IMG/VR virus record: IMGVR_UViG_2778261454_000002
Coordinates: 1 to 19,434 of that record
Reading direction: 5' to 3' (one strand)
DNA from: a virus
Taxonomy: Duplodnaviria; Heunggongvirae; Uroviricota; Caudoviricetes
Length of the DNA stretch: 19,434 nucleotides
Shown here: piece after piece, positions 1 through 19,434 of the stretch
How the letters are laid out: the number at the start of each line of letters is the position of its first letter
Numbering within the stretch: position 1 is the stretch's first letter
The notes under the pieces: generated by a model
The model's input: only the letters and a program-made list of their open reading frames with translations
Database searches by the model: none
Told to the model about the DNA's origin: nothing
Translations under genes and position numbers: made by a program

Positions 1-96
1 ATCAACCAAACCAGCGCAATGCCTGAAAAAACTGACGTTCACTGGAGTGGTCGGTTTAGCGTTGCACCAATGCTCGATAGGATGTACCGTTTTTGA
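1..96 (+). pseudogene. dusA: 5' fragment of host tRNA-dihydrouridine synthase A gene, truncated by the prophage junction (window starts inside the ORF)
   Basis: Frame 1 from nt 1 reads INQTSAMPEKTDVHWSGRFSVAPMLD, which matches my recollection of the E. coli DusA N-terminus (...RFSVAPMLDWTDRHCRYF...). After the D codon at 76-78 it diverges (RMYRF) and stops at 94-96. Recalled from memory, not searched. Confidence 0.6.
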
Positions 97-221
97 AAAA
101 CAAGTAGTTATACACTTTGTGGGAGCCTATTGGGAACCCGGTGTTTTCATTTCAAGGTGTAATCCATGCGGGGCATCAGAATGAGATATAATGAGATTTT
201 TAGTGTTCCGCTTGAGAGTCT

Positions 222-758
222 ATGATGCTTACCCTAGACGAGATAGGTCAATCTGTACGTAACAATATCCAGTTGATTATTGATCATGTCGGCTTACCTC
301 TTGCTGTTGGTCCGCTCAGTGATGATGATTACAAGATTCTGTGTGGTGGCTATGGTGAGCTTGAATGGGACTATGCGTTAAGCACCTATGGCAACTCCAG
401 AGAAAAGTATGAGTTCTGCATAAAACTTGTTCAGCAAGGTCGGGTTCAGGGAATACCATCAGGAGCAGCAATTTGTGTTTATGGGGTTGAAGAAAACATC
501 TTTCGTATCCATATGATCGAAAGGTTTTCTAGAGAAGATGAATCTCACCCATTGAAAGGGCGCATGGTTTTACTCACTCTTATGAGTGCTTTTATATTTT
601 GTAAAGCTGTTGAATGTAAAGTTGTCCACATTGTAGAGCCAGTACCAGAACTGGTGCAGTATTACGAGTCTTTTGGTTTCCGCATGGAACAGTGCGGTTA
701 TGTGATGTCTGCAGTCATTGATGAGCTGCAGGATATCTTTCTTAAATTTGCTCAGTAG
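222..758 (+). CDS. Hypothetical protein, possible GNAT-fold acetyltransferase-like; cargo gene
   Basis: 178-aa ORF in opposite orientation to the early-left operon and AT-rich relative to the head genes. C-terminal VVHIVEPVPELVQYYESFGFRM resembles the GNAT beta5-alpha4 motif (..FYEKxGF..). TATAAT-like hexamer near 187-192. Fold call is weak. Confidence 0.5.
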   Translation: MMLTLDEIGQSVRNNIQLIIDHVGLPLAVGPLSDDDYKILCGGYGELEWDYALSTYGNSREKYEFCIKLVQQGRVQGIPSGAAICVYGVEENIFRIHMIERFSREDESHPLKGRMVLLTLMSAFIFCKAVECKVVHIVEPVPELVQYYESFGFRMEQCGYVMSAVIDELQDIFLKFAQ

Positions 759-954
759 GTATAGACGAGAAGGGTCTACAAATTGTAGGATACCCGTCCA
801 GATTACCTTAAAGGTACATCTATGGCAGTCGTTTTGTGCTTAAACTACTAAGAAACGATGTCACCAATCGACATGATCGATTGGCATAAGTTAGCTAAAC
901 AAGCTAGCTTTAAAGAGAGGGTTAGAGACGCCTTTACTGTCTCGGGAGTTTTCT

Positions 955-1128
955 ATGAAAGATCAAAAAGCAACCAAGCAACAGGTTAAGTTCGACACAA
1001 TGAAAGCATTCGCAGGTATGGGTGCTGCTGTTGAAGTTCTGATGAAGGCTGCTCCTAATGCGTTCACTCACGCTACTGTCTCTGGTAAAGAGCAGCAGGG
1101 TAAGCTTCGTCGTCGCAAAGCAGCATGA
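955..1128 (+). CDS. Small hypothetical protein (57 aa, Lys/Ala-rich)
   Basis: ATG preceded by GGAG about 8 nt upstream; ends 20 nt before a strong hairpin with T-run. Below the ORF-track length cutoff. An alternative overlapping small ORF starts near 858 in another frame. Confidence 0.35.
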   Translation: MKDQKATKQQVKFDTMKAFAGMGAAVEVLMKAAPNAFTHATVSGKEQQGKLRRRKAA

Positions 1129-1144
1129 TCATAGCTGGTGCTTT

Positions 1145-1178
1145 TTGAAAACCCGCCTTTAGGCGGGTTTTTTCTTTA
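1145..1178. terminator. Bidirectional rho-independent terminator between convergent genes
   Basis: AAACCCGCC-TTTA-GGCGGGTTT stem-loop followed by TTTTCTTT on the plus strand and by a T-run on the minus strand; sits between the plus ORF ending 1128 and the minus ORF ending 1176. Confidence 0.6.
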
Positions 1179-1457
1179 GTGATGTTCTTTGCCCTTCTGT
1201 TTGCCTGTTCTGACCTGTTCCCACTCGATACGTCCTTCTTCTCGTCTTTTGTCTATGTATTCCGCAAGATCCTGAATATTGATGCAACGTTTTGCTTTTT
1301 GTGATGTGCCGATGCGATATGTTGGAACGGGCAACTTACAAGCGTTTGCTTTTGCTTCTGCCGTGGCTGGACTCATGCCAAAGTACTTTTGGCTAACTGC
1401 TGAGAGTTCAATGTTAGGGGTATTGAATTCAGCCATCAGTAAAAACAAGGTGTTCAT
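1176..1457 (-). CDS. PrtN/AlpA-like small DNA-binding protein (putative excisionase or transcriptional activator)
   Basis: Track ORF 1176..1484; start trimmed to the ATG giving MNTLFLLMAEF..., which has GGAG about 8 nt upstream. Resembles the pyocin-activator PrtN family as recalled. Confidence 0.65.
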   Translation of the reverse strand: MNTLFLLMAEFNTPNIELSAVSQKYFGMSPATAEAKANACKLPVPTYRIGTSQKAKRCINIQDLAEYIDKRREEGRIEWEQVRTGKQKGKEHH

Positions 1458-1493
1458 AATTTTCTCCATCAAAACCGGCTGCACCCGGGAAAA

Positions 1494-2066
1494 TCATAAT
1501 TCTGTGCTGGTGGCAGGAATTAATTTCTGCCAGATAGCGGAAACATATTTTGCCTGATGACGAGCATCAGCCAGGGCGTTGTGCCGTTCGCCATCGAAAG
1601 GCATGTCCATTTTGGGGTCGAATCCGATGAAACGCCCAAGCGTAACGATCGTGCGTACATCGTGGTCATTCCAGTACGCCCACGGGCAGATTTGTCCTGC
1701 TCGCTCGTAAGCTCCACGTAAAATTACGTTGTCGAAGGTGGCCCCGTTACCCCAGACTTTTAAATATTTTGTATTGTCTGCATGCTGATTAATGAAATGG
1801 CTCAGTTCAGATAGGGCAGATGATATCGGCATCGCATCATCAACACAGATTGCTGATCGTGCTTCTGAGCTTTGTCTTAACCACCACAGAATAGTGTCAC
1901 CATCCGGCACCGCTCCCTGCTCCATAGCGCTTTCAAGATTAACAGCGGTGTAAAACTCCTGACCCAGTTCACCGCTTTGCGGATCGAAGAATACGGCACC
2001 AATGGAGACAATAGGGGCATTCGGTTTTTTGCCCATGGACTCAAGGTCGATCATTAAGTTGTTCAC
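1494..2066 (-). CDS. 3'-5' exonuclease, DEDDh/DnaQ-like fold
   Basis: 190 aa. N-terminal MIDLES (D-x-E exo motif), later YWNDHD and C-terminal H..ALADARH motif typical of DEDD exonucleases. Annotated start is GTG; true start may be the ATG 4 codons in. Confidence 0.7.
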   Translation of the reverse strand: MNNLMIDLESMGKKPNAPIVSIGAVFFDPQSGELGQEFYTAVNLESAMEQGAVPDGDTILWWLRQSSEARSAICVDDAMPISSALSELSHFINQHADNTKYLKVWGNGATFDNVILRGAYERAGQICPWAYWNDHDVRTIVTLGRFIGFDPKMDMPFDGERHNALADARHQAKYVSAIWQKLIPATSTEL

Positions 2067-2087
2067 GTTAAATATTCTCCTGTTTGG

Positions 2088-2342
2088 CTATTCAGTAATC
2101 TTGCCGCGACGCATCGCACGTAGGTTTTTCAGGTTTGTTTCCTGCTCTATTTCGGCACATATTTTGCGATACTCATCATGCTCCACTCGTTCAAAATCTT
2201 CGTTAAAGCGTTTGATGCTAATCGTTCTCAGCTCGCCATCATTGCGTTTAATTCGGACCGAGTGATCACTACAGCTATGGATAATTACGGGCCAGTTGCT
2301 ACTGTCCGTGTAGATTTGACCGCGCCGAATCAGGCTAAACAT
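2088..2342 (-). CDS. DUF4222-like small phage protein
   Basis: 84 aa; RRGQIYTDSSNWPVIIHSCSDHSVRIKRNDGELRTISIKRF pattern recalled from lambdoid prophage DUF4222 proteins. Tightly packed in the operon. Confidence 0.6.
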   Translation of the reverse strand: MFSLIRRGQIYTDSSNWPVIIHSCSDHSVRIKRNDGELRTISIKRFNEDFERVEHDEYRKICAEIEQETNLKNLRAMRRGKITE

Positions 2343-2344
2343 TC

Positions 2345-2812
2345 TTATTTTTTCTCCTGCTCTGACTGTTCTTTGATATGCAATCGAGGTTCCCCGTCTT
2401 TCGGCTCAGGCCATTGGCGAACCTTATTTATAGCCAGCTTTTTTATCATTGCCTGGGTAATCTGCTCATCACTGATACCGGCACGACGTTGCGCATCCCA
2501 TAACAGGAATTGCATGTCAGCCCATTCGCTAAGGTCGCCTGGTTCAGCAGCAGCCTCGAGCGCTTCTTTGGAAAGGTGCTTCAGCGGACCAACTGGACCG
2601 ACATCGCCGAAAGTAGCCTGTGACCACGCTGCATGCTCACGGCGTACCAGCTCGCGGGCAATAGCCCCATCAATCACCTTCAATACATCAGCGAGAATGT
2701 AGGCTCTGTTCCCGCCGTTTGAGTATTGGGTATCATGCAGCAGGTGTTCGCGTATCTGGTGCAGGCGATCGAGTGATACAGGACCGTGCGCCGGGTGGTT
2801 GTTAGTTGTCAT
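2345..2812 (-). CDS. DUF550-type dATP/dGTP pyrophosphohydrolase-domain protein
   Basis: 155 aa; GGAGG RBS 8 nt upstream of ATG; sequence matches my memory of lambdoid prophage DUF550 proteins. Confidence 0.65.
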   Translation of the reverse strand: MTTNNHPAHGPVSLDRLHQIREHLLHDTQYSNGGNRAYILADVLKVIDGAIARELVRREHAAWSQATFGDVGPVGPLKHLSKEALEAAAEPGDLSEWADMQFLLWDAQRRAGISDEQITQAMIKKLAINKVRQWPEPKDGEPRLHIKEQSEQEKK

Positions 2813-2825
2813 GGGTTAGTCCTCC

Positions 2826-3134
2826 TTAATCCCATTGCAAAACTGATGCGAAATATGCACCGCGACACGGCGAATCACGAGGATGATGCCAGCCTGAATA
2901 GCCATCCTGACCACCTATTGGGCTAACTTTGTACCAGCACTGATAATAGCGGGCGCTACTTGCAAAATCAGCCGCACCATCCGAGTCGATTACATCTTGG
3001 GACACAGAAGCCTGAATTATTTCCGCTTCCGTATAATCGCCGCGCATAACGATGAATCGCGCATCTTCCGAGCAAAGATAATCACATGAACCGTCATATT
3101 TACCTTTGGCGGTAGGTTTGATTAATTTATCCAT
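2826..3134 (-). CDS. Hypothetical phage protein (Cys-rich, 102 aa)
   Basis: ORF with GGGGGAG RBS upstream; start overlaps the stop of the upstream gene; no family recognised. Confidence 0.5.
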   Translation of the reverse strand: MDKLIKPTAKGKYDGSCDYLCSEDARFIVMRGDYTEAEIIQASVSQDVIDSDGAADFASSARYYQCWYKVSPIGGQDGYSGWHHPRDSPCRGAYFASVLQWD

Positions 3135-3135
3135 C

Positions 3136-3483
3136 TCACTCCCCCTTCACGCCAATGCCAGCGGCTACAAGTTCTGCGGTGTTGGCATCCTGCTGTCGGC
3201 AGTCGCATTCAATCTCAATCGGCTCGCCCCATGGCTGCGTGCCGCCACTATCAGTCATTCCTGTGTCGTTGCATTTCGGGCATGGTTTTTCCTCAAGCGC
3301 ATTCAGCAACATACGGATCTCATGTTGTTGTGCTGCTATCGTTGAGTCTTTGGCTTCCAACTCATCCAGCAGCGCCTCCGCCTCGATGTAAATCACCTGC
3401 CGATCGTGGTCTGCCGGGTCGCTATAGTTGTCCTGCATGAACTGGAATTCTTCACGCAGCGCCTGTTTGTTGAGTGCTGTCAT
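3136..3483 (-). CDS. ead/Ea22-like protein with C-terminal CxxC...CxC zinc-binding motif
   Basis: 115 aa; N-terminal coiled-coil-like segment (ALREEFQFMQ..., EAEALLDELEAK) and PCPKCNDTG...ECDC. Start overlaps the upstream stop (ATGA). Confidence 0.55.
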   Translation of the reverse strand: MTALNKQALREEFQFMQDNYSDPADHDRQVIYIEAEALLDELEAKDSTIAAQQHEIRMLLNALEEKPCPKCNDTGMTDSGGTQPWGEPIEIECDCRQQDANTAELVAAGIGVKGE

Positions 3484-3734
3484 TGGGCTGCTCCTTGTCT
3501 GGCTCTGCTCAAGAGCTGGTTAAACATCATGGTTAGGCTGTTACTGCAACCAAACGGCATATCGTTAATGCGGTATGTTGGAATACCCTTGCGAACACCA
3601 GACTTCACGATCCGACCGGTGCCATAGAGCTGAGATAATGCTCCGGCGACCGCTGGGGTCTTTTTGTTCATACCTTTGGCGATTTCACCGCTGGTGGTAT
3701 TCGGATGAGCCTGGAGATATTCAAATACGGTCAT
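3480..3734 (-). CDS. Small winged-helix/HTH-like protein
   Basis: 84 aa; the SGEIAKGMNKKTPAVAGALSQLYGTGRI segment looks HTH-like; ATGA overlap with the upstream small gene. Confidence 0.5.
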   Translation of the reverse strand: MTVFEYLQAHPNTTSGEIAKGMNKKTPAVAGALSQLYGTGRIVKSGVRKGIPTYRINDMPFGCSNSLTMMFNQLLSRARQGAAQ

Positions 3735-3898
3735 GGCGTTTTATCTTTACGTTCCTGTTCCAGTTGCACCAGAGACTCTTTTAATGCTGCGAACGTAGCG
3801 TCCAGTCTGGTGGCGACTTCGCGCATAAGCGGCGCATGCTTTGGTGGCAATTCAGCAACGGAGGCAAACGCCTCCGCTACGAGTTCTTTTACCTTCAT
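3731..3898 (-). CDS. Small hypothetical protein (55 aa)
   Basis: Not in the ORF track (under 60 aa). ATG overlaps the stop of the HD hydrolase gene and its stop overlaps the next ATG (ATGA at both ends), suggesting translational coupling; predicted MKVKELVAEAFASVAELPPKHAPLMREVATRLDATFAALKESLVQLEQERKDKTP. Confidence 0.35.
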   Translation of the reverse strand: MKVKELVAEAFASVAELPPKHAPLMREVATRLDATFAALKESLVQLEQERKDKTP

Positions 3899-4434
3899 GC
3901 GGCGCATTGGCGCTGCTCCATCAACTCGTTAAAGCGATTGATGAACATGCCGTATGACTGGCCAGGACGAACTGGGTTGATAATGAATAAATCCGTTGGG
4001 ACAACTCCCTCGAGGCATGGCCAAATGGAACCTTCGTCAATCTCAAAATCGCGGCGTTCGCTGGCGAGCATCACCAGATCGGCATATTTCACTGTTGGGT
4101 GTTGCTCCGTCGGTAGGCCAAATTTCTGGCGAATAGCAGCGTCTACGCGAGCTTCGATCACCTGGTAATCCGGTAACAGGCGCTTAAGCGGTGAGGGAAT
4201 ATCTTGCAGGTAGGCTTCGGCGGCATCATGAAGCAGTGCTTCTAAGGCAAACTCCTGCGGAACGAGATGGCTGGTTAAAACGCTATGCTGGCCGACGCTG
4301 TAAAACTCAGGAAGATGCCCTGCAAAGCGGCAGATATGAGACAACGCGGTAGCAATATCCTCGATCACGATATCGTCCTGTTGGATATCGAGGTAATTAA
4401 AATGTTTGCCGGATAATGTCTGAATGTAGCTCAT
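3895..4434 (-). CDS. HD-domain phosphohydrolase (YfbR-like 5'-deoxynucleotidase family)
   Basis: Track ORF 3895..4461 begins at GTG; start trimmed to ATG (MSYIQTL...) with GGAG 6 nt upstream. H..HD motif region ALLHDAAEAYLQDIPSPLK resembles YfbR HDASEVLTGDLPTPVK. Confidence 0.7.
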   Translation of the reverse strand: MSYIQTLSGKHFNYLDIQQDDIVIEDIATALSHICRFAGHLPEFYSVGQHSVLTSHLVPQEFALEALLHDAAEAYLQDIPSPLKRLLPDYQVIEARVDAAIRQKFGLPTEQHPTVKYADLVMLASERRDFEIDEGSIWPCLEGVVPTDLFIINPVRPGQSYGMFINRFNELMEQRQCAA

Positions 4435-4542
4435 GGTTTTCTCCATATTGGCGCGCTGCACCGCGCCATTAAATTAATGAATTGCTGAATTTAGCGTGCA
4501 GCAACCCAACCCATGCTTATGGGGGTAATTGTTGCCTGGTGT

Positions 4543-5460
4543 TTATCGCTTGGCTTCGCCGCCGAGAGAGGTTGTTAATCCGTTAATGAGAGAGATAAGC
4601 TCGCCGGTCATCAGAACAAAGTCAGCGTCGAACCTCTGAGCCGCATCCTCACGGTCGATATCGTCGTTTTGTTCTGTAATCTCATTAGAGAACTTAAGGC
4701 GTTTGATGCTGCCGTCATCGCAAAGAACGAACTGAATGCGCTGTTGCCAGTCGATAGACAGCTTTGTAACTACTTTGCCAGCTTCCAGATGCACATGAAT
4801 TTCGTCACTGACCAGAGTCTGTTTTTTAAAGCGTCCAATACCGCCATCTTCAAGAATAGCTTTCAGTTCGGCTTCATCACCCAGGCCAAAGCCAGCAGGC
4901 GCACTACCGGAACGAACCCATTCGGTCATAGTTAGTTCGATCGGCGTTTCCATAGTCAGCGGTACCACCGGGAGAGAACCGAGAGTTTTACGAAGCAGGG
5001 CCAGTGAGTCTTCGGCACGTTTAGCGCTGGCTGCATCAACCATGATCAGACCGTCGGTGACGTTGATCCACAAACTAACAGTCGAGTTTTTGGAGAACGC
5101 CCGAGGAAGCAGGGAGTGCAACACTTCATCACGCAGCGAATCTTTCTCAGTTTTTTTGAGGCGACGCCCCTGATCGGATTCCAGACGCGACACACGCTTG
5201 CGCAGTTCTTCAGCAATGACAGGAGATGGCAGTATTTTTTCTTCCCGGCGAATAACCAACAACACTTGATTATTGACAGTGTGATGCAAGCGATCTGACA
5301 GCTGACCAAGTGGTGATACCCAACCGGTTTTTGCCATATCCTGGCTACCGCATGGAGTGAAGCGAAATAGTTCAAGCTGCTGTTCCAGCTCTTCCTGGTT
5401 GATGGTGAAATCGCGACTAATGCGATACACCAACATATTTTTGAAAAACGGATTGTTCAT
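4543..5460 (-). CDS. rdgC: Recombination-associated protein RdgC homolog
   Basis: 305 aa, alignable along its full length to E. coli RdgC as recalled ([85 protein letters not shown]). GAGGAA RBS upstream. Confidence 0.85.
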
Positions 5461-5772
5461 TCTCGGTTCCTCAACGCCTCTGCACCGGCGCTAAAAAGTT
5501 AGTTTCTCCATACACAACAGAGAAGGGCACCTGCATTGGTCGGCGGCTTGCAGAGACCGCTTTCTTTTTGCCCGGGTGGATTGGGTTATGAGCCCGTCGC
5601 CCGGTGATGCCCTTTTCTGTTGTGCCCTGAAAAAGGCTGGCGGTTACCGGAAATACACGGGAAAACACCGGGCCGCCAGAACAGGGAGTTACTTGTTATT
5701 GCTTTAGCCTGCTTTTAACCACATCAGGCGCGGTGGTATCTTGGTGTTCTCACACAACCAAGAGGGATGTTT

Positions 5773-5970
5773 ATGGGCGCTTTTGATAACCAGGAAATTA
5801 CGTTACCCGCATGCCCTAAGTGCGGCACTAAGACGAAGAAGAAAATCGCTTGGCTCAAGTCGAACAAAAGTTTCACTTGTCGATGTGGAGCTACTATCAA
5901 TGTCAACAGCAGCCAGCTTACTTCCGAAATCAGGAAGGTTGAGGACAAGCTGAAGAAGCTCTTTAAATAG
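5773..5970 (+). CDS. Small zinc-ribbon protein (CPKCG...CRCG), 65 aa
   Basis: Track ORF 5767..5970; ATG at 5773 sits about 7 nt after AGAGGGA; followed by a hairpin with T-run. Overlaps antisense with the 3' half of the minus ORF 5803..6168. Confidence 0.45.
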   Translation: MGAFDNQEITLPACPKCGTKTKKKIAWLKSNKSFTCRCGATINVNSSQLTSEIRKVEDKLKKLFK

Positions 5971-6168
5971 TTTTTTATCGACTGATATTATTTCGTTATC
6001 AGAGGTTGGTTTTTCAGCCTCTGATTTTTTAGTCAGGATCATTTTTTCTACACATGTGACTACGCATTCCGAACAGATGGCAGGTTCGTCCTTACCACCT
6101 TTTGCGACGATCTTTATCGCTCCCAGTTCGGTTGCTCCGCAAAATGAGCATGTGAATAAATGATTCAT
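5803..6168 (-). CDS. ClpX-type C4 zinc-finger small protein; first gene of the leftward operon; 3' extent uncertain
   Basis: ATG at 6168 with GGTGGTAGAGG RBS (track start 6186 is TTG). N-terminal CSFCG...ICSECV resembles the ClpX N-terminal zinc finger. The downstream two-thirds is antisense to the plus ORF and may not be coding. Confidence 0.4.
   Translation of the reverse strand: MNHLFTCSFCGATELGAIKIVAKGGKDEPAICSECVVTCVEKMILTKKSEAEKPTSDNEIISVDKKLFKELLQLVLNLPDFGSKLAAVDIDSSSTSTSETFVRLEPSDFLLRLSAALRACG
5999..6030 (+). terminator. Rho-independent terminator-like hairpin
   Basis: TCAGAGG ... CCTCTGA stem with a 12-nt loop followed by TTTTTT, 29 nt after the stop at 5968-5970. Confidence 0.5.
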
Positions 6169-6279
6169 GTAAACCTCTACCACCAACCTAAGTTTTCTGT
6201 CAGCGAATCATCCGGTTATTCATATGCCACCGGCGGCTACTTCGTGGGCGTCCTGCCTGTTCGTTACTGCAACATCTTT

Positions 6280-6325
6280 AAGTTGTAATCTAGTTGTTGT
6301 TTTGGTTGTTGTCAACAACTTTATG
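6280..6325 (-). promoter_or_regulatory. Candidate pL promoter with OL-like operator palindrome
   Basis: On the minus strand, TTGACA (plus 6310-6315), a 17-nt spacer and TAGATT (plus 6287-6292). The -35 lies inside GTTGTTG-N-CAACAAC (about 6305-6319). Placement right of cI matches lambda pL/OL logic. Confidence 0.4.
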
Positions 6326-6378
6326 TGGTTTTGACGGATGTGAAATGAGGGCAAGGGTTATCAAAAAAGGAGGTTGTA

Positions 6379-6482
6379 TGGACGATGCGCTTTTAATTAC
6401 ACAAGGGACACTTTCCTTCCGTGATTGGAAACTCTCAAATCACGGGAGGAAGATTGAAAAGGCGGGTAATAATGGTAACTAA
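6379..6482 (+). CDS. Possible small peptide (34 aa); low confidence
   Basis: ATG 5 nt after a near-perfect AAGGAGG; contains an 8-bp-stem hairpin (CCGTGATT...AATCACGG, about 6419-6446). Part of the longer TTG-start track ORF 6294..6482. Confidence 0.2.
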
Positions 6483-6509
6483 ATTTCTGAAGGAAGGTTT
6501 TTTGATGCA

Positions 6510-7196
6510 TTACCAAGTGCGCGATGACCAGAATACTCTACCTATAACGTGAATTCTTGAACGCCTATCTTCGAAGGTGAGTATTTCATCTGGATACTCA
6601 TCTTTATTGAAACTTCTTAGAATCAGACCACCGTCAGGTAAATTGATCAATATTTTAACTCTAAGTAATACGCCATCACGTATGGCATAAAGATCCCCAT
6701 CACGAATAGGAACCGTTTGGGAAACATCAACAGCAACAAAATCTCCATTGTTAAGTACAGGTAGTAAACTATTGCCCCAAATTTTTACGATCTTTGCATT
6801 GGAGACACATACACCAGCTTTTCTTAAATCAATCCTTCTTAGCGGGAACCAGTCTACAGTTGATTCAACTATTTCAGCCAAACATCCATTACCCGCTGAT
6901 AACTCGACATCTAGGACTGGAATGTTTGCAAAAATGTCAGGATCTAATGCTGTACTTTCAGCCTCCTTTACAACAAGGTCTGGGAAAGACGCGTTATCCT
7001 CAATGCCCAATTGCAACCACTTTTGAGAAACCCCTAACACTTTAGCAATCTCTTTAATTTTCCGAGGCTGTTGAGTTTCTCCATTCTCGATTTTCGCTAC
7101 GGATTGTTGTGAAAGCCCAATTTTTTCAGCTAGTTGCGCCTGACTCATTCCTGCTTTTTCTCTTTCGCTTTTTAGTCTTTCTGCCAATGTTTTCAC
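6510..7196 (-). CDS. cI: CI-type prophage repressor (N-terminal XRE HTH, C-terminal S24 LexA-like autopeptidase domain)
   Basis: 228 aa; HTH MSQAQLAEKIGLSQQSVAKIENG; C-terminal domain with Ser in IWGNSLLP and Lys in LLRVK. Divergent from cro; GTG start. Confidence 0.9.
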   Translation of the reverse strand: MKTLAERLKSEREKAGMSQAQLAEKIGLSQQSVAKIENGETQQPRKIKEIAKVLGVSQKWLQLGIEDNASFPDLVVKEAESTALDPDIFANIPVLDVELSAGNGCLAEIVESTVDWFPLRRIDLRKAGVCVSNAKIVKIWGNSLLPVLNNGDFVAVDVSQTVPIRDGDLYAIRDGVLLRVKILINLPDGGLILRSFNKDEYPDEILTFEDRRSRIHVIGRVFWSSRTW

Positions 7197-7199
7197 AAC

Positions 7200-7333
7200 A
7201 TATCCCCCTCGTTTTTATTGAGGTTACAACTTTATGTTTTAGCTTTCCAACATCTAAAAGTTGTGATAAAAGTTGTTGTAGTTGTATAATCGAAGTTATC
7301 AACAACTTTACTACTTACAGATAGGAGAAAGCT
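7200..7333. promoter_or_regulatory. OR-like operator cluster with PR (and presumably PRM)
   Basis: Repeated ACAACTTTA / TAAAAGTTGT and GTTGTTG / CAACAAC half-sites at about 7226-7238, 7254-7279 and 7299-7312. Plus-strand TATAAT at about 7285-7290 with TTGTGA about 18 nt upstream; AGGAGA RBS before cro ATG 7334. Confidence 0.6.
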
Positions 7334-7582
7334 ATGACACCTGAGCAATTAGCCTTATCAGAGGCAATCGCTCTGGCTGGTGGTCAATCAGAATTGGCTC
7401 GGAAGCTCACAGCCAGCAGTGGTCGTTTAGTAAAGCAACAACATGTCTGGAACTGGTTGAACAGAGAAAAGCGTCCCCCTGCAAAACTCTCGATATTTAT
7501 TGAAATGACCACTGGCGTATCAAAAGAAAAATTACGTCCAGATATTTTTCAAAAGATTAAAGACTTATCAGATGGAAAGTAA
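7334..7582 (+). CDS. cro: Cro-like HTH regulator (YdaS-like family)
   Basis: 82 aa; first gene rightward of OR, divergent from cI; HTH-like GGQSELARKL; YdaS-family resemblance is from memory. Confidence 0.7.
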   Translation: MTPEQLALSEAIALAGGQSELARKLTASSGRLVKQQHVWNWLNREKRPPAKLSIFIEMTTGVSKEKLRPDIFQKIKDLSDGK

Positions 7583-8156
7583 CCACAGTTTTAAGGAGAT
7601 AGCCGTGGGTAAGCATCACTGGAAAGTAGAAAAACAGCCTGAGTGGTACGTGAAAGCTGTCAGAAAAACTATCGCGGCGTTGCCGGGTGGTTACGCTGAA
7701 GCTGCTGACTGGCTGGATGTAACAGAGAACGCATTATTTAACCGCCTTCGTGCCGATGGCGATCAGATTTTCCCGCTGGGATGGGCAATGGTTTTGCAAC
7801 GTGCTGGTGGAACTCACTTCATTGCTGACGCTGTGGCGCAGTCTGCAAATGGCGTCTTTGTGTCTCTTCCTGACGTCGAGGATGTGGACAACGCCGATAT
7901 TAACAAGCGCCTGCTGGAAGTCATTGAACAGATTGGCAGTTATTCCAGACAGATTCGTTCGGCAATCGAAGACGGTGTGGTGGAACCGCATGAGAAGACA
8001 GCAATTAACGACGAGCTGTATCTCTCAATTTCGAAGCTGCAGGAGCATGCAGCACTGGTCTACAAAATCTTTTGCATTTCAGAAAGTAATGACGCCCGCG
8101 AGTGTGCAGCTCCGGGCGCCGTGGCGTGTCGTGACTGTGGAGAAACTAACGCATGA
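7572..8156 (+). CDS. CII/YdaT-like phage regulatory protein
   Basis: 194 aa directly after cro with an 11-nt overlap; position and size fit CII-type regulators (CP76/YdaT-like) of lambdoid prophages. Family assignment is from memory and uncertain. Confidence 0.55.
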
Positions 8157-8491
8157 ACAGTTTAACAACACACTACCGTCGCTCGCAACTGATTGCGCTT
8201 CCTGTACCGGGTGGAAAAGCGAAGGTGGAGTATTGCTATGCAGTTAATGTACCAGGTGACAGGGAAATTGTAACCCACAGCTTTGCTGAGTGGGCTGTGG
8301 GTGATTTCAACCGGCAGAAGGAGACAGTCCTTTGCGACAAGTTAACCGCTGGTTCAAAGATCACTACGGAGTGCCCGTCAGAGTCATTCGTTGGGAACCG
8401 GAAACACAACGGGTTATCTACCTCCGCGAAGGCTATGAGTATGAGTGCTTCAGCCCGCTCGAACAGTTTCGTCGTAAATTCAGGGAAATAG
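8153..8491 (+). CDS. Hypothetical protein; reading frame probably disrupted in its 3' half
   Basis: ATGA overlap with the upstream stop. N-terminal 60 aa look protein-like, but the C-terminal third is Ser-rich low complexity, while an overlapping Met-less frame (8305..8511) encodes a protein-like sequence. Confidence 0.4.
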
Positions 8492-8500
8492 AGGTCGGTC

Positions 8501-9136
8501 ATGAGCACTAAATTAACCGGCTATGTATGGGATGGTTGCGCAGCGTCAGGCATGAAATTATCCAGCGTGGCAATTATGGCCCGCCTGGCTGATTTCAGTA
8601 ATGACGAAGGTGTGTGCTGGCCATCAATTGAAACCATTGCCCGCCAGATTGGCGCGGGGATGAGTACCGTCAGAACGGCTATCGCACGGCTGGAAGCAGA
8701 AGGCTGGTTAACGCGTAAGGCGCGTCGCCAGGGTATCTGCATCATCGTCTGCCTGTCATGGGCTGTTAATCATTACCGTGATAACGCCATCGCCTATAAA
8801 GAACAGCGCGATAAAGCCACGTCTATCATCGCTGATATGCAGAAGCGTCAACGTGATGTAGCAGAACTTGACGCCAGATACACAAAGGAGCTTGCTGATG
8901 CTAATGCGACTATCGAAAGTCTCCGTGATGATGTTTCTGCTGGGCGTAAGCGCCTGCAAGTCGCCGCCACCTGTGCAAAGTCAACGACCGGAGCCAGCAG
9001 CATGGGCGATGGAGAAAGCCCAGGACTTACAGCAGATGCTGAACTCAATTATTACCGTCTCCGAAGTGGAATCGACAAGATAACCGCGCAGGTTAACTAC
9101 CTGCAGGAATACATCAGGACGCAATGCCTGAAATAA
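8501..9136 (+). CDS. Chimeric ORF: replication-initiator-like HTH N-terminal domain (about 78 aa) fused in frame to the C-terminal part of i-spanin Rz
   Basis: N-terminal [34 protein letters not shown] is an HTH typical of phage O-like initiators. From [19 protein letters not shown]... onward it is colinear with lambda Rz ([20 protein letters not shown]...[19 protein letters not shown]...LRDDVAAGRRRL...). Junction near nt 8735. Confidence 0.7.
8904..9083 (+). CDS. rz1: o-spanin Rz1 lipoprotein, embedded in the +1 frame of Rz
   Basis: Inside track ORF 8868..9083; [18 protein letters not shown] has a lipobox (LLGVSAC) followed by a Pro-rich segment ([16 protein letters not shown]), as in lambda Rz1. 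Start codon chosen by me. Confidence 0.7.
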
Positions 9137-9159
9137 TTTTTTTGCAAATCACAAAGTCA

Positions 9160-9235
9160 ATTTAATGAGCCTCGCGATGCGGGGCTTTTTGCAATAAATG
9201 CGTACCGCAACGCATGTTTTTTACACCGAACCTGC
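9160..9235 (+). terminator. Two tandem hairpin/T-run elements downstream of Rz
   Basis: AGCCTCGC-GAT-GCGGGGCT followed by TTTTT, and ATGCG-TACCGCAA-CGCAT followed by GTTTTTT. Coordinates approximate. Confidence 0.4.
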
Positions 9236-9337
9236 CCCTTTGGAATGGGCCTTTGAGGATACCAGTTAGTGCTGGCGAGCCTCGGTGGGCTGGTTTCCTG
9301 TGCGGCAAAGGTTCATTTCAAAGAGTAGGTACACGCT

Positions 9338-9835
9338 ATGAAATCATTAACCCTCTTCAATCAACCAATTCGTATCGGTGAAGATGGCATGATCTGCCTC
9401 ACTGATATGTGGAAAGCCAGTGGTAAAAGTGAATCTGAATCGCCTTACCACTACCTGCGAAACAAGCAGACCAAAGAGTTCTTAGCCGAGCTGGAGAAAA
9501 ACCACGAATCTGTGGTTTTTACTGAGCGCGGTGTACACGGTGGAACATATGGCGGGAAGTTTGTTGCTTACGATTATGCGGCTTGGTTAAACCCCGGGTT
9601 CAAGTACGCGGCCTATAAAGTCCTCGATGACTACTTCACAGGAGAACTTCAGCATCGCAACAGCTTAAGTGCGCAGCTCAACATGAAATGTCATGAGTTT
9701 GACCAGAAGAAAGACATGGCGAGTTTCTGCGGACAAGGGCTGGCGGCATGGCGCTATACGAAGCCAGTGTTGGTCGCTGAGATTAACTCCCTGGCTAACC
9801 AGCTGCAGATTACGATCCCCGGGCTTCCGGGATGA
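9338..9835 (+). CDS. KilA-N domain protein
   Basis: 165 aa; N-terminal pattern (FNQPIRIGEDGMICLTDMWKASGK...) matches the KilA-N DNA-binding domain as recalled. Confidence 0.65.
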   Translation: MKSLTLFNQPIRIGEDGMICLTDMWKASGKSESESPYHYLRNKQTKEFLAELEKNHESVVFTERGVHGGTYGGKFVAYDYAAWLNPGFKYAAYKVLDDYFTGELQHRNSLSAQLNMKCHEFDQKKDMASFCGQGLAAWRYTKPVLVAEINSLANQLQITIPGLPG

Positions 9836-10089
9836 GTGATCGTGTCATTGAATGCGCCTCCAGAGCGGGGCGCGACTTCTCAGAGTTCATGAAAGGCGAG
9901 AAGGGCATGATGGAAGCATTGGCCTCGGTGGATGAGTTTGGCGAGCAGCTGCGCCTCAACGGCTGTGTCAATCATCACTTTGTTAGCTACATGATGCGGA
10001 ACTCGATCATGCAGGCATTCATGGACATGGCAAAAGCCGAGAGGAAAGAAGAGCGCCGGCGTAAGCGAGCGGAAGCAAAAGCGAAGTAG
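9832..10089 (+). CDS. Hypothetical protein (85 aa, basic C-terminus)
   Basis: ATGA overlap with the KilA-N stop; C-terminal KAERKEERRRKRAEAKAK; followed by a hairpin (AAGCCCA...TGGGCTT). Confidence 0.5.
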   Translation: MSDRVIECASRAGRDFSEFMKGEKGMMEALASVDEFGEQLRLNGCVNHHFVSYMMRNSIMQAFMDMAKAERKEERRRKRAEAKAK

Positions 10090-10183
10090 CCATTCCAAAG
10101 CCCATCTACGGGTGGGCTTGATAATGGTATGTATTGTCTTCGGGAAGGCTTTGTAGATGTTAAGCGATTATTAAGAGGCAATC

Positions 10184-10342
10184 ATGACTTTAGCTGAACG
10201 TGTAAAGAGAATTGAGAGCGAATTAAAAGACATTAAATCGCAACTCAATTCTGGTACCGATTCTAGGAAAACAGCAAAAGCAATGCCCTTATCCAGTCTT
10301 GCAAAAGAGGGAGGTATCCCTGGGGGGTTAGTTAAAAAATGT
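10184..10342 (+). CDS. Small hypothetical protein (52 aa)
   Basis: Not in the track; AAGAGG RBS 6 nt upstream of ATG; predicted MTLAERVKRIESELKDIKSQLNSGTDSRKTAKAMPLSSLAKEGGIPGGLVKKC; its 3' end overlaps the convergent protease gene. Confidence 0.3.
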
Positions 10343-10792
10343 TAACTCAAATACTTGATTGGAAAAATCCATCGTAAGGGCGCCCATTTTAATTAGTTGC
10401 ATTCCGAAAACGACTTGGAATTTTCTCCCGTTACTTACCAATGGCACTGAAGTCAATTCTGTTGAAAAAACTCTTTCGTCCTCAGTGAACGATATTACCG
10501 CATGCCGAACTGTAGTTTCTATTGTTGAGGTGGCTCCGCTCACAGTTGTTTTTTCCGCGATTGGGAGTTTTAAATCGTCAGCAAAGTCTGAATCCACATA
10601 GCAAAGATCTGCTCCGGTATCTATAAGTGCGTAGGCACCAGCCTTCAATCCATTTGGTTTATAAACGTTTATATCTTTTGAGCTACTTGGCCATACTGTC
10701 AATGGAACTACGGGAATTGCATGCTCCGTGGGGGTATCTGATACCGATCCATCAATAGGGGAAATAAACTTGATTTTTACTTTGGTGATCAT
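10328..10792 (-). CDS. Retropepsin-like (clan AA) aspartic protease
   Basis: 154 aa; catalytic-type motif ALIDTGADLCYVD (D-T-G-A) and C-terminal GMQLIKMGALTMDF resembling the retropepsin dimerisation strand; AAGGA RBS. AT-rich, opposite orientation to its neighbours, with its own upstream intergenic region. Confidence 0.65.
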   Translation of the reverse strand: MITKVKIKFISPIDGSVSDTPTEHAIPVVPLTVWPSSSKDINVYKPNGLKAGAYALIDTGADLCYVDSDFADDLKLPIAEKTTVSGATSTIETTVRHAVISFTEDERVFSTELTSVPLVSNGRKFQVVFGMQLIKMGALTMDFSNQVFELTFFN

Positions 10793-11051
10793 CCTTTTTC
10801 CTTCGAAGAGTTATTCAGCCATTCCTCCTCTTTGCGTGAATCAGTGTCCCACCACTGACGGGCTGAATGCTTACCTTACCCGGGGTTAAAACGAAGTAAT
10901 ACCCTGATATTCAGACAGTAACCGCATCGCGCGGCATTTATGCGCATCGCACGCGCACATCAAAGAAAGTCTTTCAGCTGTGAGCCTGGGCAAACCGTTA
11001 ACTTTCGGCGGCTTTGCCGTGCGACAGGCTCACGCCTAAAAGGAAATACCC

Positions 11052-11216
11052 ATGAAATATTTATCGCTACAACAGGCGATGCTCGGCATGCGAGTAATCA
11101 TGACCGATGATGGCCTCATTTTGAAAAGCCCGGCAGGTAGTGCGCATTACGATCTGAAAGGTCGACGCCATACAGTTTGGGGGATGCTTCTTTCTTCCCG
11201 GAGCATATGCGTGTGA
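11052..11216 (+). CDS. Small hypothetical protein (54 aa)
   Basis: Not in the track; ATG about 8 nt after AAGGA; overlaps the next ORF in a different frame. Confidence 0.3.
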   Translation: MKYLSLQQAMLGMRVIMTDDGLILKSPAGSAHYDLKGRRHTVWGMLLSSRSICV

Positions 11217-11725
11217 AGGATAAGCGTAAGCCTAATCTCAGCCGTATTGTTTTTGAGAAAGACTGCACGACTATTTATGGTGCTGATGGAAAACCACAAG
11301 CACGCATAGGTAACTGGGATAAACCGGGAGAACCAAAAGGCTGGCGAATCCAAAAAGACGGCGCGTATATAACGTCTTATGAATTCAATCCTAAGAATAA
11401 TTTTAATGAGAACGGCCAGCAGTATGCAGCTGGAATGGTCGTTGGTATTGATGTGCAAAAGGGCAATGCAGCTGTTAATGCCAATCAATTTAAGTCTCCG
11501 ATAGAAGCACCAGATCCAATAACCGAGAGCATTTTAGAAAATGCACTTTCAACCCATGCTGCTAATAAAAACATCCAGGCCCTCATCAACCAGCAAGCAA
11601 AGGAGATCGTGGAAATGAAACAGGGCTTTGCCGAGTCTGTAAAAAAGGAGCTGGCTAAGCATCTTCGCCATGGTGGATTGATGTGGTCTGCATTAGTCAA
11701 GCGAAGTAGACGTTTAGACGTCTAA
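11207..11725 (+). CDS. Hypothetical protein (172 aa from ATG; track ORF begins at TTG 11177)
   Basis: Long ORF with no family recognised; the last gene before cos, where lambda carries bor and accessory ORFs. Confidence 0.5.
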   Translation: MRVKDKRKPNLSRIVFEKDCTTIYGADGKPQARIGNWDKPGEPKGWRIQKDGAYITSYEFNPKNNFNENGQQYAAGMVVGIDVQKGNAAVNANQFKSPIEAPDPITESILENALSTHAANKNIQALINQQAKEIVEMKQGFAESVKKELAKHLRHGGLMWSALVKRSRRLDV

Positions 11726-11789
11726 ATAACAACAGGCACTCAAACACAATTGATAACCATTATCGTTTGGGTCCTTTCCGGCAATCCGC

Positions 11790-11815
11790 CCTGTTACGGG
11801 GCGGCGTCCGCGCAG
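11790..11815. other. cos site: cosN nicking region with predicted 12-nt cohesive end GGGCGGCGTCCG (about 11799-11810), cosB downstream
   Basis: GTTACGGGGCGGCGTCCGCGCAGATTCTCGCTATATATGAAAATTTT is nearly identical to lambda cosN (GTTACGGGGCGGCGACCTCGCGGGTTTTCGCTATTTATGAAAATTTT), about 80 nt upstream of Nu1. Confidence 0.7.
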
Positions 11816-11886
11816 ATTCTCGCTATATATGAAAATTTTGGACATGAGGTTGTTGTTTAATCATTGCTGAAAACGGGTGAGGGAAT

Positions 11887-12393
11887 ATGGCCGTGCTATT
11901 GAATAAATCTGATATGGCTTCCTCGCTGGGAATATCCGTCCAGGCCTTTGATAAATGGGGTGTCCAGCCAGTAGAAAAGAGAGGGCGAGAAGTCTTCTTT
12001 GACGTTCGTTCAGTCGTTGATAACCGCATCGAACACCAGAGTCGAAAACTACAACCATCGCCGGGAGAAGACGATGATAGTGTCAATATTGATTATGAAC
12101 GTTGGCGTTTAACTCGTGCTAATGCGGATGCGGCTGAGCTGGCCAATGAGAAAAAGCGTCGCGAGGTCGTAGAGACTGCGTTTTGTACCTTCGTGTTATC
12201 CAGAATTGCCGCTGAAATATCCAGTATTCTGGATGGCATACCCCTTTCGATGCAGCGCCGGTTCCCTGAGCTGGAAAATCGGCATATCGAGTTCCTGAAA
12301 GGGGACGTAATAAAGGCAATGAATAAGGCTGCGGCGCTGGATGAACGGATTCCGGGGTTGTTGAATGATTATATCGACCAGTCAGGTAGCTAA
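11887..12393 (+). CDS. Nu1: Terminase small subunit Nu1
   Basis: 168 aa; C-terminal two-thirds almost identical to lambda Nu1 (VVETAFCTFVLSRIA.EI.SILDG.PLS.QRRFPELENRH..FLK...IKAMNKAAALDE.IPGLL); GAGGGA RBS. Confidence 0.9.
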   Translation: MAVLLNKSDMASSLGISVQAFDKWGVQPVEKRGREVFFDVRSVVDNRIEHQSRKLQPSPGEDDDSVNIDYERWRLTRANADAAELANEKKRREVVETAFCTFVLSRIAAEISSILDGIPLSMQRRFPELENRHIEFLKGDVIKAMNKAAALDERIPGLLNDYIDQSGS

Positions 12394-14287
12394 TCTGCGA
12401 ACAGCGGTAAAAGCTGGTCTGAAATCACTATACCGCCCGGAACCCATGACAGCTGTCGAATGGGCCGATGCGCATTATTACCTTCCGAAGGAATCCGCTT
12501 ATCAGGAAGGGCGCTGGGAAACATTGCCATTTCAGCGCGCGATCATGAATGCGATGGGCAGCGACTATATTCGCATTGTTAACGTAATTAAGTCGGCGCG
12601 AGTAGGCTATTCGAAAATGCTACTCGGCGTCATTGCTTATTTCATCGAGCACAAACAACGTAATGAGTTGCTGTGGCTGCCGACCGACGGCGACGCAGAT
12701 AATTTCATGAAGTCACACGTTGAACCTACGATCCGTGATGTTCCCTCGCTGTTATCACTTGCTCCCTGGTATGGGAAAAAGCACAGGGATAACACGCTGT
12801 CGATGAAGCGATTTACCAATGGCCGTGGCTTCTGGTGCCTGGGTGGTAAATCGGCTAAGAACTATCGTGAAAAATCAGTCGATGTCGTTGGATACGATGA
12901 GCTGGCTGCGTTTGACGCTGATATTGAGAAAGAGGGTTCGCCGACCTTCCTGGGGGATAAGCGTATCGAGGGTTCTGTTTGGCCCAAATCCATACGCGGT
13001 TCGACACCGAAATTGCGTGGAACGTGTCAGATTGAGCGGGCAGCAAAAGAGTCCGGACATTTTATGCGATTTCATGTCGCATGTCCGCACTGTGGTGAAG
13101 AGCAGTATCTTAAATTTGGTGACCGGGATACGCCTTTCGGCTTCAAATGGGAGCCTGAGCAGGCCGAAACGGTCTACTACCTCTGCGAGCATAATGCTTG
13201 TGTCATTAAGCAACATGAACTGGACTTTTCCAACGCTCGTTATATCTGCGAATTGACCGGAATATGGACGCGCGACGGGCTTCGCTGGTTCTCATCGTCT
13301 AATGCTGAAATTGATCCACCTGAAAGCGTAACTTTCCACATCTGGACAGCTTATAGCCCGTTTACCACTTGGGTACAGATAGTTAAAGACTGGTTCAAAA
13401 CGAAAGGCGACACGGGTAAACGCAAGACATTTGTGAACACCACCCTGGGCGAAACGTGGGAAGCGAAAATCGGTGATCGCCCCGATGCAGACGTTTTAGC
13501 AGAGCGTAAAGAGCACTTTGATGCTGCAGTACCTGAGCGAGTGGCGTATCTGACAGCGGGGATTGACTCCCAGCTCGACCGTTACGAAATGCGTGTGTGG
13601 GGATGGGGGCCGGGTGAGGAAAGCTGGCTTATCGACAGGCAAATCATCATGGGTCGCCATGATGATGAGTCAACGCTTGCCCGTGTGGATGAGGCGATTA
13701 ACAAGACATATAAACGCCGGAACGGCGTAGAAATGTTTATATCCCGTATCTGCTGGGATATCGGTGGTATTGACCCCACTATCGTTTACAACCGCTCGAA
13801 AAAACACGGTCTGTTTCGTGTGATCCCGATAAAGGGTGCGTCGGTTTATGGAAAGCCGGTGGCGAACATGCCCCGCAAACGCAACAAAAACGGTGTTTAT
13901 CTGACAGAAGTGGGTACTGATACCGCGAAAGAGCAGATTTATAACCGCTTCACGCTGACCGTTGAAGGTGATGAGCCTCTGGCCGGTGCCGTTCACTTCC
14001 CCAATAACCCCGATATTTATGATCTTTCAGAGGCGCAGCAGCTGACCGCCGAAGAACTGGTCGAAAAGTGGGTTGATGGTAAGAGAAAAATCATATGGGA
14101 CAGCAAAAAAAGGCGAAATGAGGCTCTCGACTGCTTTGTTTACGCACTGGCGGCGCTTCGTATCAGCATATCCCGCTGGCAGCTTAACCTTGATTCACTT
14201 CTTGCCAGCCTGCTGGAGGAAGAAGGCACCCGTAACAATAACAAGACCCTGGCGGATTACGCGCGGGCATTGTCTGGAGAGGAATAA
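12365..14287 (+). CDS. A: Terminase large subunit A
   Basis: 640 aa versus 641 in lambda; high identity along the full length (for example [40 protein letters not shown]); overlaps Nu1 as in lambda. Confidence 0.95.
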
Positions 14288-14493
14288 TGGCAACACAGAC
14301 TGAACTGGATGCCGCGCGCGCTGCGTTACATGACCTGATGATGGGGAAACGAGTGGCGACGGTACAGAAAGATGGCCGAAGAGTGGAATTTACAGCTACC
14401 TCAGTTACCGATCTCAAAAAGTATATTGCTGACCTTGAATCTCAGGTTGGTACCACATCACGACGCCAGGGGCCTGCAAGGTTTTACGTATGA
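14287..14493 (+). CDS. W: Head-tail joining protein W
   Basis: 68 aa, near-identical to lambda gpW ([41 protein letters not shown]). Confidence 0.9.
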
Positions 14494-16082
14494 AAATACC
14501 ATCTTTAGTGGGTCCTGACGGGAAAACATCCCTTCGGGAATACGCGGGGTATCATGGCGGCGGCGGAGGGTTTGGTGGTCAGTTGCGGGGCTGGAATCCA
14601 CCAAGCGAAAGTGCTGATGCGGCTCTTCTGCCTAACTTCTCGCGCGGAAATGCCCGTGCTGACGATCTGGTCAGAAATAATGGCTATGCGGCAAACGCCG
14701 TGCAGCTCCACCAGGACCACATCGTCGGGTCATTTTTCAGACTCAGCTATCGACCGAGCTGGCGCTATCTTGGCATCAATGAGGAGGATTCACGCGCATT
14801 TTCGCGGGATGTAGAAGCCGCCTGGAACGAGTATGCCGAGGATGATTTTTGCGGGATTGATGCTGAGCGCAAGCGAACCTTTACGATGATGATCCGTGAA
14901 GGTGTGGCCATGCATGCGTTTAACGGTGAATTATGCATGCAGGCGACCTGGGACAGCGATTCAACGCGTCTTTTCCGTACTCAGTTCAAAATGGTCAGTC
15001 CGAAGCGCGTCAGTAATCCAAACAATATCGGTGATACCCGGAACTGTCGCGCTGGGGTAAAAATCAATAACAGTGGTGCTGCGCTGGGATATTACGTCAG
15101 CGACGACGGATACCCCGGCTGGATGTCACAGAACTGGACCTATATTCCGCGCGAGCTTCCTGGTGGCCGCCCCTCGTTTATCCATGTATTCGAACCGATG
15201 GAGGATGGACAGACCCGTGGGGCTAATGCGTTTTACAGCGTGATGGAGCAGATGAAAATGCTCGATACCCTGCAAAACACCCAGCTCCAGAGCGCTATCG
15301 TAAAGGCCATGTATGCAGCCACCATCGAGAGTGAACTGGATACCCAATCGGCGATGGATTTTATCCTCGGTGCGGATAATAAAGAGCAGCAGAGCAAACT
15401 GACAGGCTGGCTCGGCGAAATGGCAGCCTATTACTCCGCTGCGCCGGTTCGCCTGGGCGGGGCAAGGGTCCCACACCTGTTGCCGGGGGATTCTCTTAAC
15501 CTTCAGTCGGCGCAGGATACCGATAACGGCTATTCAACGTTCGAACAATCCCTGCTGCGTTATATTGCTGCAGGGCTGGGTGTGTCGTATGAGCAGCTTT
15601 CACGAAACTATTCGCAGATGAGCTACTCGACCGCACGCGCAAGTGCTAACGAGTCCTGGGTGTACTTTATGGGGCGTCGCAAGTTTGTTGCGTCCCGACA
15701 GGCCTGCCAGATGTTTCTTTGCTGGCTGGAAGAAGCGATTGCCAGAAGGGTGGTCACGCTTCCTTCGAAAGCCCGTTTCAGTTTCCAGGAGGCTCGAACA
15801 GCATGGGGGAACGCCAGCTGGATTGGCTCTGGCCGAATGGCTATTGACGGGCTGAAAGAGGTGCAGGAAGCCGTCATGCTTATTGAGGCTGGTCTCAGCA
15901 CGTATGAGAAAGAGTGCGCCAAACGCGGTGATGATTATCAGGAGATTTTTGCCCAGCAGGTCCGGGAAACAATGGAGCGTCGTGCTGCGGGTCTGAAACC
16001 ACCGGCATGGGCCGCTGCCGCTTTTGAGGCTGGACTGAAAAAATCAAACGAGGAGGAGCAAGATGGCGCACGAGCTGCGTAA
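14490..16082 (+). CDS. B: Portal protein B
   Basis: 530 aa versus 533 in lambda; very high identity ([54 protein letters not shown]). Confidence 0.95.
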
Positions 16083-17406
16083 TCTTCCGCATATCGCCAG
16101 TATGGCCTTTAATGAGCCGCTGATGCTTGAACCCGCCTACGCGCGGGTTTTCTTTTGTGCCTTAGCTGGTCAGCTGGGCATCACCCGGCTGACAGATACC
16201 GTCTCTGGCATCACGCTTGACGCCGGACAAATAGCCGAACCGCTGGCGCTGTTTGGTGAAGATGATGACATGGATACCCGACCATCGCGAAGCTATCAGG
16301 TGGCAAATGGCATCGCGGTCTTGCCGGTTTCCGGCACTCTGGTGAGTAAAACCCGTGCGCTGCAGCCTTATTCCGGGATGACGGGTTACAACGGGATCAT
16401 CGCTCGCCTGCAGCAGGCCATCAGTGACCCCGGCGTCGACGGCATTCTACTGGACATGGATACGCCGGGTGGCATGGTGTCCGGGGCGTTTGACTGCGCC
16501 GACATTATTGCCCGTATGCGCGATATCAAACCCATCTGGGCGCTGGCCAATGACATGAACTGCAGTGCAGGTCAGCTTATAGCCAGTTCGGCATCGCGAC
16601 GGCTGGTCACACAAACGGCCAGAACCGGCTCCATTGGGGTCATGATGGCGCACAGTAACTATGGCGCTGCGCTCAAAACTAACGGCGTTGAGGTCACGCT
16701 GATTTACAGCGGCGATCGCAAGGTCGACGGCAACCCTTACGAAAAGCTTCCGAAAGATGTGCGTGCTGATTTCCAGACGCGTATCGATGCCACTCGTCAG
16801 ATGTTTGCCGAAAAGGTTTCCGCTTATACCGGCATGTCTGTTCAGGACGTGCTGGACACCGAAGCGGCAGTATTCTCCGGCCAGGAATCTTTGGATAACG
16901 GGCTGGCGGATGAACTTGTTAACAATACCGATGCGCTCGGCGTGATGCGCGAAGCACTCGACAGACGCAAAAAAACAACCCTTGGAGGAACTATGCCATC
17001 ACCTTCTGCATCAGCTGTGACCACTAAGCCAGTTGACCAGGCAGCAACTCAGACAACTGCATCAGCTGAACAGGCCACTACCGTTGACACGACAATTGCT
17101 TCCGTAGCAGCCCCTGTAGATGTCAGTGCGCAGGTTACTGCAGCAGTAGCTGCAGAGAATAGTCGCATCATGGGCATCCTAAACTGCGACGAGGCTAAAG
17201 GGCGTGAGTCACAGGCGCGAGCACTGGCCGAAACGCCGGGTATGACGGTAGAGAGCGCACAGCGCATTCTGGCTGCTGCACCGCAAAGTGCCCAGACGCG
17301 TACCGATACGGCGCTGGATCGTTTGATGGAAACAGCACCCGGTGCACTCCCAGCAGGTAGCGCATCTTCTGATGCCGCTGACGATTTGTTAAACACCCCC
17401 GTTTAA
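16063..17406 (+). CDS. C: Head maturation protease C (S49/ClpP-like), presumably with in-frame internal scaffold Nu3
   Basis: 447 aa; colinear with lambda C ([37 protein letters not shown]...). The Ala/Thr/Ser-rich linker and conserved C-terminus match the lambda C/Nu3 arrangement. Confidence 0.9.
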   Translation: MAHELRNLPHIASMAFNEPLMLEPAYARVFFCALAGQLGITRLTDTVSGITLDAGQIAEPLALFGEDDDMDTRPSRSYQVANGIAVLPVSGTLVSKTRALQPYSGMTGYNGIIARLQQAISDPGVDGILLDMDTPGGMVSGAFDCADIIARMRDIKPIWALANDMNCSAGQLIASSASRRLVTQTARTGSIGVMMAHSNYGAALKTNGVEVTLIYSGDRKVDGNPYEKLPKDVRADFQTRIDATRQMFAEKVSAYTGMSVQDVLDTEAAVFSGQESLDNGLADELVNNTDALGVMREALDRRKKTTLGGTMPSPSASAVTTKPVDQAATQTTASAEQATTVDTTIASVAAPVDVSAQVTAAVAAENSRIMGILNCDEAKGRESQARALAETPGMTVESAQRILAAAPQSAQTRTDTALDRLMETAPGALPAGSASSDAADDLLNTPV

Positions 17407-17415
17407 GAGGCTATC

Positions 17416-17748
17416 ATGGCAATTACTGAAGTTTTCACACATAACCAGCCGCTCGGTAACAGCGACCCGGCGCACACTGCGTATGGTCCTGGCGAACTGA
17501 CAGCTTCCACTCCAGCCATGACGCCGCTCATGCTGGATGCCACTTCTGGCAAGCTGGCCGTCTGGGATGGTGCTCATGCTGGCGCGGCAATGGGCATCCT
17601 GGCTGTAACCGCAGACCAGAACAGCGCGGAACTGGCATTTTACAAATCTGGCTCTTTCCGTATTGAAGATGTCCTCTGGCCATCTGCCGTCACCGACGAC
17701 AACATTAAACGTAACGCGTTCGCCGGTACTGCAATCAGCATCGTTTAA
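17416..17748 (+). CDS. D: Head decoration protein D
   Basis: 110 aa, same length as lambda gpD, high identity ([27 protein letters not shown]....KL..WDG...GAA.GILAV.ADQ). Confidence 0.9.
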
Positions 17749-17777
17749 TCCGCATTTCTACAACCATCATCATTCAT

Positions 17778-17803
17778 AAAAGCCGCCTGCGCGGCTTTTT
17801 TTA
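17778..17803 (+). terminator. Hairpin with T-run between D and E (possible attenuator or mRNA stabiliser)
   Basis: AGCCGC-CTGC-GCGGCT followed by TTTTTTT, 13 nt before the E start codon. Confidence 0.4.
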
Positions 17804-17815
17804 CGGGAAATATCT

Positions 17816-18841
17816 ATGTCCGTTTACACCACTGCCCAGCTGCTGGCGGTCAATGAGAAGAAATTCAAATTCGATCCGCTTTTCCTGCGTATCTTTTTCC
17901 GCGAAACCTATCCCTTCAGTACAGAGAAGGTTTACCTGTCGCAAATTCCTGGCCTGGTCAATATGGCGCTTTACGTCTCGCCGATTGTCTCCGGCAAAGT
18001 GATCCGCTCCCGTGGCGGCAGCACGTCTGAATTCACGCCAGGTTATGTGAAGCCGAAACACGAAGTTAACCCACTGATGACTCTCCGCCGCCTGCCGGAT
18101 GAGGATCCGCAGAATCTCGCTGACCCGGTCTATCGCCGTCGCCGCATCATCCTTCAGAACATGAAGGATGAAGAGCTGGCGATTGCTCAGGTCGAAGAGA
18201 AACAGGCTGTTTCGGCGGTGCTCAGCGGTAAATACACCATGACCGGGGAAGCGTTCGAGCCTGTTGAAGTCGATATGGGTCGCAGCGCTGGTAACAACAT
18301 TGTCCAGGCAGGTGCGGCTGCATGGTCAACCCGCGACAAAGAAACGTATGACCCGACCGATGACATTGAAGCGTACGCGCTTAATGCCAGCGGTGTGATC
18401 AACATCATTGTGTTCGATCCGAAGGGCTGGGCGCTGTTCCGTTCCTTCAAGTCTGTTGAGAAGAAACTGGACACCCGTCGGGGTTCTAACTCAGAGCTGG
18501 AAACTGCCGTGAAAGACCTGGGTATGGCTGTTTCATACAAGGGTATGTATGGCGATGTGGCCATCGTGGTGTACTCCGGCCAGTACGTCGAAAATGATGT
18601 CAAAAAGAACTATCTGCCGGATCTGACGATGGTTCTGGGTAATACACAGGCCCGTGGCCTCCGTACCTATGGCTGCATTCTTGATGCTGATGCCCAGCGC
18701 GAAGGTATCAATGCCTCGACACGCTACCCGAAAAACTGGGTGCAGTCGGGGGATCCGGCGCGCGAATTCACCATGATTCAGTCAGCTCCGCTGATGCTGC
18801 TGCCAGACCCTGACGCATTCGTCTCCGTCAAACTGGCATAA
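17816..18841 (+). CDS. E: Major capsid protein E
   Basis: 341 aa, same length as lambda gpE, and near-identical (YTTAQLLA.NE.KFKFDPLFLR.FFRE.YPF.TEKVYLSQIPGLVNMALYVSPIVSG.VIRSRGGSTSEFTPGYVKPKHEVNP). Confidence 0.95.
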   Translation: MSVYTTAQLLAVNEKKFKFDPLFLRIFFRETYPFSTEKVYLSQIPGLVNMALYVSPIVSGKVIRSRGGSTSEFTPGYVKPKHEVNPLMTLRRLPDEDPQNLADPVYRRRRIILQNMKDEELAIAQVEEKQAVSAVLSGKYTMTGEAFEPVEVDMGRSAGNNIVQAGAAAWSTRDKETYDPTDDIEAYALNASGVINIIVFDPKGWALFRSFKSVEKKLDTRRGSNSELETAVKDLGMAVSYKGMYGDVAIVVYSGQYVENDVKKNYLPDLTMVLGNTQARGLRTYGCILDADAQREGINASTRYPKNWVQSGDPAREFTMIQSAPLMLLPDPDAFVSVKLA

Positions 18842-18886
18842 CTTCCCCCAGTGGCCCTGTCGGGCCACCTTTCTGGAGTATTTCCC

Positions 18887-19294
18887 ATGACAGAAAAAGA
18901 AAAGCTGGTCGCCCGCCTGAATGAACTTGGGACCCAGCTTAACCGCGAGGTCAGTTCCAGCGGCACCATTCAGGAACTAACGATGCGTATTGCTGAGCTT
19001 GAAGAGGAGCTGGATGGAGACGCCATCTCGGTTGACGGTAAAAACGGCGTGCAGAATGCTTCCGACAGCACCGACAGCACCGACAGCAATGTTGCTAACG
19101 TGGCAAAAGTAAAAACGGAATCGGCCACAACGGGTGACCTGGTATCAGTAGAAACGCTGGCCACCCTGCATATTGACGCTCTGCATGCCACGCGTAACGA
19201 ACCGGTATCCATCGTAGAGCCTGGTGTGATTATCCGCGTATCTGAACAGGATGCCGACGACTTGATCGCAAAGGGGCTGGCTTTCGAAGTCTGA
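18887..19294 (+). CDS. FI: DNA packaging protein FI
   Basis: Track ORF 18851..19294; start trimmed to MTEKEKLVARLNELGTQLNREV, which aligns with lambda FI MTKDELIARLRSLGEQLNRDV; conserved C-terminal HIDALHATRNEPV. Confidence 0.8.
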   Translation: MTEKEKLVARLNELGTQLNREVSSSGTIQELTMRIAELEEELDGDAISVDGKNGVQNASDSTDSTDSNVANVAKVKTESATTGDLVSVETLATLHIDALHATRNEPVSIVEPGVIIRVSEQDADDLIAKGLAFEV

Positions 19295-19304
19295 AGGGGG
19301 CCAC

Positions 19305-19434
19305 ATGGCTGATTTCGATAATCTCTTTGACGAGGCCATGTCGCGAGCTGATAGCGCTATCCGGCCTCAAAGTGTGAAGTGGTCGTTTTCATGGAGAAAG
19401 CATAATGGCCGAATTTGGCGCGATGATATTAATG
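19305..19434 (+). CDS. FII: Head completion protein FII (5' partial, runs off window)
   Basis: MADFDNLFDEAMSRADSAIR matches the lambda FII N-terminus MADFDNLFDAAIARADETIR; the sequence after about residue 21 diverges. Confidence 0.65.
   Translation, partial: MADFDNLFDEAMSRADSAIRPQSVKWSFSWRKHNGRIWRDDIN

Follow-up and report, generated by a model that had tools for sequence, protein, structure and literature searches.

A Putative attL Site of a Lambda-Like Prophage in the 5′ End of Escherichia coli dusA

Introduction

The stretch of DNA analysed here, hereafter the window, is 19,434 nucleotides long and opens inside the gene dusA, after which it continues as phage-like sequence. This raises the question of how a host gene and a phage came to be joined at this point, and of what became of dusA in the process. 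The 5′ end of dusA is the target of the elements with a dusA-associated integrase (DAI elements), which have semiconserved att sites and donate a replacement 5′ end to the gene (PMC4482086). On the basis of sequence comparison, we assign the start of the window to the attL of a lambda-like prophage in the 5′ end of E. coli dusA. As an explanation of the whole, we consider it very likely that window 1–96 is the attL of an mEp460-like lambdoid prophage, which entered the gene site-specifically by means of a DAI tyrosine integrase. The window makes up the entire draft contig NODD01000048.1 (assembly GCA_002518125.1), and the far end of the element itself is therefore outside view; the evidence on that end was obtained from related prophages.

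The Junction in dusA

The junction was searched for in a set of 5426 complete E. coli genomes. Window positions 1–77 were found to be 100% identical (E 3e-30) to codons 10–35 of the uninterrupted dusA of K-12 MG1655, and the same full match was obtained in thousands of other genomes. Across the 5426 complete genomes, the match with uninterrupted dusA always ended at nt 77, and the alignment of the window start to dusA did not continue past that position. This bears out the initial annotation, made from the letters of the window, which had placed its opening in a reading frame for the N-terminal region of DusA. The breakpoint corresponds to nt 104 of dusA.

In frame 1, window 1–120 reads INQTSAMPEKTDVHWSGRFSVAPMLD, followed by RMYRF and a stop at 94–96, exactly where the frame had been said to end. 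The initial annotation had further claimed that the homology stops after the Asp codon at 76–78, which is exact at the protein level; at the nucleotide level, identity ends at 77, as the window carries T at nt 78 where the host carries C, and the Asp codon remains as the synonymous GAT. The truncated 5′ stub of the host dusA accordingly occupies positions 1–78 of the plus strand (codons 10–35 of the 345-aa K-12-type allele, the gene beginning to the left of the contig), and the phage-encoded tail of the stub reading frame, RMYRF and a TGA stop, occupies positions 79–96 of the same strand. This tail is identical in the attP of a 43.7-kb circular record from strain CT01 (the CT01 circle) and in the attP of phage mEp460.

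The identical junction, that is, the exact attL with the same cargo, was present in approximately 356 of the 5426 complete genomes. In genomes that share it, including O68:H12 97.3 and LWY6, the PGAP annotation gives a partial dusA pseudogene ending at the position of window nt 78. A search of GTDB species-representative genomes with the exact 47-nt attL pattern returned no match. When the whole window was compared with the complete E. coli genomes, no match had a coverage of at least 80%, the best being 69%. The sequence to the right of the junction had been described as phage-like, and this was upheld, since nt 4–2065 are 94% identical to mEp460 (NC_019716) and the open reading frames (ORFs) match phage families.

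Attachment Sites and Core

Four attachment sites were aligned: the attB of K-12, the attL of the window, the attR of E. coli O68:H12 97.3 and the attP of the CT01 circle, which is the same as the attP of mEp460. The only stretch identical across all four sites was the 8-bp ATGCTCGA (window 70–77), which forms codons 33–35 of dusA. In the window, the base preceding this core (nt 69, A) is of the host type and the base following it (nt 78, T) is of the phage type, which places the strand exchange within the core.

The core falls inside the attB published for phage 1720a-02 (PMC6328086). Experiments on that phage demonstrated its integration 100 bp into dusA, a 7-base core common to attL, attR, attB and attP, and its excision with regeneration of attP; the phage also bears its own dusA′ (PMC6328086). 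The dusA 5′ end had been named in the initial annotation as a documented target of an integrase family, and the breakpoint does lie at the DAI site, ∼100 nt into dusA (PMC4482086, PMC6328086).

The Far End in Related Prophages

The initial annotation had noted that no integrase lies next to the junction and had expected it at the far end of the element unless lost, with a replacement dusA 5′ end supplied at the opposite junction. The first point held, as tblastn searches with three integrase types and an invertase gave nothing significant in the window. For the second, four relatives were inspected (O68:H12 97.3, LWY6, the CT01 circle and mEp460), and all four had an integrase beside dusA or dusA′. 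The prophages of 97.3 (46 kb) and LWY6 (39 kb) begin with the dusA stub, the same two cargo ORFs as in the window and the PrtN gene, and continue through the phage body to a far end consisting of DinI, a 365-aa tyrosine recombinase and a divergent full-length dusA of 345 aa. The first 104 nt of this full-length dusA are phage-derived. The replacement 5′ end was thereby seen at the opposite junction in both genomes, with a matching attP in the CT01 circle and in mEp460. In the latter two, the order is int, dusA′ fragment, cargo and PrtN, given in full for mEp460 as int, dusA′ 5′ fragment, 177-aa ORF, 57-aa ORF, PrtN ‘excisionase’ and exonuclease.

The integrase of the relatives matches PF00589, and that of 97.3 is 98% identical to the integrase of mEp460, which was listed among the DAI homologues by Farrugia et al. 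(2015; PMC4482086). Rebuilt DusA and K-12 DusA share 97% identity, with nine of the ten substitutions located within the donated N-terminus (first 30 residues). The integrase together with the phage-type dusA 5′ end was found in 728 of the 5426 complete genomes. We infer that the integrase and attR of the element in the window probably lie on another contig.

Related sequence is also present in two plasmid records. The CT01 circle is deposited as NZ_CP081794.1 (‘plasmid unnamed3’) and is a complete phage genome with attP. It carries a Mu-like contractile-tail module and is 99.3% identical to window 1–6241, and the CT01 chromosome also bears the integrated junction. This record probably represents phage DNA, either excised or replicating, that was assembled as a plasmid. 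The 373-kb plasmid NZ_CP135245.1 of strain OHT76-1 has an annotated dusA with a 5′ end that matches window 1–77 at 83% identity (positions 347101–347177). This phage-type end may belong to a dusA-specific element or to a plasmid-borne copy of dusA.

Proposed Mechanism of Insertion

In the proposed mechanism, the DAI integrase would exchange strands inside ATGCTCGA, which is common to attB and attP, the attP being situated within a copy of the dusA 5′ end that the phage carries. The original promoter and the first 35 codons would be left behind as a dead stub that ends five codons into phage DNA. At the far end, a phage promoter and a 104-nt dusA 5′ fragment would become fused in frame to the remainder of dusA, and DusA would therefore still be made. 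The integrase would be located at this far end, divergent from the rebuilt dusA, with its RdfN partner at the attL end (1176–1457).

Three observations weigh against this explanation. The integrase, attR and rebuilt dusA of the element itself are outside the window; the interval from the stub to the first cargo ORF (225–758) contains no consensus sigma-70 promoter; and a deletion that joins an O-like gene to an Rz gene, described below, marks a decaying prophage, so that the integrase could have been lost as well.

Genes Adjoining the Attachment Site

The slot between attL and the PrtN gene (window 97–1175) holds two cargo ORFs on the plus strand. The first, at 225–758, lies in the same orientation as the dusA stub and encodes 177 aa (phrog_4350, function unknown). 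It had no match in Pfam, NCBIfam or PADLOC, and its single-sequence AlphaFold model was poor (pLDDT 51). The second, at 955–1128, is a small ORF of 57 aa (phrog_2741, function unknown). In the lysogen, we infer, transcription of both would start at the promoter of the host dusA. The cargo ORFs are separated from the excisionase gene by a strong hairpin with an 11-bp stem and T/A runs on both sides (1147–1172), which looks like a bidirectional terminator, to judge from its sequence.

The cargo of this slot varies among related dusA prophages; elsewhere it consists of a YafO toxin with a 179-aa ORF, or of a Panacea-domain protein with a 128-aa ORF. This suggests that the slot is a hot spot for toxin–antitoxin or defence genes.

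The PrtN-family ORF follows on the minus strand at 1176–1457 (PF11112, E 4e-23; phrog_1300 ‘excisionase’, E 8e-40). Its homologue in mEp460 is annotated as an excisionase, and a sequence search found no relative of it in the PDB. By homology, we assign this ORF as the recombination directionality factor RdfN of the dusA-specific elements. RdfN is needed for the excision of the dusA-specific IMEVchUSA3 (Durand et al., 2021; PMC8409611). The assignments are of use for annotation: the 35-codon dusA fragment should be recorded as a stub and not as a gene, the PrtN-like ORF as an excisionase, and the place to look for the integrase is the far end, beside a full-length dusA whose N-terminus is of the phage type.

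The Prophage Body and a Private Deletion

Positions 78–19434 hold the left arm of a mosaic lambdoid prophage, in which the attL-proximal cargo is followed by the early-left region, immunity, a deletion scar, and then the terminase and head genes. The early-left operon opens with a gene for a 3′-5′ exonuclease (Rv2179c-like; 1494–2066, minus strand; PF16473, E 9e-74). The immunity region comprises a CI-like repressor with a helix-turn-helix (HTH) and an S24 LexA-type peptidase (6510–7196, minus strand) and, on the plus strand, Cro-like (YdaS) and CII-like (CP76) regulators (7334–8156). The small (Nu1) and large (gpA) subunits of a lambda-type terminase are encoded at 11887–14287 of the plus strand, and the head genes for gpW, portal, S49 protease, decoration protein and major capsid protein at 14287–18841 of the same strand, with 90% identity to 97.3. 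The canonical gene order of a lambdoid temperate phage was found in the CI/Cro/CII immunity region, the early-left operon, the Nu1/gpA terminase, the portal and the capsid. Searches with the CI-like protein and the KilA-N protein yielded mosaic relatives only, and the window contained no tRNA gene and no Rfam family.

One further ORF, of 154 aa (10328–10792, minus strand), gave weak matches to retropepsin-like aspartyl proteases (PF13650, E 1e-5). Its neighbours, the KilA-N gene on one side and the terminase genes on the other, lie on the opposite strand.

In place of complete replication, Q antiterminator and lysis modules, the window carries a chimeric ORF at 8501–9136 of the plus strand, in which the N-terminus of an O-like replication initiator (first ∼100 residues) continues in frame into the C-terminal part of an Rz spanin (last ∼130 residues). 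In other genomes each half has its match in a different gene, and the two matches overlap by 17 nt at the breakpoint (8731–8747). The O-Rz junction was spanned by none of the 5426 complete E. coli genomes, and the chimeric protein is known from contig NODD01000048.1 alone. Judged from these comparisons, the chimera is the scar of an internal in-frame deletion private to this prophage, which removed the remaining replication genes together with the nin region, Q, holin and endolysin. Because of this deletion, the prophage is probably unable to replicate, to switch on its late genes or to lyse the cell; it is probably defective, and it might still be able to excise.

Alternative Explanations

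The private loss of replication, Q and lysis functions, together with a far end that lies outside the contig, is also what would be seen if the junction were the dead scar of a decaying remnant, whose integrase or attR is gone, which could no longer excise, and which perhaps leaves dusA truncated in this strain. We regard this as unlikely. All four inspected relatives retain the integrase beside dusA, and the 728 genomes with integrase and attR are not fewer than the ∼356 with this attL type, for which other cargo variants exist. The start of the contig also bears on the point. In short-read assemblers, 77 is a common largest k-mer length, and in a de Bruijn graph a contig that leaves a branching vertex begins with the k-mer of that vertex. 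The host-derived part of the contig is exactly 77 nt long, and we therefore suspect that the dusA 77-mer had a second continuation in the reads, which would argue against a dead scar. This continuation could be attB from cured cells, or a copy of dusA identical over at least 77 nt.

A second alternative is polylysogeny, in which the 77-nt ‘host’ segment would itself be the donated 5′ end of another DAI element, placed in tandem to the left. The left flank is outside the window, and the K-12-type end is classed with the dusA 5′ ends of the element type, both of which would suit such an arrangement. Against it, thousands of prophage-free genomes carry an allele that is 100% identical to these 77 nt, and the upstream neighbour in genomes with the same junction is a host DUF2713 gene and not an integrase. 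We consider a tandem element highly improbable.

A chimeric assembly that joined dusA to an unrelated prophage, conceivable in that the window is a short-read draft contig, was rejected as having a negligible probability, since the identical junction occurs in hundreds of complete genomes and a dusA pseudogene is annotated beside the same phage ORFs in complete genomes.

Two Alleles of the dusA 5′ End

The dusA gene of E. coli occurs with two different 5′ ends. The K-12-type allele, found in ∼4380 of the 5426 complete genomes, encodes a protein of 345 aa that starts MHGNSEMQKINQTS and is preceded by DUF2713 genes. The short (B2-type) allele, found in 1043 of the 5426, adjoins zur and encodes a protein of 331 aa that starts MPAESHTVYPAYRFSIAP; its carriers include ATCC 25922, the type strain ATCC 11775 and the ExPEC strain XM. 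Downstream of the att core the two alleles are 96–97% identical, and on its upstream side they are unrelated, the homology beginning 9 nt before the core (before ATGCT).

The B2-type end, with its promoter and upstream region, is 78% identical to Enterobacter, and the short allele is therefore taken as the vertically inherited one. The K-12-type end shows 83–84% identity to the donated end of the mEp460 type, measured between the core and a point 3 nt upstream of the ATG, as against 33–38% identity to the vertical alleles. It starts with ATGCAC exactly 96 nt before the core, as do the DAI-adjoining ends in Mixta, Pectobacterium and Morganella. In a sample of 80 species, all four loci with a full-length DAI upstream carried an ‘MHxN’ type end, and this type of end was also found at many loci without an integrase. 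The end of Morganella morganii, which has the integrase, can be compared with that of M. psychrotolerans, which is nearly identical and has none. The same phage family now enters short-allele hosts, where it leaves a short-allele stub next to zur.

From these comparisons, we consider it probable that the K-12-type dusA 5′ end, which genomes carry together with the upstream yjbL/yjbM DUF2713 segment, is the fossil of an older DAI insertion; a fossil attR would be the simplest reading of this end. A tblastn search upstream of K-12 dusA found no integrase remnant, and DUF2713 was absent from the other Enterobacterales loci sampled. We found no mention of the K-12-type end as a fossil of DAI insertion in the literature searched, and this side result may be new. 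As a separate observation, the DUF2713 (yjbL/yjbM-like) gene upstream of the K-12-type dusA is unusually divergent, with 50–95% protein identity between E. coli strains.

If the fossil reading is true, the window would represent a second-generation insertion into a gene end that had already been donated by a phage, and the N-terminus of the reference E. coli DusA would have its origin in a mobile element. Repeated DAI insertions would then permanently rewrite the 5′ end and promoter of dusA, a conserved tRNA-modification gene.

Comparison With Known Systems

The junction described here is already known, in that it is an ordinary member of the described DAI system and an insertion type that is well documented. 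Among the DAI islands, 60 of 94 carry a prtN homologue and about half are prophages (PMC4482086). The window shows two features of this family, namely an insertion at the conserved site with a truncated stub and a PrtN-family RdfN gene. It does not differ in kind from the DAI elements and adds one more E. coli instance, with the integrase located outside the window.

The closest comparison is with mEp460, which shares with the window prophage the 94%-identical attL-proximal segment and lambda-type head genes. The two differ in state, as mEp460 is a free phage with an attP and a phage-type dusA end, whereas the window holds an integrated attL with a host-type end. They differ also in content, the middle of the window prophage being mosaic and carrying the O-Rz deletion.

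The Stx2 phage 1720a-02 of Citrobacter rodentium has 91%-identical segments in common with window 70–2065. That phage bears stx2 and is inducible, whereas the visible part of the window prophage contains no stx, and Q and the lysis genes are missing from it. IMEVchUSA3 resembles the family of the window in being dusA-specific and in having int and a PrtN-family recombination directionality factor on opposite sides of attP (PMC8409611). It is, however, not a phage but a mobilizable island under the control of the IncC plasmid activator AcaCD, and its RdfN is only distantly related to that of the window.

Follow-up and report, generated by a model that had tools for sequence, protein, structure and literature searches.

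A co-inherited prophage gene pair encoding an acidic GNAT-fold protein and a small basic partner, tentatively read as a toxin–antitoxin-like moron

A gene for a GNAT-like protein and a very short, Lys/Ala-rich open reading frame (ORF) lie side by side just inside one end of a prophage. The locus raises the question of whether the two are chance neighbours or a linked pair, possibly of the toxin–antitoxin type, and, if they are such a pair, where the antitoxin is encoded. The window (the whole stretch of DNA that was analysed, 19,434 nucleotides) is an mEp460-like lambdoid prophage inserted into E. coli dusA at its 5' end; this integration mode has been described (PMC4482086). The displaced host dusA 5' end (1..78, plus strand; annotated in RefSeq as a truncated tRNA-dihydrouridine synthase) forms the outer prophage boundary and is oriented like the two genes. 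By aligning the window to the mEp460 and SKA5 attP regions, we placed the att crossover at ~70-78: the sequence is of host type until ~69, and identity to the attP of mEp460 and SKA5 runs from ATGCTCGAT on. The position beside att and the AT-rich composition proposed in the preliminary description were both confirmed, as G+C is 0.42 in the GNAT gene and 0.41 in the spacer/leader versus 0.49 in the window. On the other side lies a backbone gene outside the cassette, the PrtN-family excisionase (1176..1457, minus strand; Pfam PF11112, E = 4e-23; also assigned by PHROG and RefSeq), which closes the leftward early operon. Both ORFs are transcribed against this gene, the exonuclease and the remaining early-left genes, as had been claimed.

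The first gene had been described as a 178-aa ORF, and such an ORF is present at 222-758 on the plus strand; its start call is corrected here. The start is probably ATG 225 (225..758, 177 aa) and not ATG 222 (178 aa), because the Shine-Dalgarno sequence GAGAG (214-218) is found 6 nt ahead of ATG 225, the homologues start with ML(T/S)L, and the RefSeq start is at 225. All residue numbers given below are nevertheless counted from ATG 222. The gene belongs to PHROG 4350 (phrog_4350, E = 2e-103). That its product is GNAT-like was upheld by a high-confidence structure prediction (AlphaFold pLDDT 92.7), which has the b1-a1-a2-b2-b3-b4-a3-b5-a4-b6 order of the GNAT superfamily fold and GNAT proteins as its structural neighbours, the closest being the N-terminal protein acetyltransferases NatD, Naa20, Ard1 and RimI. 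Invariant in the family are E100 on strand b4 and Y148-x3-G152-F153 in helix a4; E100 and Y148 are candidate general base/acid residues for acyl transfer, and the AtaT Y144F structure among the fold matches implies a catalytic tyrosine at the place equivalent to Y148. In the position of motif A (Q/R-x-x-G-x-G/A, at the start of a3), we found P110-L111-K112-G113-R114-M115, in which only the central Gly fits, and H109, P110, L111, G113 and M115 are invariant across the family. Because this pyrophosphate-binding motif is degenerate (P-L-K-G-R-M), the use of acetyl-CoA is not assured. The protein is acidic, with a pI of 4.8 in the window and a pI of 4.3-4.9 and a net charge of -8 to -18 across all 43 alleles, which makes tRNA binding less probable. 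The gene has a dN/dS of ~0.1, with dS saturated.

At the sequence level, the family is nearly invisible. None of 30 family members matched a Pfam model of the GNAT clan at E <= 10, and the sole Pfam match among them was one to the unrelated DUF2556 (E = 0.2); ten remote relatives likewise lack any Pfam domain. The protein of the window has no NCBIfam match and no PDB sequence match, and 1.84 billion representatives, searched with a profile of the family, yielded only 92 proteins at E <= 0.001. Neither this protein nor its small neighbour matched any family of PADLOC-DB 2.0 at E <= 1, or any toxin–antitoxin or defence model in NCBIfam and Pfam, and the pair is not described in the literature that we searched by protein accessions, mEp460, and prophage GNAT toxin/defence systems.

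As the preliminary description had observed, no antitoxin is visible upstream, where only the att junction and promoter-like sequence precede the GNAT gene. The small ORF lies downstream, at 955..1128 on the plus strand, where the Lys/Ala-rich 57-aa frame had been reported; it encodes a basic protein (pI 10.5) of PHROG 2741 (phrog_2741, E = 6e-35). We fetched 123 small-ORF loci and found an intact GNAT gene directly upstream in 116 of them, corresponding to 43 distinct protein pairs. The small ORF is situated 100-250 nt downstream of the GNAT gene in all 116 GNAT loci, there are no GNAT-only loci (0/116), and the pairing extends to remote relatives and to one unannotated case. The charges of the two products are opposite in all 43 pairs and in a Shewanella relative (pI 9.6-10.8 for the partner versus 4.3-4.9 for the GNAT protein), although the two charges move together in one remote pair only. 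The picture drawn earlier, in which the two are independent cargo genes that became neighbours by chance and the inverted repeats between them are operators of a DNA-binding regulator, agrees with the annotation of both genes as merely hypothetical; we consider it very unlikely, given the co-inheritance in 116 of 116 loci, in four genomic contexts and down to 40% identity. Judged by this inheritance, the small ORF is no chance neighbour of the GNAT gene but its dedicated partner, always inherited together with it, and the antitoxin sought upstream is most plausibly this downstream ORF.

The cassette was found in at least four phage positions with unrelated backbones: (i) adjacent to att, (ii) between Q and the lysis genes, (iii) within a tail module, and (iv) between int and a tail fibre gene. 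About 7% of the complete E. coli genomes carry it (358/5426), O157, O145 and O111 pathogens among them, and it occurs further in prophages of Salmonella, Citrobacter, Serratia, Photorhabdus and Morganella, and it remains intact in decaying prophages. In the window, the stretch that comprises a candidate promoter (P1), the GNAT gene, a second promoter-like motif (P2) and an RNA leader (140..941, plus strand) is a swappable cargo module at an att-adjacent hotspot. In SKA5 and Lys8385Vzw, homology to the window stops at ~140 and returns at 942, and the interval is filled in these sister phages by a Panacea-domain gene pair (Pfam PF13274 match). The Panacea cargo at this hotspot is a toxin–antitoxin-like pair. 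The proposal that the locus is a moron was strengthened: the cassette has its own promoter-like elements and terminator, a lower G+C content and variable phage positions, and it stands as a self-contained unit of deviating base composition among unrelated backbone genes in four contexts.

The 3' end of the cassette (1117..1177, plus strand) consists of a stop-codon hairpin (1117-1125 with 1136-1144) and an intrinsic terminator, whose G+C-rich stem of 11 bp (1147-1172) precedes a T-run; this terminator serves the convergent excisionase gene too. The terminator had been called bidirectional, and it does fold on both strands (z = -3.2 and -4.7); on the minus strand, however, only four U follow the stem, so that this part of the claim holds less well. 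Since the terminator is conserved along with the cassette in other genomic contexts, it is, as judged from these alignments, part of the cassette and not of the phage backbone. At the 5' side, no terminator was predicted in 1-222 of the window, so read-through from the dusA promoter into the cassette is possible. In the Salmonella version of the cassette, a terminator insulates the GNAT gene from att; its counterpart in the window is mismatched and not significant.

The cassette carries two promoter-like elements. The first, the candidate P1 -10 element TATAAT (187..192, plus strand), is without a good -35 and was missed by the promoter-consensus scan; in all genomic contexts that were compared, a TAnAAT-like hexamer precedes the GNAT start by ~30-50 nt, and P1 would serve as the GNAT promoter. 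The second, P2 (762..791, plus strand), consists of TAGACG (762-767), 18 nt, and TAGGAT (786-791). The pattern TAGAC[AG]-N16-18-TA[GC][GC]AT was found in 40 of 45 distinct spacers, compared to a shuffled-sequence rate of 0.0003, and always begins 0-22 nt past the GNAT stop codon, while the sequence between the hexamers varies freely. Serratia, Photorhabdus and Xenorhabdus have the motif too, with 16-nt spacing and TGn. P2 may well be an internal promoter for the small ORF.

Downstream of P2, the spacer contains a structured RNA leader of the small ORF (800..943, plus strand), with hairpins H1 (800-821), H2 (864-884), H3 (888-910) and H4 (925-943); positions 822-861 are variable. None of 200 shuffles folds as well as the spacer itself (z = -3.98). 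In a consensus fold of 23 distinct leader sequences, 87% of the cells are paired, versus 22-43% when the partners are slid; double changes occur in six pairs, and many cells are G-U, which would be C-A on the other strand. The inverted repeats noticed in the preliminary description belong to these hairpins: CCAATCGA and TCGATTGG are indeed present at 864-871 and 877-884 and are 100% complementary, and AGCTAGCT at 902-909 falls in a 9-bp hairpin (888-896 with 902-910), of which it makes up the 3' arm. The suggestion that they are regulator binding sites loses ground to one of RNA structure, because the pairing is preserved on the plus strand by G-U wobble and compensatory changes; the repeats are probably hairpins of the RNA leader, not operators. 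Palindromes of this size can be operators, and in H2 the 3' arm (CGATTGG) shows strong sequence conservation. Against this, the changes in the arms are transitions that keep G-U pairs possible on the plus strand only, together with the compensatory changes; the repeats do not overlap P2, the conserved promoter-like motif, but lie ~70-110 nt past it; and neither protein has a detectable DNA-binding domain.

The leader has no significant Rfam 15 match on 759-954, and when 1-1400 was scanned, the sub-threshold matches centred on the terminator (1104-1180); no tRNA or tmRNA was found in 1-1400. Two further candidates for the leader were rejected. As a trans-acting antisense RNA to the GNAT start region, it would form a duplex with an energy no better than that of shuffles. 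It could also have been sRNA-17 of E. coli K1, which is reported to come from a 1.15-kb 'intergenic' region of an mEp460-like prophage, a region delimited once hypothetical genes had been removed (PMC7719688); the sRNA-17 sequence, taken from the primer and alignment tables of that paper, is absent from the window.

The 57-aa protein is predicted to form a single helix (residues 15-32) with disordered tails (AlphaFold pLDDT 66) and has no Pfam match. Its C-terminus reads ...RRRKAA, and the family always ends in a small nonpolar pair, -(A/V/T)A, usually -AA. The Shine-Dalgarno sequence GGGAG (944..948, plus strand), read from the sequence, adjoins hairpin H4, and a purine-rich element G(A/G)(A/G)G is kept at this place in all aligned loci. 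The ORF has a dN/dS of ~0.12, with a low dS of ~0.5 versus saturation in the GNAT gene; its nucleotide identity of 83-97% is the highest among the cassette segments and exceeds that of both flanks, and its codons are optimised (Fop 0.74 versus ~0.5 in other genes). An overlapping alternative ORF had been reported from 858 with 44 aa; the frame is present, with 43 aa instead. As a candidate gene it was rejected, being confined to the near-identical alleles of the window itself, and its ATG is not conserved.

The unusually conserved synonymous sites and the nucleotide identity above both flanks, along with the structured leader and the terminator hairpin, would also be expected if 955-1128 acted mainly as RNA (a dual-function or 3'-end-derived sRNA plus leader), the 57-codon frame being secondary or untranslated. 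We regard this as highly improbable. The dN/dS of the ORF is low and its frame is intact in homologues of 52-58 aa despite the differences in length; the motifs FDT, KAAP, QGK and -AA are kept at 21-40% protein identity, where the nucleotides no longer align, and the well-placed Shine-Dalgarno sequence is retained. In addition, the RNA belongs to no Rfam family and is not notably complementary to the region of the GNAT start.

The two genes differ in how they are lost. Among E. coli genomes, the small ORF was found in 562 and the GNAT gene in 358, so that ~200 have the small ORF but no working GNAT gene; in a Photorhabdus locus, the small ORF stands beside a GNAT pseudogene. It should be kept in mind that this loss asymmetry rests on only two independent events. 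The orphaned small ORFs show 0 synonymous and 6-7 nonsynonymous changes, some of them at the otherwise invariant K50 and A57, and their Shine-Dalgarno sequence is damaged; the paired copies, by comparison, have the dN/dS of ~0.12. From this pattern of substitutions, the small ORF is seen to decay where the GNAT gene was replaced.

These data bear on the possibility that the roles are reversed, i.e., that the toxic or effector activity resides in the small basic protein (for example, as a nucleic-acid or ribosome binder) and the GNAT protein is its antidote, by binding or by lysine acetylation. TopAI (YjhX)–YjhQ and enzyme-type (type VII) antitoxins provide precedents, an acidic GNAT protein and a basic, lysine-rich partner fit neutralisation through acetylation, and no other part of the cassette is as conserved as the small protein. 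Nevertheless, we find this arrangement improbable: the small ORF persists without a working GNAT gene in the ~200 E. coli genomes and the Photorhabdus locus, and it drifts there as if neutral, instead of being purged. The stronger expression signals of the small ORF (its own promoter motif and the high Fop) would be odd for a toxin, the protein is largely disordered, and the gene order is opposite to that of topAI-yjhQ.

Our leading interpretation, held tentatively, is that the cassette is a toxin–antitoxin-like moron with a reversed gene order. The predicted fold with its candidate catalytic residues, the strict pairing and mobility, the loss asymmetry, the opposite charges and the expression asymmetry support it, as do the intact state of the cassette in decaying prophages and the toxin–antitoxin-like sister cargo at the hotspot. 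Both promoters, physical binding, enzyme activity, toxicity, proteolysis and the biological role are parts that we infer, as follows. The cassette would be a self-sufficient moron whose two genes are passed on together between temperate phages of Enterobacterales, laid out as the weak P1, the GNAT gene, P2, a ~150-nt four-hairpin leader, the gene for the 57-aa -AA protein, and the terminator. The GNAT protein and the small protein most likely bind each other as a dedicated pair. The enzyme would be the harmful or effector component, probably acylating a basic target rather than tRNA, whereas the small protein would be its neutraliser, occupying the enzyme as an inhibitor or pseudo-substrate. 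Transcription from P1 plus P2 and the optimised codons may keep the small protein in excess, with the leader RNA tuning its synthesis. ClpX recognises C-terminal -LAA-type tails, and the ssrA-like C-terminal -AA tail would keep the small protein short-lived; if its synthesis were lost owing to phage attack, curing or stress, the enzyme would be freed. It is also possible, if doubtful, that the cassette represents an undescribed toxin–antitoxin/abortive-infection family of temperate enterobacterial phages, in which an acidic GNAT protein invisible to sequence models would acylate a basic target in the cell and be restrained by a disordered, basic pseudo-substrate with an ssrA-like tail, whose downstream gene has its own promoter and a new structured leader.

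Several observations speak against the toxin–antitoxin interpretation. Conservation is higher in the small protein than in the enzyme, whereas antitoxins usually outpace toxins, and type II operons do not usually have a 100-250 nt spacer that holds a long structured leader. The lack of a match to toxin–antitoxin or defence models, the degenerate motif A and the acidity of the enzyme, in which it departs from the tRNA-acetylating GNAT toxins, also count against it. A non-toxic enzyme–partner pair that serves in lysogenic conversion, defence or counter-defence, with neither protein harmful alone, has to be weighed as well; we rate it as somewhat unlikely. In such a pair, the small protein would be the substrate of the GNAT enzyme, acetylated at a lysine or at its N-terminus, or an activating or targeting subunit, and the two would act on a joint host or phage target. 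Strict pairing, opposite charges and shared mobility suit any obligate two-protein machine, the nearest structural neighbours are N-terminal protein acetyltransferases, and a small protein that is highly conserved and has optimised codons would be in keeping with an effector or substrate made in large amounts. Mutual dependence, however, predicts GNAT-only remnants as frequent as small-only ones, and we found none in 116 loci; moreover, the extra promoter and the degron-like tail of one partner are left unexplained, and no known system of this kind was matched in PADLOC or NCBIfam.

If the toxin–antitoxin interpretation is true, it adds a GNAT toxin–antitoxin architecture with reversed order, a tiny disordered partner, control by an RNA leader and an acidic enzyme with a non-tRNA target. 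None of the present sequence models or catalogues of defence systems picks up the enzyme family. The persistence of the cassette in decaying prophages suggests a host benefit or self-enforced retention. The dusA-adjacent hotspot, where the GNAT gene and leader were exchanged for the Panacea-domain pair and a decaying partner gene was left behind, offers a test case. The practical consequence is modest for the present.

Among known systems, the type II GNAT/RHH pairs (TacT–TacA, AtaT–AtaR, KacT–KacA and ItaT–ItaR) have the antitoxin gene upstream of, or overlapping with, the toxin gene, whereas here the partner is downstream, beyond a 100-250 nt structured leader and a promoter motif. Their partners carry a DUF1778/RHH domain, which the small protein lacks, and their toxins acetylate aminoacyl-tRNA, while the enzyme of the cassette is acidic, invisible to the Pfam GNAT models and degenerate in motif A. 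Identity to NatD/Naa40, Naa20, Ard1 and RimI is only 10-13%, with no sequence-level match; in comparison to these N-terminal acetyltransferases, the cassette protein has an extra N-terminal helix, and its b4–a3 loop of ~13 residues is acidic and apparently unusually long for a GNAT protein.

The TopAI–YjhQ system combines an 85-aa toxin with a 181-aa GNAT-family antitoxin (PMC4666372), and the topAI transcript has a regulatory upstream region (PMC12121999). The E. coli K-12 pair resembles the cassette in joining a small protein to a GNAT-family protein of ~180 aa and in its regulatory RNA leader. However, its small toxin is encoded first and the GNAT antitoxin second, whereas the GNAT gene is first in all 116 loci here; and its small protein is toxic, whereas the present evidence favours the small protein as the protective or dependent partner. 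In toxin-first type II systems (mqsRA, higBA and hicAB), an extra promoter for the antitoxin gene only leads to an excess of the neutraliser, and the antitoxins have a defined fold, bind DNA and act as repressors of the operon that encodes them. The cassette is similar in that the putative toxin gene comes first and an extra candidate promoter feeds the second gene; it differs in having a mostly disordered, basic 57-aa peptide and control that apparently resides in the RNA leader. Finally, the lambdoid morons (bor, lom and stx) are promoter–gene–terminator inserts of deviating composition, a concept of Juhala and Hendrix. The cassette occupies their classic sites, adjacent to att and between Q and the lysis genes, and is distinguished from them by its two genes, internal promoter-like motif and structured leader, and by its occurrence at four sites in unrelated backbones.

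The cassette lies just inside the prophage end, as had been proposed from the sequence. In an alignment with the attP regions of the phages mEp460 and SKA5, host-type dusA sequence extends to position ~69 and phage sequence starts at the shared ATGCTCGAT core. This crossover agrees with the published integration behaviour of dusA-specific integrases (PMC4482086); thus, the cassette is placed ~145 bases inside the left end. Many E. coli chromosomes, those of O145, O157 and O111 strains among them, match the first 1.5 kb of the window at 99.7-99.9% identity; their annotation of the region comprises a truncated gene for tRNA-dihydrouridine synthase, genes for two hypothetical proteins and a PrtN-family protein, and a 3'-5' exonuclease gene. 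Lambdoid phage mEp460 shares 98% identity with bases 80-1180 and carries the same cassette genes between integrase and excisionase. Domain and PHROG matches identify the neighbours of the cassette, both on the minus strand, as a PrtN-type excisionase and an Rv2179c-like exonuclease. The G+C content is 0.42 in the large ORF and 0.41 in the spacer, compared to 0.49 in the window. The preliminary description had found the region to fit a moron, and this assignment holds in every respect that can be examined in silico.

Both ORFs of that description (222-758 and 955-1128) and its terminator (hairpin and T-run at 1147-1172) are present. The large ORF is likelier to start at ATG 225 than at 222, because GAGAG is found 6 nt upstream, homologues begin with ML(T/S)L, and RefSeq uses 225. 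The small ORF matches PHROG 2741 (function unknown) and was found downstream in all 102 loci fetched via the large protein from genome collections, viral collections and contig look-ups. Conversely, 12 loci fetched via relatives of the small protein (Salmonella, Morganella, Serratia) have a 177-183-aa homologue of the large protein upstream. Altogether, both genes are intact in 116 loci, representing 43 distinct protein pairs. In E. coli and Salmonella, the cassette is located between the att site and excisionase; in Citrobacter, Serratia and phage Eeyore, it is found between the Q antiterminator and methylase/lysis genes; in Photorhabdus, it lies within a myovirus-type tail module; and in Morganella, it separates integrase from a tail fibre gene. 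The same layout was found in two remote relatives, one on an integrase-bearing island (profile E 5e-17) and one in Shewanella; both retain a 52-57-aa ORF ending in KAA and followed by a terminator. The cassette is established as a dedicated, mobile two-gene unit, which includes a promoter-like motif between the genes, a structured leader and a terminator of its own. In phage Eeyore (PP925821), a 53-aa partner ORF (MEMKKERLFDT...QGRRRVREAA; L128 4295-4456) is found downstream of the GNAT homologue. This ORF is unannotated in the GenBank record. Three of the four short ORFs annotated around it overlap the partner or its leader; the four have no counterpart in related cassettes and look spurious.

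The large protein has a predicted GNAT fold, which agrees with the preliminary description: the AlphaFold model (pLDDT 92.7, pTM 0.89; 30-sequence alignment as input) has the canonical GNAT strand/helix order, plus one extra helix at each end. With residues counted from ATG 222 (the numbering of the family alignment), the GNAT-like C-terminal motif noticed earlier corresponds to Y148-x3-G152-F153 in helix a4, invariant in the 30 sequences, as is E100 on strand b4. An invariant H109-P110-L111-x-G113-x-M115 replaces the usual Q/R-x-x-G-x-G/A loop, and the modelled protein is probably catalytically competent. Sequence searches gave little: PHROG 4350 (function unknown) is the sole match, there being none among Pfam, NCBIfam and PADLOC models; GNAT-clan Pfam models match 0 of 30 family members, even at E <= 10, and the family profile matches no PDB sequence. 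The database search returned 51 relatives, all from Enterobacterales except one Shewanella protein, some bearing automatic UniRef names of "N-acetyltransferase". When 1.84 billion representatives were searched exhaustively with a profile, only 92 proteins were recovered, and ten remote relatives that were checked lack Pfam domains. As judged from these searches, this is a small, isolated orphan family, and its cofactor loop is altered.

The two partners carry opposite charges. The net charge is -8 to -18 (pI 4.3-4.9) for the GNAT protein and +4 to +9 (pI 9.6-10.8) for the small protein in 43 of 43 pairs; the Shewanella relative falls in the same ranges. The remote pair of the integrase-bearing island (L124 2501-3339) is the sole case where both charges have shifted together, with a near-neutral GNAT (pI 6.6) and a 52-aa partner of pI 4.1 that still ends in PKAA. 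In the predicted model of the small protein (pLDDT 66), residues 15-32 form the only helix and the tails are disordered; FDT, KAAP and QGK/R are conserved motifs, and the chain always ends in two small nonpolar residues, mostly -AA. C-terminal tails of the -LAA type are recognised by ClpX.

In nucleotides, no part of the cassette is as conserved as the small ORF, which exceeds both flanks: its identity to the window is 83-97%, compared to 62-82% for the GNAT gene, 43-80% for the leader and 66-78% for the 3' end. Synonymous divergence of the small ORF (~0.5) is far below that of its flanks, the GNAT gene being saturated, and dN/dS is ~0.1 in both genes. The fraction of optimal codons is 0.74 in the small ORF and 0.47-0.59 in other window genes. 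These values suggest either very high expression or an added RNA-level constraint. A segment working mainly as RNA could share such a constraint; taking into account the low dN/dS and the conserved protein motifs, we regard this explanation as highly improbable.

Directly after the GNAT stop codon, the window has TAGACG-N18-TAGGAT (762-791). Of 45 distinct spacers, 40 contain the pattern TAGAC[AG]-N16-18-TA[GC][GC]AT, in each case <=22 nt from the stop codon (0.0003 in shuffles), and the sequence between the hexamers varies freely. The Serratia, Photorhabdus and Xenorhabdus versions have 16 nt between the hexamers and a TGn extension. We consider the conserved pattern as the footprint of a putative promoter (P2); a simple consensus promoter scan made no call at this site. 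RNA downstream of P2 folds better than every shuffle (z = -3.98), into plus-strand hairpins H1 (800-821), H2 (864-884), H3 (888-910) and H4 (925-943), the last adjoining the Shine-Dalgarno sequence GGGAG (944-948). The preliminary description had interpreted inverted repeats here as possible regulator binding sites. The repeats themselves are present: perfect 8-nt arms at 864-871 and 877-884 form H2, and AGCTAGCT at 902-909 is the 3' arm of H3. Among 23 distinct Enterobacteriaceae sequences, 87% of cells are paired; sliding the partners by 1-3 columns lowers this to 22-43%. Six leader pairs, four of them in H3, have changes on both sides. C-to-U or A-to-G changes are numerous; these preserve G-U pairing on the plus strand and would give mismatches on the other. 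Taken together, these pairing data argue for a plus-strand RNA element, rather than a protein-binding DNA palindrome. Two independent genes with DNA operators would account for the repeats as such; considering the strand-specific changes and the constant association of the genes, this is quite improbable. The alternative ORF from 858 also exists, with a length of 43 aa and not 44 as first stated; it is confined to the window's own alleles, and the idea that it is the expressed ORF fails.

The leader matches no Rfam family. In more distant cassettes its sequence differs, yet the spacer is again long and has a hairpin immediately ahead of the Shine-Dalgarno. RNAalifold also pairs an invariant AGAC (763-766, after the GNAT stop) with an invariant GUCU (939-942, before the Shine-Dalgarno). 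This pairing is available only in a read-through transcript from the GNAT gene, is not separable from local H4 and shows no covariation; it could close the whole leader and couple translation of both genes. The small RNA sRNA-17, reported for an E. coli K1 prophage similar to mEp460 (PMC7719688), was rejected as the leader, being from a different locus and absent from the window.

A TAnAAT-like hexamer is found ~30-50 nt upstream of the GNAT start in all contexts (TATAAT at 187-192 in the window), and in several phages it comes after the terminator of the preceding unit. The displaced 5' end of host dusA and its promoter are directed towards the cassette, and in E. coli no terminator is predicted ahead of the GNAT gene (window 1-222); therefore, read-through from the host dusA promoter is possible. 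At the corresponding position, the Salmonella version (L111 ~2161-2190) carries a G+C-rich hairpin of 8 bp and a U-run, and host-promoter capture may differ between the two lineages.

Loss of the two genes is asymmetric. The GNAT gene is never found without the small ORF; among E. coli genomes, the small ORF is present in 562 and the GNAT gene in 358. In all GNAT-less genomes examined, the interval 140-941 is replaced by a Panacea-domain gene (PF13274, E 2e-19) and a 128-139-aa gene, which looks like an exchange of one toxin-antitoxin-like cargo for another. The exchange boundaries are sharp, at ~140 and ~942 (window versus L003 2986-3974, L004 and L107-L110), and phages Lys8385Vzw and SKA5, as well as ~200 complete E. 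coli genomes, have the Panacea cargo at this dusA-adjacent hotspot. Some of these prophages carry a CoiA-annotated competence gene (~344 aa) between the small ORF and excisionase (L109 2826-3860, L110 2820-3854), by its position a second cargo layer of the same hotspot. Four orphan copies (L003 4014-4187, L107 2514-2687, L109 2514-2687, L110 2508-2681) differ from the window by 6-7 nonsynonymous and 0 synonymous substitutions; K50 and the terminal A57, invariant elsewhere, are among the residues hit, and in one copy, the Shine-Dalgarno is damaged as well. This indicates that the small ORF decays once the GNAT gene is lost; RefSeq still annotates the decaying copies as genes. In Photorhabdus temperata (L026 4100-4800), the GNAT gene is fragmented (truncated, frameshifted), and the small ORF and terminator are intact. 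Reversed roles, with a toxic small protein neutralised by the GNAT, have a precedent in TopAI-YjhQ (PMC4666372); here it is the small ORF that persists alone, and we consider such a reversal unlikely.

Prophages of E. coli O145 RM12581 (L001 8370-11233) and O157:H7 TW14359 (L123 2053-3178) are decaying around the cassette (IS600 insertion, split HD hydrolase, exonuclease pseudogene, methyltransferase with an internal stop); despite this, both cassette genes are intact, with identical protein sequences.

We tentatively interpret the cassette as a toxin-antitoxin-like or abortive-infection module with the toxin first. This reading is based on the loss asymmetry (one partner never alone, the other dispensable and drifting once orphaned), the extra expression signals of the second gene, a disordered, oppositely charged partner with an ssrA-like tail, and retention in degraded prophages. 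Known toxin-first systems use additional antitoxin promoters. The antitoxin, sought upstream in the preliminary description, is then probably the small ORF downstream. The strong acidity of the enzyme makes tRNA an unlikely target, as opposed to TacT or AtaT; a basic protein or polyamine-like molecule is more plausible, and the basic partner would act as a pseudo-substrate or inhibitor. The opposite charges would equally suit a non-toxic enzyme-substrate or enzyme-adaptor pair, a possible, though somewhat less likely, alternative in view of the loss asymmetry.

The cassette is a widespread, well-delimited and previously uncharacterised genetic unit; our literature search found no description of this pair. 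GNAT/RHH type II toxin-antitoxin systems are the closest in working, yet the cassette is not a member: it has no upstream RHH/DUF1778 gene, its enzyme is acidic and escapes GNAT sequence models, its partner belongs to a new family, its genes are in the reverse order, and the second gene is preceded by a long leader.

Follow-up and report, generated by a model that had tools for sequence, protein, structure and literature searches.

The region at positions 1176-5460 of the window, the 19,434-nucleotide stretch of viral DNA analysed here, probably represents the early-left (PL) operon, under repressor control, of a lambdoid prophage that is integrated at dusA and belongs to the class that lacks recombination (Rec) genes and is rich in Chi sites. 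Ten tightly packed minus-strand genes encode RdgC, an HD-domain protein, three small proteins, a 102-aa protein, a DUF550 protein, a DUF4222 protein, a DEDDh exonuclease, and a putative PrtN-family excisionase. Operons of this type are already known, being annotated in Escherichia coli Nissle 1917 and other strains at 97-99% identity. The less ordinary part of this otherwise ordinary operon is a conserved structured leader RNA, which merits follow-up. The original prediction, of an early-left operon built from nucleic-acid and nucleotide enzymes, is upheld in part. Profile searches recovered every domain it named (RdgC, HD, DUF550, DEDDh, DUF4222, and PrtN) on the minus strand and where it had placed them, and these domain matches support the enrichment in nucleotide and nucleic-acid enzymes.

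The operon reaches further right than had been proposed, taking in a 342-nt leader, a zinc-finger ORF (5803-6168), and a PL-like promoter (6315-6287). The promoter, scored 10/12 in a promoter scan, has a -35 element TTGACA (6315-6310), a 17-nt spacer, and a -10 element TAGATT (6292-6287) on the minus strand. An OL-like operator cluster (6269-6332) overlaps it, and its repeats recur in the cI-cro intergenic region (7221-7310), for example GTTGTCAACAACTTTA versus GTTATCAACAACTTTA. The promoter and the two operator clusters with their common repeats support the early-left assignment and its control by operators. The product of the first ORF after PL is 121 aa long and carries at its N-terminus a C4 zinc finger of the ClpX type (Pfam zf-C4_ClpX, 7.6e-6; 26.2 bits, below the cut-off of 27). 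It matches PHROG 20296 ('unknown function', 3e-68), and PGAP labels it 'ClpX C4-type zinc finger protein' in relatives. The left end of the operon is a GC-rich hairpin (1147-1172; -16.2 kcal/mol, z -4.4), terminator-like in both orientations and stronger on the plus strand. Upon induction, the LexA-like CI repressor (6510-7196), which carries HTH and S24 peptidase domains, would be cleaved. RNA polymerase would then initiate at PL (about 6280), transcribe the zinc-finger ORF first, traverse a terminator-like hairpin and the structured leader before reaching the ten packed genes, and presumably halt near 1147-1172. The genes were said to be joined by many ATGA overlaps. Two such junctions are real (3734/3731 and 3483/3480), while the others are not ATGA: a third overlap spans 13 nt, the other neighbours downstream of the HD gene are spaced 1-36 nt apart, and 108 nt separate rdgC from the HD gene.

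The first of the ten genes, rdgC (4543-5460, minus strand), encodes a 305-aa recombination-associated DNA-binding protein (Pfam 8e-116; PDB 2OWL 9e-136; NCBIfam equivalog score 513, cut-off 501). It is 67% identical to K-12 RdgC and conserves the LLPRAFS stretch that contains K-12 R118 and F120. By homology, it would form a ring on DNA and dampen the activities of RecA. A phage copy had been considered notable, a view that does not hold: 355 of 50,697 phage records contain RdgC homologs, among them the hrdC genes of P1 and P7, and RdgC has been noted in some lambdoid early-left regions (Zheng et al., 2025; PMC12315714).

Three further genes encode enzymes. The 179-aa HD protein (3895-4434, or 3895-4461, minus strand; PHROG 318, 3e-98) is 64% identical to K-12 YfdR over its full length (178 aa compared), and RefSeq labels the latter a 5'-deoxynucleotidase. 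It retains H33 and H69-D70, matches PDB Atu1052 (3.5e-13), and scores 20.6 bits against Pfam YfbR-like, under the cut-off of 25.9. Low nucleotide affinity and DnaA binding have been reported for YfdR (PMC4776307). The protein encoded here may be a weak 5'-deoxynucleotidase by homology; the K-12 gene cluster to which yfdR belongs inhibits chromosomal initiation when overexpressed. The 155-aa DUF550 protein (2345-2812, minus strand) matches positions 2-96 of 97 in PF04447 (3.7e-44) and, at 7.6e-4, PDB MazZ 7ODY. It carries the acidic motif E83xxE86...E96xxD99 and would be a MazG-like dATP/dGTP pyrophosphohydrolase, an activity reported for DUF550 (PMC12884076). On the evidence here the HD protein is YfdR-like rather than a dNTPase, and the operon therefore does not contain the two dNTP-hydrolysing enzymes originally proposed, but at most one protein of a dNTP pyrophosphohydrolase family and one of a dNMP phosphatase family. 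The 190-aa DEDDh exonuclease (1494-2066, minus strand; Pfam Rv2179c-like, 8.8e-74; PHROG 255, 2e-90) has the D7/E9 and H162-x4-D167 motifs and matches the 'exodeoxyribonuclease' structures 8KEN/8KEL (1e-7), which is consistent with DnaQ-like 3'-5' activity.

The remaining minus-strand genes are small. A 58-aa protein (3731-3907), whose gene overlaps the HD gene by 13 nt, matches PHROG 12248 ('unknown function', 1e-34). An 84-aa basic, winged-helix-like protein (3480-3734; pI 10.2), with an ATGA overlap on each side, matches PHROG 1687 'MarR family regulator' (7e-25). The 115-aa protein at 3136-3483 (PHROG 19867, 8e-65) is itself a mosaic. Its description as Ea22-like applies to the N-terminal ~55 residues, which show 36% identity to the N-terminus of lambda Ea22 and 76% identity to P22 EaD over the first 33 residues of the latter, but not to the Cys-rich C-terminal module, which matches hypothetical proteins of unrelated phages. 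The 102-aa protein (2826-3134) matches PHROG 28696 ('unknown function', 2e-72) and has no match in Pfam, NCBIfam, or PADLOC, and the 84-aa DUF4222 protein (2088-2342) is supported by Pfam (2e-10) and PHROG 285 (9e-31). The last gene (1176-1457) encodes a PrtN-family winged-helix protein (Pfam PyocinActivator, 4e-23; PHROG 1300 'excisionase', 8e-40) that is most likely the excisionase, Xis. Its counterpart in mEp460 is annotated as such, and in Nissle 1917 its slot is taken by a different excisionase adjoining int.

In a refined form of the original idea of nucleotide-pool manipulation, the three enzyme families could be read as a chain from dNTP or DNA through dNMP to deoxynucleoside. The exonuclease would release dNMPs from DNA 3' ends and DUF550 from dATP and dGTP, and the YfdR-like enzyme would dephosphorylate them, so that purine dNTP pools would be drained or reshaped during early lytic growth. 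The three genes do share one operon, and the DUF550 activity reported, the annotation of YfdR, and the presence of a DEDDh exonuclease are all in keeping with such a chain. They lie, however, in three separate mosaic modules (1-2065, 2066-3479, and 3480-6266, with boundaries at 2065/2066 and 3479/3480) that are exchanged independently among relatives without co-inheritance, which weakens the idea of a coordinated pathway. The relative in E. coli 97.3 retains rdgC, the HD gene, and the exonuclease while DUF550 and DUF4222 are swapped for other genes, YfdR occurs in SfII and CPS-53 in the absence of both DUF550 and this exonuclease, and this DUF550 allele is full-length in just 34 of 5426 genomes. 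The low nucleotide affinity of YfdR and the absence of a PurZ-type pathway needing dATP removal also count against coordinated pool manipulation, which is unlikely. The operon genes are better described, from these comparisons, as a mosaic of exchangeable accessory modules than as a co-inherited pathway. Anti-defence loci are typically expressed early, are highly mosaic, and encode small uncharacterised proteins, features that this operon shares. Its nucleases and nucleotide hydrolases might break down nucleotide signals of host immunity or act against abortive-infection and dNTP-depletion defences, and the exonuclease has a weak PADLOC match to a DEDDh model associated with Cas. PADLOC gave no further match, no literature linking RdgC to anti-defence was found, and the sources examined contain no demonstrated anti-defence role for the families of the operon; an anti-defence island, argued solely from context, is very improbable.

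A different role has been suggested for RdgC by Zheng et al. (PMC12315714), in which it would be part of the cI transcript and act in lysogens as RexA does, in exclusion or the lysis-lysogeny switch. RexA is structurally related to RdgC, and rdgC is found a short distance to the left of cI, as are the homologs in F1055, KpF5, and a Providencia phage. In the window, however, cI is separated from rdgC by the operator-flanked PL promoter, by a hairpin behind cI (6413-6451), where SfII has an annotated terminator at the equivalent site just downstream of cI, and by another terminator-like hairpin ahead of rdgC. This arrangement places rdgC downstream of PL and outside the cI-OL interval, the place of lambda rexAB. 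A RexB partner was not found either, and a RexA-like function is improbable here.

The assignment to the Rec-less class was examined through gene content and Chi sites. Pfam, PHROGs, NCBIfam, and direct phmmer/blastp comparison with lambda proteins detected no similarity to lambda exo, bet, gam, kil, cIII, or N, confirming the absence first noted, and the sole similarity to lambda early-left proteins is the Ea22 N-terminal module. Rec modules are missing from 22% of lambdoid phages, and YfdR-type genes are common in the early-left operons of those that lack them (Zheng et al., 2025; PMC12315714). Chi (GCTGGTGG) occurs in the window 4/0 times (plus/minus strand) against 0.59 expected, once in the exonuclease gene (1506-1513) and at 3690-3697, 7376-7383, and 7803-7810; this is fewer than the minimum of 8 per genome set for the class, the window covering only part of a phage genome and the prophage seeming to be deletion-defective. 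Near-identical relatives have 14-16 sites. The AH02 phage, with the same operon, has 14/2 against 1.75 expected, the E. coli 97.3 relative 16/2, and the RdgC-bearing phages KpF5 and F1055 18/0 and 14/2, respectively. These counts fit the published class, which shares with the window a lambdoid gene order, an early-left region without exonuclease, annealase, SSB, or anti-RecBCD genes of a Rec module, an HD gene of YfdR type, at times together with RdgC, and strong one-strand Chi enrichment, mostly within the early/nin/lysis half. The window differs in that its prophage is incomplete, with an apparent large internal deletion, and its Chi count is not genome-wide. In place of its own exonuclease, annealase, or RecBCD inhibitor, the phage would depend on the action of host RecBCD and RecA at its many Chi sites. 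A RecA-inhibiting RdgC fits awkwardly with such reliance, and the 58-, 84-, 102-, or 115-aa proteins or the zinc-finger protein could conceivably hide a recombination or anti-RecBCD role. One parallel is phage P1, which bears an RdgC homolog (HrdC, 56% identical) and has a reported dependence on host RecA/RecBCD, with recombination proposed to be Chi-stimulated; P1 is not lambdoid, however, and its hrdC adjoins the dmt methyltransferase gene, outside any PL operon.

Among named relatives, the AH02, AH04, and CT01 prophages have the operon at 99.4% nucleotide identity and Nissle 1917 prophage 3 at ~97%, all sharing one gene order between the zinc-finger ORF and the exonuclease and annotated by PGAP (RefSeq). 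Nissle 1917 has another xis/int module and integration site, AH02 combines HK97-type heads with a contractile tail where the window has lambda-type head genes, and the immunity region of these prophages differs from that of the window. The yfdP-yfdQ-yfdR-yfdS-yfdT genes of K-12 CPS-53 (KpLE1) and the SfII early-left region represent an e14/SfII-type operon that likewise encodes a YfdR-type protein (64% identical) and ends in an excisionase, but it lacks rdgC, DUF550, and the exonuclease, and CPS-53 also lacks the leader RNA. The lambda PL operon (N, cIII, kil, gam, bet, exo, ea22, xis, int) resembles that of the window in position and orientation relative to cI, OL/PL control, a terminal excisionase, and the Ead/Ea22-type module in one protein. 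Besides lacking the six lambda genes searched for above, the window has no rexAB, its int lies beyond attP rather than adjoining xis, and a different leader stands where lambda has nutL.

This minus-strand leader RNA is covariation-supported and apparently new to the literature. It follows the terminator-like hairpin (5637-5679, then U5 at 5630-5634; element 5630-5679, -18.3 kcal/mol, z -2.7), which has at least six distinct stem sequences in related prophages, nearly all followed by T5-T7. The conserved RNA (5505-5633; MFE -55.1 kcal/mol, z -5.1) comprises a long outer helix, a 5-bp inner helix, a 13-nt arm GGGCUCAUAACCC (5583-5595), and a variable hairpin. In its alignment 95.9% of cells are paired, versus 41-57% in slid controls, compensatory changes occur at seven pairs, and the score of the alignment was reached by 0 of 500 shuffles; RNAalifold yields the identical fold. 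The arm and the C preceding it form 14 nt that are all identical to the anticodon arm of E. coli initiator tRNA, and this copy is enclosed by the long helix. Rfam gave no match to 5505-5633; a covariance model finds a single copy per phage at a constant position, and the RNA is present in roughly half of the complete E. coli genomes. Just upstream of rdgC, a further hairpin (5468-5497; -14.2 kcal/mol, z -2.0) with a GGUGCAGA loop is predicted to sequester part of the rdgC Shine-Dalgarno sequence, and relatives have analogous hairpins there with UGCAG-type loops.

The early-left operon consists of ten closely packed open reading frames (ORFs) on the minus strand at 1176-5460, and profile searches agree with each of the domains originally claimed for it. 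RdgC (4543-5460) matches Pfam PF04381 at 8e-116 over positions 2-298 of 298 and PDB 2OWL at 9e-136, and scores 513.3 bits against the cut-off of 501 of the NCBIfam enterobacterial equivalog NF001460. The HD-domain protein (3895-4434) matches PHROG 318, 'deoxyribonucleoside 5' monophosphate phosphatase', at 3e-98. DUF550 (2345-2812) is recognized by PF04447 at 3.7e-44 (149.4 bits against a cut-off of 23; positions 2-96 of 97), DUF4222 (2088-2342) at 2e-10, the Rv2179c-like DEDDh exonuclease (1494-2066) at 8.8e-74 over positions 1-177 of 177, and the PrtN-family protein (1176-1457) by Pfam at 4e-23. Products of 58, 84, 115 and 102 residues have PHROG matches only, of unknown or generic function. 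The catalytic motifs on which the enzyme assignments hinged were found in the exonuclease, the HD protein and DUF550. In the exonuclease, D7-x-E9 (Exo I) and H162-x4-D167 (Exo III) can be read in the sequence, where the Exo II Asp is that of FDNV. The metal-binding residues of the HD protein (H33, H69-D70 and downstream Asp residues) align with those of YfdR, its K-12 homolog, and the acidic metal-binding motif of DUF550 is present as E83xxE86 and E96xxD99. The observation as a whole is confirmed, and its interpretation is partly supported.

Two points of the original description need adjustment. ATGA overlaps do occur, at two junctions, but 'many' was an overstatement, the rest being one 13-nt overlap or gaps, which past the HD gene measure 1-36 nt; rdgC is separated from the HD gene by 108 nt. 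The 115-residue product labeled Ea22-like resembles lambda Ea22 and P22 EaD over residues 1-55 alone, whereas its Cys-rich C-terminal half matches hypothetical proteins from unrelated phages of Pseudomonas and E. coli. It differs from lambda Ea22, which consists of an N-terminal segment, a long coiled coil and a C-terminal domain, and it is 'hypothetical' in the PGAP annotation.

The operon starts outside the coordinates first assigned to it, at a leftward, near-consensus sigma-70, PL-like promoter at 6315-6287 (TTGACA, 17 nt, TAGATT). From PL the order is a ClpX-type zinc-finger ORF of 121 residues (5803-6168), a non-coding leader of 342 nt, rdgC and the remaining operon, with a GC-rich hairpin (1147-1172) closing the transcription unit. 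OL/PL-like operator repeats at 6269-6332 recur in the cI-cro intergenic region (7221-7310), which holds an OR/PR-like operator cluster. Both clusters flank the CI repressor gene (6510-7196), whose product is of LexA type and combines an HTH with an S24 peptidase domain.

Further small ORFs are found on the opposite strand of this control region. A 67-residue zinc-ribbon ORF (CPKC...CRC; 5767-5970, plus) runs opposite the part of the ClpX-type zinc-finger ORF that encodes its C-terminal half. Directly after the zinc-ribbon ORF comes a terminator-like hairpin (5998-6025, plus), with a perfect 12-bp stem and a T-run. Family matches of the zinc-ribbon ORF are weak (Lar-like, 0.004), and the pair may reflect one spurious ORF or a convergent moron. 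The interval from PL to the end of cI contains a 34-codon ORF (6378-6482, plus) preceded by AAGGAGG, a strong ribosome-binding site. This ORF overlaps a 17-bp inverted repeat just downstream of cI (hairpin 6413-6451), which corresponds in position to the annotated terminator after the cI gene of phage SfII.

The window opens inside the 5' fragment of a phage-borne dusA at the att end, which identifies it as the left end of a dusA-integrated prophage. Positions 1-6241 share 99.3% identity with the prophage of E. coli AH02, AH04 and CT01, positions 1451-6263 share 97% with lambdoid prophage 3 of Nissle 1917, and the lambda-headed prophage of strain 97.3 shares parts of the region. All these genes, rdgC included, are annotated by PGAP in these relatives, and some part of the region is present in 808 genomes. 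Comparison of the relatives divides the region into three mosaic modules with edges at gene boundaries. One (1-2065) comprises the att-proximal morons, xis and the exonuclease and is common to mEp460-like phages; another (2066-3479) encodes the 115- and 102-residue proteins, DUF550 and DUF4222, and is occupied by other genes in strain 97.3; the third (3480-6266) holds the genes for the 84- and 58-residue proteins, the HD gene, rdgC, the leader and the zinc-finger ORF.

The relatives also inform the state of the prophage. ORF 8501-9136 (plus) is an in-frame fusion in which ~80 N-terminal residues of a replication-initiator/primosomal-type protein (HTH_36) are joined to an Rz-like spanin. Relative to strain 97.3, about 10 kb is absent here (8501-9136 and 8742-9846); what is lost includes the remainder of the replication gene, PerC, Dam, RusA, KilA-N and DUF968, together with nin-type genes, Q, holin and lysozyme. 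Owing to this fusion and loss, the window prophage is probably defective or cryptic. For AH02 (NZ_CP081704.1) and CT01 (NZ_CP081794.1), 43.7-kb circular 'plasmid' records contain the prophage that is also found in the chromosome; these copies suggest spontaneous excision and are presumably excised phage, and the two strains offer a usable inducible relative for genetics of the operon. In the circular phage, int is on the far side of attP. Two plus-strand ORFs with no assigned function, 222-758 (178 residues) and 955-1128 (57 residues), lie between att and xis and face against the early-left operon, like morons expressed in lysogeny.

Two tempting misreadings can be corrected, namely that the 'PrtN' gene, which appears to encode an excisionase, is a pyocin activator, and that the HD protein, which appears to be of YfdR type, is a dNTPase. 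The PrtN-family gene matches PHROG 1300 'excisionase' at 8e-40 and is annotated as an excisionase in mEp460. No other operon gene stands between it and the att/dusA' end, and in Nissle 1917 its slot is taken by a different excisionase beside int. Taking the PHROG match, the mEp460 annotation and the Nissle slot together, the gene is best read, on homology and position, as Xis rather than as a pyocin activator. The HD protein shares 64% identity along its entire length with K-12 YfdR, a 5'-deoxynucleotidase in RefSeq, and falls below the curated thresholds of PF12917 (YfbR-like; 20.6 bits against 25.9) and NF003009 (16.7 against 122). YfdR is a YfbR homolog which has much lower nucleotide affinity and binds DnaA, and overexpression of the YfdR gene cluster inhibits chromosomal initiation (Noguchi and Katayama, PMC4776307). 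The proposal that the HD protein hydrolyzes dNTPs finds no support in these comparisons, which favor reading it as a YfdR-type homolog of a DnaA-binding 5'-deoxynucleotidase. YfdP and YfdT were also considered as homologs of the zinc-finger and 84-residue proteins, and no similarity was found.

DUF550 is a MazG-like family, reported in a Z-genome phage to act as a dATP/dGTP pyrophosphohydrolase (PMC12884076). The closest solved relative of the DUF550 protein is MazZ, and no PurZ gene is present in the relatives. Its allele is full-length in 34 of the 5426 complete E. coli genomes. In AH02 and Nissle 1917, PGAP calls the gene a pseudogene and marks it incomplete (13267-13599 in relative L001). 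The ORF is nonetheless intact, with 155 residues, an ATG start, a good ribosome-binding site and the whole Pfam domain; mosaicism at both termini is a likelier cause of the PGAP flag than decay. In principle, a coordinated chain could link the exonuclease, DUF550 and the HD protein, leading from DNA or dNTPs to dNMPs and on to deoxynucleosides. Such a pathway is rated unlikely because its three genes lie in three independently exchanged modules. An assignment to defence or anti-defence was likewise set aside, as PADLOC gives one weak DEDDh match only.

The operon was originally described as lacking recognizable lambda exo, bet, gam, kil, cIII and N homologs, and profile and direct searches bear this out. 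No single-strand annealing protein (SSAP), recombination exonuclease, SSB or anti-RecBCD gene is recognizable in the early-left operon with Pfam, PHROGs, NCBIfam, or phmmer and blastp against lambda. The Ea22 N-terminus and cI aside, no likeness to lambda Red, Gam, N, cIII or Kil emerges from a 19-protein database (best phmmer E at least 0.16). That the operon encodes diverged Red, Gam or N proteins was rejected, with no match in Pfam, PHROGs or NCBIfam, or by phmmer and blastp against all lambda early-left proteins.

Lambdoid phages of this kind have been described as a class. The Rec module is missing from 22% of lambdoid phages, and the phages that lack it are strongly enriched for Chi in one orientation and are proposed to use host RecBCD (Zheng, Casjens, Davidson, Amundsen and Smith, Genome Res 2025, PMC12315714). 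Their early-left operons commonly carry YfdR-type genes, and a few lambdoid phages have RdgC homologs there (PMC12315714). The high-Chi class is defined by at least eight Chi per genome in one (active) orientation and few in the other, and by phage growth that host RecBCD enhances. In the window, which represents a partial, deleted genome, Chi (GCTGGTGG) occurs at 1506, 3690, 7376 and 7803, four times on the plus strand and never on the minus strand, against 0.59 expected. Complete or longer relatives have more. On the main and other strands, respectively, the AH02 phage has 14 and 2 (expected 1.75), the strain 97.3 relative 16 and 2 (expected 1.17), and the RdgC-bearing Klebsiella phage KpF5 and Salmonella phage F1055 18 and 0, and 14 and 2. 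Head genes are read on the same strand that bears Chi; we equate it with the strand that PMC12315714 calls 'top' and regards as putatively active. The counts of the relatives fit the published Chi-rich, Rec-less lambdoid class, and the one-sided count of the window is consistent with it. The arrangement of the operon is already known and annotated and probably belongs to this class; as one more lambdoid phage without its own recombination genes, it adds little.

A phage copy of RdgC, thought notable in the original prediction, turns out not to be unusual. Homologs were found by tblastn in 355 of 50,697 phage records; carriers include P1/P7 (hrdC), D6, F116 and ICP1, as well as numerous temperate phages of Klebsiella, Salmonella and Vibrio. 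The window allele is present in 33 of the 5426 complete E. coli genomes, in all of them at 99% identity or more. Its product is 67% identical to K-12 RdgC, and the two are identical in the LLPRAFS stretch, which holds K-12 R118 and F120. These we take to be the DNA-binding finger residues of RdgC (E. coli numbering). In E. coli prophages, Salmonella F1055 and Providencia PSTRCR_117lys, rdgC is directly followed by a YfdR-like HD gene, with an HD protein that is 70% identical in F1055 and 59% identical in PSTRCR_117lys. The two genes are thus a recurring adjacent, PL-proximal pair in E. coli, Salmonella and Providencia phages. The leader helix is found ahead of rdgC at the loci of F1055 (L008 25073-26768) and PSTRCR_117lys (L010 6505-8137). 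As a general marker of Rec-less phages, RdgC was rejected on account of Pantoea phage PdC23, where its gene sits in the right operon and the phage has few Chi and an Erf-type recombinase.

It has been suggested that RdgC is perhaps co-transcribed with cI, as RexA is (PMC12315714). In the window, rdgC is separated from cI by PL and OL, with one hairpin after cI and a further, terminator-like one ahead of rdgC; in SfII, a terminator is annotated right after the cI gene. From this operon anatomy we infer that rdgC belongs to the repressed early-left transcript. With rdgC downstream of PL, the published idea of rexA-like co-expression with cI becomes directly testable.

The lead worth following from the operon is its leader RNA. 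The 342 nt from the zinc-finger ORF to rdgC fold better than shuffled controls (z -3.3). Positions 5570-5624 of this stretch form a 55-nt block that recurs, with ~91% conservation, in 2831 of the 5426 complete E. coli genomes (about 52%). In the loci examined, the block occupies an untranslated stretch between a CI-type repressor and the first early-left gene, whichever gene that is. A 20-mer scan of viral contigs yielded at least 120 leader loci, from which 38 diverse representatives were aligned. The first of the parts they share is a terminator-shaped hairpin (5637-5679 in the window), which has at least six stem sequences and is followed in almost all cases by T5-T7 (U5 at 5630-5634 in the window). 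A long outer helix, an inner 5-bp helix, the arm GGGCUCAUAACCC, a variable hairpin and a conserved GUGU(A)UGGAGA come next, and a hairpin with a UGCAG-type loop (5468-5497) stands just ahead of the first gene. This structure leaves 95.9% of cells paired, against 41-57% with partners slid, and seven pairs show compensatory changes in 50 cells; the observed score is reached by 0 of 500 shuffles. The same fold is given independently by RNAalifold, with nine compensatory pairs. In the RNAalifold prediction the U-tract also pairs with a downstream GGAGAAA, an interaction that may form and that would lengthen the outer helix. The window copy (5505-5633, minus) has a predicted energy of -55.1 kcal/mol (z -5.1), and a leader helix of ~18-25 bp could, by its shape, be an RNase III substrate.

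Together with the preceding C, the arm, which the long helix encloses, makes up 14 nt, CGGGCUCAUAACCC, identical to the anticodon stem-loop of E. coli initiator tRNA-fMet (metZ, metY). The leader loci were gathered by a 20-mer covering the arm, so that its invariance in the set is by construction. The initiator-tRNA-like arm is a feature of the E. coli/Shigella/Salmonella branch. Ahead of rdgC, the Providencia and the Klebsiella phage have diverged copies in which the long helix is retained and the tRNA-like arm is absent; the Providencia copy also keeps the terminator hairpin, and the Klebsiella copy the downstream motifs. A covariance model detects exactly one leader copy per phage, always in the PL leader, and none in right operons.

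Several known elements were weighed as the identity of the leader. It has no Rfam match at gathering thresholds or at E <= 1, and no match to an exact 21-mer was found in the literature searched. ARAGORN finds no tRNA gene in it, and homology to the metY or metZWV loci does not extend beyond the 14-nt arm. The antitermination RNAs nut and put occur as related copies after PL and PR; the leader, in contrast, is confined to the PL side, with one per phage and no nutL/nutR-like second copy by the covariance model, a pattern that an HK639-type single put site could also give. Of the Pas sRNAs in a 2026 preprint, PasA, PasC and PasD are not PL-leader RNAs but neighbors of Q, holin/lysozyme and structural genes. 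A protein partner of N type was sought as well. A basic 65-codon ORF at 5471-5668 was rejected as an N-like gene, as it has no family match and no convincing ribosome-binding site and overlaps the structured RNA. The zinc-finger protein was rejected as a universal N-like partner, given that prophages with the same leader show no annotated ORF at its position; on alignment inspection, their cI-to-leader interval holds just a ~13-codon ORF.

Against this background, gating of the early-left operon by a cis-acting leader RNA of an undescribed class is a tentative reading, credited with somewhat less than even chances. Possible roles for such a leader include read-through, processing or translation control of early-left genes in a phage family without recognizable N, and it might act as a mimic, decoy or binding site for a factor that recognizes the initiator anticodon arm. 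The leader may be the sole new element here and, if functional, would be a very widespread uncharacterized regulatory RNA of E. coli prophages. In SfII (L006), the leader element at 6148-6251 is contained in SfII_35, annotated as the CDS of a hypothetical protein and perhaps mis-annotated.

Follow-up and report, generated by a model that had tools for sequence, protein, structure and literature searches.

Antisense overlapping genes have been described as nog1, asa and ano in EHEC and olg1 and olg2 in Pseudomonas aeruginosa, and by their authors' descriptions these are mostly young, lineage-restricted and shown via expression data (PMC5960689, PMC6294744, PMC9927249, PMC8850804). Long antisense coding overlaps in bacteria and phages are altogether few and contested, usually young, and backed mainly by expression. 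The sas frames and the OLGenie framework are applicable to antisense overlaps (PMC7531306), and the convergent pair ymfI–ymfJ of prophage e14 has been listed as a convergent excludon from RNA-seq (PMC12288877). We analyzed a 19,434-nt stretch of viral DNA from an E. coli prophage (the window; positions 1 to 19,434 of IMG/VR record IMGVR_UViG_2778261454_000002) and identified a locus for which comparative sequence data give good support to a long antisense gene within a gene, a rare arrangement of which one half is missed by standard annotation. Both open reading frames (ORFs) named in the original prediction are present, each behind a Shine-Dalgarno sequence (AAGAGGG on the plus strand; GAGG before 6168 on the minus strand), and the literature that we searched contained no description of this gene pair. 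The two ORFs and their shared segment are as follows.

5773–5970, plus strand: zinc-ribbon gene, 65 aa, stop codon included (ORF reading)
5803–6168, minus strand: ORF of 121 aa, stop codon included, with ATG at 6168 and stop at 5805–5803 (ORF reading and PGAP)
5803–5970, both strands: predicted doubly coding stretch, 168 nt (frame arithmetic)

The plus-strand ORF is left unannotated by PGAP, which calls only the minus-strand ORF. The plus-strand product, a small basic protein, has the layout CPKCG..CRCG followed by an amphipathic helix at the C-terminus, and AlphaFold2 modeling from the single sequence (pLDDT 79.6) gives a confident zinc-ribbon fold. The length of 65 aa agrees with the original prediction, which had placed the start at 5767; that in-frame ATG shows no conservation among homologues, and the ATG conserved across them is 5773. 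The gene is flanked by the following signals.

5707–5759, plus strand: conserved upstream element and short leader GTTCTCACACAACC (nucleotide conservation)
5760–5766, plus strand: Shine-Dalgarno sequence AAGAGGG of the zinc-ribbon gene (sequence reading)
5998–6031, plus strand: intrinsic terminator with a 12-bp stem, 4-nt loop and T6 (RNAfold)

The Shine-Dalgarno sequence reads AAGAGGG, AAGAAGG or AAAAGGG in homologues. The upstream element has the consensus GCCTG-N(9-11)-CCAC-N-TCAGGC-N3-GGTGGTATC, shows nucleotide-level conservation extending from E. coli to Serratia, Ewingella and Yersinia, and contains an extended −10-like TGgTATCTT at 5734–5742, followed by the leader. An ACCAC...GTGGT repeat is also part of it. 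The same element of about 55 nt precedes ymfI in the K-12 prophage e14, a gene unrelated to the zinc-ribbon gene. The element is probably the plus-gene promoter and possibly also an operator of the plus gene; it scored below threshold in a consensus promoter scan. We rejected a LexA box within it, since the CTG...CAG spacing is 13–15 and not 10, and this wrong spacing together with conservation across phages with different repressors argues against a LexA or CI operator. On the downstream side, the terminator hairpin (5998–6025; −22.7 kcal/mol by RNAfold) is followed by TTTTTT and begins 27 nt past the plus stop, confirming a terminator previously proposed at this site and shortening its distance from 29 nt. 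Read on the minus strand, within whose coding region it lies, the terminator lacks a U-tract. Its canonical form is confined to the E. coli, Shimwellia and Kluyvera group, and other lineages carry a hairpin in the same place with no clear U-run.

The minus-strand ORF has two modules downstream of its own ribosome-binding signal.

6174–6177, minus strand: Shine-Dalgarno sequence GAGG of the minus-strand ORF, 5 nt before ATG 6168
6046–6153, minus strand: N-terminal ClpX-type C4 zinc finger module, residues 6–41 (Pfam PF06689)
5806–5997, minus strand: conserved C-terminal module, residues 58–121, NEIISVDKKLFKELLQL...RLEPSDFLLRLSAALRACG (recurrence in homologues)

PGAP names the product 'ClpX C4-type zinc finger protein' (WP_016240143.1), and phrog_20296 matches it over its full length (3.2e-68). 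The ClpX-like C4 finger of the original prediction thus agrees with the PGAP name, and CSFC...CSEC is present in the N-terminus, with the Pfam zf-C4_ClpX model (PF06689) reaching E=7.6e-6 and 26.2 bits at residues 6–41, just under its cut-off of 27. Stand-alone zinc finger homologues of 66–82 aa lack the C-terminal module (P0013, P0014 and phrog_5259). Over its final 55 codons the C-terminal module runs antisense to the zinc-ribbon gene. The module recurs behind about 10 unrelated N-termini, each fused to it in frame, and its last codon is identical in position in every case; its partners comprise the ClpX-type zinc finger, AlpA (Pfam 2.6e-17), PF27050 and at least six others. AlphaFold2 modeling of the minus-strand protein with a 26-sequence alignment gave a pLDDT of only 54.8, and reading of the two product sequences revealed no transmembrane-like stretch in either.

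To describe the overlap in codon terms, plus codons 11–65 and the plus stop share DNA with minus codons 67–121 and the minus stop in register sas13, in which plus position 1 lies opposite minus position 3 and position 2 opposite position 2. The first 10 plus codons extend past the minus stop, so nesting of the plus ORF is nearly complete, and the fully antisense placement given in the original prediction holds for all of the gene except these codons. In control genes from the same loci, 15–21% of windows contain an open frame of 54 codons in the same antisense register; because open antisense frames are this common in controls, a single sequence does no better than chance. The case for dual coding is one that rests on comparative data. 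The plus strand is purine-rich, antisense frames are stop-poor regardless, and a second antisense frame is also open over 78–104 codons in several remote loci, and this shortage of antisense stops makes high-GC relatives uninformative. The chance frequency of open frames and the depletion of antisense stops by the purine-rich plus strand both favor an explanation in which the plus gene alone is functional and the minus extension is a shadow ORF, its tail being translated just as a neutral appendage of whichever gene stands upstream, which gene callers would prefer because it is longer. The same explanation draws support from the plus frame being the dominant constraint, and from Synechocystis, which has the plus gene without an antisense ORF.

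We compared 25 distinct intact Enterobacterales prophage sequences and 24 remote loci. Within the plus frame, 31, 19 and 44 of 54 sites are variable at codon positions 1, 2 and 3, the dNN/dSN ratio is 0.19 (CI 0.11–0.30), a sign of strong purifying selection, and the four cysteines of the protein are invariant, with codons that alternate between TGT and TGC. In a reciprocal test, minus-synonymous changes were milder than expected for the plus protein (z=+5.83). The plus ORF is intact in all but two lineages, with Enterobacterales identity extending down to 63%. On this comparative evidence, the plus frame behaves as coding and is under purifying selection. These results bear on the converse explanation, in which only the minus gene would have a function and the zinc-ribbon ORF would be its mirror image, seemingly conserved because of constraint on the minus protein. 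In its favor, the minus-strand ORF is the only one called by PGAP and by most other gene finders, and every break seen falls in the plus frame, which is interrupted in two lineages and lacks a Cys in two others, while the minus frame stays intact throughout. However, variability peaks at minus position 1, which is plus position 3, unlike a gene constrained only on the minus strand, and both the dNN/dSN ratio and the reciprocal test speak against it. Minus-frame alternations between Ala and Thr and among Ser, Ala and Pro are exactly the synonymous changes of plus Cys and Arg codons; the ATG, Shine-Dalgarno sequence, upstream element and terminator of the plus gene are conserved, and the plus protein yields a confident zinc-ribbon model. 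We regard a purely imposed plus frame as scarcely credible.

Evidence on the minus frame begins with its stops. Among 30 Enterobacterales variants collected with the plus protein as bait, none carries a stop codon in the minus frame. Neutral plus-synonymous events would create a minus stop in about 4.7% of cases, so that their complete absence over 143 events has P ~1e-3, and control genes retain such stop-creating events (43 of 1319). Codon Leu11 of the plus protein is always TTA or CTA, either of which is the minus stop, and the stop position is fixed. The original prediction had offered as one option a minus gene of about 45 aa followed by a fortuitously open frame; we reject this option on the basis of the frame being open in all 30 variants, the in-frame fusions and the constraint described below, and in a frame without a stop codon translation must run on past about 45 aa. 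The comparative evidence supports its other option, in which both strands code for protein.

We then asked how substitutions that are silent in the plus frame alter the minus protein, with events assigned by parsimony on a neighbour-joining tree of sequences that are short and possibly recombining. Plus-synonymous substitutions have a mean BLOSUM62 loss on the minus protein of −3.79 compared with −4.83 expected (z=+4.95), in a test for conservative bias calibrated on 11 control genes with z of −2.8 to +1.07, and the signal persists without Lys and Phe codons or with within-column resampling (z=+3.5 to +3.8). Lys codons are AAG in 74% of cases in the overlap versus 36% in controls, and we rejected avoidance of poly-A slippage as the reason for the conserved AAG codons because the constraint signal does not depend on Lys and Phe codons. 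No change is seen at fourfold sites facing minus Arg and Cys. Outside the overlap, dN/dS in the minus frame is 0.31 versus 0.52–1.47 in the other five frames, and the 8 codons of the C-terminal module beyond the overlap show synonymous variation in the minus frame. An OLGenie-style dNN/dNS ratio for the minus frame of 0.42–0.50 was non-significant against an empirical null of 7 ordinary phage genes, in which 7–16% of 54-codon samples were as low; the bootstrap looked significant, yet the value falls within the lower tail of this null, and we therefore do not rely on it. Judged by these substitution patterns, the minus frame behaves as coding, with purifying selection on its amino-acid sequence.

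Two explanations without a meaningful overlapped minus sequence can be weighed against these results. In the first, the minus frame would be kept open only for ribosome passage across about 250 nt, with its amino-acid sequence irrelevant, and the benefit would be freedom from Rho-dependent polarity on the early-left genes downstream, a melted hairpin, or mRNA shielded from the plus transcript. Avoidance of stops and in-frame joins to any upstream gene would follow directly, and the non-significant dNN/dNS and the low-confidence minus fold agree with it. Passage of ribosomes does not, however, account for conservative replacements in the minus protein, which remain at z=+3.5 within columns, for the fixed stop position, for the unchanging fourfold sites opposite minus Arg and Cys, or for a motif conserved across phyla beyond the overlap in ORFs with their own start signals (below), and we consider it improbable. 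The second is the shadow-ORF explanation introduced above, which we judge to be very improbable: each of the approximately 10 independent in-frame junctions would arise by chance with a probability of at most one in three, stop-creating synonymous changes are never retained, the minus constraint signal is lacking in the 11 control genes, and the minus-frame flanks just beyond the overlap are coding-like. The two lineages without an intact plus gene still keep the minus-strand ORF, and a remote genome of low GC described below also argues against a shadow.

Remote plus-gene homologues of 35–55% identity occur in Rhizobiaceae, Microbulbifer, Synechocystis, uncultured viral contigs and one contig of GC 0.32. 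Of the 24 remote loci, 23 have an open register-antisense frame, including those of GC 0.32–0.45, and the one closed frame is that of Synechocystis pSYLA. In the GC 0.32 genome, the antisense frame has 139 open codons and starts with AAGGAG-N7-ATG. Remote minus-strand ORFs have their own ATG and Shine-Dalgarno sequence and share a C-D-x-x-P motif with synonymous codon variation, a motif that lies outside the overlap and is conserved across phyla. The original prediction had named stop codons in one frame, with the other conserved, as evidence against it, and this is borne out only marginally and in one direction: two rare lineages (L041/L057/L084 and L096) do break the plus ORF with the minus frame open, none of the 30 Enterobacterales variants breaks the minus frame, and Cys residues of the plus protein are lost in two further lineages. 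Most prophages carry the locus behind the repressor and leftward promoter, and in Yersinia and Rhizobium it stands behind a lysis cassette. A single unannotated record was found in the phage GenBank collection, and PGAP calls the antisense partner alone in E. coli, Rhizobium and Microbulbifer.

Together, these data make it highly probable that both frames are kept by selection. In the dual-coding model that we favor, the conserved unit would be a 'host' gene of about 85–110 aa, with the zinc-ribbon gene running backwards through its middle and C-terminal part. The host gene would stand alone in remote relatives, with its own ATG and Shine-Dalgarno sequence, and would be joined in frame to various N-terminal domains in Enterobacterales prophages; at the present locus this domain would be the ClpX-type zinc finger, and the plus terminator hairpin would double as linker codons.

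The pair lies next to the predicted immunity region, which has the following elements.

6287–6319, minus strand: predicted leftward early promoter TTGACA-17-TAGATT with operator palindrome (sequence scan)
6510–7196, minus strand: LexA-family repressor gene (ORF list)

The predicted leftward promoter runs from 6315 to 6287 and is overlapped by the operator palindrome GTTGTTGTCAACAAC (6305–6319), and a related half-palindrome at 7292–7306 adjoins the rightward promoter. The minus-strand ORF is the first gene downstream of this predicted, repressor-controlled leftward promoter. Its comparison to the place of lambda N is borne out in position but not in resemblance: a lambda N-type antiterminator was rejected, as searches of Pfam, NCBIfam and PHROGs gave no family match other than the zinc finger. 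No Rfam family was found in the window, where one sub-threshold match was discarded. Convergent units, a one-way terminator and full complementarity make antisense regulation at the locus plausible. In the proposed mechanism, the two genes would occupy opposed transcription units. In the lysogen, the repressor would shut the leftward promoter, and the zinc-ribbon gene alone would be transcribed from its own promoter-like element, with the transcript stopping at the one-way terminator short of the operators. Upon induction, leftward transcription would pass the hairpin, yield the minus-strand protein and silence the zinc-ribbon gene through polymerase collision and an RNA duplex of about 200 bp, resulting in mutual exclusion of the excludon type. 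Drawn from architecture only, this lysogeny/lytic antisense switch is a tentative proposal that may well not hold in itself; the overall statement of a two-strand coding cassette with an exclusion switch we consider likely.

Because they share DNA, the two genes could not be parted by recombination, and this suggests that both products serve a common process. A broader reading, which we consider rather doubtful, is that the pair is an old two-gene module found across bacterial phyla on opposite strands of the same DNA, with functionally coupled products; one possibility for such a coupled pair is an effector expressed in the lysogen and an antagonist of the lytic phase. Under this reading the overlap itself would enforce linkage and mutually exclusive expression, which would be a new design principle for gene pairs of mobile elements and would place the locus among the best comparative cases for stable long antisense overlaps. 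If dual coding is correct, a small, conserved zinc-ribbon gene is being missed systematically by annotation pipelines, and the locus offers a clean system for the co-evolution of two proteins on one DNA segment, in which single-base mutants can place a stop in one frame and remain silent in the other. In e14-like prophages, among them prophage 3 of the probiotic strain Nissle 1917, the pair would also be a candidate lysogeny/lytic toggle located beside the immunity region.

We compared both products and the locus with known families and systems. Neither the plus protein nor the minus C-terminal module has a match above threshold in Pfam, NCBIfam, PHROGs or PADLOC, and PADLOC defence models matched neither protein nor two homologues. 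The plus protein resembles Lar, YnfU and Com in size, CxxC..CxxC pattern and prophage location, and scores below threshold for membership in each (Lar, 17.7 versus 28.6 bits; YnfU family, 16.9 versus 36; Com, 15.9 versus 22.9); Foldseek searches of its model against the PDB and BFVD returned generic zinc ribbons only, with E>0.006. Type I toxin–antitoxin systems pair a non-coding RNA with a small membrane-peptide toxin. The present locus shares with them a short length, a mobile element and predicted fully complementary convergent transcripts, but we rejected membership in this class on account of the conserved ORFs on both strands, with soluble-looking products that have no transmembrane segment and are not known to be toxic. 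Phage morons are independent transcription units found within prophage operons, each bringing a promoter and a terminator of its own. Like a moron, the plus gene is small and reverse-oriented at operon boundaries, with its own promoter-like element and terminator, but a moron has DNA to itself, whereas the DNA of the plus gene also belongs to a gene of the opposed operon.

A similar architecture is that of e14 ymfI–ymfJ, which occupies the same slot, with a repressor gene, a first leftward gene and then a converging reverse gene, and which shares the upstream element, the convergent orientation and a terminator on one side only. Overlapping transcripts, as in an excludon, are predicted here from the promoter-like and terminator elements. 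The coding sequences of the e14 pair overlap by 63 nt, and the ymfI product is an unrelated protein of 113 aa; at the present locus the reverse gene is contained almost entirely in the opposite coding region, and the two are in codon register. As with nog1, asa, ano, olg1 and olg2, an annotated gene contains an antisense ORF, and automated pipelines retain only one of the pair. In contrast to genes of the nog1 and olg1 kind, the present pair is predicted from sequence, and its support is evolutionary and extends to both frames, through co-conservation over deep divergence, many independent fusions and a control-calibrated substitution test. Both frames are conserved across Enterobacterales and remote groups, and of the two partners the annotated one is under weaker constraint.

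The window is an e14-like lambdoid prophage of E. coli, and the region matches prophage 3 of Nissle 1917 at 99-100%. On the minus strand a LexA-family repressor gene is followed by a leftward promoter, a 121-aa ORF (the minus ORF) and rdgC, and a 65-aa zinc-ribbon gene (the plus ORF) lies on the opposite strand:

7292-7306, at the rightward promoter: operator candidate GAAGTTATCAACAAC, a related half-palindrome
6510..7196, minus strand: LexA-family repressor
6305-6319: palindrome and operator candidate GTTGTTGTCAACAAC, overlapping the predicted leftward promoter
6315 to 6287, minus strand: predicted leftward promoter, TTGACA-17-TAGATT
6168 (ATG) to 5803 (stop), minus strand: minus ORF, 121 aa, with GAGG 5 nt before the ATG
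5998-6031, plus strand: 12-bp hairpin followed by T6, a terminator in the plus direction only
5773..5970, plus strand: plus ORF, 65 aa, with a CPKCG..CRCG pattern and Shine-Dalgarno AAGAGGG
5460..4543, minus strand: rdgC

The opposed small-ORF pair described in the original prediction exists where it was placed, with the plus ORF starting at 5773 instead of 5767; the terminator is also present, its hairpin beginning 27 nt past the stop where 29 nt had been stated. The full nesting that had been claimed for the plus ORF is partial: the two ORFs have 5803-5970 in common, in exact codon register with plus position 1 opposite minus position 3 and position 2 opposite position 2 (sas13 of OLGenie), and plus codons 1 to 10 fall beyond the minus ORF. 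Residues 6-41 of the minus protein match the ClpX C4 zinc finger (E=7.6e-6), and the plus terminator also encodes part of the minus-protein linker. PGAP annotates the minus ORF and nothing else of the pair. On the plus strand, the interval from the repressor gene to the leftward promoter contains a 34-aa ORF (MDDALLITQGTLSFRDWKLSNHGRKIEKAGNNGN, 6379-6482) with a strong Shine-Dalgarno sequence (AAAGGAGG) and a single weak match, phrog_3989 (E=3.9e-4); E. coli matches to the cassette stop near 6263-6266, which makes this ORF part of the variable immunity segment. The GTTGTTGTCAACAAC and GAAGTTATCAACAAC sites may serve as operators for the LexA-family repressor.

In a single sequence the openness of both frames is unexceptional: the register-antisense frame is open in 15-21% of 54-codon windows of ordinary genes from the same loci, and the case therefore rests on comparison of relatives. 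Searches with the minus protein returned homologues conserved only over the last 60 or so residues, with very different N-termini (AlpA, PF27050 and others), and ClpX-finger proteins of 66-82 aa were also found standing alone. We used the plus protein as a query on DNA collections to counter bias towards open minus frames, and added extra loci through individual proteins. The resulting sample comprises 30 different pairs and 25 different intact sequences of 198 nt, with Escherichia, Shimwellia, Kluyvera, Serratia, Ewingella, Yersinia and uncultured phages as sources; the full cassette is rare, at ~39 among 5426 complete E. coli genomes. Throughout the overlap all 30 pairs keep the minus frame open, and in each it stops at the same codon. 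The zinc-ribbon ORF retains its ATG, four cysteines and KKLFK ending in all pairs except two lineages with a broken ORF (a 1-nt deletion; a 5' deletion plus W27stop) and two further lineages lacking one cysteine.

The 1-nt deletion removes one C from CCC at plus codon 12 in three E. coli prophage contigs (L041, L057 and L084), frameshifting the zinc-ribbon gene and extending the minus ORF by 26 aa; its recovery at three loci, in both the IMG/VR and the metagenome-contig collections, suggests that it may be real and not a homopolymer error. Comparison of two uncultured viral contigs, L096 and L090, reveals a deletion in L096 between short direct repeats that takes out the zinc-ribbon promoter, Shine-Dalgarno sequence and first codons; W27 is now a stop; the minus ORF remains open, and leucine replaces a proline that is invariant elsewhere. 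L096 is an example of the pair separating.

About ten unrelated N-terminal modules carry the conserved C-terminal module of the minus protein as an in-frame fusion, and two of them are recognised domains, the ClpX zinc finger and AlpA (2.6e-17); with no intervening stop codon, translation from these modules must run into the overlap. Parsimony on a neighbour-joining tree yielded 143 plus-synonymous events, among which no minus stop was retained in any sequence compared with a neutral expectation of 4.7% (P about 1e-3); in control genes treated identically, 43 of 1319 events are retained ones of this stop-creating kind. The Leu11 codon, which supplies the minus stop, reads TTA or CTA in 25/25 sequences, and forms of this type are absent from all other Leu or Ser codons of the overlap. 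For the minus protein, the mean BLOSUM62 loss from plus-synonymous events is 3.79, where 4.83 would be expected (z=+4.95; z in eleven control genes, -2.8 to +1.07), a signal that persists without Lys and Phe codons and under within-codon-column resampling (z=+3.5 to +3.8) and is weaker with PAM250 (z +1.7). Fourfold sites facing invariant minus Arg and Cys show zero changes, and the AAG share of Lys codons is 74% in the overlap versus 36% in controls. In the eight minus codons preceding the overlap, E-[IML]-I-[ST]-[VI]-D-K is kept as codons turn over synonymously, and the Yersinia-type leader has a dN/dS of 0.31 in the ORF frame versus 0.52-1.47 in the other five. Minus dNN/dNS (0.42-0.50) is indecisive, being equally low in 7%-16% of equal-sized ordinary-gene samples, and AlphaFold2 models the minus protein with low confidence (pLDDT 54.8). 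The fusions, stop avoidance, amino-acid constraint and flanking codons indicate that the minus frame is also coding.

For the plus frame, variable sites at codon positions 1, 2 and 3 number 31, 19 and 44 of 54, and dNN/dSN is 0.19 (CI 0.11-0.30), similar to ordinary genes (0.09-0.25). Minus Thr/Ala alternation corresponds exactly to plus TGT/TGC, and minus Ser/Ala/Pro alternation exactly to plus CGA/CGC/CGG. The effect of minus-synonymous events on the plus protein is milder than expected (z=+5.83), nucleotide-level conservation covers the ~55-nt upstream element and the plus Shine-Dalgarno sequence, and single-sequence AlphaFold2 predicts a zinc ribbon plus helix (pLDDT 79.6). These patterns identify the plus frame as coding, and selection very probably acts on both frames of the one DNA segment.

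More distant relatives came from plasmids searched by tblastn and from viral contigs scanned a second time by pattern: zinc-ribbon homologues sharing 35-55% identity are present in Ensifer, Sinorhizobium, Rhizobium, Microbulbifer, Synechocystis and numerous uncultured viral contigs. Starting from the minus module, a profile-free search reached a contig of GC 0.32. The register-antisense frame is open across and past the zinc-ribbon ORF in 23 of 24 remote loci, Synechocystis being the sole exception, with lengths of 85-139 codons at GC 0.32-0.45; high-GC genomes tell nothing on antisense openness, and a purine-rich plus strand makes stops scarcer in two antisense frames out of three. In the remote loci the antisense ORFs begin, 4-36 codons past the plus stop, with an ATG and a Shine-Dalgarno sequence of their own, and they share an N-terminal motif outside the overlap, [VI]-x-[IL]-x-C-D-x-x-P, with synonymous variation in C-D-x-x-P (TGC/TGT, GAC/GAT, CCA/CCC/CCT/CCG). 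PGAP picks the antisense ORF and not the zinc ribbon in Rhizobium, where this ORF has a 4-nt overlap with the next gene, and in Microbulbifer:

L099 (Rhizobium sp. T1473 plasmid) 1941-2264: antisense ORF annotated 'hypothetical protein', zinc-ribbon gene unannotated
L102 (Microbulbifer plasmid) 2004-2297: antisense ORF annotated 'hypothetical protein', zinc-ribbon gene unannotated
L100 (Synechocystis pSYLA) 2001-2159: zinc-ribbon homologue, no gene listed in the PLSDB table, which is incomplete

This small-protein family thus appears to be a systematic annotation blind spot. One remote copy directly adjoins a BrnT/BrnA toxin-antitoxin pair (L105 546-1083); its contig is prophage-like and has a repressor of the CI type.

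The unit consists of an ~85-110-aa gene with a 62-72-aa zinc-ribbon gene running antisense through it; in the window this host gene has gained a ClpX-type finger. Wherever the neighbouring genes were examined, the minus ORF runs in the direction of the phage operon and the zinc-ribbon gene against it. Enterobacterales units lie right after the repressor and leftward promoter or, in Yersinia, after the lysis cassette, as also in the remote relative Rhizobium. On Yersinia chromosome CP016940.1 (L044 3001-3279) the cassette sits between prophage lysis and terminase genes and not by the repressor, a location indicating that it travels whole from one typical moron site to another.

The upstream element (5707-5759, GCCTG..CCAC.TCAGGC..GGTGGTATC..GTTCTCACACA, ~55 nt) is common to the window and K-12 e14 (L097 2500-2560) at about 85% identity, preceding the zinc-ribbon gene in the former and the unrelated reverse-oriented ymfI in the latter. 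It also occurs in unannotated DNA of about 430 other E. coli genomes, and L090 retains its ACCAC...GTGGT inverted repeat although the rest differs. It resembles a portable promoter or operator serving genes in reverse orientation at this site of the prophage. In e14, ymfI converges on and overlaps ymfJ, with the repressor gene ymfK adjacent, and an RNA-seq listing includes ymfI-ymfJ as a convergent excludon (PMC12288877).

We tentatively infer, at somewhat under even odds, that the zinc-ribbon and minus genes are opposed transcription units whose expression is mutually exclusive. In a lysogen, the repressor would silence the leftward promoter, and transcription of the zinc-ribbon gene would initiate from its promoter-like element (TGgTATCTT, extended -10-like, 5734-5742) and end at its own terminator. 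Upon induction, leftward transcription would run through the hairpin to produce the minus protein, and interference and duplex RNA would turn the plus gene off. No informative curated family, defence model or structural neighbour gave a clue to the function of either protein.

We found no description of this pair in the literature searched. As judged from comparative evidence, it is an unusually well-supported candidate for a real antisense gene-within-a-gene. Its nearest known counterparts are the antisense overlapping genes of EHEC and Pseudomonas, excludons and morons. The EHEC and Pseudomonas genes rest on expression evidence, whereas the window pair rests on deep co-conservation, and what sets it apart from excludons and morons is the sharing of the coding sequences themselves.

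What the first reader, a model, noticed from the sequence alone, without database searches (positions are those of the whole stretch)
6280..7333. Immunity-region operator family GTTGTTG/CAACAAC shared by OL- and OR-like sites
A 7+1+7 palindrome GTTGTTG-N-CAACAAC overlaps the predicted pL -35 hexamer at about 6305-6319. Related half-sites (ACAACTTTA, TAAAAGTTGT, CAACAACTTT) recur at least four times in the cI-cro intergenic region around a TATAAT at about 7285-7290. This fits a CI repressor controlling pL and PR/PRM through a shared half-site, and gives a testable specificity for this immunity type.
Basis: seen in the sequence. Interest (0 to 1): 0.4.

Follow-up and report, generated by a model that had tools for sequence, protein, structure and literature searches.

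The report
Operators of a 434-like prophage repressor

Summary
GTTGTTG-T-CAACAAC lies at 6305-6319 over a TTGACA-17-TAGATT promoter on the minus strand. AAGTTGT/ACAACTT occurs 8 times in 19.4 kb, 6 of them in the two control regions.

I compared about 120 relatives with cI 58-100% identical, from Escherichia, Pseudomonas, Providencia, Proteus and Serratia. The conserved unit is a 15-bp dyad, ACAAC-N5(AT-rich)-GTTGT. There are exactly four copies with at most one mismatch in the window (expected 0.5):
- 6272-6286 and 6315-6329 at pL
- 7226-7240 and 7250-7264 between cI and cro

Four equally conserved lone half-sites accompany them.

The cI N-terminal domain is most similar to the 434 repressor (E 1e-14) and keeps its Gln-Gln-Ser recognition helix, which fits an ACAA-type half-site. 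The spacing is 15 bp, not 434's 14 bp.

The geometry copies lambda OR2/OR3:
- One dyad sits on the PR -35 and abuts the PRM -35.
- The other dyad fills the PRM spacer.
- There is no full OR1-like dyad.

Verdict: a real operator family and a new immunity specificity of a known kind. Interest is modest. No binding was tested.

The parts
6272..6286 (.). OL-A: 15-bp dyad (minus strand ACAACTTAAAGATGT), covering about -6 to +9 of pL
   Evidence: One mismatch to ACAAC-N5-GTTGT. Conserved in all clades (pairwise identity 0.92). The strong half switches sides between clades (ACAACTTAAAGRTGT versus ACACCTTAAAGTTGT), which supports dyad symmetry.
6287..6292 (-). pL -10 hexamer, TAGATT (TAAATT in most relatives)
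   Evidence: pairwise identity 0.97.
6293..6297 (.). OL lone half-site (minus strand ACAAC), abutting the pL -10 on its upstream side
   Evidence: Invariant in 11 clades. No dyad partner at N5 (sequence).
6305..6319 (.). Its 6305-6311 arm lies in the pL spacer and is clade-specific.
   Evidence: Present in the window. The pL spacer has pairwise identity 0.31 and 0 of 12 invariant columns. The palindrome is absent from relatives at 82% cI identity and below.
6310..6315 (-). pL -35 hexamer, TTGACA
   Evidence: Invariant.
6315..6329 (.). OL-B: 15-bp dyad (minus strand ACCACATAAAGTTGT), abutting the pL -35 from upstream
   Evidence: One mismatch. Pairwise identity 0.99. It is the perfect dyad ACAACATAAAGTTGT in the Providencia and Proteus relatives.
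6513..7196 (-). cI repressor, 228 aa (stop codon at 6510-6512): 434-like HTH domain plus LexA-like S24 self-cleavage domain
   Evidence: HTH_3 1.2e-15 and Peptidase_S24 9.5e-14. Best solved-structure match is the 434 repressor N-terminal domain, 1.2e-14. Recognition helix SQQSVAKIENG at residue 29; Ala101-Gly102, Ser143, Lys181.
7221..7226 (-). Candidate PRM -10, TAACCT (TAATCT, TAGTCT or TAAAAT in relatives)
   Evidence: Alignment positions. Lies 18 nt downstream of the conserved TTGGAA. Too weak for the consensus scan, so this is an inference.
7226..7240 (.). OR-B: 15-bp dyad (minus strand AAAACATAAAGTTGT), filling the PRM spacer as lambda OR3 does
   Evidence: One mismatch. Pairwise identity 0.99, 14 of 15 columns invariant.
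7245..7250 (-). Candidate PRM -35, TTGGAA
   Evidence: Invariant in the 11 E. coli-type clades; TTGGAT in Proteus.
7250..7264 (.). OR-A: 15-bp dyad (minus strand ACAACTTTTAGATGT). It overlaps the PR -35 by 4 bp and the PRM -35 by 1 bp, as lambda OR2 does.
   Evidence: One mismatch. Pairwise identity 0.97. Present in all clades.
7261..7290 (+). PR: TTGTGA (7261-7266), 18-nt spacer, TATAAT (7285-7290)
   Evidence: 10 of 12 consensus positions matched. Conserved in the E. coli-type relatives.
7268..7276 (.). OR lone half-site AAAAGTTGT in the PR spacer, a direct repeat 12 bp from the strong half of OR-A
   Evidence: 9 of 9 columns invariant. No dyad partner (sequence).
7281..7285 (.). OR lone half-site GTTGT, abutting the PR -10
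   Evidence: 5 of 5 columns invariant.
7302..7310 (.). OR lone half-site ACAACTTTA, at about +6 to +14 of the PR transcript region
   Evidence: 7 of 8 columns invariant amid flanks at 0.51 identity.
7334..7582 (+). cro, 82 aa, YdaS-family HTH; candidate recognition helix VKQQHVWNWLNR
   Evidence: PF15943 3.6e-14. phrog_35, transcriptional repressor. Sequence.

Best explanation
The ACAAC/GTTGT words are the operator half-sites of this prophage's lambda-type immunity switch.

The binding unit is a 15-bp dyad: 5'-ACAAC, five A/T-rich bases, GTTGT-3'. It is read by a dimer of the 434-like N-terminal domain of cI, and probably also by the YdaS-type Cro, whose candidate recognition helix also begins with Gln-Gln.

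Each control region has two dyads. Each dyad has one consensus half (usually ACAACTTW) and one half with a single mismatch. Conserved lone half-sites lie around the promoter cores.

At OR:
- A repressor on 7250-7264 covers the PR -35. It sits 7 bp upstream of the PRM -35 edge, the position of lambda OR2, so it should repress PR and probably stimulate the weak PRM (TTGGAA-18-TAACCT).
- The lone half-sites at 7268-7276, 7281-7285 and 7302-7310 extend coverage over the PR spacer, -10 and start site.
- Binding to 7226-7240, which fills the PRM spacer as lambda OR3 does, shuts off cI synthesis. This would happen at high cI, or first by Cro.

At OL:
- 6272-6286 covers the pL start site.
- 6293-6297 abuts the -10.
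- 6315-6329 abuts the -35.

Induction would follow RecA-stimulated self-cleavage at Ala101-Gly102.

Shown: the sites, their statistics, their conservation, their linkage to this cI family, and the protein homologies. Inferred: who binds, the order of filling, activation of PRM, and the role of the lone half-sites.
For: - Four dyads with at most 1 mismatch in 19.4 kb, all in the two control regions; 0.52 expected and 0 of 200 shuffles reach 4.
- In 84 related loci such dyads fall only at the four homologous positions, apart from one unrelated recurrent element that is absent from the window.
- Phylogenetic footprint across 11 clades: dyads and half-sites have 0.92-1.00 pairwise identity, other intergenic columns 0.51-0.59, and the pL spacer 0.31 (alignments).
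- Support for dyad symmetry: a perfect ACAACATAAAGTTGT in Providencia and Proteus, and OL-A switching its strong half between clades.
- The OL cluster follows cI whether it lies about 190 bp or about 930 bp beyond the cI stop.
- DNA-side search: 40 of 42 OL-type contexts have this cI beside them, 2 are truncated, and 0 of 78 other contexts have it.
- The cI N-terminal domain best matches the 434 repressor (1.2e-14) and conserves QQS, ENG and PR. In 434 the outer 5+5 bp are contacted and ACAA is conserved (PMC1636474).
- Gln-Gln and the Lys at 434 position 33 are invariant in all clades.
- Contrast cases: the Stx1-phage cI (41% identical) has helix SQPAIQK and no ACAAC or GTTGT in its spacer; read by eye, that spacer has TAAC..GTTA-type sites. 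The Hafnia phage cI has helix KQQSIAS and, also read by eye, ACAG-N6-CTGT sites.
- Promoters.
- S24 domain and catalytic residues.
- AT-rich operator centres favour 434 and P22 repressor binding (PMC3317979).
Against: - No binding or expression data exist for this immunity type. Nothing was found in the held literature, and no sequenced phage carries this cI (best 44% identity).
- There is no full OR1-like dyad over the PR -10.
- Four invariant half-sites have no partner, and a dimer placed on any of them would overlap the neighbouring dyad. The simple 'dimer per dyad' picture is therefore incomplete.
- The 15-bp spacing differs from 434's 14 bp, so the geometry of the domain dimer cannot simply be copied from 434.
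- All four dyads are imperfect in the E. coli clades.
- PRM is a weak consensus match that the promoter scan did not find.
- cI and cro are always inherited together with the sites, so comparison cannot tell which protein binds which site.
Confidence: 0.7

Rival explanations
1. One reading: the outward-facing 7+1+7 palindrome GTTGTTG-N-CAACAAC (6305-6319) is the OL operator, and single related half-sites serve at OR.
For: It is a perfect 15-bp palindrome over the pL -35. Providencia relatives carry an outward GTTGT-N5-ACAAC next to cro. The window also has a perfect 10-nt inverted repeat, AAAGTTGTTG...CAACAACTTT, flanking the PR -10 (pair I10).
Against: The spacer arm is not conserved among relatives with the same recognition helix: 0.31 identity and 0 of 12 invariant columns. 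In most clades only GTTGT plus TTGACA remains. There is only one such site in the window, against 0.53 expected by chance. An outward arrangement cannot be read by the same dimer that reads the four inward dyads.
Confidence: 0.07
2. The working sites are not simple dyads. The repressor and/or the YdaS-type Cro binds arrays of half-sites in both direct and inverted order, on three successive major grooves (ACAAC-N6/7-ACAAC-N5-GTTGT). The lone half-sites would then be primary contacts rather than auxiliaries.
For: The lone half-sites are as invariant as the dyads. The same one-and-a-half-site layout occurs at both OR (7250-7276) and OL (6272-6297). In the CP-933P switch, which also has a YdaS-type Cro, footprints cover four palindromes, two of which lack one half, plus direct repeats (PMC8630535). 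The P2 C repressor binds direct repeats (PMC2995052, title and abstract).
Against: The spacing between a lone half-site and its dyad varies from N4 to N7 among clades, which argues against a rigid three-subunit geometry. The cI N-terminal domain is a 434-type domain, and that type binds two-fold symmetric sites (PMC1636474).
Confidence: 0.18
3. The motif is bound by another factor (the CII-like activator at 7572-8153, or a host protein), or it is a compositional or promoter feature rather than a repressor site.
For: A CP76/CII-like gene follows cro. From my own memory, phage 186 CII uses half-sites two helical turns apart, and the 7281-7285 and 7302-7306 half-sites are 21 bp apart centre to centre.
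Against: The same word sits at pL, far from any establishment promoter. It matches what a Gln-Gln recognition helix is expected to read. It is absent from the spacer of a homologous repressor with a different helix. Its orientation relative to the -10 is opposite at pL and PR, so it is not a promoter element. The near-match to an IHF site at 7297-7309 is not conserved.
Confidence: 0.04

Closest known systems
Bacteriophage 434 repressor/Cro and its operators
   Same: The cI N-terminal domain is the closest solved relative (E 1.2e-14, 30 of 65 aligned residues identical by my count). The recognition helix starts Gln-Gln-Ser. The half-site begins ACAA. The outer 5+5 bp are conserved and the centre is A/T-rich and variable, as for the contacted and non-contacted parts of 434 operators (PMC1636474, PMC3317979). 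Cro also has Gln-Gln.
   Different: The site is 15 bp (ACAA-N7-TTGT), not 14 bp. The fifth base (C) is invariant. 434 Gln33 is Lys here, and Lys40/Arg41 are Gln-Gln. There are two full dyads per region instead of three. Cro belongs to a different family (YdaS, PF15943). No sequenced phage carries this cI.
Lambda OR/OL with PR, PRM and pL
   Same: Divergent cI and cro. An S24 self-cleaving repressor. A second operator cluster at pL. One dyad overlaps the PR -35 and lies 7 bp upstream of the PRM -35 edge, as OR2 does. Another dyad fills the PRM spacer, as OR3 does (comparison with the lambda sequence is from my own knowledge).
   Different: There is no OR1-type dyad on the PR -10; lone half-sites stand there instead. 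cI has a normal ribosome-binding site rather than a leaderless mRNA. The operators are 15 bp rather than 17 bp. No N gene was recognised. The rex position holds only a deleted remnant of a BRCT-domain gene.
CP-933P cryptic prophage switch PaaR2/YdaS/YdaT (PMC8630535)
   Same: It has a YdaS-family Cro and a CII analogue to the right of the repressor. The intergenic region holds full palindromes together with sites that have lost one half, and direct repeats. Cro represses PRM first.
   Different: PaaR2 is not an S24 repressor. The motif there is GTTTAGTAA in 18-bp palindromes. That system was footprinted, and this one was not.
Hafnia phage vB_HpaM_Meifeng cI (41% identical)
   Same: The helix starts KQQS. 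By my own reading of the cro-cI spacer printed, it holds three ACAG-N6-CTGT dyads. This is a naturally occurring relative with an ACA-type half-site.
   Different: Its sites are 14 bp with ACAG rather than ACAAC, and the residue at 434 position 33 is Ser rather than Lys. It therefore has a different specificity. It is also unstudied.

Membership tests
Lambdoid CI/Cro immunity switch | Divergent repressor and cro genes with back-to-back promoters in a short spacer | tested here: met
   cI at 6513-7196 (-) and cro at 7334-7582 (+), with a 137-bp spacer. PR is TTGTGA-18-TATAAT. The candidate PRM is conserved.
Lambdoid CI/Cro immunity switch | Repressor has an N-terminal HTH plus a LexA-like S24 self-cleavage domain with Ala-Gly and a Ser/Lys pair | tested here: met
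   HTH_3 and Peptidase_S24. Ala101-Gly102, Ser143 and Lys181 located by motif. Cleavage itself was not tested.
Lambdoid CI/Cro immunity switch | The same operator motif at OR and at a distant OL overlapping pL | tested here: met
Lambdoid CI/Cro immunity switch | Three tandem full dyad operators in each region | tested here: not met
   Only two dyads with at most 1 mismatch per region, in the window and in 84 relatives. The remaining sites are lone half-sites.
Lambdoid CI/Cro immunity switch | Repressor and Cro physically bind the operators, with opposite order of preference | not testable with these tools
   Needs EMSA or footprinting.
Lambdoid CI/Cro immunity switch | Positive autoregulation from the site next to the PRM -35 | tested here: inconclusive
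   The geometry fits: the dyad centre (7257) is 7 bp upstream of the -35 edge (7250), and PRM is weak. This is position only.
434-type operator recognition | DNA-binding domain homologous to 434 repressor, with Gln-Gln at the start of helix 3 | tested here: met
   (E 1.2e-14, aligned QQS). Invariant in all clades.
434-type operator recognition | ACAA at the four outer positions of each half-site | tested here: met
   The strong halves are ACAAC. The weak halves differ at one position.
434-type operator recognition | 14-bp operator (ACAA-N6-TTGT) | tested here: not met
   All four sites, and the perfect Providencia site, are ACAA-N7-TTGT, which is 15 bp. The 434 operator is 14 bp (PMC1636474).
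434-type operator recognition | Same immunity (cross-repression with imm434) | not testable with these tools
   Unlikely, given the different spacing and Gln33 replaced by Lys. This needs a plating or reporter test.
YdaS-type Cro switches (CP-933P, Rac) | Cro belongs to PF15943 | tested here: met
   3.6e-14.
YdaS-type Cro switches (CP-933P, Rac) | Partner repressor of the PaaR2/RacR type (no S24 domain) | tested here: not met
   The repressor here carries Peptidase_S24.

The most novel reading that the evidence does not exclude
This switch runs with only two full operators per control region, each deliberately asymmetric (one consensus half and one mismatched half), plus lone half-sites one helical turn away. 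Repression of the PR and pL cores would then depend on a third DNA contact per complex (a 'one-and-a-half-site' operator) rather than on an OR1-type dyad. In intact relatives, the pL-distal dyad (6315-6329) would double as the control site of a divergent promoter (TTGAnn-17-AAGGAT) that drives a BRCT-domain gene in the rex position.
Probability: 0.2. Interest if true: 0.45.

Novelty: new member of a known kind. Interest (0 to 1): 0.25.

Why it matters
- It gives a concrete, testable operator consensus (ACAAC-N5-GTTGT) and a site map for an immunity type carried by about 71 of 5,426 complete E. coli genomes and by prophages of Providencia, Proteus, Serratia and Pseudomonas. No sequenced phage or paper in the held collections describes this immunity type.
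- It offers a natural variant of the 434 recognition domain that reads the same ACAA core at one extra base pair of spacing and with a fixed fifth base. That is useful for work on repressor specificity and for designing orthogonal switches.
- It allows prediction of which prophages are homo-immune.
- It does not change how lambdoid switches are understood.

Tried and rejected
1. Reading the sites as CAAC-N8-GTTG (16 bp), which the window alone suggests at 6270-6285 and 7248-7263. Rejected: in relatives the outer GTTG of the pL copy is lost (GTTAA, GTTAC), while G(A/G/T)TGT at N5 is kept. At OR the extra TTGG is explained by the PRM -35.
2. Looking for an OR1-like dyad over the PR -10 at N4, N5 or N6 spacing. 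None was found; the best partner matches 1-2 of 5 positions.
3. Treating GTTG before TATAAT as an extended -10. The register is wrong.
4. Host-factor sites. The near-IHF site TATCAACAACTTT (7297-7309) is not conserved. The DnaA-box resemblance in TTATCACAA is 6 of 9.
5. Literature search by sequence words. It returned 1,222 papers of primer noise. Searching by the RefSeq protein accessions returned nothing.
6. Rfam on the whole window and, permissively, on 6100-7400. No hits.
7. A recurrent fifth dyad-like word, ACAACTTTATGCTGT, in relatives. It lies inside one conserved GC-rich element followed by a terminator-like stem, further down the pL operon, and is absent from the window. I treated it as a single inherited coincidence.
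8. The 16-mer search in viral contigs. It also pulled in 78 unrelated hits, mostly one family with the same flanking sequence, none of them next to a cI of this family.
Full report
**1. What is in the window**

The region is the immunity module of an E. coli prophage on an SfV/SfII-like backbone.
- cI lies at 6513-7196 on the minus strand. It is 228 aa, with HTH_3 1.2e-15 and Peptidase_S24 9.5e-14.
- cro lies at 7334-7582 on the plus strand. It is 82 aa, YdaS family, 3.6e-14.
- A CII-like gene (PF06892, phrog_101) lies at 7572-8153.

The 1.5-kb cassette is 99% or more identical over at least 80% of its length in 71 of 5,426 complete E. coli genomes. SfV and SfII share only its two flanks. No phage record in the INPHARED collection has this cI; the best protein identity is 44%.

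**2.

GTTGTTG-T-CAACAAC is at 6305-6319 and overlaps the -35 of TTGACA-17-TAGATT on the minus strand. PR is TTGTGA-18-TATAAT at 7261-7290. The quoted half-sites are at the quoted places.
- AAGTTGT/ACAACTT: 8 hits against 2.5 expected, 6 of them inside about 125 bp of the two control regions.
- GTTGTTG: 10 hits against 3.1 expected, 5 of them in those regions.

**3. Relatives show what is conserved**

Searching with cI gave 4 full-length genome loci and 80 viral-contig loci. Their cI proteins are 100, 93, 82, 79, 78, 71, 70, 69, 61, 60 and 58% identical. The named genome hosts are Pseudomonas lundensis, Providencia, Proteus and Serratia.

Every one of them has two clusters of the motif. One lies between cI and cro. 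The other lies beyond the end of cI, at about +190 bp in the window's clade and about +930 bp in all others.

I aligned 11 E. coli-type clades and scored mean pairwise identity per feature:

| Feature | Pairwise identity |
|---|---|
| Motif positions | 0.92-1.00 |
| Remaining intergenic columns | 0.51-0.59 |
| pL spacer outside the half-site (12 nt) | 0.31, no invariant column |

Going the other way, I searched viral contigs with a 16-mer from the pL site (ACATAAAGTTGTTGAC).
- 42 hits were in an OL-type context. Of these, 40 had a cI of this family 1-1.7 kb away, and the other two were cut off on that side.
- None of the 78 hits in other contexts had such a cI.

**4. The unit is a 15-bp dyad**

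Across clades the conserved blocks resolve into ACAAC, five A/T-rich bases, GTTGT. With at most one mismatch the window has exactly four copies. The expected number is 0.52, and no shuffle out of 200 reaches four.

| Name | Coordinates | Plus-strand sequence |
|---|---|---|
| OL-A | 6272-6286 | ACATCTTTAAGTTGT |
| OL-B | 6315-6329 | ACAACTTTATGTGGT |
| OR-B | 7226-7240 | ACAACTTTATGTTTT |
| OR-A | 7250-7264 | ACATCTAAAAGTTGT |

In 84 related loci such dyads occur only at the four homologous positions, apart from one unrelated recurrent element that is not in the window.

Two observations argue that the dyad, and not merely the half-site, is under selection.
- OL-B is the perfect palindrome ACAACATAAAGTTGT in the Providencia and Proteus relatives.
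- OL-A has its perfect half on one side in some clades (ACAACTTAAAGRTGT) and on the other side in others (ACACCTTAAAGTTGT).

An alternative 16-bp reading, CAAC-N8-GTTG, which the window alone allows, fails in the relatives.

**5. Lone half-sites**

Four further copies of the half-site are as invariant as the dyads but have no partner at any sensible spacing:
- AAAAGTTGT at 7268-7276, in the PR spacer, 12 bp from the strong half of OR-A.
- GTTGT at 7281-7285, abutting the PR -10.
- ACAACTTTA at 7302-7310, at about +6 to +14 of PR.
- GTTGT at 6293-6297, abutting the pL -10, 11 bp from the strong half of OL-A.

A dimer centred on any of them would overlap the neighbouring dyad. Their distance to the dyad varies from N4 to N7 among clades. 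I cannot say how they are used. This is the main gap in the model and the basis of the second rival explanation.

**6. Who binds**

The cI N-terminal domain's best match among solved structures is the 434 repressor (E 1.2e-14), followed by 434 Cro. The alignment keeps Gln-Gln-Ser at the start of the recognition helix, Glu-Asn-Gly after it, and Pro-Arg.

In 434 the dimer contacts the outer 5+5 bp. ACAA is conserved, and the central bases are read indirectly (PMC1636474). A/T tracts at the centre raise affinity (PMC3317979). From my own knowledge of the 434 complexes, Gln28 and Gln29 read the first three base pairs and Gln33 reads the fourth and fifth.

Here Gln-Gln is invariant in all clades, and 434 position 33 is an invariant Lys. 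This goes with an invariant ACAAC. The link between Lys and the fixed fifth base is my inference.

Cro's candidate helix, VKQQHVWNWLNR, also starts Gln-Gln, in both the E. coli and the Providencia versions.

Two relatives at about 41% identity serve as contrasts.
- The Stx1-phage cI has helix SQPAIQK. Its spacer has no ACAAC or GTTGT; read by eye, it shows TAAC..GTTA-type sites.
- The Hafnia phage cI has helix KQQSIAS. Read by eye, its spacer holds three ACAG-N6-CTGT sites.

The motif therefore tracks the helix, not the protein family as a whole. Because cI, cro and the sites are inherited together, comparison cannot assign individual sites to cI or to Cro.

**7. Geometry and likely working**

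- PRM is best placed at TTGGAA (7250..7245), an 18-nt spacer and TAACCT (7226..7221) on the minus strand. The -35 is invariant. The -10 varies as TAACCT, TAATCT, TAGTCT or TAAAAT. It is a weak promoter of the kind that needs help.
- OR-A overlaps the PR -35 by 4 bp and the PRM -35 by 1 bp. Its centre is 7 bp upstream of the PRM -35 edge, the same as lambda OR2 by my own reading of the lambda sequence.
- OR-B overlaps the PRM -10 by 1 bp and fills the spacer, as lambda OR3 does.
- At pL, OL-A covers about -6 to +9, the lone half-site abuts the -10, and OL-B abuts the -35 from upstream.

The simplest reading has four parts:
- cI on OR-A and OL-A, helped by the half-sites, shuts PR and pL.
- cI on OR-A stimulates PRM.
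- OR-B gives negative autoregulation and is the natural first target of Cro.
- Ala101-Gly102, Ser143 and Lys181 provide RecA-dependent induction.

None of these steps has been measured.

**8. Comparison and novelty**

This is a lambda-type switch with a 434-type recognition domain. It fails two membership features that I could test:
- three full dyads per region (it has two plus half-sites);
- the 14-bp 434 spacing (it has 15 bp).

A mixed architecture of full palindromes, half-conserved sites and direct repeats has been footprinted in the CP-933P switch, which also uses a YdaS-type Cro (PMC8630535). It is therefore not unprecedented.

I found no description of this immunity type. I rate it a new member of a known kind, of modest interest.

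**9. Limits**

Everything rests on sequence statistics, conservation and homology. The relatives are not independent samples. The clades share a common module, so the counts reflect a dozen or so lineages, not 120.

Noticed in passing
window 6203-6262, minus strand (just downstream of the pL start): A conserved leader element of about 60 nt, CGAACAGGCAGGACGCCCACGAAGTAGCCGCC...GGATGATTCG. It has an outer stem and an inner 5-bp hairpin, and both covary; the inner pairs appear as CG/GC/UA, GC/CG/AU and UA/AU/GC/CG. It has no Rfam match even at E<=1. It occurs in 51 phage records with different immunity types, including ST64B, SfV, SfII, mEp460, ZF40, Yersinia YeP1, an Aeromonas phage and a T5-like Providencia phage. 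In the four records inspected it is intergenic, unannotated as a feature of its own, and upstream of the next gene in the same orientation; in three of the four (ZF40, ST64B and the Aeromonas phage) it also lies just downstream of a repressor gene. It looks like an undescribed cis-acting RNA of early-left leaders and may deserve its own study.
   Followed up: partly
window 6378-6482 (+); relatives L023 3170-4090 (-) and L003 3167-4054 (-): All relatives outside the window's clade carry a gene of about 300 aa between cI and OL, convergent with cI. It has a BRCT domain (Pfam 1.3e-6), belongs to phrog_3989 (function unknown) and weakly matches the PADLOC defence candidate PDC-S48. The window keeps only a 34-aa in-frame remnant, MDDAL...SFRDWKLSNHGRKIEKAGNNGN, which joins the first residues to the last 25 or so. 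In E. coli CX21 the remnant's ribosome-binding site is also mutated. A 17-nt inverted repeat at 6413-6451 lies inside the remnant.
   Followed up: partly
window 6331-6359 (+): A candidate promoter divergent from pL, for the BRCT-domain gene. Relatives have TTGAnn, a 17-nt spacer and AAGGAT, starting 1 nt beyond dyad OL-B. Both hexamers are better conserved (0.85 and 0.89) than their surroundings (0.59). In the window the -10 has decayed to AGGGTT. If real, repressor bound at OL-B could control it.
   Followed up: partly
window about 6266 and about 7593: These are the mosaic boundaries of the exchangeable immunity cassette. SfV and SfII align only with about 6200-6265 (the leader element) and 7593-7700 (the start of the CII-like ymfL gene).
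   Followed up: no
window 8501-9136 (+): This ORF combines an N-terminal HTH_36 domain (residues 23-70) with a C-terminal Rz lysis-protein domain (residues 100-209, 4e-35). In the near-identical prophage of strain CX21, about 7 kb of replication, methylase, antiterminator and lysis genes separate the two parts. The window's prophage therefore seems to carry a large deletion that fuses them, and is probably defective.
   Followed up: no
window 5806-6168 (-): The first gene of the pL operon encodes a 121-aa protein with a ClpX-type zinc-finger-like CxxC...CxxC N-terminus (Pfam 8.4e-6, just below the family cut-off). It belongs to phrog_20296, function unknown. No N-like antiterminator gene was recognised.
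   Followed up: no
relatives only, e.g. L023 about 5080-5215 and L016 about 3565-3700: A conserved GC-rich element containing ACAACTTTATGCTGT, followed by a GGTACCAG...CTGGTACC stem and a T-run, recurs at variable distance down the pL operon in about 28 relatives. It is absent from the window. It looks like a structured RNA plus terminator.
   Followed up: no

Follow-up and report, generated by a model that had tools for sequence, protein, structure and literature searches.

The segment at 8153-8511 of the window, the whole 19,434-nt stretch of viral DNA analysed here, very probably carries a same-strand pair of genes that are initiated separately and share 160 nt in different reading frames, with both frames real and the frame of the upstream gene kept free of stop codons. 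The upstream gene is ymfM, and the Ser-rich C-terminal tail of its product is the DUF4222 gene read out of register. That both ORFs are real at once had been missed in the initial annotation, which recorded a reading-frame discontinuity at this position. A nested out-of-frame pair is a familiar kind of arrangement in phages, and both members are already represented in databases, though their relationship is apparently undescribed.

Genetic context and features

The prophage is lambdoid, of the e14/SfII type, and the window represents its immunity/early-right region. The features referred to below are:

6510-7196, minus strand: S24/HTH cI-like repressor (Pfam)
7334-7582, plus strand: YdaS/cro-like gene, ymfT (Pfam)
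7572-8156, plus strand: cII-like gene, ymfL (Pfam Phage_CP76, E=1.5e-13; named ymfL in RefSeq relatives)
8139-8143, plus strand: predicted Shine-Dalgarno sequence of ymfM, GGAGA, 9 nt before the ATG
8153-8491, plus strand: ymfM ORF of the e14 YmfM type, 112 aa (ORF list; PHROG 1170, E=4.1e-70)
8153-8323, plus strand: conserved N-terminal module of YmfM (N-module), aa 1-57 (dN/dS, stand-alone homologs, PHROG 20047)
8318-8323, plus strand: predicted Shine-Dalgarno sequence of the DUF4222 gene, AAGGAG, 8 nt before the TTG
8332-8511, plus strand: DUF4222 gene, 59 aa, predicted TTG start (Pfam PF13973; PGAP CDS at identical relative coordinates)
8332-8491, plus strand: dual-frame overlap of ymfM and DUF4222, 160 nt
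8489-8494, plus strand: TAGAGG, an SD-like element of the next gene, which includes the ymfM stop TAG (8489-8491)
8501-9136, plus strand: downstream fusion gene, with an N-terminal HTH_36 replication-type domain and a C-terminal Rz lysis-protein part (Pfam)

The order of the early-right operon is cro-like ymfT, cII-like ymfL, ymfM, DUF4222 and the replication gene. The single good sigma-70 match found by a promoter scan is a pR-like site at 7261-7290, upstream of ymfT; the same scan found no internal promoter for DUF4222, and there were no Rfam matches anywhere in the window. As in its relatives, ymfM lies directly after the CP76-family cII-like gene, and the TGA stop of ymfL overlaps the ymfM ATG as ATGA. 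The product of the gene at 8501-9136 matches HTH_36 at residues 23-70 and Phage_lysis at residues 100-209 in Pfam. This fusion of a replication gene to Rz is a deletion junction near 8731, and the megablast match breaks at query position 172. The gene at 8501-9136 is in the same frame as ymfM, and the TAA of DUF4222 lies 8 nt inside it.

Two reading frames at 8153-8511

Both frames described in the initial annotation are present. The ATG-initiated ORF at 8153-8491 encodes 112 aa, and the other frame is open from 8305, directly after a TGA at 8302-8304, to a TAA at 8509-8511. The second frame has no ATG, its first start codon being the TTG at 8332-8334, 8 nt downstream of AAGGAG at 8318-8323, and the peptide initially given for it is correct. 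The description of the 112-aa ORF as Ser-rich at its C-terminus was also accurate, with 11 Ser among the last 52 residues; Ser, Thr, Ala, Gly and Asn together make up 54% of these 52 residues versus 32% of the N-terminal 60. Relative to ymfM the DUF4222 gene is in the -1 frame; conversely, ymfM is +1 relative to DUF4222. Each ORF of the nested pair has a Shine-Dalgarno sequence and a start codon of its own, and purifying selection is seen outside the overlap (dN/dS 0.4 for the N-module and 0.08 for DUF4222).

DUF4222 as a separate gene

The product of the second frame matches PF13973 over profile positions 1-52 of 53 (E=4.9e-19; 68.1 bits against a cut-off of 27) and PHROG 1343 with E=1.4e-33. 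It resembles other PF13973 proteins of phages and prophages in having a full-length domain, in the size of the family (59-70 aa) and in the position of its gene just upstream of a replication (O/primosomal) gene. NCBIfam has no model for this protein, and no functional literature on DUF4222 was found, the family being named only in passing. The AlphaFold2 model (pLDDT 84.6) is a small beta-barrel, and the product is confidently predicted to be a folded, SH3/Tudor-like barrel of 59 residues.

Of the two readings offered initially, a separate TTG-initiated small gene has proved right: RefSeq/PGAP calls exactly this 59-aa DUF4222 CDS, and at the homologous position the Klebsiella, Raoultella, Citrobacter, Pantoea, Eeyore and mEp390 lineages have ATG in place of the TTG, while others have GTG. 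The ATG of the Klebsiella and Citrobacter homologs is also preceded by an SD-like GGAG. In comparisons with the Klebsiella and Citrobacter copies the dN/dS of DUF4222 is ~0.08, with synonymous change near saturation (pS 0.61-0.76), and within E. coli the overlap has 33 polymorphic sites, of which 23 are third positions of DUF4222 codons. As judged from these sequence comparisons, DUF4222 is a separate gene with its own predicted start. Two observations count against this model: TTG is a weak start codon, and in one Phytobacter lineage (L013) the DUF4222 frame is interrupted by a stop codon and the ymfM frame is open.

ymfM and its conserved N-terminal module

In RefSeq relatives of the window, ymfL is followed only by the 59-aa 'DUF4222 domain-containing protein' and then by the HTH gene, and the interval 8157-8331 is left unannotated by PGAP. 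GenBank records of K-12 and of phages (e.g. SfII) call the 112-aa ORF instead. The 'discontinuity' thus reflects two conflicting annotations, ymfM (K-12 b1148) and DUF4222, that persist side by side. Taken at face value, the RefSeq omission implies that only DUF4222 is real and that the 112-aa ORF is spurious. This is most unlikely. The ORF indeed has no Pfam and no NCBIfam match, and its N-module is modelled by AlphaFold2 with modest confidence (pLDDT 51-67, with 48 for YmfM overall). However, the N-module protein is conserved from E. coli to phages of Klebsiella, Pantoea, Providencia and Hafnia, with 59%, 45%, 41% and 38% identity, respectively, to the E. coli form over residues 1-57. Its dN/dS is 0.37-0.43 against the Klebsiella and Citrobacter relatives, close relatives differ by 0 non-synonymous and 2-3 synonymous changes, and 12 of its 14 polymorphic sites are at codon position 3. 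The translation signals are likewise conserved: besides the ATGA junction with ymfL, each of the 15 lineages inspected, among them Hafnia, Providencia, Pantoea and Citrobacter, has a Shine-Dalgarno sequence of the GGAGA/GAAGAG type at an unchanged distance from the start. As both genes appear real, the RefSeq/PGAP and GenBank sets each miss one gene.

The YmfM of the window is 94-98% identical to the E. coli and Shigella YmfM clusters. Two PHROG profiles cover the protein at different lengths, PHROG 1170 with 112 positions and PHROG 20047 with 63 positions, the latter corresponding to the N-module (E=3.3e-44). Hafnia yong2, Providencia PSTRCR_117lys, Morganella and Citrobacter phiNP carry the N-module by itself, as a gene of 59-65 aa with the next gene directly after it, and ORFs of 59-78 aa that lack a long tail exist as well. 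At least three sequence subtypes of the module can be distinguished. Most of the matches in a scan of viral contigs with the N-module were identical copies of the E. coli type, and the scan contributed little diversity. On the strength of its substitution pattern, the N-module is the only part of ymfM that appears to be under selection at the protein level.

Broken-gene and frameshifting explanations

The other reading offered initially was that of a frameshifted gene in a decaying prophage, i.e. a single ancestral gene with the N-module and DUF4222 in one frame, broken by a 1-nt deletion. The prophage in the window is in fact defective, as seen from the fusion of its replication gene to Rz, and a few database proteins (P0030, P0053, P0060 and P0065) do join the N-module to DUF4222 in frame. 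Such fusion proteins amount to ~22 member sequences versus more than 2,000 for the 112-aa form, and their junctions lie at four different positions, so they represent sporadic indels or sequencing errors and not an ancestral form. No clade was found with one continuous protein across both halves.

The distribution of the split layout speaks against this reading. The region 8100-8560 is matched at 95-99% identity in 2,004 of 5,426 complete E. coli genomes (megablast), and both frames are intact in all 85 E. coli-type copies fetched. The same layout occurs in viable phages, namely SfII, SfIV, mEp390, mEp460_4F5, Eeyore, Klebsiella ST101-KPC2phi6.3 and Pantoea AH07. The 112-aa frame is matched over its full length by homologs of 112-117 aa that, in a search of 5.8 billion proteins, reach down to 46-63% identity, and elsewhere DUF4222 has its own ATG and the N-module stands alone. 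Homologs of this frame over its full length are the outcome that the initial annotation had named as refuting its reading; a broken gene is refuted as framed there and, in its general form, is almost certainly wrong.

Programmed -1 ribosomal frameshifting from ymfM into the DUF4222 frame could yield an N-module-DUF4222 fusion besides or instead of the separate products. The -1 offset of DUF4222 from ymfM is the right geometry for this, the overlap is extensive and conserved, and there is a local hairpin around 8316-8334. However, the ymfM frame contains no slippery heptamer of the form X_XXY_YYZ at 8153-8491, and the predicted RNA fold of 8285-8385 is not significant (z=-1.6); its minimum free energy structure pairs AAGGAG with CCUUUG, which includes the start of the TTG. 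DUF4222 moreover has its own Shine-Dalgarno sequence and start codon, an ATG in many lineages, and phages of Yersinia, Morganella and Providencia clearly carry the two as separate genes. Frameshifting is hence a highly improbable explanation.

The ymfM tail and avoidance of stop codons

The last ~52 residues of YmfM are DUF4222 in the +1 frame, and they are rich in Ser and Thr and not conserved in sequence. The apparent dN/dS of the ymfM frame in the overlap is 2.2-3.9, the polymorphisms there are 28 non-synonymous versus 6 synonymous in this frame, and the tail is predicted by AlphaFold2 to be disordered (pLDDT 32-39). Selection thus does not act on the amino-acid sequence of the tail. These comparisons indicate that sequence constraint in the overlap acts in the DUF4222 frame, and that the ymfM frame would be constrained only against stops.

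For a codon-level comparison, DUF4222 at 187 loci (121 distinct DNAs) was reduced to 31 representatives with <85% nucleotide identity. In 18 of these lineages an N-module ORF runs into the start of DUF4222 in the +1 frame; the other 13, in which none does, served as controls. The ymfM frame has no stop before core codon 45 in any of the 18 lineages, at a median third-position identity of 0.43, and in 12 of them a ymfM-type stop is located exactly at the position seen in the window. With free synonymous codon choice, the expected chance of an open ymfM frame across the overlap is 2-11%; when the synonymous codons of each gene are shuffled among positions of the same amino acid, it is 16-28%. 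In the 18 lineages, which are not phylogenetically independent, the xTN codons at stop-risk sites comprise 0 R-ending and 65 Y-ending codons versus 28 and 45, respectively, at safe sites (p=1.6e-9). R-ending codons are used only before a codon that starts with C or T, as illustrated by ATA CGC versus ATC AGA and by CTG CGN versus CTC AGG. The Val codon of column 21 is GTC even at safe sites, an observation that weakens the openness argument.

Among the controls, 8 of 13 are open in the +1 frame and 5 carry 2-4 stops. The latter five show that the DUF4222 protein sequence does not force openness. The eight open controls point to some ancestral or intrinsic bias and to that extent weaken the argument; several controls are overlapped in the +1 frame by other ORFs, such as Ant in an Stx1 phage and Ash in Hafnia yong2. 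DUF4222 genes seem to have been overlapped repeatedly in this frame, by the ymfM tail, by Ant in Stx phages, by Ash in a Hafnia phage and by orf37/sb41 in SfV and ST64B. Composite 'regulator' or 'Ant' ORFs arise in this way in SfV, ST64B and Stx phages.

It is distinctly possible that both genes are correctly identified but that the ymfM tail is a functionless read-through, its openness coming from common descent and a codon bias intrinsic to DUF4222 genes rather than from selection or coupling. The lack of constraint on the tail and its predicted disorder agree with this, as do the open frames in 8 of 13 controls, the 16-28% of shuffled sequences that remain open and the existence of N-modules of 59-78 aa without a tail. 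On the other side, all 18 lineages are open at a third-position identity of only ~0.43, R-ending codons are switched on and off by the first base of the following codon, the five controls with 2-4 stops show openness not to be forced by the protein, and the stop position is fixed beside the ATG of the next gene.

Termination site, coupling and origin of the overlap

The ymfM stop lies 10 nt before the ATG at 8501, within the TAGAGG element located 6 nt before that ATG. In every lineage, with or without an intervening DUF4222, the stop of the N-module ORF falls between -19 and +10 nt relative to the start codon of the next gene. The nested type (15 rows) includes the window, Klebsiella, Citrobacter, Pantoea, Eeyore and mEp390, among others; here the stop precedes the next ATG by 10 nt in 11 rows and by 4 nt in 2, and it follows that ATG by 10 nt in the other 2. 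Where no DUF4222 lies between (Hafnia, Providencia and Atlantibacter), the N-module and the next gene share an ATGA-type overlap. A third, serial type is found in Yersinia YeP1, Morganella and Providencia PSTCR8lys, in which the N-module stop overlaps the DUF4222 ATG.

Early operons of phages contain translationally coupled overlapping genes, joined via ATGA or TAATG junctions and expressed by termination-reinitiation. The 4-nt ATGA overlap of ymfL and ymfM, the ATGA junctions of the N-module in Hafnia, Providencia and Atlantibacter, and the ymfM stop within the next Shine-Dalgarno sequence are all of this kind. The difference is that ymfM crosses a whole intervening gene (160 nt), whereas such overlaps are usually 1-10 nt. 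Given this geometry, the fixed termination of ymfM near the next ATG suggests translational coupling: ribosomes translating ymfM would terminate beside the start of the replication gene and couple its translation, and the frame would be kept open for that purpose. Alternatively, the frame could be kept open for the sake of a functional disordered tail. The nested layout would have arisen when a serially arranged N-module gene lost its stop at the DUF4222 start. The serial arrangement, which would be the older one, is still present in Yersinia, Morganella and Providencia phages.

In phage lambda, the small spanin gene Rz1 is embedded out of frame within the larger Rz. As in Rz/Rz1, DUF4222 is a small, independently initiated gene in another frame at the 3' part of a larger lambdoid gene on the same strand. 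Rz1 is, however, wholly embedded and both the Rz and the Rz1 sequence are functional, while DUF4222 runs 20 nt past ymfM, the overlapped part of ymfM is without amino-acid conservation, and the ymfM and DUF4222 products have no known functional link. The ymfM/DUF4222 pair would be a clean, widely sampled case of an ORF extended over its neighbour by loss of a stop codon and selected only for openness, and should be useful for studies of overprinting and of translational coupling.

Implications for YmfM and SfiC

When cloned in pBAD24, the ymfM ORF prevents Z rings from forming, an effect that does not depend on SulA, SlmA or MinC, and it has been equated with SfiC (bioRxiv 10.1101/2020.11.19.390815). 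This 2020 preprint came from the group that had carried out earlier flow-cytometry expression screens, in which fragments spanning ymfL to ymfN were recovered. The literature treats ymfM as a single 112-aa product, and the text of the preprint contains no 'DUF4222', no 'start codon' and no discussion of an internal ORF (bioRxiv 10.1101/2020.11.19.390815). No ribosome-profiling or proteomic report on ymfM was found in the literature.

By sequence, the 339-nt ymfM ORF contains the DUF4222 Shine-Dalgarno sequence, the TTG and 53 of the 59 codons, which make up the whole predicted fold. The cloned ORF would therefore carry a nearly complete DUF4222 gene with its Shine-Dalgarno sequence, and the SfiC phenotype would not be assignable to one product; it could come from either. 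We offer as a tentative and rather doubtful extension that the ymfM frame is actively kept open as part of a relay from ymfL through ymfM to O, with DUF4222 nested in it, and that the SfiC phenotype may depend on DUF4222 instead of the 112-aa product. The presence of DUF4222 in the cloned ORF reopens the assignment of the SOS-inducible division inhibitor SfiC in a directly testable form, the question being which polypeptide inhibits Z-ring formation.

The e14 YmfM of E. coli K-12 (b1148) is the same gene as that in the window, being ~97% identical, 112 aa long and located at the same place after ymfK, ymfT and ymfL, and the K-12 copy (RR1) has an identical two-frame layout. The two prophages differ downstream: the replication gene is fused to Rz in the window and to terminase in e14.

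Arrangement of DUF4222 genes in related phages

In three phages, the gene for the N-module (the conserved N-terminal part of YmfM) and the DUF4222 gene, which in the window is nested out of frame within ymfM, are found one after the other:

L108, 681-1062: N-module gene and DUF4222, Providencia phage PSTCR8lys
L109, 710-1065: N-module gene and DUF4222, Yersinia phage YeP1
L110, 687-1071: N-module gene and DUF4222, Morganella phage IME1369_02

The stop codon of the N-module gene lies at the ATG of DUF4222 or a few nucleotides past it, forming ATGA-type junctions, and this non-nested order is probably the ancestral arrangement.

Overlap of DUF4222 genes in the +1 frame seems to recur. A DUF4222 gene in a second context, in Hafnia phage yong2 (L005, 2492-2677), lies at the 5'-end of an ORF annotated as 'Ash family protein' (from 2496), and the +1 frame over it is open for 211 codons. 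Further, the following long ORFs, annotated as 'transcriptional regulator' or 'Ant', are composites:

L106, 752-1588: orf37 of SfV
L105, 758-1915: sb41 of ST64B
L104, 884-1906: 'Ant' of an Stx1 phage
L021, 1501-3162: long ORF, frame open for 553 codons

Each opens with a start of the N-module type or with a short leader, followed by DUF4222 read in the +1 frame and a Rha/Ant-type domain, and the underlying DUF4222 gene is not annotated in any of the four records.

In Phytobacter sp. V91 (L013), the DUF4222 frame includes an internal TGA (1698-1700; Trp to stop), and the overlapping ymfM-type frame is still open (113 codons). Among the lineages seen, it is the only one where DUF4222, and not ymfM, looks disrupted.

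Expression of the nested gene

The cI-like and cro-like genes are divergent, and the stretch that separates them holds a strong sigma-70-like promoter match:

Window, 7261-7290: TTGTGA, 18 nt spacer, TATAAT

Its position is consistent with a pR-type early promoter for ymfT, ymfL, ymfM and DUF4222. In the minimum free energy fold, at 8316-8334, GAAGGA at the Shine-Dalgarno site of DUF4222 pairs with UCCUUU, a stretch that extends into the TTG start codon; the overall fold has a z-score of only -1.6. This small hairpin could make initiation of DUF4222 dependent on ribosomes translating ymfM.

Junction of the replication and lysis modules

Downstream of DUF4222 and overlapping its end, a replication-type gene is joined in frame to part of a lysis gene:

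Window, 8501-9136: HTH_36 replication-type gene fused to the C-terminal part of Rz, junction near 8731

The junction was found in one piece in none of 5,426 complete E. coli genomes. Given this in-frame fusion, the whole stretch that linked the replication module to the lysis module has been lost from the window prophage by deletion, and the prophage is therefore defective.

Follow-up and report, generated by a model that had tools for sequence, protein, structure and literature searches.

A probable deletion-made fusion of initiator and Rz genes in a defective lambdoid prophage, and a recurrent TA-centred breakpoint in the O gene

What is a gene that starts as a replication initiator and ends as a spanin, and how does it come about? 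Such an open reading frame, coding for 211 aa, is found at 8501..9136 (+) of the window analysed here, which is the whole 19,434-bp contig NODD01000048.1 of the short-read draft assembly GCA_002518125.1. The fusion is very probably a chimeric pseudogene, left behind when a lambdoid prophage integrated at dusA in E. coli lost ~7-8 kb in one internal deletion, as judged from alignments with intact relatives. It is a case of ordinary prophage decay, to be grouped with the chimeric pseudogenes that deletions have made in cryptic lambdoid prophages. The recurrent TA-centred breakpoint at which the initiator gene was cut, rather than the fusion itself, deserves to be followed up.

The two gene fragments and their junction

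The fusion has two clearly separate parts. Residues 23-70 match the HTH_36 winged-helix domain in Pfam (E 1.6e-11), and residues 100-209 match Phage_lysis/Rz (PF03245; E 4e-35) over profile positions 13-125 of 126. By BLASTP, residues 1-78 are identical to the O-family protein of Shigella phage SfII (78/78), and residues 79-211 agree at 132 of 133 positions with residues 13-145 of the intact, 145-aa Rz of E. coli KTa005. The first fragment (O′; 8501..8735, +), recognized by BLASTP, Pfam and DNA alignment, thus holds codons 1-78 of an e14/SfII-type replication initiator with a winged HTH, and the second (′Rz; 8735..9136, +), recognized by BLASTP and the Phage_lysis profile, holds codons 13-145 and the stop codon of an i-spanin. 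These searches bear out the sequence-only reading, which had described an initiator HTH of about 78 codons followed by Rz to its end.

The same reading had Rz1 intact in the +1 frame, and so it proved. A +1-frame ORF at 8868..9083 matches Rz1 (PF06085; E 4e-20). This o-spanin gene (8898..9083, +) probably starts with the ATG at 8898, which AAGGAG precedes by seven bases, and a lipobox, LGVSAC, can be read from the sequence. The embedding in the +1 frame, the lipobox and the proline-rich mature part are all as in λ Rz1.

The parent alignment places the deletion junction at 8734..8735 (+), on a 2-bp TA common to both parents (O GGGTA/ACC; Rz GGTTA/TCT; the slash marks the crossover). At this point the O parent reads ...CCAGGGTA/ACCGC and the Rz parent ...CTGGTTA/TCTGC, and TA are the only shared bases. 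In longer context the parents read ...CGCCAGGGTA/ACCGCAATG (O) and ...CTCTGGTTA/TCTGCATC (Rz), and the window, aligned with both, reads ...CGCCAGGGTATCTGCATC over the join. The left break is the TA at O nt 234-235, within GGGTAACC, and the right break is the TA at Rz codons 12-13. In the fusion, Rz codon 13 (ATC) comes directly after codon 78 (GGT) of O, the reading frame having been kept across the join by chance.

In megablast searches of 5426 complete E. coli genomes and 50,697 phage records, the junction region gives the same picture from both sides. Matches to the ymfL-ymfM-O region of e14/SfII/SfIV-type elements (~97-99% identity; 98-99% to e14/SfII-type O genes) stop at window positions 8735-8741, and matches to Rz and KilA-N of Stx/PhiR49-type phages (97-99.5% identity) begin at 8731-8734. 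The join was spanned by none of the 5426 genomes or the 50,697 phage records, and the fusion with this junction was found on one contig only, that is, in one strain. The endpoints had been expected near 8730-8740, possibly with microhomology; the alignment puts them at 8734/8735 with the 2-bp TA as the microhomology. The halves are near-identical to separate complete genes that lie kilobases apart, and they meet with little homology, as expected of a chimeric pseudogene. The earlier proposal of one deletion, running from within the initiator gene to a point just inside Rz, is supported by both flanks, by the shared TA and by the ~8 kb present in an intact relative (below).

Judged by its features, the fusion appears to be a functional member of neither parental family. 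On the Rz side, the periplasmic coiled coil is present (Pfam profile and 132/133 identity), and the C-terminal 133 residues are those of a typical Rz periplasmic domain. The fusion is unlike λ Rz in that the signal-anchor is cut to 11 hydrophobic residues of the ~19 of the intact Rz N-terminus, and these sit behind a domain of 78 residues ending in RKARRQG rather than at the N-terminus. Also unlike λ, the window has no holin or endolysin upstream of Rz, and so the fusion lacks its place 3′ of them in a lysis cassette. It is because of the membrane anchor and the cassette context that we do not count it as a functional Rz. On the initiator side, the DNA-binding winged helix is there (HTH_36; 78/78), but the iteron array and the C-terminal domain of an e14/SfII-type initiator are both missing from the window; the lack of ori and of the C-terminal domain speaks against a functional initiator. 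The predicted product would be a cytoplasmic winged helix, a half-length hydrophobic segment and then the Rz periplasmic coiled coil, and it could probably serve neither as initiator nor as i-spanin. Since an 11-residue hydrophobic stretch is too short for a signal-anchor, the Rz periplasmic domain should remain inside the cell, which would leave Rz1 without a partner.

The deleted interval and the remaining prophage

What the deletion removed can be read from intact relatives. SfII has ~7.4 kb between O nt 234 and Rz codon 13, with the rest of O, genes for PerC, Dam, a LexA-like protein, RusA and KilA-N, a 990-bp gene, Q, two reverse-strand genes, holin S and lysin R. The best relative of the whole window by megablast is a prophage of E. 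coli O68:H12 strain 97.3. Its left arm (dusA fragment, RdgC, ClpX-zinc-finger gene, CI, Cro, YmfL) and its right side (λ-type Nu1-A-W-B-C-D-E-FI) are as in the window, and between the arms it carries ~8 kb, in the order O-PerC-Dam-LexA-like-RusA-KilA-N-DUF968-Q-...-methyltransferase-holin-lysozyme-spanin. None of the PerC, Dam, RusA, DUF968, Q, holin and lysozyme functions is coded in the 19,434-bp contig, going by its ORFs and the Pfam matches of the called genes. It should be noted that the tail end of the prophage and its other attachment site lie beyond the contig, and that gene absences are accordingly absences within the contig; a displaced Q/lysis cassette farther along the prophage is a remote possibility.

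Past codon 78, intact O has 235 more codons and, at nt 300-430, iteron-like repeats of the CCGTCAAAATCTGAC type, which are the probable origin. In comparison with the intact relatives, the deletion joined the TA at O nt 234-235 to the TA at Rz codons 12-13. It took the iteron-bearing linker of O (with the probable ori) and the O C-terminal domain, the PerC/Dam/RusA/KilA-N/DUF968 region, Q with the late promoter, the holin, the endolysin and Rz codons 1-12. Apart from the fusion itself, the stretch from the cII-like gene (7572..8156) past the ymfM homologue (8153..8491) to Rz has no ORF with replication, nin, Q, holin or endolysin domains. In this the sequence-only reading was right; its further point, the absence of a second replication gene, is uninformative, because SfII/97.3-type phages have no separate P-like gene even when intact.

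Much of the prophage is nevertheless retained, as had been noted from the sequence for an SOS-cleavable CI and intact head genes. The left end, with the dusA fragment and attachment region, lies at 1..221 by megablast alignment to E. coli 97.3, whose match begins at window base 1 (locus 501), inside an annotated partial tRNA-dihydrouridine synthase fragment. The CI-type repressor (6510..7196, −) has HTH_3 and Peptidase_S24 domains by Pfam, and its homologues are annotated LexA family protein or CI. A pR-like sigma-70 promoter match (7261..7290, +; 10/12 in a promoter scan, a consensus match only) lies 5′ of cro, which codes for a Cro-like regulator (7334..7582, +; Pfam YdaS_toxin/HTH, E 3.6e-14). 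Then come the YmfL/CII-like regulator (7572..8156, +; Phage_CP76, E 1.5e-13) and the YmfM homologue (8153..8491, +), identical to K-12 YmfM at 109 of 112 residues (97%). The e14 YmfM is an SOS-inducible cell-division inhibitor (bioRxiv 10.1101/2020.11.19.390815). Beyond Rz, a KilA-N/ORF11CD3 gene (9338..9835, +; Pfam) is colinear with KTa005 and Stx phages, this gene normally following Rz in the right-hand parent. The λ-type packaging and head genes for Nu1, A, W, portal B, protease C, D, E and FI (11887..19294, +) were recognized by Pfam, have open frames and are in the order of the 97.3 prophage. The late genes now sit 3′ of the early right operon, with two terminator-like hairpins with T runs (9114..9215, +; consensus matches only) after Rz.

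The prophage thus keeps its repressor, cro, ymfL, the ymfM homologue, Rz1 and head genes. From established lambdoid biology and the genes absent from the contig, it should be unable to replicate, to switch on Q-dependent late transcription or to lyse. By itself, the fusion marks one more decayed prophage, in which replication, late control and lysis are lost, and immunity, a homologue of the YmfM-type SOS-inducible division inhibitor and head genes are retained.

A recurrent breakpoint in the O gene

The nearest parallel of the fusion in K-12 is ymfN of e14, not the Rac prophage that the sequence-only reading had named. The e14 gene (oweE::aaaE, annotated 'chimeric replication protein/phage terminase') belongs to the same gene family and keeps a 78-codon (234-nt) O fragment with ymfL-ymfM upstream. 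Its breakpoint is within 1 nt of ours, and it too is an in-frame fusion by internal prophage deletion. It differs in the right partner, which is the large terminase gene (GGT/GATGG, with a 3-bp GGT overlap). In addition, e14 has lost Rz and part of the packaging module, whereas the window keeps Rz1 and complete head genes. The mirror image is found in CPS-53 (KpLE1) of K-12, where the oweS/yfdO fragment derives from the same O gene broken at the same TA (...CTCATCA/TAACCGCAATG). Unlike the window, CPS-53 keeps the C-terminal 709 nt (nt 234-942) and has lost the O N-terminal HTH and the immunity region. The ydaW-rzpR-rzoR arrangement of Rac is alike in being a defective lambdoid prophage with a deletion into Rz, an Rz pseudogene with an intact embedded Rz1-type gene, and Q, holin and endolysin gone. 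That much of the Rac parallel stands, and it is a loose one. However, Rac does not serve as a model for the fusion: ydaW codes for a DUF1627/HTH protein, not the initiator, and the replication genes ydaU/ydaV are intact. Moreover, rzpR is without the first ~110 bp (~35-40 codons) of a different, λ-type Rz allele, and there is no in-frame fusion.

How often is O broken at this place? In a scan of IMG/VR, the 29 nt left of the O breakpoint served as the query and the sequence following it was classified. The gene was intact past the breakpoint in 109 loci, and three junction types were found within the next 8 nt of the query end. The remaining 700 nt yielded one other internal O breakpoint, at nt 617 (L024), among 125 loci. 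Scans of IMG/VR and metagenomes that excluded the intact continuation gave more junction types, and complete E. coli genomes contributed two more junctions (23CRST035 and K-12 CPS-53). Altogether about 18 left-retaining and 5 right-retaining junctions (~23) are distinct from one another, and all lie inside GGGTAACCG(C), within 10 nt of the left break. In 17 of the 18 left-retaining products ...GGGTA or more is kept, e14, which ends in GGGT, being the exception; all 5 right-retaining products begin with TAACC. Among the left-retaining junctions, L132 abuts an IS-like end, and in PEC41 (complete genome) the same O fragment continues into the region 5′ of the holin (GGGTA/TCCATTGG). Matched scans at three control positions in O (nt 100, 275 and 550) gave zero junctions. 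In the literature covered, on oweE/oweS/ymfN and prophage deletion hot spots, the shared breakpoint is undescribed, the 2004 e14 analysis being outside that scope.

The partner sites also have something in common. Unrearranged partner sequence could be recovered from other loci for 15 hot-spot junctions, and in 13 of these TA is exactly at the crossover (exceptions: e14, with its GGT overlap, and L133, with AA). We tabulated 17 distinct TA-crossover sites: 14 hot-spot partners and three further TA junctions, two of them in O (nt 180 and nt 617) and one at a second Rz site. Position −2 is G in 11 of the 17 (p 6e-4), and position +2 is C in 15 (p 7e-8). The consensus is GNTANC, a palindromic preference in the flanks, often extended to CCGGA-TA or TA-TCCGG. 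The motif is present on the discarded flank of the partner sites too, where simple annealing of one broken end predicts otherwise. Within the 8.1-kb stretch that runs from O to Rz, SfII has GGNTANCC four times, one of them being the O hot spot; another of the four, the rusA site CCGGATAACCGG, was used by two independent deletions (L124 and L024). O has three GNTANC sites, at nt 180, 209 and 234, and two of these are observed breakpoints. In Rz, GATTA/TCTC was used by three independent fusions (O′::Rz P0002, NinX::Rz P0005 and unknown::Rz P0014) and GGTTA/TCTG by the window fusion. An R::Rz fusion, P0012, appears from its protein sequence alone to use a TGC overlap instead. The TA-crossover rule is strong but not absolute.

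The recurrence of the left break is observed and its position is not random; its cause we infer. As the left break lies in the recurrent TA-centred GGGTAACC site, the deletion most likely started there, with a sequence-preferring break or strand exchange, and the broken O site would then have been joined to the similar TA site in Rz. We propose tentatively, as a reading that is less likely than not to be right, that O nt 234-235 (GGG-TA-ACC) is a previously undescribed sequence-specific recombination hot spot. It would repeatedly truncate e14/SfII-type prophages through TA steps in GNTANC/GGNTANCC-like sites of both partners, where a nuclease, topoisomerase or recombinase with a preference for such sites would make staggered cuts or transfer strands, in place of random breakage with repair by microhomology. 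Cut or transfer would be centred on TA, at similar sites, and cohesive joining would follow, the overhang being 2 nt (TA) or 4 nt (NTAN), with outer mismatches trimmed. Candidate agents would be a type II topoisomerase, a restriction-type or phage-encoded nuclease (the phage family codes for RusA and a DUF968 protein), or template switching after fork arrest beside the origin. The stagger made by gyrase is 4 nt. Deletions associated with terB and gyrase-mediated illegitimate recombination are known types of deletion hot spot, at arrested replication forks and at sites of topoisomerases or nucleases. They resemble the O site in joining one fixed endpoint to many variable ones with 2-6 bp shared; the O site is unlike them in that both partners have the TA-centred GNTANC and both sides of the site act as endpoints. 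Alternatively, it is possible that a break fixed by some other cause is repaired in a purely microhomology-driven manner.

Several other causes were considered and rejected. A hairpin or cruciform at the hot spot finds no favour, since DNA folding of 101 nt was no better than that of shuffles (z −0.10). A pseudo-site of a Pin/Gin-type invertase (Din-family) would be a 26-bp AAACC-NN-GGTTT type site, and the flanks are unlike pix/gix; in 23CRST035, where the junction is next to pinE, the true pix site is ~100 nt away. The insertion site of a mobile element is discounted because no locus has two O halves held apart; an IS-like end was seen only in L132 (at nt 243), where the next 3.2 kb contain no further O sequence. 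IS30 makes 2-bp duplications, but its products keep an IS copy, which is absent at the hot-spot junctions. Cleavage at GGTNACC (BstEII-type) fails as the sole cause: the hot spot has such a site and the partner sites do not, and the cut predicts a G that right-retaining junctions never keep. Nicking by the initiator was set aside also, the protein being wHTH/DnaD_N-like with an iteron-coded linker and having no nuclease domain by Pfam.

Could the breakpoint reflect selection instead? The O N-terminal domain, by itself or as part of the fusion, may have been kept as useful, for example as a dominant-negative iteron binder against superinfecting e14/SfII-type phages. The same 78-codon fragment is found in many defective prophages including e14 of K-12, and it stays 3′ of the SOS-controlled pR operon. 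Yet selection cannot yield the precision of a single dinucleotide, the same TA ends rearrangements that drop the N-terminal domain (CPS-53 oweS, L139, L140, L142 and L143), and the partner sites bear the motif on the flank that is lost. We regard selection as an unlikely explanation of the breakpoint.

The fusion serves as an entry point to a wider set, as oweE and oweS of K-12 and many defective prophages are cut at one dinucleotide and their partner sites have a common motif. If a specific activity cuts there, prophage inactivation in enterobacteria would be partly sequence-programmed, predictable and testable with a 30-bp site. Prophage domestication in E. coli would then owe much to a defined enzyme activity.

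Other accounts of the join

The join itself, which we attribute to a single TA-to-TA deletion, could have been made or mimicked in other ways. One involves two steps: recombination at an 8-nt identity, GTAACCGC (O nt 233-240 and Rz codons 4-6), would first have joined the genes out of frame, giving an intermediate that reads ...CAGGGTAACCGCGATTATCTC..., and a 25-nt loss between GGTA and GGTTA would then have restored the frame. The 8-nt identity is indeed present 25 nt 5′ of the Rz breakpoint. We consider this route highly improbable: the intermediate was not found, one TA-to-TA event explains the sequence fully and agrees with at least 13 other junctions, and there is no known selection for an open frame at the fusion.

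The join might also be an assembly chimera of two prophages in the strain and no real molecule, the source being a 19.4-kb contig of a draft assembly and both halves coming from families with several copies in most E. coli genomes. The parents have 2 bp in common at this point and no identity longer than 8 nt close by, far less than the k-mer of any assembler. The frame is kept, the join falls exactly on the TA hot spot of finished genomes (e14, CPS-53, PEC41 and 23CRST035), the gene order on either side of it is colinear with the intact 97.3 relative, and the same fusion is in an nr protein record. Given the 2-bp overlap and a breakpoint known from finished genomes, a chimera of this kind is very unlikely indeed, and the single deletion remains the preferred account.

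That HTH and Rz form a natural two-domain family with its own function has a negligible chance of being right, even though an open frame runs through both domains and each has a good Pfam score, because the halves are 99-100% identical to separate complete genes and the combination hardly occurs elsewhere. Rz homologues were sought in a collection of 5.8 billion proteins, in which 8000 word-sharing candidates were scored and the best 120 listed. Most of these 120 are Rz proteins of the usual kind, ~145-152 aa long and lacking an HTH domain. Such a family, which would have counted against the deletion, was not seen among the 8000 scored candidates, where HTH_36 and Phage_lysis were combined only in the window locus and in P0002. 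The window locus is represented under two start calls, as WP_274539297.1 (nr, 186 aa) is the window fusion with its start codon placed further downstream. P0002 (198 aa; Logan assembly) is an independent O′::Rz fusion with another junction (O aa 62, Rz aa 9), where O nt 180, GGCTA/TCGC, is joined to Rz GCGATTA/TCTC. Two loci with different junctions make the domain pair a recurrent accident rather than a family.

A recurrent breakpoint in the initiator gene

The deletion that created the fusion ORF has its left endpoint at nt 234-235 of O, the e14/SfII-type replication initiator gene (GGG-TA-ACC; window 8734-8735). The same endpoint is common to about 23 distinct rearrangements, which include, besides the window, those at L004:7404, L127:4000, L001:3634 and L128:6234 and about 18 more; no rearrangements were found at matched control positions within the O gene. 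Two K-12 cases are among them: oweE of e14, where the endpoint is used as in the window, and oweS of CPS-53, where it is used in mirror image.

Sequences near and resembling the hot spot

In the intact O gene of the SfII-type phage L002 (L002:9635-9830), iteron-like repeats lie in the DNA that codes for the O protein's low-complexity linker. A 10-nt iteron-like core, ATGCGTCGAA, begins 8 nt rightward of the hot spot; on the left, at a distance of 8-13 nt, there is also GCGTCG. On the reverse strand of another locus (L132, ~5935), O adjoins an IS3-family-like end (TGAGGTAGCCTGAGTTTAACGGACAC...) at nt 243, 9 bases away from the hot spot; no resumption of O was found within 3.2 kb.

A site closely resembling the hot spot, CCGGATAACCGG, lies inside rusA of SfII-type phages (L002:12007). 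Two deletions (L124 and L024) end on the right at this site, and their left endpoints differ (O nt 242 vs. O nt 617).

Entry into Rz

Further independent in-frame fusions enter Rz within its first 15 codons: a second O'::Rz (L156:881-1477), NinX::Rz (L157:3001-3696), unknown::Rz (L158:3001-3618) and R::Rz (protein P0012). Three of these have in common the Rz site GCGATTA|TCTC. In the window, the sole amino-acid difference from intact Rz is at Rz codon 109 (window 9004 region), where G replaces R in ESPGLTAD; this stretch also codes for Rz1, the embedded o-spanin gene.

Flanking genes and the left end

Immediately upstream of the fusion, the window retains a ymfM homologue (8153-8491; 97% identity with the SOS-inducible cell-division inhibitor of K-12 e14), which is still governed by a CI/pR-type control region. 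Positions 1-221 align with an incomplete piece of dusA (tRNA-dihydrouridine synthase) that lies at the edge of the related prophage in E. coli 97.3. Since the contig begins within this aligned sequence, the start of the window probably coincides with the attachment site of the prophage.

The interval from the KilA-N gene to Nu1 holds a 154-aa ORF (10328-10792, minus strand) with a weak match to retropepsin-like aspartyl proteases (Asp_protease_2, E 1e-5); it may be a moron.

Follow-up and report, generated by a model that had tools for sequence, protein, structure and literature searches.

What occupies the space between the lysis genes and cos in this viral DNA, a 19,434-nt stretch referred to here as the window: one hidden multi-gene system, or genes that arrived separately? 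A sequence-only reading of positions 9338-11725 had seen independently acquired cargo in a known variable slot and, at the same time, one candidate uncharacterised system. We consider it likely that the interval is pieced together, as a patchwork, from three accessory modules that move independently, rather than being a single hidden system: a KilA-N gene with an 85-aa gene (module 1), a retropepsin-like protease cassette in the form of an antisense moron (module 2), and a gp59-like gene (module 3) (Table 1). Together they would fill the slot between lysis cassette and cos in which a lambda-like prophage usually carries add-on genes (“morons”). Distribution and composition differed module by module, which bears out the first half of the sequence-only reading; the modules were also found apart and with boundaries of their own, which speaks against the second. 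None of the eight NCBI/Logan loci and none of the 44 IMG/VR loci held all three, and in no IMG/VR locus did the KilA-N gene and the gp59-like gene both flank the protease cassette. GC content was 0.40-0.42 across the protease stretch (10200-10800), ~0.50-0.53 in the KilA-N and 85-aa genes and ~0.43-0.47 in the gp59-like gene. Only the protease cassette is rare among the three.

Table 1 Features of the interval and its surroundings, in window coordinates.
Feature	Position	Strand	Evidence
Chimeric ORF, replication protein O N-terminus (HTH_36) fused to Rz C-terminus	8501..9136	+	Pfam, similarity breakpoints
Leader B copy 1, diverged, ends at KilA-N SD/ATG	9203..9336	+	Covariance model R1, 94.3 bits, E 1.9e-19
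KilA-N + ORF11CD3 protein, 165 aa, HK620 hkbK homologue	9338..9835	+	Pfam, phrog_129/10441
85-aa basic protein, HK620 hkbL homologue	9832..10089	+	phrog_875, E 3.2e-54
Inverted-repeat hairpin I4, usual left boundary of the cassette	10090..10127	.	Inverted repeat
53-aa ORF, convergent with protease, 18-nt 3′ overlap	10184..10345	+	Gene call, coding uncertain
Predicted 154-aa soluble retropepsin-like (clan AA) aspartic protease, cargo of putative antisense moron	10328..10792	-	Pfam PF13650, predicted fold
Leader A, conserved moron upstream region and 5′ leader	10795..10945	-	Common to annotated morons
Leader B copy 2, ends at gp59-like gene SD/ATG	10940..11055	+	Covariance model R1, 115.8 bits
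phi80 gp66 / N15 gp59-family gene, disrupted	11052..11725	+	ORFs 11052-11216 + 11177/11207-11725
cosQ-like region (~11746-11798) and 12-nt cohesive end GGGCGGCGTCCG (11799-11810)	11746..11810	+	Alignment

Lysis genes had been reported on the left flank. These proved absent: the ORF in their place is a fusion of O and Rz, with Pfam HTH_36 at residues 23-70 and Phage_lysis at residues 100-209. Similarity to the O genes of SfII, SfIV and PhiR49_1 stops at 8741 and similarity to Rz begins at 8731, placing the O′::′Rz deletion junction at 8731-8741. The two segments lie ~7.5 kb apart in PhiR49_1, and the prophage would have lost about this much (O′...Q, S, R, ′Rz). It is probably defective, although the junction and the frameshift described below might conceivably be artefacts of assembly or sequencing, the source being a 19.4-kb draft contig. 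A helper-embedded PICI behind the junction was considered and rejected; on the left the DNA is that of an ordinary lambdoid early region, with 96-98% identity to SfII and PhiR49_1.

Module 1 was read correctly from the start as a KilA-N gene followed by a gene for an 85-aa basic protein. The first product matches KilA-N (E 1.3e-15; residues 9-101) and ORF11CD3 (E 2.4e-13; residues 109-161) in Pfam, and the second has a pI of 9.1. Both domains are among those of the Bro network (PMC10111431), and a KilA-N domain is here joined to a shuffled C-terminal partner; on this domain content the protein is a predicted Bro-network DNA-binding protein. The start of the 85-aa gene overlaps the KilA-N stop by ATGA, an arrangement from which the gene is taken to be translationally coupled to KilA-N, and it followed the KilA-N gene in every related phage that we compared. 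At the nucleotide level the KilA-N gene is 95-99% identical to those of Stx phages, HK620, ECP1, PhiR49_1 and E. coli prophages, and the pair as a whole, likewise at 95-99% identity, is found in many phages that lack the protease, among them HK620, Stx phages, ECP1 and PhiR49_1, as well as in many E. coli genomes, again with no protease beside it. Lying on the late-operon strand, module 1 would in an intact phage be read towards the end of the late transcript that depends on Q.

Module 3 had been described as a pair of ORFs of 54 and 172 aa. We instead found a single gene of the phi80 gp66/N15 gp59 family, split by a 1-nt deletion at ~11184-11186; tblastn shows the frame switch, and the DNA alignment at the deletion reads TGGGG-GATGC against TGGGGTGATGC. 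Intact homologues, which occur in Enterobacter prophages, are 224-274 aa long; one of them (P0082) has 224 aa and is 88% identical, and its AF2 model (pLDDT 48) was unusable. The assignment follows from homology and from position as the last late-strand gene before cosQ, the usual place of this gene in phi80-type phages. The phi80 annotation describes its own homologue, gp66, as similar to N15 gp59, and both phi80 gp66 and the mEp237 homologue share the pre-cosQ position and the same leader; direct tblastn of these two proteins against the window gave no match. The cos region can be aligned with cosQ and the sticky end as annotated in phi80, and with N15 position 1. Module 3, too, lies on the late-operon strand and would form the end of the Q-dependent late transcript in an intact phage.

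Modules 1 and 3 would each start with a copy of the same ~115-135-nt leader RNA, leader B, which ends at the ribosome-binding site. Copies in mEp390, HK639, phi80, Fraca and others match copy 2 at 94-99% identity, each with a different gene downstream, and copy 1 keeps the same stems by compensatory changes (alignment A6). Across the family, the 17 pairs of the fold were 94.6% paired, versus 25-45% when the partners were slid, with double changes at nine pairs, so that covariation supports the predicted fold. All 34 matches to the covariance model lie on the late-gene strand wherever gene calls permit checking, and leader B stands upstream of at least nine late-strand gene families. A search of region 9000-12000 against Rfam, with E up to 1, returned no match.

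The protease gene has a leader of a different kind. The intergenic region before it, earlier described as structured and 250 bp long, measures 259 bp (10793-11051) and is indeed structured and conserved. Within it, leader A consists of an invariant 25-mer (10842-10866), then a hairpin, then the SD, and a degenerate late-strand terminator hairpin is present at 10922-10941. At least 120 IMG/VR contigs contain the exact 25-mer, upstream of at least 21 cargo families, and leader A also precedes the annotated morons HK022 gp23 and ES18 gp25. Its hairpin was 79% paired, versus 48-58% when slid, with covariation that was not significant. The cargo is antisense to the flanking genes in 109 of 112 leader-A loci, which is consistent with expression from a repressed prophage. 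Upstream of the protease we observed only weak σ70-like hexamers (TTACTT/TTGCTT, 15 nt, TAAGGT), and a promoter scan of leader A gave no convincing σ70 promoter; nor did we find a universal conserved 3′ flank of the leader-A cargo genes. A mini-ORF (MAE*) within leader A was rejected, being unconserved and inside the predicted hairpin (stem and loop), as was an identity of the leaders with the prophage anti-sRNAs (Tree et al. 2014), which lie 3′ of pR′.

The protease cassette itself is mobile between backgrounds. Enterobacter prophages that differ in lysis genes, terminases and neighbours carry it at 95-98% identity. In Enterobacter prophages, as in IMG/VR contigs, it lacked the KilA-N/85-aa pair and its boundaries varied; none of 5,426 complete E. 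coli genomes carried it. Boundaries across IMG/VR loci fell at 10078-10175 on the left (10078-10090 in most loci, 10127 or 10175 in others) and 10923-11113 on the right, giving a minimal common unit of 10175-10923. The antisense transcript may terminate at the hairpin that marks the usual left boundary. Related phages lack the cassette after the 85-aa gene or the lysis genes, and elsewhere it sits between different neighbours. This insertion pattern and the distinct GC content are those of morons, in the sense reportedly given to the term by Juhala et al. in 2000 (the Juhala/Hendrix definition). Judged by its architecture, module 2 is a classical antisense moron, in which a leader common to many enterobacterial phage morons is fused to a putative protease. 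Lambda bor provides a precedent, being expressed in the lysogen from a gene between Rz and cos that is antisense to the late operon and is thought to be silenced by late transcription. Likewise, the protease would be transcribed alone from the prophage, and convergent late transcription may silence it during lytic growth.

We next considered the protein. It matches Pfam PF13650 above the cutoff and carries the catalytic motif IDTGAD at residues 57-62; in a 40-member alignment (A4), D58, T59 and G60 are invariant and A61 nearly so, and DTG and G130 are invariant across the family, with the A of DTGA again nearly so. The monomer model shows the retropepsin half-barrel, the flap and the hydrophobic-hydrophobic-Gly motif. 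Because there is one DTG per chain, the protease would act as a homodimer with a two-Asp active site. No TM segment is apparent, and the protein is predicted to be cytoplasmic. The family comprises 72 representative clusters of standalone proteins, all ~115-200 aa apart from two longer multi-repeat proteins. Distant homologues, at 28-51% identity, again stand alone and antisense within late or tail operons, in prophages of Pseudomonas and others. Neither PHROGs nor NCBIfam holds a family for the protease or the 53-aa ORF, bar a sub-threshold clan_AA_DTGF match, and phmmer against PDB sequences gave no match, so that the relation to known proteases was found by fold comparison only. Our search of the literature on retropepsin-like proteins in prophages, or aspartic proteases in defence, yielded nothing relevant. 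The sequence-only reading was right to call this gene AT-rich, but it is divergent only from the gp59-like gene and convergent with the 53-aa ORF.

What might such a protease do? A defence role is possible only for this cassette within the interval, and on the basis of a weak association. Both of the two non-prophage homologues inspected adjoin defence genes, so that the association consists of two loci: one homologue neighbours AbiLi (E 7.5e-56), the other an OLD/AriA-like ATPase and an HNH protein. In PADLOC, nine of 40 family members matched the candidate component PDC-M08B (E up to 0.01, best E 2e-6), and the window protease did so weakly (E 0.02). We therefore put forward only tentatively that the protease might shield the lysogen against other phages through cleavage of a protein that enters the cell or is induced. 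Rather less likely, in our view, is that it serves as a lysogenic-conversion factor acting on host proteins, with effects on physiology, fitness or virulence in place of an anti-phage role. The slot and orientation that the gene shares with lambda bor, from general knowledge of that phage, would fit, as would the predicted cytoplasmic location; against this, we saw no host-pathway genes associated with the protease, and the sole non-prophage contexts seen are those beside defence genes. In favour of such a factor, morons in general have diverse host-directed roles (PMC3594210).

The small ORF that converges on the protease raises a further question, whether the two form a unit in which the small basic protein is an inhibitor, antitoxin or substrate, or in which its transcript regulates the protease as an antisense RNA through the overlap. 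Earlier given as 52 aa, the ORF is present but has 53 codons for amino acids and is of uncertain coding status, because its distinct codon changes number 13 nonsynonymous to 5 synonymous, despite a frame that stays open in eight variants; a family search found no match. It has a good SD and a gene call in every Enterobacter locus, always accompanies the cassette in close relatives and is present whenever the minimal unit is. In addition, a 51%-identical protease (L052) faces a convergent small ORF, a partial homologue with PLSSL..GGLV motifs. The 13:5 ratio, however, gives no sign of purifying selection, the shared motif lies partly inside the overlap and may merely mirror the protease C-terminus, small ORFs are unrelated or missing there in other distant homologues, and comparable small-ORF 5′ ends also adjoin other cargo families. 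We regard a two-gene unit as unlikely.

A role in particle assembly, such as the processing of tail-tip (J-like, DUF1983) proteins, is very unlikely. The gene does repeatedly adjoin Phage_Tail_Tip/DUF1983 genes (the gp59-like gene in L004-L009, a gene for a 233-aa product in L059) and the tail-tip genes K, L and H, but morons are known to occupy the K/I/J interval, HK022 gp23 being an example. Moreover, the protease is antisense to the structural operon nearly everywhere, is missing from most related phages and has upstream of it a generic moron leader common to unrelated small cargo genes. Least credible of all, and largely refuted already because of the distribution data, is the proposal that the whole 2.4 kb is one coordinated multi-gene system for defence, exclusion or host interaction. 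In its favour, the genes adjoin one another in a region known as a hotspot of accessory functions, and there are relations to PADLOC candidates, at the domain level for the KilA-N protein (PDC-S22, E 1.2e-8) and weak for the protease family (PDC-M08B). Yet the modules differ in distribution and boundaries, lie on different strands with a conserved leader each, include a frameshifted gene and occur as a full set in no related locus.

Under the patchwork reading, the interval is of little moment as a hidden system and represents ordinary lambdoid mosaicism. Its genes had been called non-lambda, which is true, although functional lambdoid phages elsewhere commonly carry two of them, modules 1 and 3. 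Both are fixed and syntenic in many such phages with no role attached to them, and go halfway towards the fixed, syntenic set of known role that the sequence-only reading had itself named as counting against its proposal. Of wider consequence are the standalone retropepsin-like antisense morons, present in prophages of Enterobacter, Pseudomonas and others and now and then beside defence genes. If D58-dependent phage exclusion were true, an aspartic protease would be added to the known defence repertoire. The data also suggest that lambdoid phages organise the expression of their accessory genes through control modules that can be reused, leaders A and B, which, if true, would help to predict which prophage genes are expressed in lysogens. 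A bolder composite, doubtful when all its parts are taken jointly, would make the cassette a new single-gene prophage anti-phage protease (superinfection exclusion or abortive infection), leader A a portable “moron expression cassette” combining regulation and recombination for at least 21 swappable small cargo genes in enterobacterial phages, and leader B a further cis-regulatory RNA, hitherto undescribed, acting as a gate on the translation of late accessory genes such as rha and kilA-N.

Several known systems come close to parts of the interval. HK620 hkbK/hkbL are direct homologues of module 1 in the same position after Rz, whereas here the upstream lysis genes are deleted; phi80 gp66/N15 gp59 are likewise direct homologues of module 3, immediately before cosQ, with the frame broken here. 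HK022 gp23 and ES18 gp25 share the upstream leader of the protease cassette (75-80% identity over ~117 nt, including the near-invariant 25-mer), and all three combine one small cargo gene, antisense to the late operon, with a terminator on the late strand where the leader ends distally. They differ in cargo, a 70-95-aa helical protein in the HK022/ES18 morons and a 154-aa aspartic protease here, and in slot, HK022 gp23 lying between the gpI and gpJ homologues and the window cassette between lysis genes and cos, though distant protease homologues do lie among tail genes. Lambda bor would be an analogue in slot and orientation, again on the generally known lambda map; it is an outer-membrane lipoprotein without sequence or fold relation to the soluble retropepsin-like protein considered here. 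PDC-M08 is, to our knowledge, an unvalidated candidate, and we found no paper on it; some members of the protease family match models of its component B, but no neighbouring protein here matched a PDC-M08A model, and the 53-aa, 54-aa and 182-aa products had no PADLOC match of any kind.

For the protective role, the closest functional analogy is HK97 gp15, the first described moron, a superinfection-exclusion protein that is carried in the late operon, expressed from the prophage and protective against other phages (PMC3594210). It is a small inner-membrane protein with no homology to the protease, for which a protective role is a tentative proposal. At the level of fold, the nearest relatives are Rickettsia APRc (5c9b/5c9f), the Ddi1 RVP domain and the retroviral proteases, to which the window protease is only 11-19% identical. 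Compared with these proteins, it has an extra beta-rich N-terminal extension of ~45 residues, lacks the membrane anchor of APRc and the ubiquitin-like and UBA domains of Ddi1, and is carried by a prophage.

The interval 9338-11725, which the sequence-only reading had proposed as a candidate uncharacterised system, is, judged from sequence comparison, three separate acquisitions rather than a single system, because its three modules have separate distributions and boundaries. Module 1 comprises the genes for a KilA-N protein and an 85-aa basic protein, module 2 is the cassette of a retropepsin-like aspartic protease and a convergent small ORF, and module 3 is a gp59-like gene. None of the Enterobacter or IMG/VR loci carrying the cassette has the KilA-N gene and the gp59-like gene together beside it. 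The region is ordinary lambdoid mosaicism plus one rare, uncharacterised moron (an accessory gene inserted between phage genes that are adjacent in relatives), the protease.

Features of the prophage segment and of the accessory interval
Feature	Position	Strand	Remarks
Early-left region		-	RdgC, exonuclease, dATP/dGTP pyrophosphohydrolase
CI-like repressor	6510-7196		Followed by Cro/YdaS-like protein, CII and start of replication protein O
Chimeric ORF	8501-9136		HTH_36 N-terminus (replication protein O) joined in frame to Rz C-terminus; junction 8731-8741
Leader B, diverged copy	9203-9336	+	In front of KilA-N gene
KilA-N/ORF11CD3 protein	9338-9835	+	
85-aa basic protein	9832-10089	+	pI 9.1; phrog_875 match; coupled to KilA-N gene via ATGA overlap
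53-aa ORF	10184-10345	+	Convergent with protease
Protease gene	10328-10792	-	GC 0.40-0.42; Asp_protease_2 above Pfam cutoff; DTGA motif
Leader A	10795-10945	-	Read on protease strand; near-invariant 25-mer at 10842-10866
Leader B, copy near gp59-like gene	10940-11055	+	Ends at SD/ATG of next gene
Right of interval			N15/phi80-type cos, then lambda-like head module (Nu1, A, W, portal, S49 protease, D, E)

The window is the entire 19,434-bp draft contig NODD01000048.1 (GCA_002518125.1) and carries a lambdoid prophage segment. The lysis gene Rz, thought to lie upstream of the interval, is present only as a C-terminus fused to the N-terminus of O: at the nucleotide level the DNA resembles the O genes of SfII, SfIV and PhiR49_1 as far as 8741, and Rz similarity begins at 8731. 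In PhiR49_1 these pieces lie ~7.5 kb apart, with the remainder of O, the nin region, Q, a porin moron, S and R in between; since the junction drops this stretch, the window prophage, barring an assembly error there, lacks Q, holin and endolysin and is probably defective. The fusion is known from this one contig, and is either a draft-assembly chimera or the mark of a defective prophage.

Both genes of module 1 are as originally described. Its DNA is 95-99% identical to the stretch directly after Rz in HK620 (hkbK, hkbL), Stx1/Stx2 phages, ECP1 and PhiR49_1, with similarity ending on the right at ~10127; it also occurs in many complete E. coli genomes, where, among the matches listed, the best span module 1 alone. 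In PADLOC, the KilA-N protein matches the single-gene candidate PDC-S22 over a short, domain-sized stretch (E 1.2e-8, best at residues 60-90), which probably reflects only the common KilA-N domain.

Module 3 had been taken for a pair of 54-aa and 172-aa ORFs. These (54 and 172/182 aa) are a single frameshifted gene, continuous in Enterobacter prophage homologues of 224-274 aa, including the intact homologue P0082 (224 aa, 88% identical), and interrupted in the window by one missing T at ~11184-11186 (TGGGG-GATGC versus TGGGGTGATGC in homologues). The gene belongs to the phi80 gp66 family (annotated "similar to N15 gp59"), phi80 gp66 being the last late gene before cosQ, and module 3 is the usual pre-cos gene of phi80-like phages. 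Inside the cosQ-like region, TGATAACCATTATC at 11751-11764 is Fur-box-like and, when extended, agrees with 14/19 positions of the GATAATGATAATCATTATC consensus; the neighbouring phi80 ORFs x171.8 and x171.28 are annotated "Fur-regulated". A second stretch, GATAATGGTATGTATTGTC at 10120-10138, is Fur-like to a lesser degree.

Module 2 is 95-98% identical in Enterobacter prophages with quite different lysis genes, terminases (Terminase_4 + HNH, Terminase_2) and neighbours, and the same pattern holds in 24 IMG/VR contigs. Among the latter the cassette edges shift (left 10078-10175, right 10923-11113), and the minimal unit common to cassette loci is 10175-10923. A megablast of the cassette against 5,426 complete E. 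coli genomes returned zero matches; phage-collection matches within module 2 all fall in the leader, and neither the 53-aa ORF nor the protease gene has one. The predicted AT-rich protease gene was borne out, as were most of the features first described; the fused Rz, the single frameshifted gene and the small ORF, which exists but has 53 rather than 52 codons for amino acids and is doubtfully coding, are where that description needs amending.

The structured intergenic region, estimated at ~250 bp, is real: its 259 bp consist of two conserved elements, leaders A and B, set back to back, both widespread and worth study in their own right. The 25-mer of leader A is exact in at least 120 IMG/VR contigs, and cargo starts ~50 nt downstream of it, after a GGAGG...CCTC hairpin and SD. 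The cargo ORFs fall into at least 21 unrelated families, mostly 65-95-aa proteins, many of them coiled-coil-like as judged by eye; among the matches listed, the protease is the cargo in 10 of 117 cases, and in 109 of 112 loci the cargo runs antisense to the genes on either side. The far end of leader A is an intrinsic late-strand terminator whose stem covaries, the window copy being degenerate. Covariation of the SD-proximal hairpin was not significant, and a search of leader A for a convincing sigma-70 promoter found none. The conserved loop (GGCUGA) and conserved core (UCAGCC) of leader A are complementary, which could allow an alternative pairing. The 5' end of the small ORF (~10184-10220) recurs beside three other cargo families (96-100% over 26-35 nt), and a GCGGCC...GGCCGC-TTT terminator is common to several further leader-A cargo families; these sequences, located 3' of the cargo (collected loci L197, L204, L227, L280, L281), look like reusable cassette boundaries.

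Near-identical copies of leader B, a structured late-strand leader RNA, precede unrelated genes, among them phi80 gp66 and rha, HK620 hkbK, mEp390_054, HK639_13 (a moron after the major tail gene) and an HNH gene. RNAalifold gave a 17-bp two-helix stem, paired in 94.6% of cells of a 12-sequence alignment versus 25-45% with slid partners, with compensatory double changes at 9 pairs, a covariation score reached by 0 of 500 shuffles, and G-U pairs consistent with the + strand. A covariance model found 34 copies in 424 kb of collected loci, all on the late-gene strand wherever gene calls permit a check. At least 120 IMG/VR contigs contain an exact copy of a leader B 17-mer, and most of them have the ATG at a constant distance of 21 nt; among the matches listed the 17-mer stands ahead of 9 gene families, mostly Rha, and is co-oriented with its flanks in 98 of 116 loci. 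As Rfam held no match, leader B may be an undescribed cis-regulatory RNA. Outer pairing of CUUU with AAAG would cover part of the SD, so leader B can reasonably be predicted to control translation or to take part in processing by RNase.

A relative with an intact late region would be expected to express modules 1 and 3 as the last part of its Q-antiterminated late transcript, with one leader B copy gating each gene set. In the lysogen, transcription of module 2 would start from leader A and run the opposite way. Late transcription converging on it would shut it off once the prophage is induced, the behaviour assumed for lambda bor, which occupies this slot in lambda. With Q and pR' deleted, the late-strand genes of the window prophage are probably silent or read from pR; the protease moron is likely the only part expressed.

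For the protease itself, phage exclusion is a possible role, held tentatively. Of two homologues found away from any obvious prophage, one has an AbiLi homologue (E 7.5e-56) at a distance of 1.6-3 kb, and the other adjoins genes for an OLD/AriA-like ATPase and an HNH protein. In PADLOC, 9 of 40 family members match the candidate PDC-M08B (best E 2e-6), the window protease weakly (E 0.02), and a search of the neighbouring 53-aa, 54-aa and 182-aa products for the partner PDC-M08A returned none. Together the defence neighbours and PDC-M08B matches thinly suggest an anti-phage role. A host-directed function seems unlikely, and functional pairing with the 53-aa ORF somewhat more so: the ORF travels with the cassette in close relatives and has a partial homologue at one locus with a 51%-identical protease, yet its 13 nonsynonymous to 5 synonymous substitutions give no sign of selection on the protein, and no conserved partner gene was found across the family loci examined. 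A role in tail assembly is very improbable, even with homologues at 28-51% identity lying antisense within tail modules or in a tail-fibre region.

In close relatives the protease gene always lies between lysis genes and terminase, antisense to all surrounding genes. In Pseudomonas a homologue with 34% identity likewise stands alone and antisense, with the NinG region on one side and the small terminase on the other. Distant homologues (L052, L060, L063, L068, L026; 28-51% identity) adjoin lambda K-like (JAB + NlpC/P60), L-like and tape-measure (H-like) genes; at L059 the gene converging on the protease encodes a DUF1983/Phage_Tail_Tip protein with a C-terminal PGG motif as in the gp59-like family. 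Leader A is also present ahead of two annotated morons: HK022 gp23 ("moron gene product"), which has the gpI and gpJ homologues as neighbours, and ES18 gp25 ("possible moron"). Given this leader in common with annotated morons and the antisense cargo, the protease cassette is by architecture a textbook moron with a putative promoter, and its distant homologues among tail genes occupy the very tail-tip moron slot of HK022 gp23.

Follow-up and report, generated by a model that had tools for sequence, protein, structure and literature searches.

The spacer at positions 10793–11051 of the window (the whole stretch of DNA that was analyzed, 19,434 nt) separates two divergently oriented open reading frames and displays several inverted repeats. 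An earlier note on this DNA offered two readings of the spacer, divergent promoters with binding sites for a regulator, or a structured non-coding RNA. The question raised by this locus is which of these the repeats represent.

The window lies in the late region of a lambdoid prophage. An open reading frame with an Rz domain (positions 8501–9136) is followed by an intrinsic terminator (GAGCCUCGCGAUGCGGGGCUUUUU, positions 9168–9190, + strand, as read from the sequence), and the stem-loop at these positions is identical to the one annotated in phi80 as a ‘putative rightward transcription terminator’. Next are a KilA-N gene (9338–9835, + strand) and a retropepsin-like aspartyl protease gene, which is on the − strand (10328–10792) and borders the spacer. 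On the right-hand side, Nu1 starts at position 11887 and terminase A at 12365. The head genes of the window are ~93% identical to those of phage N15, and the left end of N15 (cos) aligns at ~11799.

The gene that directly follows the spacer (positions 11052–11725, + strand) encodes a mosaic protein that resembles tail-tip (J) proteins and is of the phi80 gp66/N15 gp59 type; the phi80 gene 66/N15 gp59 gene group is located just before cos. The gene is frameshifted and appears as two segments of 54 aa and 182 aa. Thus the 54-aa open reading frame noted previously does exist, but it is the 5′ fragment of a 224-aa gene split by a 1-nt deletion at ~11183. The gene is intact (224 aa) in an IMG/VR copy (L098); the gene of the window is 98% identical to it but is short of one base at that position. 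The product shows a weak similarity to the Pfam Phage_Tail_Tip model that is below threshold (17.8 bits; cut-off 22) and also matches PHROG families of unknown function.

The inverted repeats are present as described in the earlier note, whose coordinates are accurate within 1–2 nt. They consist of a nested pair, GTGAGCCTG (10980–10988) with CAGGCTCAC (11025–11033) and GGCAAA (10989–10994) with TTTGCC (11013–11018), and of GC palindromes, ATGCGCAT at 10940–10947 and GCGCG (10929–10933) with CGCGC (10952–10956). In a repeat search, the complementarity of the outer repeat extends to 18 nt at 83%, and a 7-nt complement is also found (10947–10953 with 11018–11024). A contrast in GC content with the protease gene is likewise present but minor (~50% in the spacer versus ~42% in the gene).

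A megablast search with 1.6 kb around the spacer shows that other phages match only over ~10937–11048. In these phages the conserved stretch directly precedes different genes: gene 13 of HK639, which is in the tail cluster, a gene of 280 aa in Fraca, and gene 076 of mEp213. The remainder of the spacer differs in character. Positions 10793–10920 form a separate stretch that is less conserved than the element, and positions 10922–10941 (+ strand) display a degenerate remnant of an intrinsic terminator, CCGC-AUCGC-GCGG followed by CAUUUAU, with a stem of 4 bp and an interrupted T-run.

Helices and pseudoknots of the predicted leader

The predicted leader RNA of the window belongs to a sequence type termed A and extends from the first base of helix P1 to the ATG of the downstream gene (positions 10941–11054, + strand, ~114 nt). 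Type A sequences are 93%–99% identical in phi80, HK639, mEp213/043/237/390, Fraca and others. A covariance model, termed R1 and built from 50 diverse copies, aligns with positions 10941–11054 at full length on the + strand (124.5 bits, E-value = 6e-29); on the − strand it yields 20.6 bits, from a hairpin only. The balance of G·U and A·C pairs by itself settles no strand for the element. The order of the helix strands is P1(5′)-PK1(5′)-P1(3′)-PK2(5′)-P2-P3-P4-PK2(3′)-P4′-PK1(3′)-P3′-P2′. On the evidence of the aligned sequences, the nested repeats at 10980–11033 are helices P3 and P4 and the palindromes at 10940–10957 are P1, all parts of one predicted RNA element.

The P1 hairpin (10941–10957, + strand) has UGCGC (10941–10945) paired with GCGCA (10953–10957) around a 7-nt loop, AUCGCAC. 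In alignments of the copies 95.6% of cells are paired, and four of the five pairs show a compensatory change. This hairpin is what had been listed as the ‘ATGCGCAT ... CGCGC’ palindromes. The loop of P1 also contains the 5′ strand of the first pseudoknot, PK1, i.e. UCGCAC at 10947–10952 (+ strand). Its partner, GUGCGA at 11019–11024 (+ strand), is a 6-nt bulge on the 3′ side between P4 and P3. PK1 is paired in 97.9% of cells and all six of its pairs are changed on both sides, though it is absent from the covariance model. Variants are UCGCAU/AUGCGA, UCGUAC/GUACGA, UCUCAC/GUGAGA, UGCCC/GGGCA, CGCUC/GAGCG and CCGCA/UGCGG.

The second pseudoknot, PK2, is formed by GAAAGU (10965–10970, + strand), in the linker just 5′ of P2, and ACUUUC (11001–11006, + strand) in the apical loop of P4. 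A perfect Watson-Crick complement of 5–8 bp between linker and apical loop is present in all 13 sequence types, with sequences that differ between types: GAGAG/CUCUC, CGAUA/UAUCG, CUCAGAA/UUCUGAG, CCCAGAG/CUCUGGG, CCCUAAG/CUUAGGG, CGCAGAG/CUCUGCG, CCACAGAG/CUCUGUGG and others. Compared with shuffled linkers, the per-type P is 0.005–0.10. The longest match is that between cognate linker and loop in most types, the exceptions being closely related A-subtypes and ties. These values refer to a test by type with Watson-Crick pairs only; a comparison of cognate and non-cognate pairs in which G·U was allowed did not discriminate, many types being similar.

P2 pairs CUUUCAG (10971–10977, + strand) with CUAAAAG (11036–11042). 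It holds a conserved C10975·A11038 mismatch and can be lengthened by U10970·G11043. Six of its eight pairs covary, an example being the CCUACAG/CUAUAGG of type C. The 3′ strand of P2 together with the Shine-Dalgarno (SD) sequence, CUAAAAGGAA, occupies positions 11036–11045 (+ strand); the strand supplies the 5′ half of the SD, and G11042 and G11043 are inside or at the end of P2. P3, the outer inverted repeat, pairs GUGAGCCUG (10980–10988, + strand) with CAGGCUCAC (11025–11033, + strand); 96.4% of cells are paired and eight of nine pairs show a compensatory change, type B having GAUGACCCUUG/CAAGGUUCAUC at this location. P4, which contains the inner repeat, is the distal stem-loop (10989–11018, + strand), in which GGCAAACCG pairs with CGG(C)UUUGCC (10989–10997 with 11009–11018) around an apical loop at 10998–11008. 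It is the most variable helix: six of eight pairs covary and an extra hairpin is inserted in some types.

Covariance across homologous loci and RNA folding had both been proposed in the earlier note as checks. The alignment made with the model comprises 77 distinct copies and was fitted to the nested helices. It displays standard pairs in 91.4% of cells versus 84.7% in shuffles (0 of 500 shuffles as high), and in 26%–48% with slid partners. Changes on both sides are seen for 30 of the 37 pairs, with 12.3 expected from the shuffles (0/500). An alignment made by MAFFT, with no fitting to the structure, has 86.8% of cells paired versus 82.5% in shuffles (0/500), 21 pairs changed on both sides versus 10.1 expected, and 27%–50% paired with slid partners. 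MAFFT mis-registers P2 and PK2 in divergent types, so that PK2 was scored by type instead of by column. RNAalifold independently predicts P1, P2 and P3.

The single-sequence fold of the + strand is modestly better than chance (z = −2.3, 2 of 200 shuffles fold equally well). Alone it would be weak evidence, and the significance of the fold comes from the comparative data. Absence of conservation of the repeats among homologous loci had been part of the outcome named in the earlier note as refuting its readings; the opposite is found, and the repeats are conserved. The compensatory changes establish a conserved, doubly pseudoknotted fold with six predicted helices. The six helices are retained, in differing sequence, by at least eight divergent types (A–H, with subtypes of A). 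Among 16 representatives of types A–H, conserved positions are nearly all in helices and almost no unpaired nucleotide is conserved.

An open reading frame of 56 aa at positions 10940–11110 was considered and rejected as the source of the conservation. Element lengths are 107, 108, 111–116, 122 and 127–137 nt; since these steps are not multiples of three, the conservation is not protein-coding. There is no conserved reading frame, and the ATG at P1 is not conserved, being TTG, CTG or absent in many copies. A trans-acting antisense partner was also sought, but the flanking loci contain, outside the element, no consistent complement with a length of at least 11 nt.

The element is closely tied to a translation start. 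In 109 of 110 parsed copies an open reading frame on the same strand starts 17–20 nt 3′ of P3 (in one of them, 13 nt), and the last copy is truncated by the end of its locus. P2 partners the SD across types, and the base changes in type C preserve complementarity to the SD. In type H the SD is mostly just 3′ of P2 and not within it, and in the Stx2a/E types P2 and P3 form a continuous duplex of ~22 bp. Ensemble folding of 14 copies, performed without pseudoknots, predicts the SD guanines to be paired in all 14. The unpaired probability of paired SD bases is 0.14 or less in all of these copies, except for the second G of type C (0.35); in the window copy the values are 0.03 for G11042 and 0.16 for G11043. 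The structured RNA of the earlier note is thus strongly supported as to structure; it appears, however, not as a free-standing RNA gene but as a 5′ leader that acts in cis and is joined to the SD and ATG of the gene that follows. It should be noted that this corrects some gene starts: the coding sequence of phi80 rha, and apparently many PGAP ‘Rha family’ coding sequences, begin inside the leader.

Distribution of the element and its cassettes

A sensitive search detects the element in phi80, HK639, mEp213/043/237/390 and Salmonella phage FSL SP-016, and, at 70%–80% identity, in phages of Klebsiella, Enterobacter and ‘Elizabethkingia’. IMG/VR was scanned independently with two exact patterns, one for P2/P3 and one for P1 only, and gave at least 120 loci each time. 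Model R1 yields 86 and 88 matches in two sets of loci at the E-value limits used. More than 170 copies of the family were collected. The taxonomic spread rests mainly on the hosts of the phage records; the real matches in genome contigs are all in Enterobacteriaceae, i.e. Entomohabitans, Superficieibacter and Enterobacter (3 of the 120 matches listed, with a loose pattern).

The variant represented by the leader at 10941–11054 is present in 229 of 5426 complete E. coli genomes (~4%), including DH5alpha, which carries a phi80dlacZ prophage, and Nissle 1917; in both of these strains the element stands unannotated. A sister variant, which precedes rha in phi80, is found in 916 of the 5426 genomes (~17%) and also in 152 phage records; these include HK620, HK106, 73 Stx2a-converting phages, P22-like Salmonella phages and Sf101.

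The window has a second, divergent copy of the leader. This copy is of type H (positions 9199–9335, + strand), follows the terminator behind the Rz open reading frame, and is 3 nt 5′ of the ATG of the KilA-N gene. Model R1, with filters off, scores it at 26.8 bits (E-value = 5e-5), and P1, PK1 (CCGCA/UGCGG), PK2 (CACCGA/UCGGUG), P3 and P2 are all recognized by eye.

The proteins encoded downstream of the element form 11 unrelated clusters. J/tail-tip-like mosaic proteins follow 73 of 110 copies and a 485-aa glycosyltransferase follows 14 of 110; other clusters are an HNH endonuclease and small proteins of unknown function, and the sister variant adds Rha, KilA-N and GIY-YIG. In 82 of 112 distinct contexts an intrinsic terminator (GC stem and T-run) ends 0–3 nt before P1. 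In some of the other contexts the element starts 8 nt after a double stop codon of the upstream open reading frame, so that the context is polycistronic. Where cassettes are in tandem, the terminator, leader, gene and next terminator fill ~475 bp between leader starts, and several phages carry two cassettes with leaders of different types. The copies in the window, phi80 and HK620 lie after Rz, and gene 13 of HK639, within the cluster of tail genes, has annotated terminators on both sides, that of the major tail gene and its own. Several copies are cut short at junctions with unrelated DNA (L055, L114, L115, L132, L139, L141, L143, L151 and L158).

Rfam 15 (4227 models, including riboswitches, ribozymes, phage RNAs, C4, IsrK and JUMPstart) gives no match in the whole window at the gathering threshold, and none in positions 10780–11240 at an E-value of 10 or less. 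Thirteen loci with eight element types were also searched at the gathering threshold and show no match to the element, only tRNAs and one isrJ elsewhere. Exact DNA and RNA strings of several types have no match in the literature searched, and a keyword search turned up only an analogy to the PeSL elements described below. The leader is classed here as a new RNA family by Rfam and by this literature, older subscription-journal papers (on phi80/P22 rha and the HK620 ‘linker’) being outside its scope. Integron attC sites, RfaH ops/JUMPstart, nut boxA/boxB, sigma54/24/32 promoters and IHF sites were set aside by inspection.

Proposed role and alternative readings

The arrangement of P2, SD and ATG suggests that positions 10941–11054 (+ strand) form a cis-acting leader that gates translation of interchangeable cassettes in the late operon. 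We give this reading a rough probability of 0.6. The leader would lack a promoter of its own and would be transcribed by read-through, as a segment of the Q-antiterminated late transcript that in most cases directly follows an intrinsic terminator. Once folded, it may keep the ribosome-binding site within P2; this helix is rich in AU and contains a mismatch, and its stability would depend on the tertiary fold. With the SD held in P2, translation of the accessory gene that follows would be limited or gated. Candidates for opening or locking the structure are a protein, RNase III, temperature, Mg2+, a small ligand, or a ribosome that terminates immediately 5′ of the element; the continuous 22-bp duplex of P2 and P3 in some types could be a target of RNase III. 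The conserved leader sequence may also serve as a homology joint by which terminator-leader-gene cassettes are swapped between phages. Occlusion of an SD can be achieved by a simple hairpin, and the proposed role alone does not explain two pseudoknots.

The genes served, e.g. rha, may be harmful or wasteful if overproduced in lytic growth. The rha product blocks phage growth in IHF-deficient hosts, by a regulation that is not known to have been explained. The block is consistent with a requirement for low expression of such genes. The place of rha in the late operon is cited in PMC4936722.

A more far-reaching version of the gating reading is put forward tentatively, as possible rather than probable. 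The undescribed, doubly pseudoknotted leader class may represent a portable ‘expression plug’ of late-operon cassettes in lambdoid, P22-like and Stx phages, with one common signal that would co-ordinately switch the translation of unrelated genes, e.g. rha, kilA-N, and the genes for nucleases, glycosyltransferases and J-like proteins. The signal would be a protein of the phage or the host, RNase III, temperature or Mg2+, or a small molecule. If the leader reading is correct, a doubly pseudoknotted RNA of six covarying helices has escaped annotation. About one in five complete E. coli genomes carry it, and it is found in Nissle 1917, the DH5alpha remnant of phi80, the majority of Stx2a-converting phages, and the classic phages phi80, HK620 and relatives of P22. 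It would be a common post-transcriptional control point for ‘moron’/accessory genes, rha among them, and would provide a concrete sequence basis for the shuffling of accessory genes between phages.

An alternative is that the element functions in processing, stability or insulation, giving each cassette mRNA a defined 5′ end, independent of context, behind the upstream terminator hairpin. This could occur by cleavage with RNase III or RNase E, by ribozyme self-cleavage, or by blocking of RNase E scanning. The location of the element between a terminator hairpin and a cistron in a polycistronic late RNA is consistent with such a function, as are the ~22 bp of uninterrupted P2-P3 in the Stx2a/E types, which have the size of an RNase III substrate. 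Early mRNAs of phage T7 have RNase III sites between genes. The compact double pseudoknot with few conserved single-stranded bases also resembles HDV-like ribozymes, but no ribozyme or other family in Rfam matches even at an E-value of 10 or less, and the strand order of the helices is, we take it, unlike the HDV, twister and pistol topologies. The conserved, covarying inclusion of the SD in P2 points instead to translation, and we consider processing as the principal role to be unlikely. Processing and gating are not mutually exclusive. Membership in the self-cleaving ribozymes (HDV-like, twister, pistol, hatchet and hammerhead) is supported neither by Rfam, which gives no match, nor by helix order, which was compared with HDV, twister and pistol.

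The element might also be a riboswitch, a pseudoknotted aptamer for a small molecule or ion, in which binding would lock P2 and shut off translation, or have the opposite effect. With ~95 nt, several helices, two pseudoknots, strong covariation and an SD in the closing helix, it does have the appearance of SAM-II, preQ1-II and preQ1-III. On the other hand, the 11 unrelated clusters of downstream genes share no metabolic theme, there is no Rfam match, and the near lack of unpaired nucleotides conserved across types, which gives no sign of a conserved ligand pocket, is unusual for a ligand-binding riboswitch or ribozyme. A riboswitch therefore seems distinctly improbable.

Divergent promoters, with the palindromes as DNA operator sites for a regulator, were the first proposal of the earlier note. 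The flanking genes are indeed divergent, so that a promoter for the protease gene on the − strand must lie somewhere in 10793–10940; the sequence TGCGC-N7-GCGCA is a dyad, and downstream genes in phi80 relatives are annotated as ‘Fur-regulated’. A simple consensus scan for sigma70 −35/−10 hexamers with 16–18 bp spacing, however, finds none in 10793–11051 on either strand and no sigma70-like site adjoining either phi80 copy, and the Fur box GATAATGATAATCATTATC has no match in the window at three or fewer mismatches. Of the 259-nt spacer, the element takes up no more than the 3′-terminal ~114 nt. It stands at a fixed distance from the SD and ATG, and what precedes it is usually a terminator or an open reading frame of the same orientation, not a divergent gene. 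Its helices covary, keeping complementarity and not sequence, and this includes long-range and pseudoknot pairs, for which an operator has no need; the operator reading is thus unsupported. Judged from these sequence comparisons, the promoter and operator reading is largely refuted for positions 10941–11054 and, taken as a whole, very improbable.

Equally remote is a pure recombination ‘linker’, a boundary sequence kept for module exchange and having no RNA function, which would account for near-identical sequence beside unrelated genes in many phages and for partial copies exactly at mosaic joints, and has an analogy in the PeSL cassettes of T4-type phages (PMC2839356), but a homology patch needs sequence identity and not compensatory base changes, at least eight divergent types keep the six helices in different sequences, and copies that share one phage are of different types, which would hinder their recombination with each other.

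Comparison with known systems

In working principle, translational gating by this leader is closest to that of pseudoknot leaders that sequester the SD. These are the SAM-II and preQ1-II/III riboswitches and the E. coli alpha-operon (S4) and rpsO (S15) operators, the S4 operator being a nested double pseudoknot of ~100 nt. The element is like them a compact, pseudoknotted 5′ leader in which one strand of a helix is, or abuts, the SD and in which folding would control access of the 30S subunit. It has no sequence or model similarity to them (Rfam E-value of 10 or less), and its topology is different: a kissing contact joins a hairpin loop and an internal bulge, and the apical loop is paired with a linker on the 5′ side. 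In addition, these leaders serve one regulon or autoregulated operon, whereas the element serves many unrelated genes.

RNA thermometers of the fourU and ROSE types are simple hairpins. They share with the element a U-rich strand (CUUU in the leader) that pairs with SD purines in a weak helix, with a conserved C·A mismatch; in the element, unlike in these thermometers, the weak helix closes a double pseudoknot of six helices.

The put antiterminator RNAs of HK022 and HK639 are cis-acting, two-hairpin structured RNAs in lambdoid transcripts, located just 3′ of early promoters and 5′ of terminators, and they have no link to an SD. The element differs in that it is 3′ of terminators, in late-region cassettes, and in phages with Q. 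HK639, a put phage, also carries a copy of the leader element.

In genomic behavior the element is closest to PeSL and to morons. PeSL (promoter-early stem-loop) sequences are mobile regulatory cassettes of T4-type phages (Arbiol et al. 2010, PMC2839356) and precede non-essential ORFans in hyperplastic genome regions (PMC2839356). Both PeSL and the element are short conserved modules with a terminator stem-loop, repeated before variable open reading frames, and both appear as joints for modular shuffling. A PeSL, however, consists of a sigma70 promoter and a terminator, whereas the element has the terminator (82/112), no promoter was found, and the conserved part is a structured RNA of 110–137 nt with covarying helices, fused to the SD. 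The phage groups also differ, PeSL being in T4-type phages and the element in lambdoid and P22-like phages.

Morons of lambdoid phages are said to have been described by Juhala et al. in 2000 as units of promoter, gene and terminator. Like morons, the element cassettes are single accessory genes between late genes and are flanked by terminators, as in the case of HK639 gene 13. Morons have their own promoter, and none was found for the element cassettes by the sigma70 consensus scan; the cassettes share a structured leader, which is foreign to the moron concept. Because the element lacks some defining features of pseudoknot leaders, of PeSL and of morons, it is set apart as a family of its own, of a kind already known.

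Two cassettes in the window

The window displays a second, divergent copy of the leader RNA (type H, positions 9199–9335, plus strand) in addition to the type-A leader, and there are thus two cassettes. The type-H copy is directly preceded by a terminator (positions 9168–9190) and is followed by a KilA-N/ORF11CD3 gene at positions 9338–9835 (plus strand). The terminator lies behind a single open reading frame (positions 8501–9136, plus strand) that has an N-terminal HTH_36/GntR-like match and a C-terminal Rz lysis domain. This open reading frame could be a fusion, or its call could be over-extended.

The two cassettes are separated by a patch of lower GC content that contains a gene on the opposite strand (positions 10328–10792, minus strand). 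It encodes a retropepsin-like aspartyl protease of 154 aa (Pfam Asp_protease_2, with a DTGA motif); PADLOC gave no match for this protease. A motif, CCTGATATTCAGACAG, is present at positions 10903–10918, upstream of the degenerate terminator (positions 10922–10941, plus strand) that adjoins the type-A leader. The motif is also found in phi80 (as CCTGATATAAAGACAGG), in mEp213 and in the comparison loci L024, L035 and L101. It does not represent a Fur box.

Leader copies in other phages

Tandem cassettes are found in three of the phage loci fetched for comparison: L136 (2747–3358), L145 (12052–12663) and L167 (575–1187). Each consists of two successive units made up of a terminator, a leader and a small gene; the leader is of type E in the first unit and of type A in the second, with about 475 bp between leader starts.

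The element is also present in Aeromonas phage AsXd-1 (MH178096.1, 97% identity) and Elizabethkingia phage EKP1 (OM284015.1, 79% identity), whose attributed hosts are non-enterobacterial. Both copies are surrounded by lambdoid lysis genes, and the two host labels look doubtful. Enterobacter phage CobraSix shows a match to the Hfq-binding sRNA isrJ of Rfam (locus positions 164–237, 62.6 bits) just 3′ of a putative antiterminator gene; this has no relation to the leader RNA.

Annotated starts of rha genes

In the phi80 locus, the annotated rha start at position 1002 (CDS 1002–1556) falls within the leader (909–1040); the ATG after the element is at position 1038. Many E. coli genomes (matches H170–H180) have PGAP features termed “Rha family transcriptional regulator” that overlap the leader match, and because of this overlap these starts may have been placed too far upstream.

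Mosaic proteins encoded downstream of the leader

The most frequent products downstream of the leader are mosaic proteins (window positions 11052–11725; phi80 locus 2615–3343; L014, L020, L037 and others). The window gene is split into pieces of 54 aa and 182 aa by a 1-nt deletion at about position 11183 relative to an intact copy of 98% identity (L098); either the gene is a pseudogene, or the missing base is a sequencing error.

At about position 11799, the window aligns with position 1 of the N15 phage genome, which is its cos end. This places cos after the cassette gene and ahead of nu1 (position 11887). The N-terminal modules of the mosaic proteins are variable and a C-terminal motif (...KPGGLLY/PGGxIW) is conserved. 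These proteins are free-standing J-like fragments whose genes adjoin cos. Their fibronectin-III and “tail tip” modules are common to central tail fibre J proteins, and their PDB match is the F2-pyocin tail fibre.

Follow-up and report, generated by a model that had tools for sequence, protein, structure and literature searches.

The 19,434-nt stretch of E. coli DNA analysed here (the window) likely represents most of a lambdoid prophage that is integrated at dusA and has been crippled by two separate microhomology-mediated (illegitimate) deletions, with a block of packaging and prohead genes standing between the two scars. This is ordinary prophage decay, giving an unremarkable lambda-like defective prophage, and a very recent date for the deletions explains why the head genes are intact, with no need to invoke selection or recombinational repair. 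The window is the whole of a draft contig from an E. coli assembly, and each of its ends is an exact 77-mer repeat, the signature of an assembly at k = 77.

1 to 77, plus strand: contig end, dusA 77-mer, with 100% identity to dusA in thousands of E. coli genomes

This dusA 77-mer is the prophage's attachment-site duplication as well as the repeat at which the contig stops, and a partial dusA coding sequence lies at the same place in the relative L001. An N15-like linear plasmid prophage was considered as the source of the DNA and rejected, the left arm being the early region of a dusA-integrated lambdoid prophage.

Two deletion scars in a dusA prophage

To the left of the first scar, the window retains an immunity region and the beginning of an early operon, and to its right it carries accessory genes that lead up to cos.

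6510 to 7196, minus strand: CI-type repressor with HTH and S24 self-cleaving peptidase, 228 aa, intact (Pfam, phrog_4)
7261 to 7290, plus strand: pR-like sigma-70 promoter, TTGTGA-18-TATAAT, upstream of the cro-like gene (consensus match only)
7334 to 8511, plus strand: remnant of the early right operon
7334 to 7582, plus strand: cro-like gene
7605 to 8156, plus strand: CII-like/YmfL gene
8332 to 8511, plus strand: DUF4222 gene
8501 to 9136, plus strand: in-frame chimeric ORF, scar of deletion 1 (HTH_36 at aa 23-70, Phage_lysis at aa 100-209)
8731 to 8735, no strand: deletion 1 junction; the left arm ends at 8735 and the right arm starts at 8731 (L028, L032)
8868 to 9083, plus strand: Rz1, o-spanin lipoprotein, embedded in the Rz remnant (Pfam Rz1, 71.7 bits)
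9114 to 9131 and 9198 to 9215, plus strand: two terminator-like hairpins directly after Rz (pattern match only)
9338 to 10089, plus strand: KilA-N protein (165 aa) and an 85-aa protein
10184 to 10792, listed on the minus strand: moron, protease and overlapping small ORF
10328 to 10792, minus strand: retropepsin-like aspartyl protease (Asp_protease_2, 26.7 bits against a cutoff of 24.3)
10184 to 10345, plus strand: 53-aa ORF overlapping the aspartyl protease

A 228-aa repressor with the same Pfam domains occupies the same position in L032-L036, adjoining an identical YmfL-like protein, and the stretch at 7261-7290 is predicted to act as a promoter from its resemblance to the consensus. The ORF at 8501-9136 carries the label 'i-spanin Rz' in nr and is actually a deletion chimera, in which codons 1-78 of a replication-protein (HTH_36) gene are fused to Rz from codon 13 through its stop; in tblastn, the replication part (aa 1-78) matched at 100% and the Rz part (aa 13-144) at 97%. 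Only 78 of the 313 codons of the HTH_36 gene are left, so that the replication initiator is not intact, whereas Rz from codon 13 to its end survives at 8735-9136 together with Rz1. A three-way alignment places at most 5 bp of microhomology at this junction. In three parent-like prophages (L028, L032 and L033), the corresponding points in the replication gene and Rz are 7.5-7.7 kb apart, and the DNA between them encodes PerC, Dam, RusA, KilA-N, DUF968, Q, holin and lysozyme, and the amount missing from the window is ~7.5 kb relative to L028 and ~7.7 kb relative to L032.

When proteins of the parent-like prophages were used as tblastn queries, Q, holin, endolysin, PerC, Dam, RusA, DUF968 and methylase had no match in the window. 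This includes both types of Q found in these relatives, and the called genes carry no antiterminator Pfam domain; three holin and three lysozyme queries from relatives were likewise without a match in the window. The initial annotation had proposed that Q and the lysis genes were deleted, and this stands for Q, holin and endolysin, none of which tblastn located elsewhere in the window, but not for the spanins, given the Rz remnant and the persisting Rz1.

The exact chimeric protein was found on this contig only. Among 5.8 billion proteins, there is one other rep::Rz chimera (P0002/L046), which comes from another sample and has a different junction. This independent and very similar fusion hints that such deletions may be favoured and not purely random.

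The KilA-N and 85-aa protein genes are the usual pair just downstream of Rz in many lambdoid prophages, and the 201-nt spacing after Rz is the same in the window as in L022-L031. The pair formed by the protease and the 53-aa ORF occurs in many different prophage contexts, and the protease-like moron has no match in PHROGs. A defence system between Rz and cos was considered and rejected, as PADLOC returned only a weak match to KilA-N (PDC-S22).

The second scar lies at the far end of the contig.

19305 to 19363, plus strand: FII' stub, head-completion gene cut off after its first 20 codons
19358 to 19363, no strand: deletion 2 junction, microhomology TATCCG (6 bp), from a three-way alignment
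19364 to 19434, plus strand: end of a 100-aa post-J ORF and start of the next ORF

Relative to YPE10, ~11.5 kb is absent here, comprising FII beyond codon 20, the genes Z, U, V, G, T, H, M, L, K, I and J, and most of the 100-aa post-J ORF (as annotated in L037); tblastn with tail proteins gave no match in the window. The 71 nt at 19364-19434 match the post-J region of YPE10 and of phi80 lysogens, and together with the 6-bp microhomology they make up the terminal 77-mer. A contig that ends on this repeat implies that the genome contains the post-J region twice, and hence probably another lambdoid prophage.

The head and packaging block between the scars

The cos-FI block (11799-19294) is a module of ~7.5 kb of the N15/phi80 type.

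11799 to 11810, plus strand: cosN, 12-nt cohesive end GGGCGGCGTCCG, immediately upstream of Nu1 and identical to N15 bases 1-12
11887 to 12393, plus strand: Nu1, terminase small subunit, 168 aa, N15 type (PF07471)
12365 to 14287, plus strand: A, terminase large subunit, 640 aa (PF05876 and PF20454)
14287 to 14493, plus strand: W, head-tail adaptor, 68 aa (PF02831)
14490 to 16082, plus strand: B, portal protein, 530 aa (PF05136)
16063 to 17406, plus strand: C, S49 prohead protease, 447 aa (PF01343)
16993 (ATG), plus strand: Nu3-like scaffold start, nested in frame in C, the ATG preceded by GGAGG
17416 to 17748, plus strand: D, head decoration protein, 110 aa (PF02924)
17816 to 18841, plus strand: E, major capsid protein, 341 aa (PF03864)
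18887 to 19294, plus strand: FI, packaging chaperone, 135 aa (PF14000)

From Nu1 to FI there are eight complete ORFs with no internal stops, each matching its own Pfam family over nearly the full profile, and they stand in the order of a lambda-type module (Nu1, gpA, gpW, portal, S49 protease with nested scaffold, gpD, gpE, FI). The head genes overlap by 29, 1, 4 and 20 nt, as in lambda and N15. The coordinates from cosN to E equal those of N15 plus 11798 with no gaps, and there are only 2 mismatches with N15 in the 88 nt from cosN to the start of Nu1. Identical proteins were found for A on 4 other contigs and for FI on 17 contigs. The complete FII that closes a lambda-type module is reduced to codons 1-20 of 117.

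The initial annotation had described Nu1, A, W, B, C, D, E and FI as full length with lambda-like overlaps, and both statements are borne out by the Pfam profiles, the absence of internal stops and the measured overlaps. Its view that the interval 11887-19434 shows no decay does not hold, as FII is cut after codon 20 at 19363, inside that interval; a broken head gene, the kind of damage that it had named as evidence against its reading, is thus present within the window. The tail genes, whose condition it had left to be checked, are all gone between FII and the post-J ORF, FII' being joined directly to post-J DNA.

Under the course of events that we propose, deletion 1 (~7.5 kb) would have led from codon 78 of the replication initiator to codon 13 of Rz, removing the rest of the replication gene, the nin-type region, Q with the late promoter, the holin and the endolysin, and deletion 2 (~11.5 kb) would have led from codon 20 of FII to just past J, taking every tail gene. 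The head block would then be intact for the simple reason that it lay outside both deletions, which are too recent for point mutations to have accumulated. What marks a functional lambdoid prophage (a replication initiator, Q and the late promoter, holin and endolysin, and the tails from Z to J) was not found in complete form in the window. With Q and the late promoter absent and terminator-like hairpins after Rz, the head genes would be transcriptionally orphaned, reached at most by read-through from the CI-controlled early promoter, and the element should be unable to replicate, to lyse the cell or to form infectious particles. A helper prophage, or displaced copies of the lost genes elsewhere in the genome, might supply Q, lysis and tails. 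The host plausibly keeps immunity through the intact repressor and is rid of the lethal functions.

Age of the deletions and competing explanations

Neither junction had a spanning megablast match in 5,426 complete E. coli genomes, and neither junction string had an exact match in species-representative (GTDB) genomes or JGI metagenomes; on these sequence comparisons, both appear private to this contig. The junctions were read from the assembled contig sequence. It could be argued that one or both are assembly artefacts (chimeric joins or a mixed population) and that the real prophage is intact, since the contig comes from a short-read draft assembly, lambdoid repeats are notorious for assembly errors and no more than 71 nt separate junction 2 from the contig end. 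However, microhomologies of at most 5 bp (junction 1) and 6 bp (junction 2) are far under any usable k, and both ends of the contig are 77-mers that recur exactly at other loci; given these two features, we reject an artefact as extremely unlikely. Moreover, if the k = 77 graph had also contained an intact path through FII or rep with identical sequence upstream, the contig would have been broken at 19363 or 8735, but it runs unbranched through both junctions, the first of which is mid-contig, and it is listed under two samples in the collection.

The head module shows 0 substitutions relative to intact copies on contigs from other samples. L011 is 100% identical over 10371-14578, L019 over 16110-19363, and L016 over 13924-19363, after which L016 runs on into an undamaged FII followed by intact genes Z, U, V, G, T, H, M, L, K, I and J; L009, in which the tails are also intact, is 99.55% identical. 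The dN/dS of the head genes is 0.039 relative to N15, and relative to L009 there are 14 synonymous and 2 non-synonymous differences. These historical values reflect the past of the module as part of a working phage, and they are uninformative on present selection because the closest relatives are 100% identical and all differences predate the deletions. We therefore dropped dN/dS as a test of current selection, zero divergence leaving it without power. Indeed, zero substitutions mean that there has been no time for selection or repair to have acted. Between the explanations put forward in the initial annotation, namely recent deletion or maintenance by selection or by recombination with other lambdoid phages, the private junctions and the 100% identity to intact copies favour the former.

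Selection might nevertheless have kept the head and packaging block, either as a nascent 'capsid-only' satellite or for proteins that serve the host or other prophages. In the satellite version, the element would package itself by means of its own cos, terminase and heads and rely on a lambdoid phage resident in the same cell for FII, tails and lysis. The state of the element invites this reading, in that cos, terminase and all the prohead genes are intact and everything around them is deleted, the contig end implies another lambdoid prophage in the genome, and deletions of the rep::Rz type recur independently. Lambda heads and tails assemble separately and then join, and capsid-forming PICIs work in this way. 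Yet both junctions are confined to one contig, and the lack of substitutions since divergence from intact phage copies leaves no signature of maintenance. With the replication genes, Q and the late promoter gone, there is no evident means of amplifying the DNA or of switching the genes on; FII is truncated, and the chimeric ORF and the out-of-frame FII' stub look accidental, not designed. The hallmarks of satellites (an integrase with a regulator and primase, and a small size conserved across strains) are absent from the window: no integrase or primase was found in it, its replication gene is truncated, and no compact architecture conserved across strains was found in the 5,426 E. coli genomes, the GTDB representatives or the JGI metagenomes. 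We hold maintenance by selection to be quite improbable, and it is highly unlikely that the element, with its two deletions, is on the way to becoming a satellite, having lost exactly those functions that are lethal to the host or can be borrowed (replication, Q, holin/endolysin and tails) and kept immunity, cos, terminase and the prohead set. If it were, the remnant would package itself and could obtain tails, FII and lysis from a lambdoid phage in the same cell, and the recurrence of rep::Rz fusions (P0002/L046) would reflect not chance but a 'disarming' deletion that takes a single step and is favoured. The head genes could likewise have been kept intact by gene conversion with other lambdoid prophages or with phages that infect the cell, serving as a shared reservoir of modules. 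The module is a mosaic: from Nu1 through A and W into the 5' part of B, it has 99-100% identity to N15-like elements (L008, L010, L011), and in C-D-E-FI it has 99.9-100% identity to chromosomal prophages that have a different Nu1 (L012, L014, L016). A partner for exchange, another lambdoid prophage, is probably present in the genome. However, the same mosaic occurs in relatives with tails, L009 (Nu1 to D) and L016 (A to FI), so that the exchanges predate the deletions, and with zero changes since then there is nothing to repair; repair of this kind is, in our view, very unlikely.

Recent deletion thus remains the preferred explanation. The contig shows prophage decay cleanly at an early, datable stage, when two deletions have occurred at microhomologies but point mutations have yet to appear and the repressor is still intact. 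Scoring it as an intact prophage would be a mistake. In a draft contig, the 'intact' state of a structural module is uninformative on selection unless the junctions are common to several lineages. Beyond annotation, the importance of the case is small.

Comparison with known systems

The head modules of N15 (Ravinvirus N15, genes 1-9), phi80 and HK225 have the same set of lambda-family Pfam domains as the window. N15 has 93.5% nucleotide identity to the window from cos to gene 8, with no gap and an identical cosN. However, N15 is a linear plasmid prophage, whereas the module of the window lies in a chromosomal, dusA-integrated lambdoid prophage; its FI allele, at 135 aa, is shorter than that of N15 (144 aa), and FII beyond its first codons and everything after it up to J are deleted. 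Lambda shares the gene order, overlaps, families and nested protease/scaffold from Nu1 to FI, but only ~77% nucleotide identity, and this only from the 3' part of Nu1 into C; the N-terminal DNA-binding half of Nu1 is of the N15 type in the window (168 aa in all, against 181 aa in lambda).

Intact lambdoid prophages at dusA (E. coli 97.3, NZ_CP061758, and CP081742) have the same insertion site and early-left genes, the same CI/cro/YmfL/DUF4222/HTH_36 arrangement at 96-98% identity, and a lambda-type head module. Unlike the window, they retain the 7.5-10 kb that separate the replication gene from Rz, with Q, holin and lysozyme among the genes there. Strain 97.3 also has FII and the tail genes up to the limit of the fetched stretch, which lies within the tape-measure gene.

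Capsid-forming PICIs, which are tail-stealing satellites, resemble the window in having their own packaging and capsid genes and in being without tail and lysis genes. They are compact and conserved, bring an integrase, regulation and replication of their own and have a head set of the HK97 type, whereas the window lacks tails and lysis through private deletion scars in a normal prophage. The defective lambdoid prophages of K-12 (DLP12, Rac, Qin and e14) likewise combine large internal deletions with islands of intact genes; they are old, fixed in their lineage and left with few structural genes, whereas the window looks freshly deleted and holds a complete head block.

The head block and its downstream boundary

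The open reading frames (ORFs) of the head block were found where the initial annotation had placed them, with near-full Pfam profile matches to Phage_Nu1, GpA_ATPase and GpA_nuclease, gpW, Phage_portal_2, Peptidase_S49, HDPD, Phage_cap_E and Packaging_FI. Adding 11,798 to the coordinates of genes 1-8 of phage N15 gives those of the head genes in the window, and the two sequences form a single ungapped alignment of 7,290 nt, from cosN into FI, at 93.5% identity, with an identical 12-nt cohesive end. Internal stops were looked for in the head ORFs from Nu1 to FI and none was found; the ORFs overlap by 29, 1, 4 and 20 nt, and C contains the nested scaffold start, at position 16993. Because profile coverage, colinearity with N15, the cohesive end and the lack of internal stops all agree, the block is intact from Nu1 to FI, and the earlier description of these genes as full length is confirmed. 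Lambda, in contrast, shows only about 77% identity with the window, and over part of the head block only; "N15/phi80-type" is therefore the accurate label. Two small ORFs of 54 and 170 aa adjoin cos upstream (11052-11725); one stretch of the 170-aa product weakly resembles Phage_Tail_Tip, and the N15-like elements L008 and L010 carry a longer protein of 232-269 aa in their place.

The further assertion that 11887-19434 shows no decay does not hold at its downstream end. The FII frame corresponds to intact FII for 20 codons and diverges afterwards, and 19363 is the point where every relative's match to the window ends. The last 71 nt run from the final part of a 100-aa ORF into the beginning of the following one; in strain YPE10, these two ORFs come after gene J, 11.5 kb further along. 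Alignment places the crossover within the hexamer TATCCG. Since FII diverges and is joined there to post-J sequence, the rest of FII and all the tail genes (Z, U, V, G, T, H, M, L, K, I and J) are missing. The initial annotation had proposed checking the tail genes beyond the window; they are not intact, and the window's own end already shows their loss.

The replication-to-Rz deletion

The upstream loss is recorded in one reading frame:

8501-9136, chimeric ORF; residues 23-70 match HTH_36 and residues 100-209 match the Rz spanin (Pfam)

In this prophage group the replication initiator has HTH_36 as its N-terminal domain; Rz1 is embedded in another frame of the same ORF (Pfam). By tblastn, residues 1-78 of the replication protein map to 8501-8734 (100% identity) and residues 13-144 of Rz to 8735-9130 (97% identity). 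Parent-like prophages, which share the CI, cro, YmfL and DUF4222 genes with the window, have 7.5-7.7 kb between the two junction points, encoding the remainder of the initiator, PerC, Dam, a LexA-like protein, RusA, KilA-N, DUF968, the Q antiterminator, a methylase or porin moron, a holin and an endolysin. The proteins of this stretch have no tblastn match anywhere in the window, and in a three-way alignment the junction is clean, its microhomology being at most 5 bp. The upstream loss is one illegitimate deletion, which took replication too and spared the Rz remnant (Rz') and Rz1. The claim that Q and the lysis genes are deleted is thus borne out for Q, holin and endolysin, and needs correction for the spanin genes, of which Rz' and Rz1 remain.

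In nr, the product of 8501-9136 (P0001, with an internal start) is named E. coli "lysis system i-spanin subunit Rz". This label is misleading, as the product is a deletion chimera without the first 12 Rz codons, which are part of the N-terminal region. A second replication::Rz chimera in the protein collection is an independent in-frame fusion (Logan ERR13858572 locus L046, 881-1477) of rep codon 61 to Rz codon 8 at the microhomology TATC, and NinX::Rz and R::Rz (endolysin::Rz) fusions were also found (with replication::Rz, the set P0002, P0005 and P0012). Deletions ending in the first ~15 Rz codons seem to be recurrent in E. coli prophages, as seen through a search biased to in-frame, near-full-length Rz products.

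Between the lysis and head regions lies an antisense two-gene moron (10184-10792), in which a protease gene overlaps and is convergent with a 53-aa ORF. The 154-aa product is a putative retropepsin-like aspartyl protease with a DTGA motif, its Asp_protease_2 match being barely over the Pfam cutoff; searches of PHROG and PADLOC gave no match. An identical protease is encoded in more than 1,000 collection blocks; its position within lambdoid prophages varies, one of its sites lying between the tail genes M and L, and the pair is found at many different places in other prophages.

Contig ends and the age of the deletions

The window is the entire contig NODD01000048.1 of assembly GCA_002518125.1. 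Thousands of E. coli genomes match positions 1-77 at 100% identity in the 5' part of dusA, and other lambdoid prophages match positions 19358-19434, again at 100% identity, directly past tail gene J. Such an exact 77-mer repeat at each end marks a k=77 de Bruijn assembly halted at repeats; the left repeat is the duplicated attachment site of a prophage integrated in dusA. The right end is the first 77-mer wholly within post-J sequence, as expected if the genome has this region a second time, in a further lambdoid prophage. The second copy implied by the contig ends probably belongs to such a prophage, a possible helper or recombination partner.

That the junctions are assembly artefacts is very unlikely. 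Microhomology of no more than 5 bp at the first junction and of 6 bp at the second is far too short to produce a graph misjoin at k=77, and the stop at the right end fits a second post-J copy in the genome. Moreover, the contig runs unbranched across both junctions, so the genome should hold no intact FII or rep with the same upstream sequence, since the contig would otherwise have branched and ended there.

The initial annotation had left two alternatives, a recent deletion or maintenance of the head genes by selection or recombination. Among 5,426 complete E. coli genomes, none spans either junction, both junction strings are absent from the species-representative genomes and the JGI metagenomes, and an exact-protein look-up places the exact chimeric protein on the window contig only. 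Identity with the window is 100% in L011 over 10371-14578, in L019 over 16110-19363 and in L016 over 13924-19363, where an uninterrupted FII and the complete set of tail genes follow; L009, with tails intact, is 99.55% identical. As identical copies of the head block exist elsewhere, no substitution has occurred since the common ancestor with intact phages. With respect to selection, dN/dS against N15 is 0.039 (388.5 synonymous and 59.5 non-synonymous differences), and 14 synonymous and 2 non-synonymous differences separate the window from L009; dN/dS is a record of the module's past in a working phage and is silent on the post-deletion period. The module (11887-19294) is indeed recombinant: for Nu1-A-W and the beginning of B, identity is 99-100% to N15-like elements (L008, L010), and for C-D-E-FI it is 99.9-100% to chromosomal prophages carrying a lambda-type 181-aa Nu1 (L012, L014). 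This mosaic is already found in relatives with tails, and is therefore older than the deletions. The simplest reading is that the deletions are recent and the head genes have not had time to decay; the private junctions and the identical intact copies elsewhere favour this first alternative.

Present state and comparison with known elements

With Q, and apparently the late promoter, lost, a CI-controlled, pR-like site (7261-7290) would be the sole evident promoter reading towards the head genes, and Rz is followed by two terminator-like hairpins, recognized by pattern. Head-gene expression, if any, would come from read-through once SOS cleaves the intact S24-type repressor. Heads, if made, would have neither FII nor tails, and no cell lysis would follow; the element is predicted to be unable to replicate and probably still confers immunity.

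The element falls short of a functional lambdoid prophage in replication, Q, holin/endolysin and tails. Nor does it qualify as a capsid-forming satellite: its architecture is not conserved across strains, the window has no integrase or primase module, and its missing parts are scars of accidental loss. We consider it very unlikely that the element is a nascent satellite borrowing its tails, or that a "disarming" deletion was favoured by selection. What we see in the window is familiar prophage decay at an early stage, an ordinary and already known kind.
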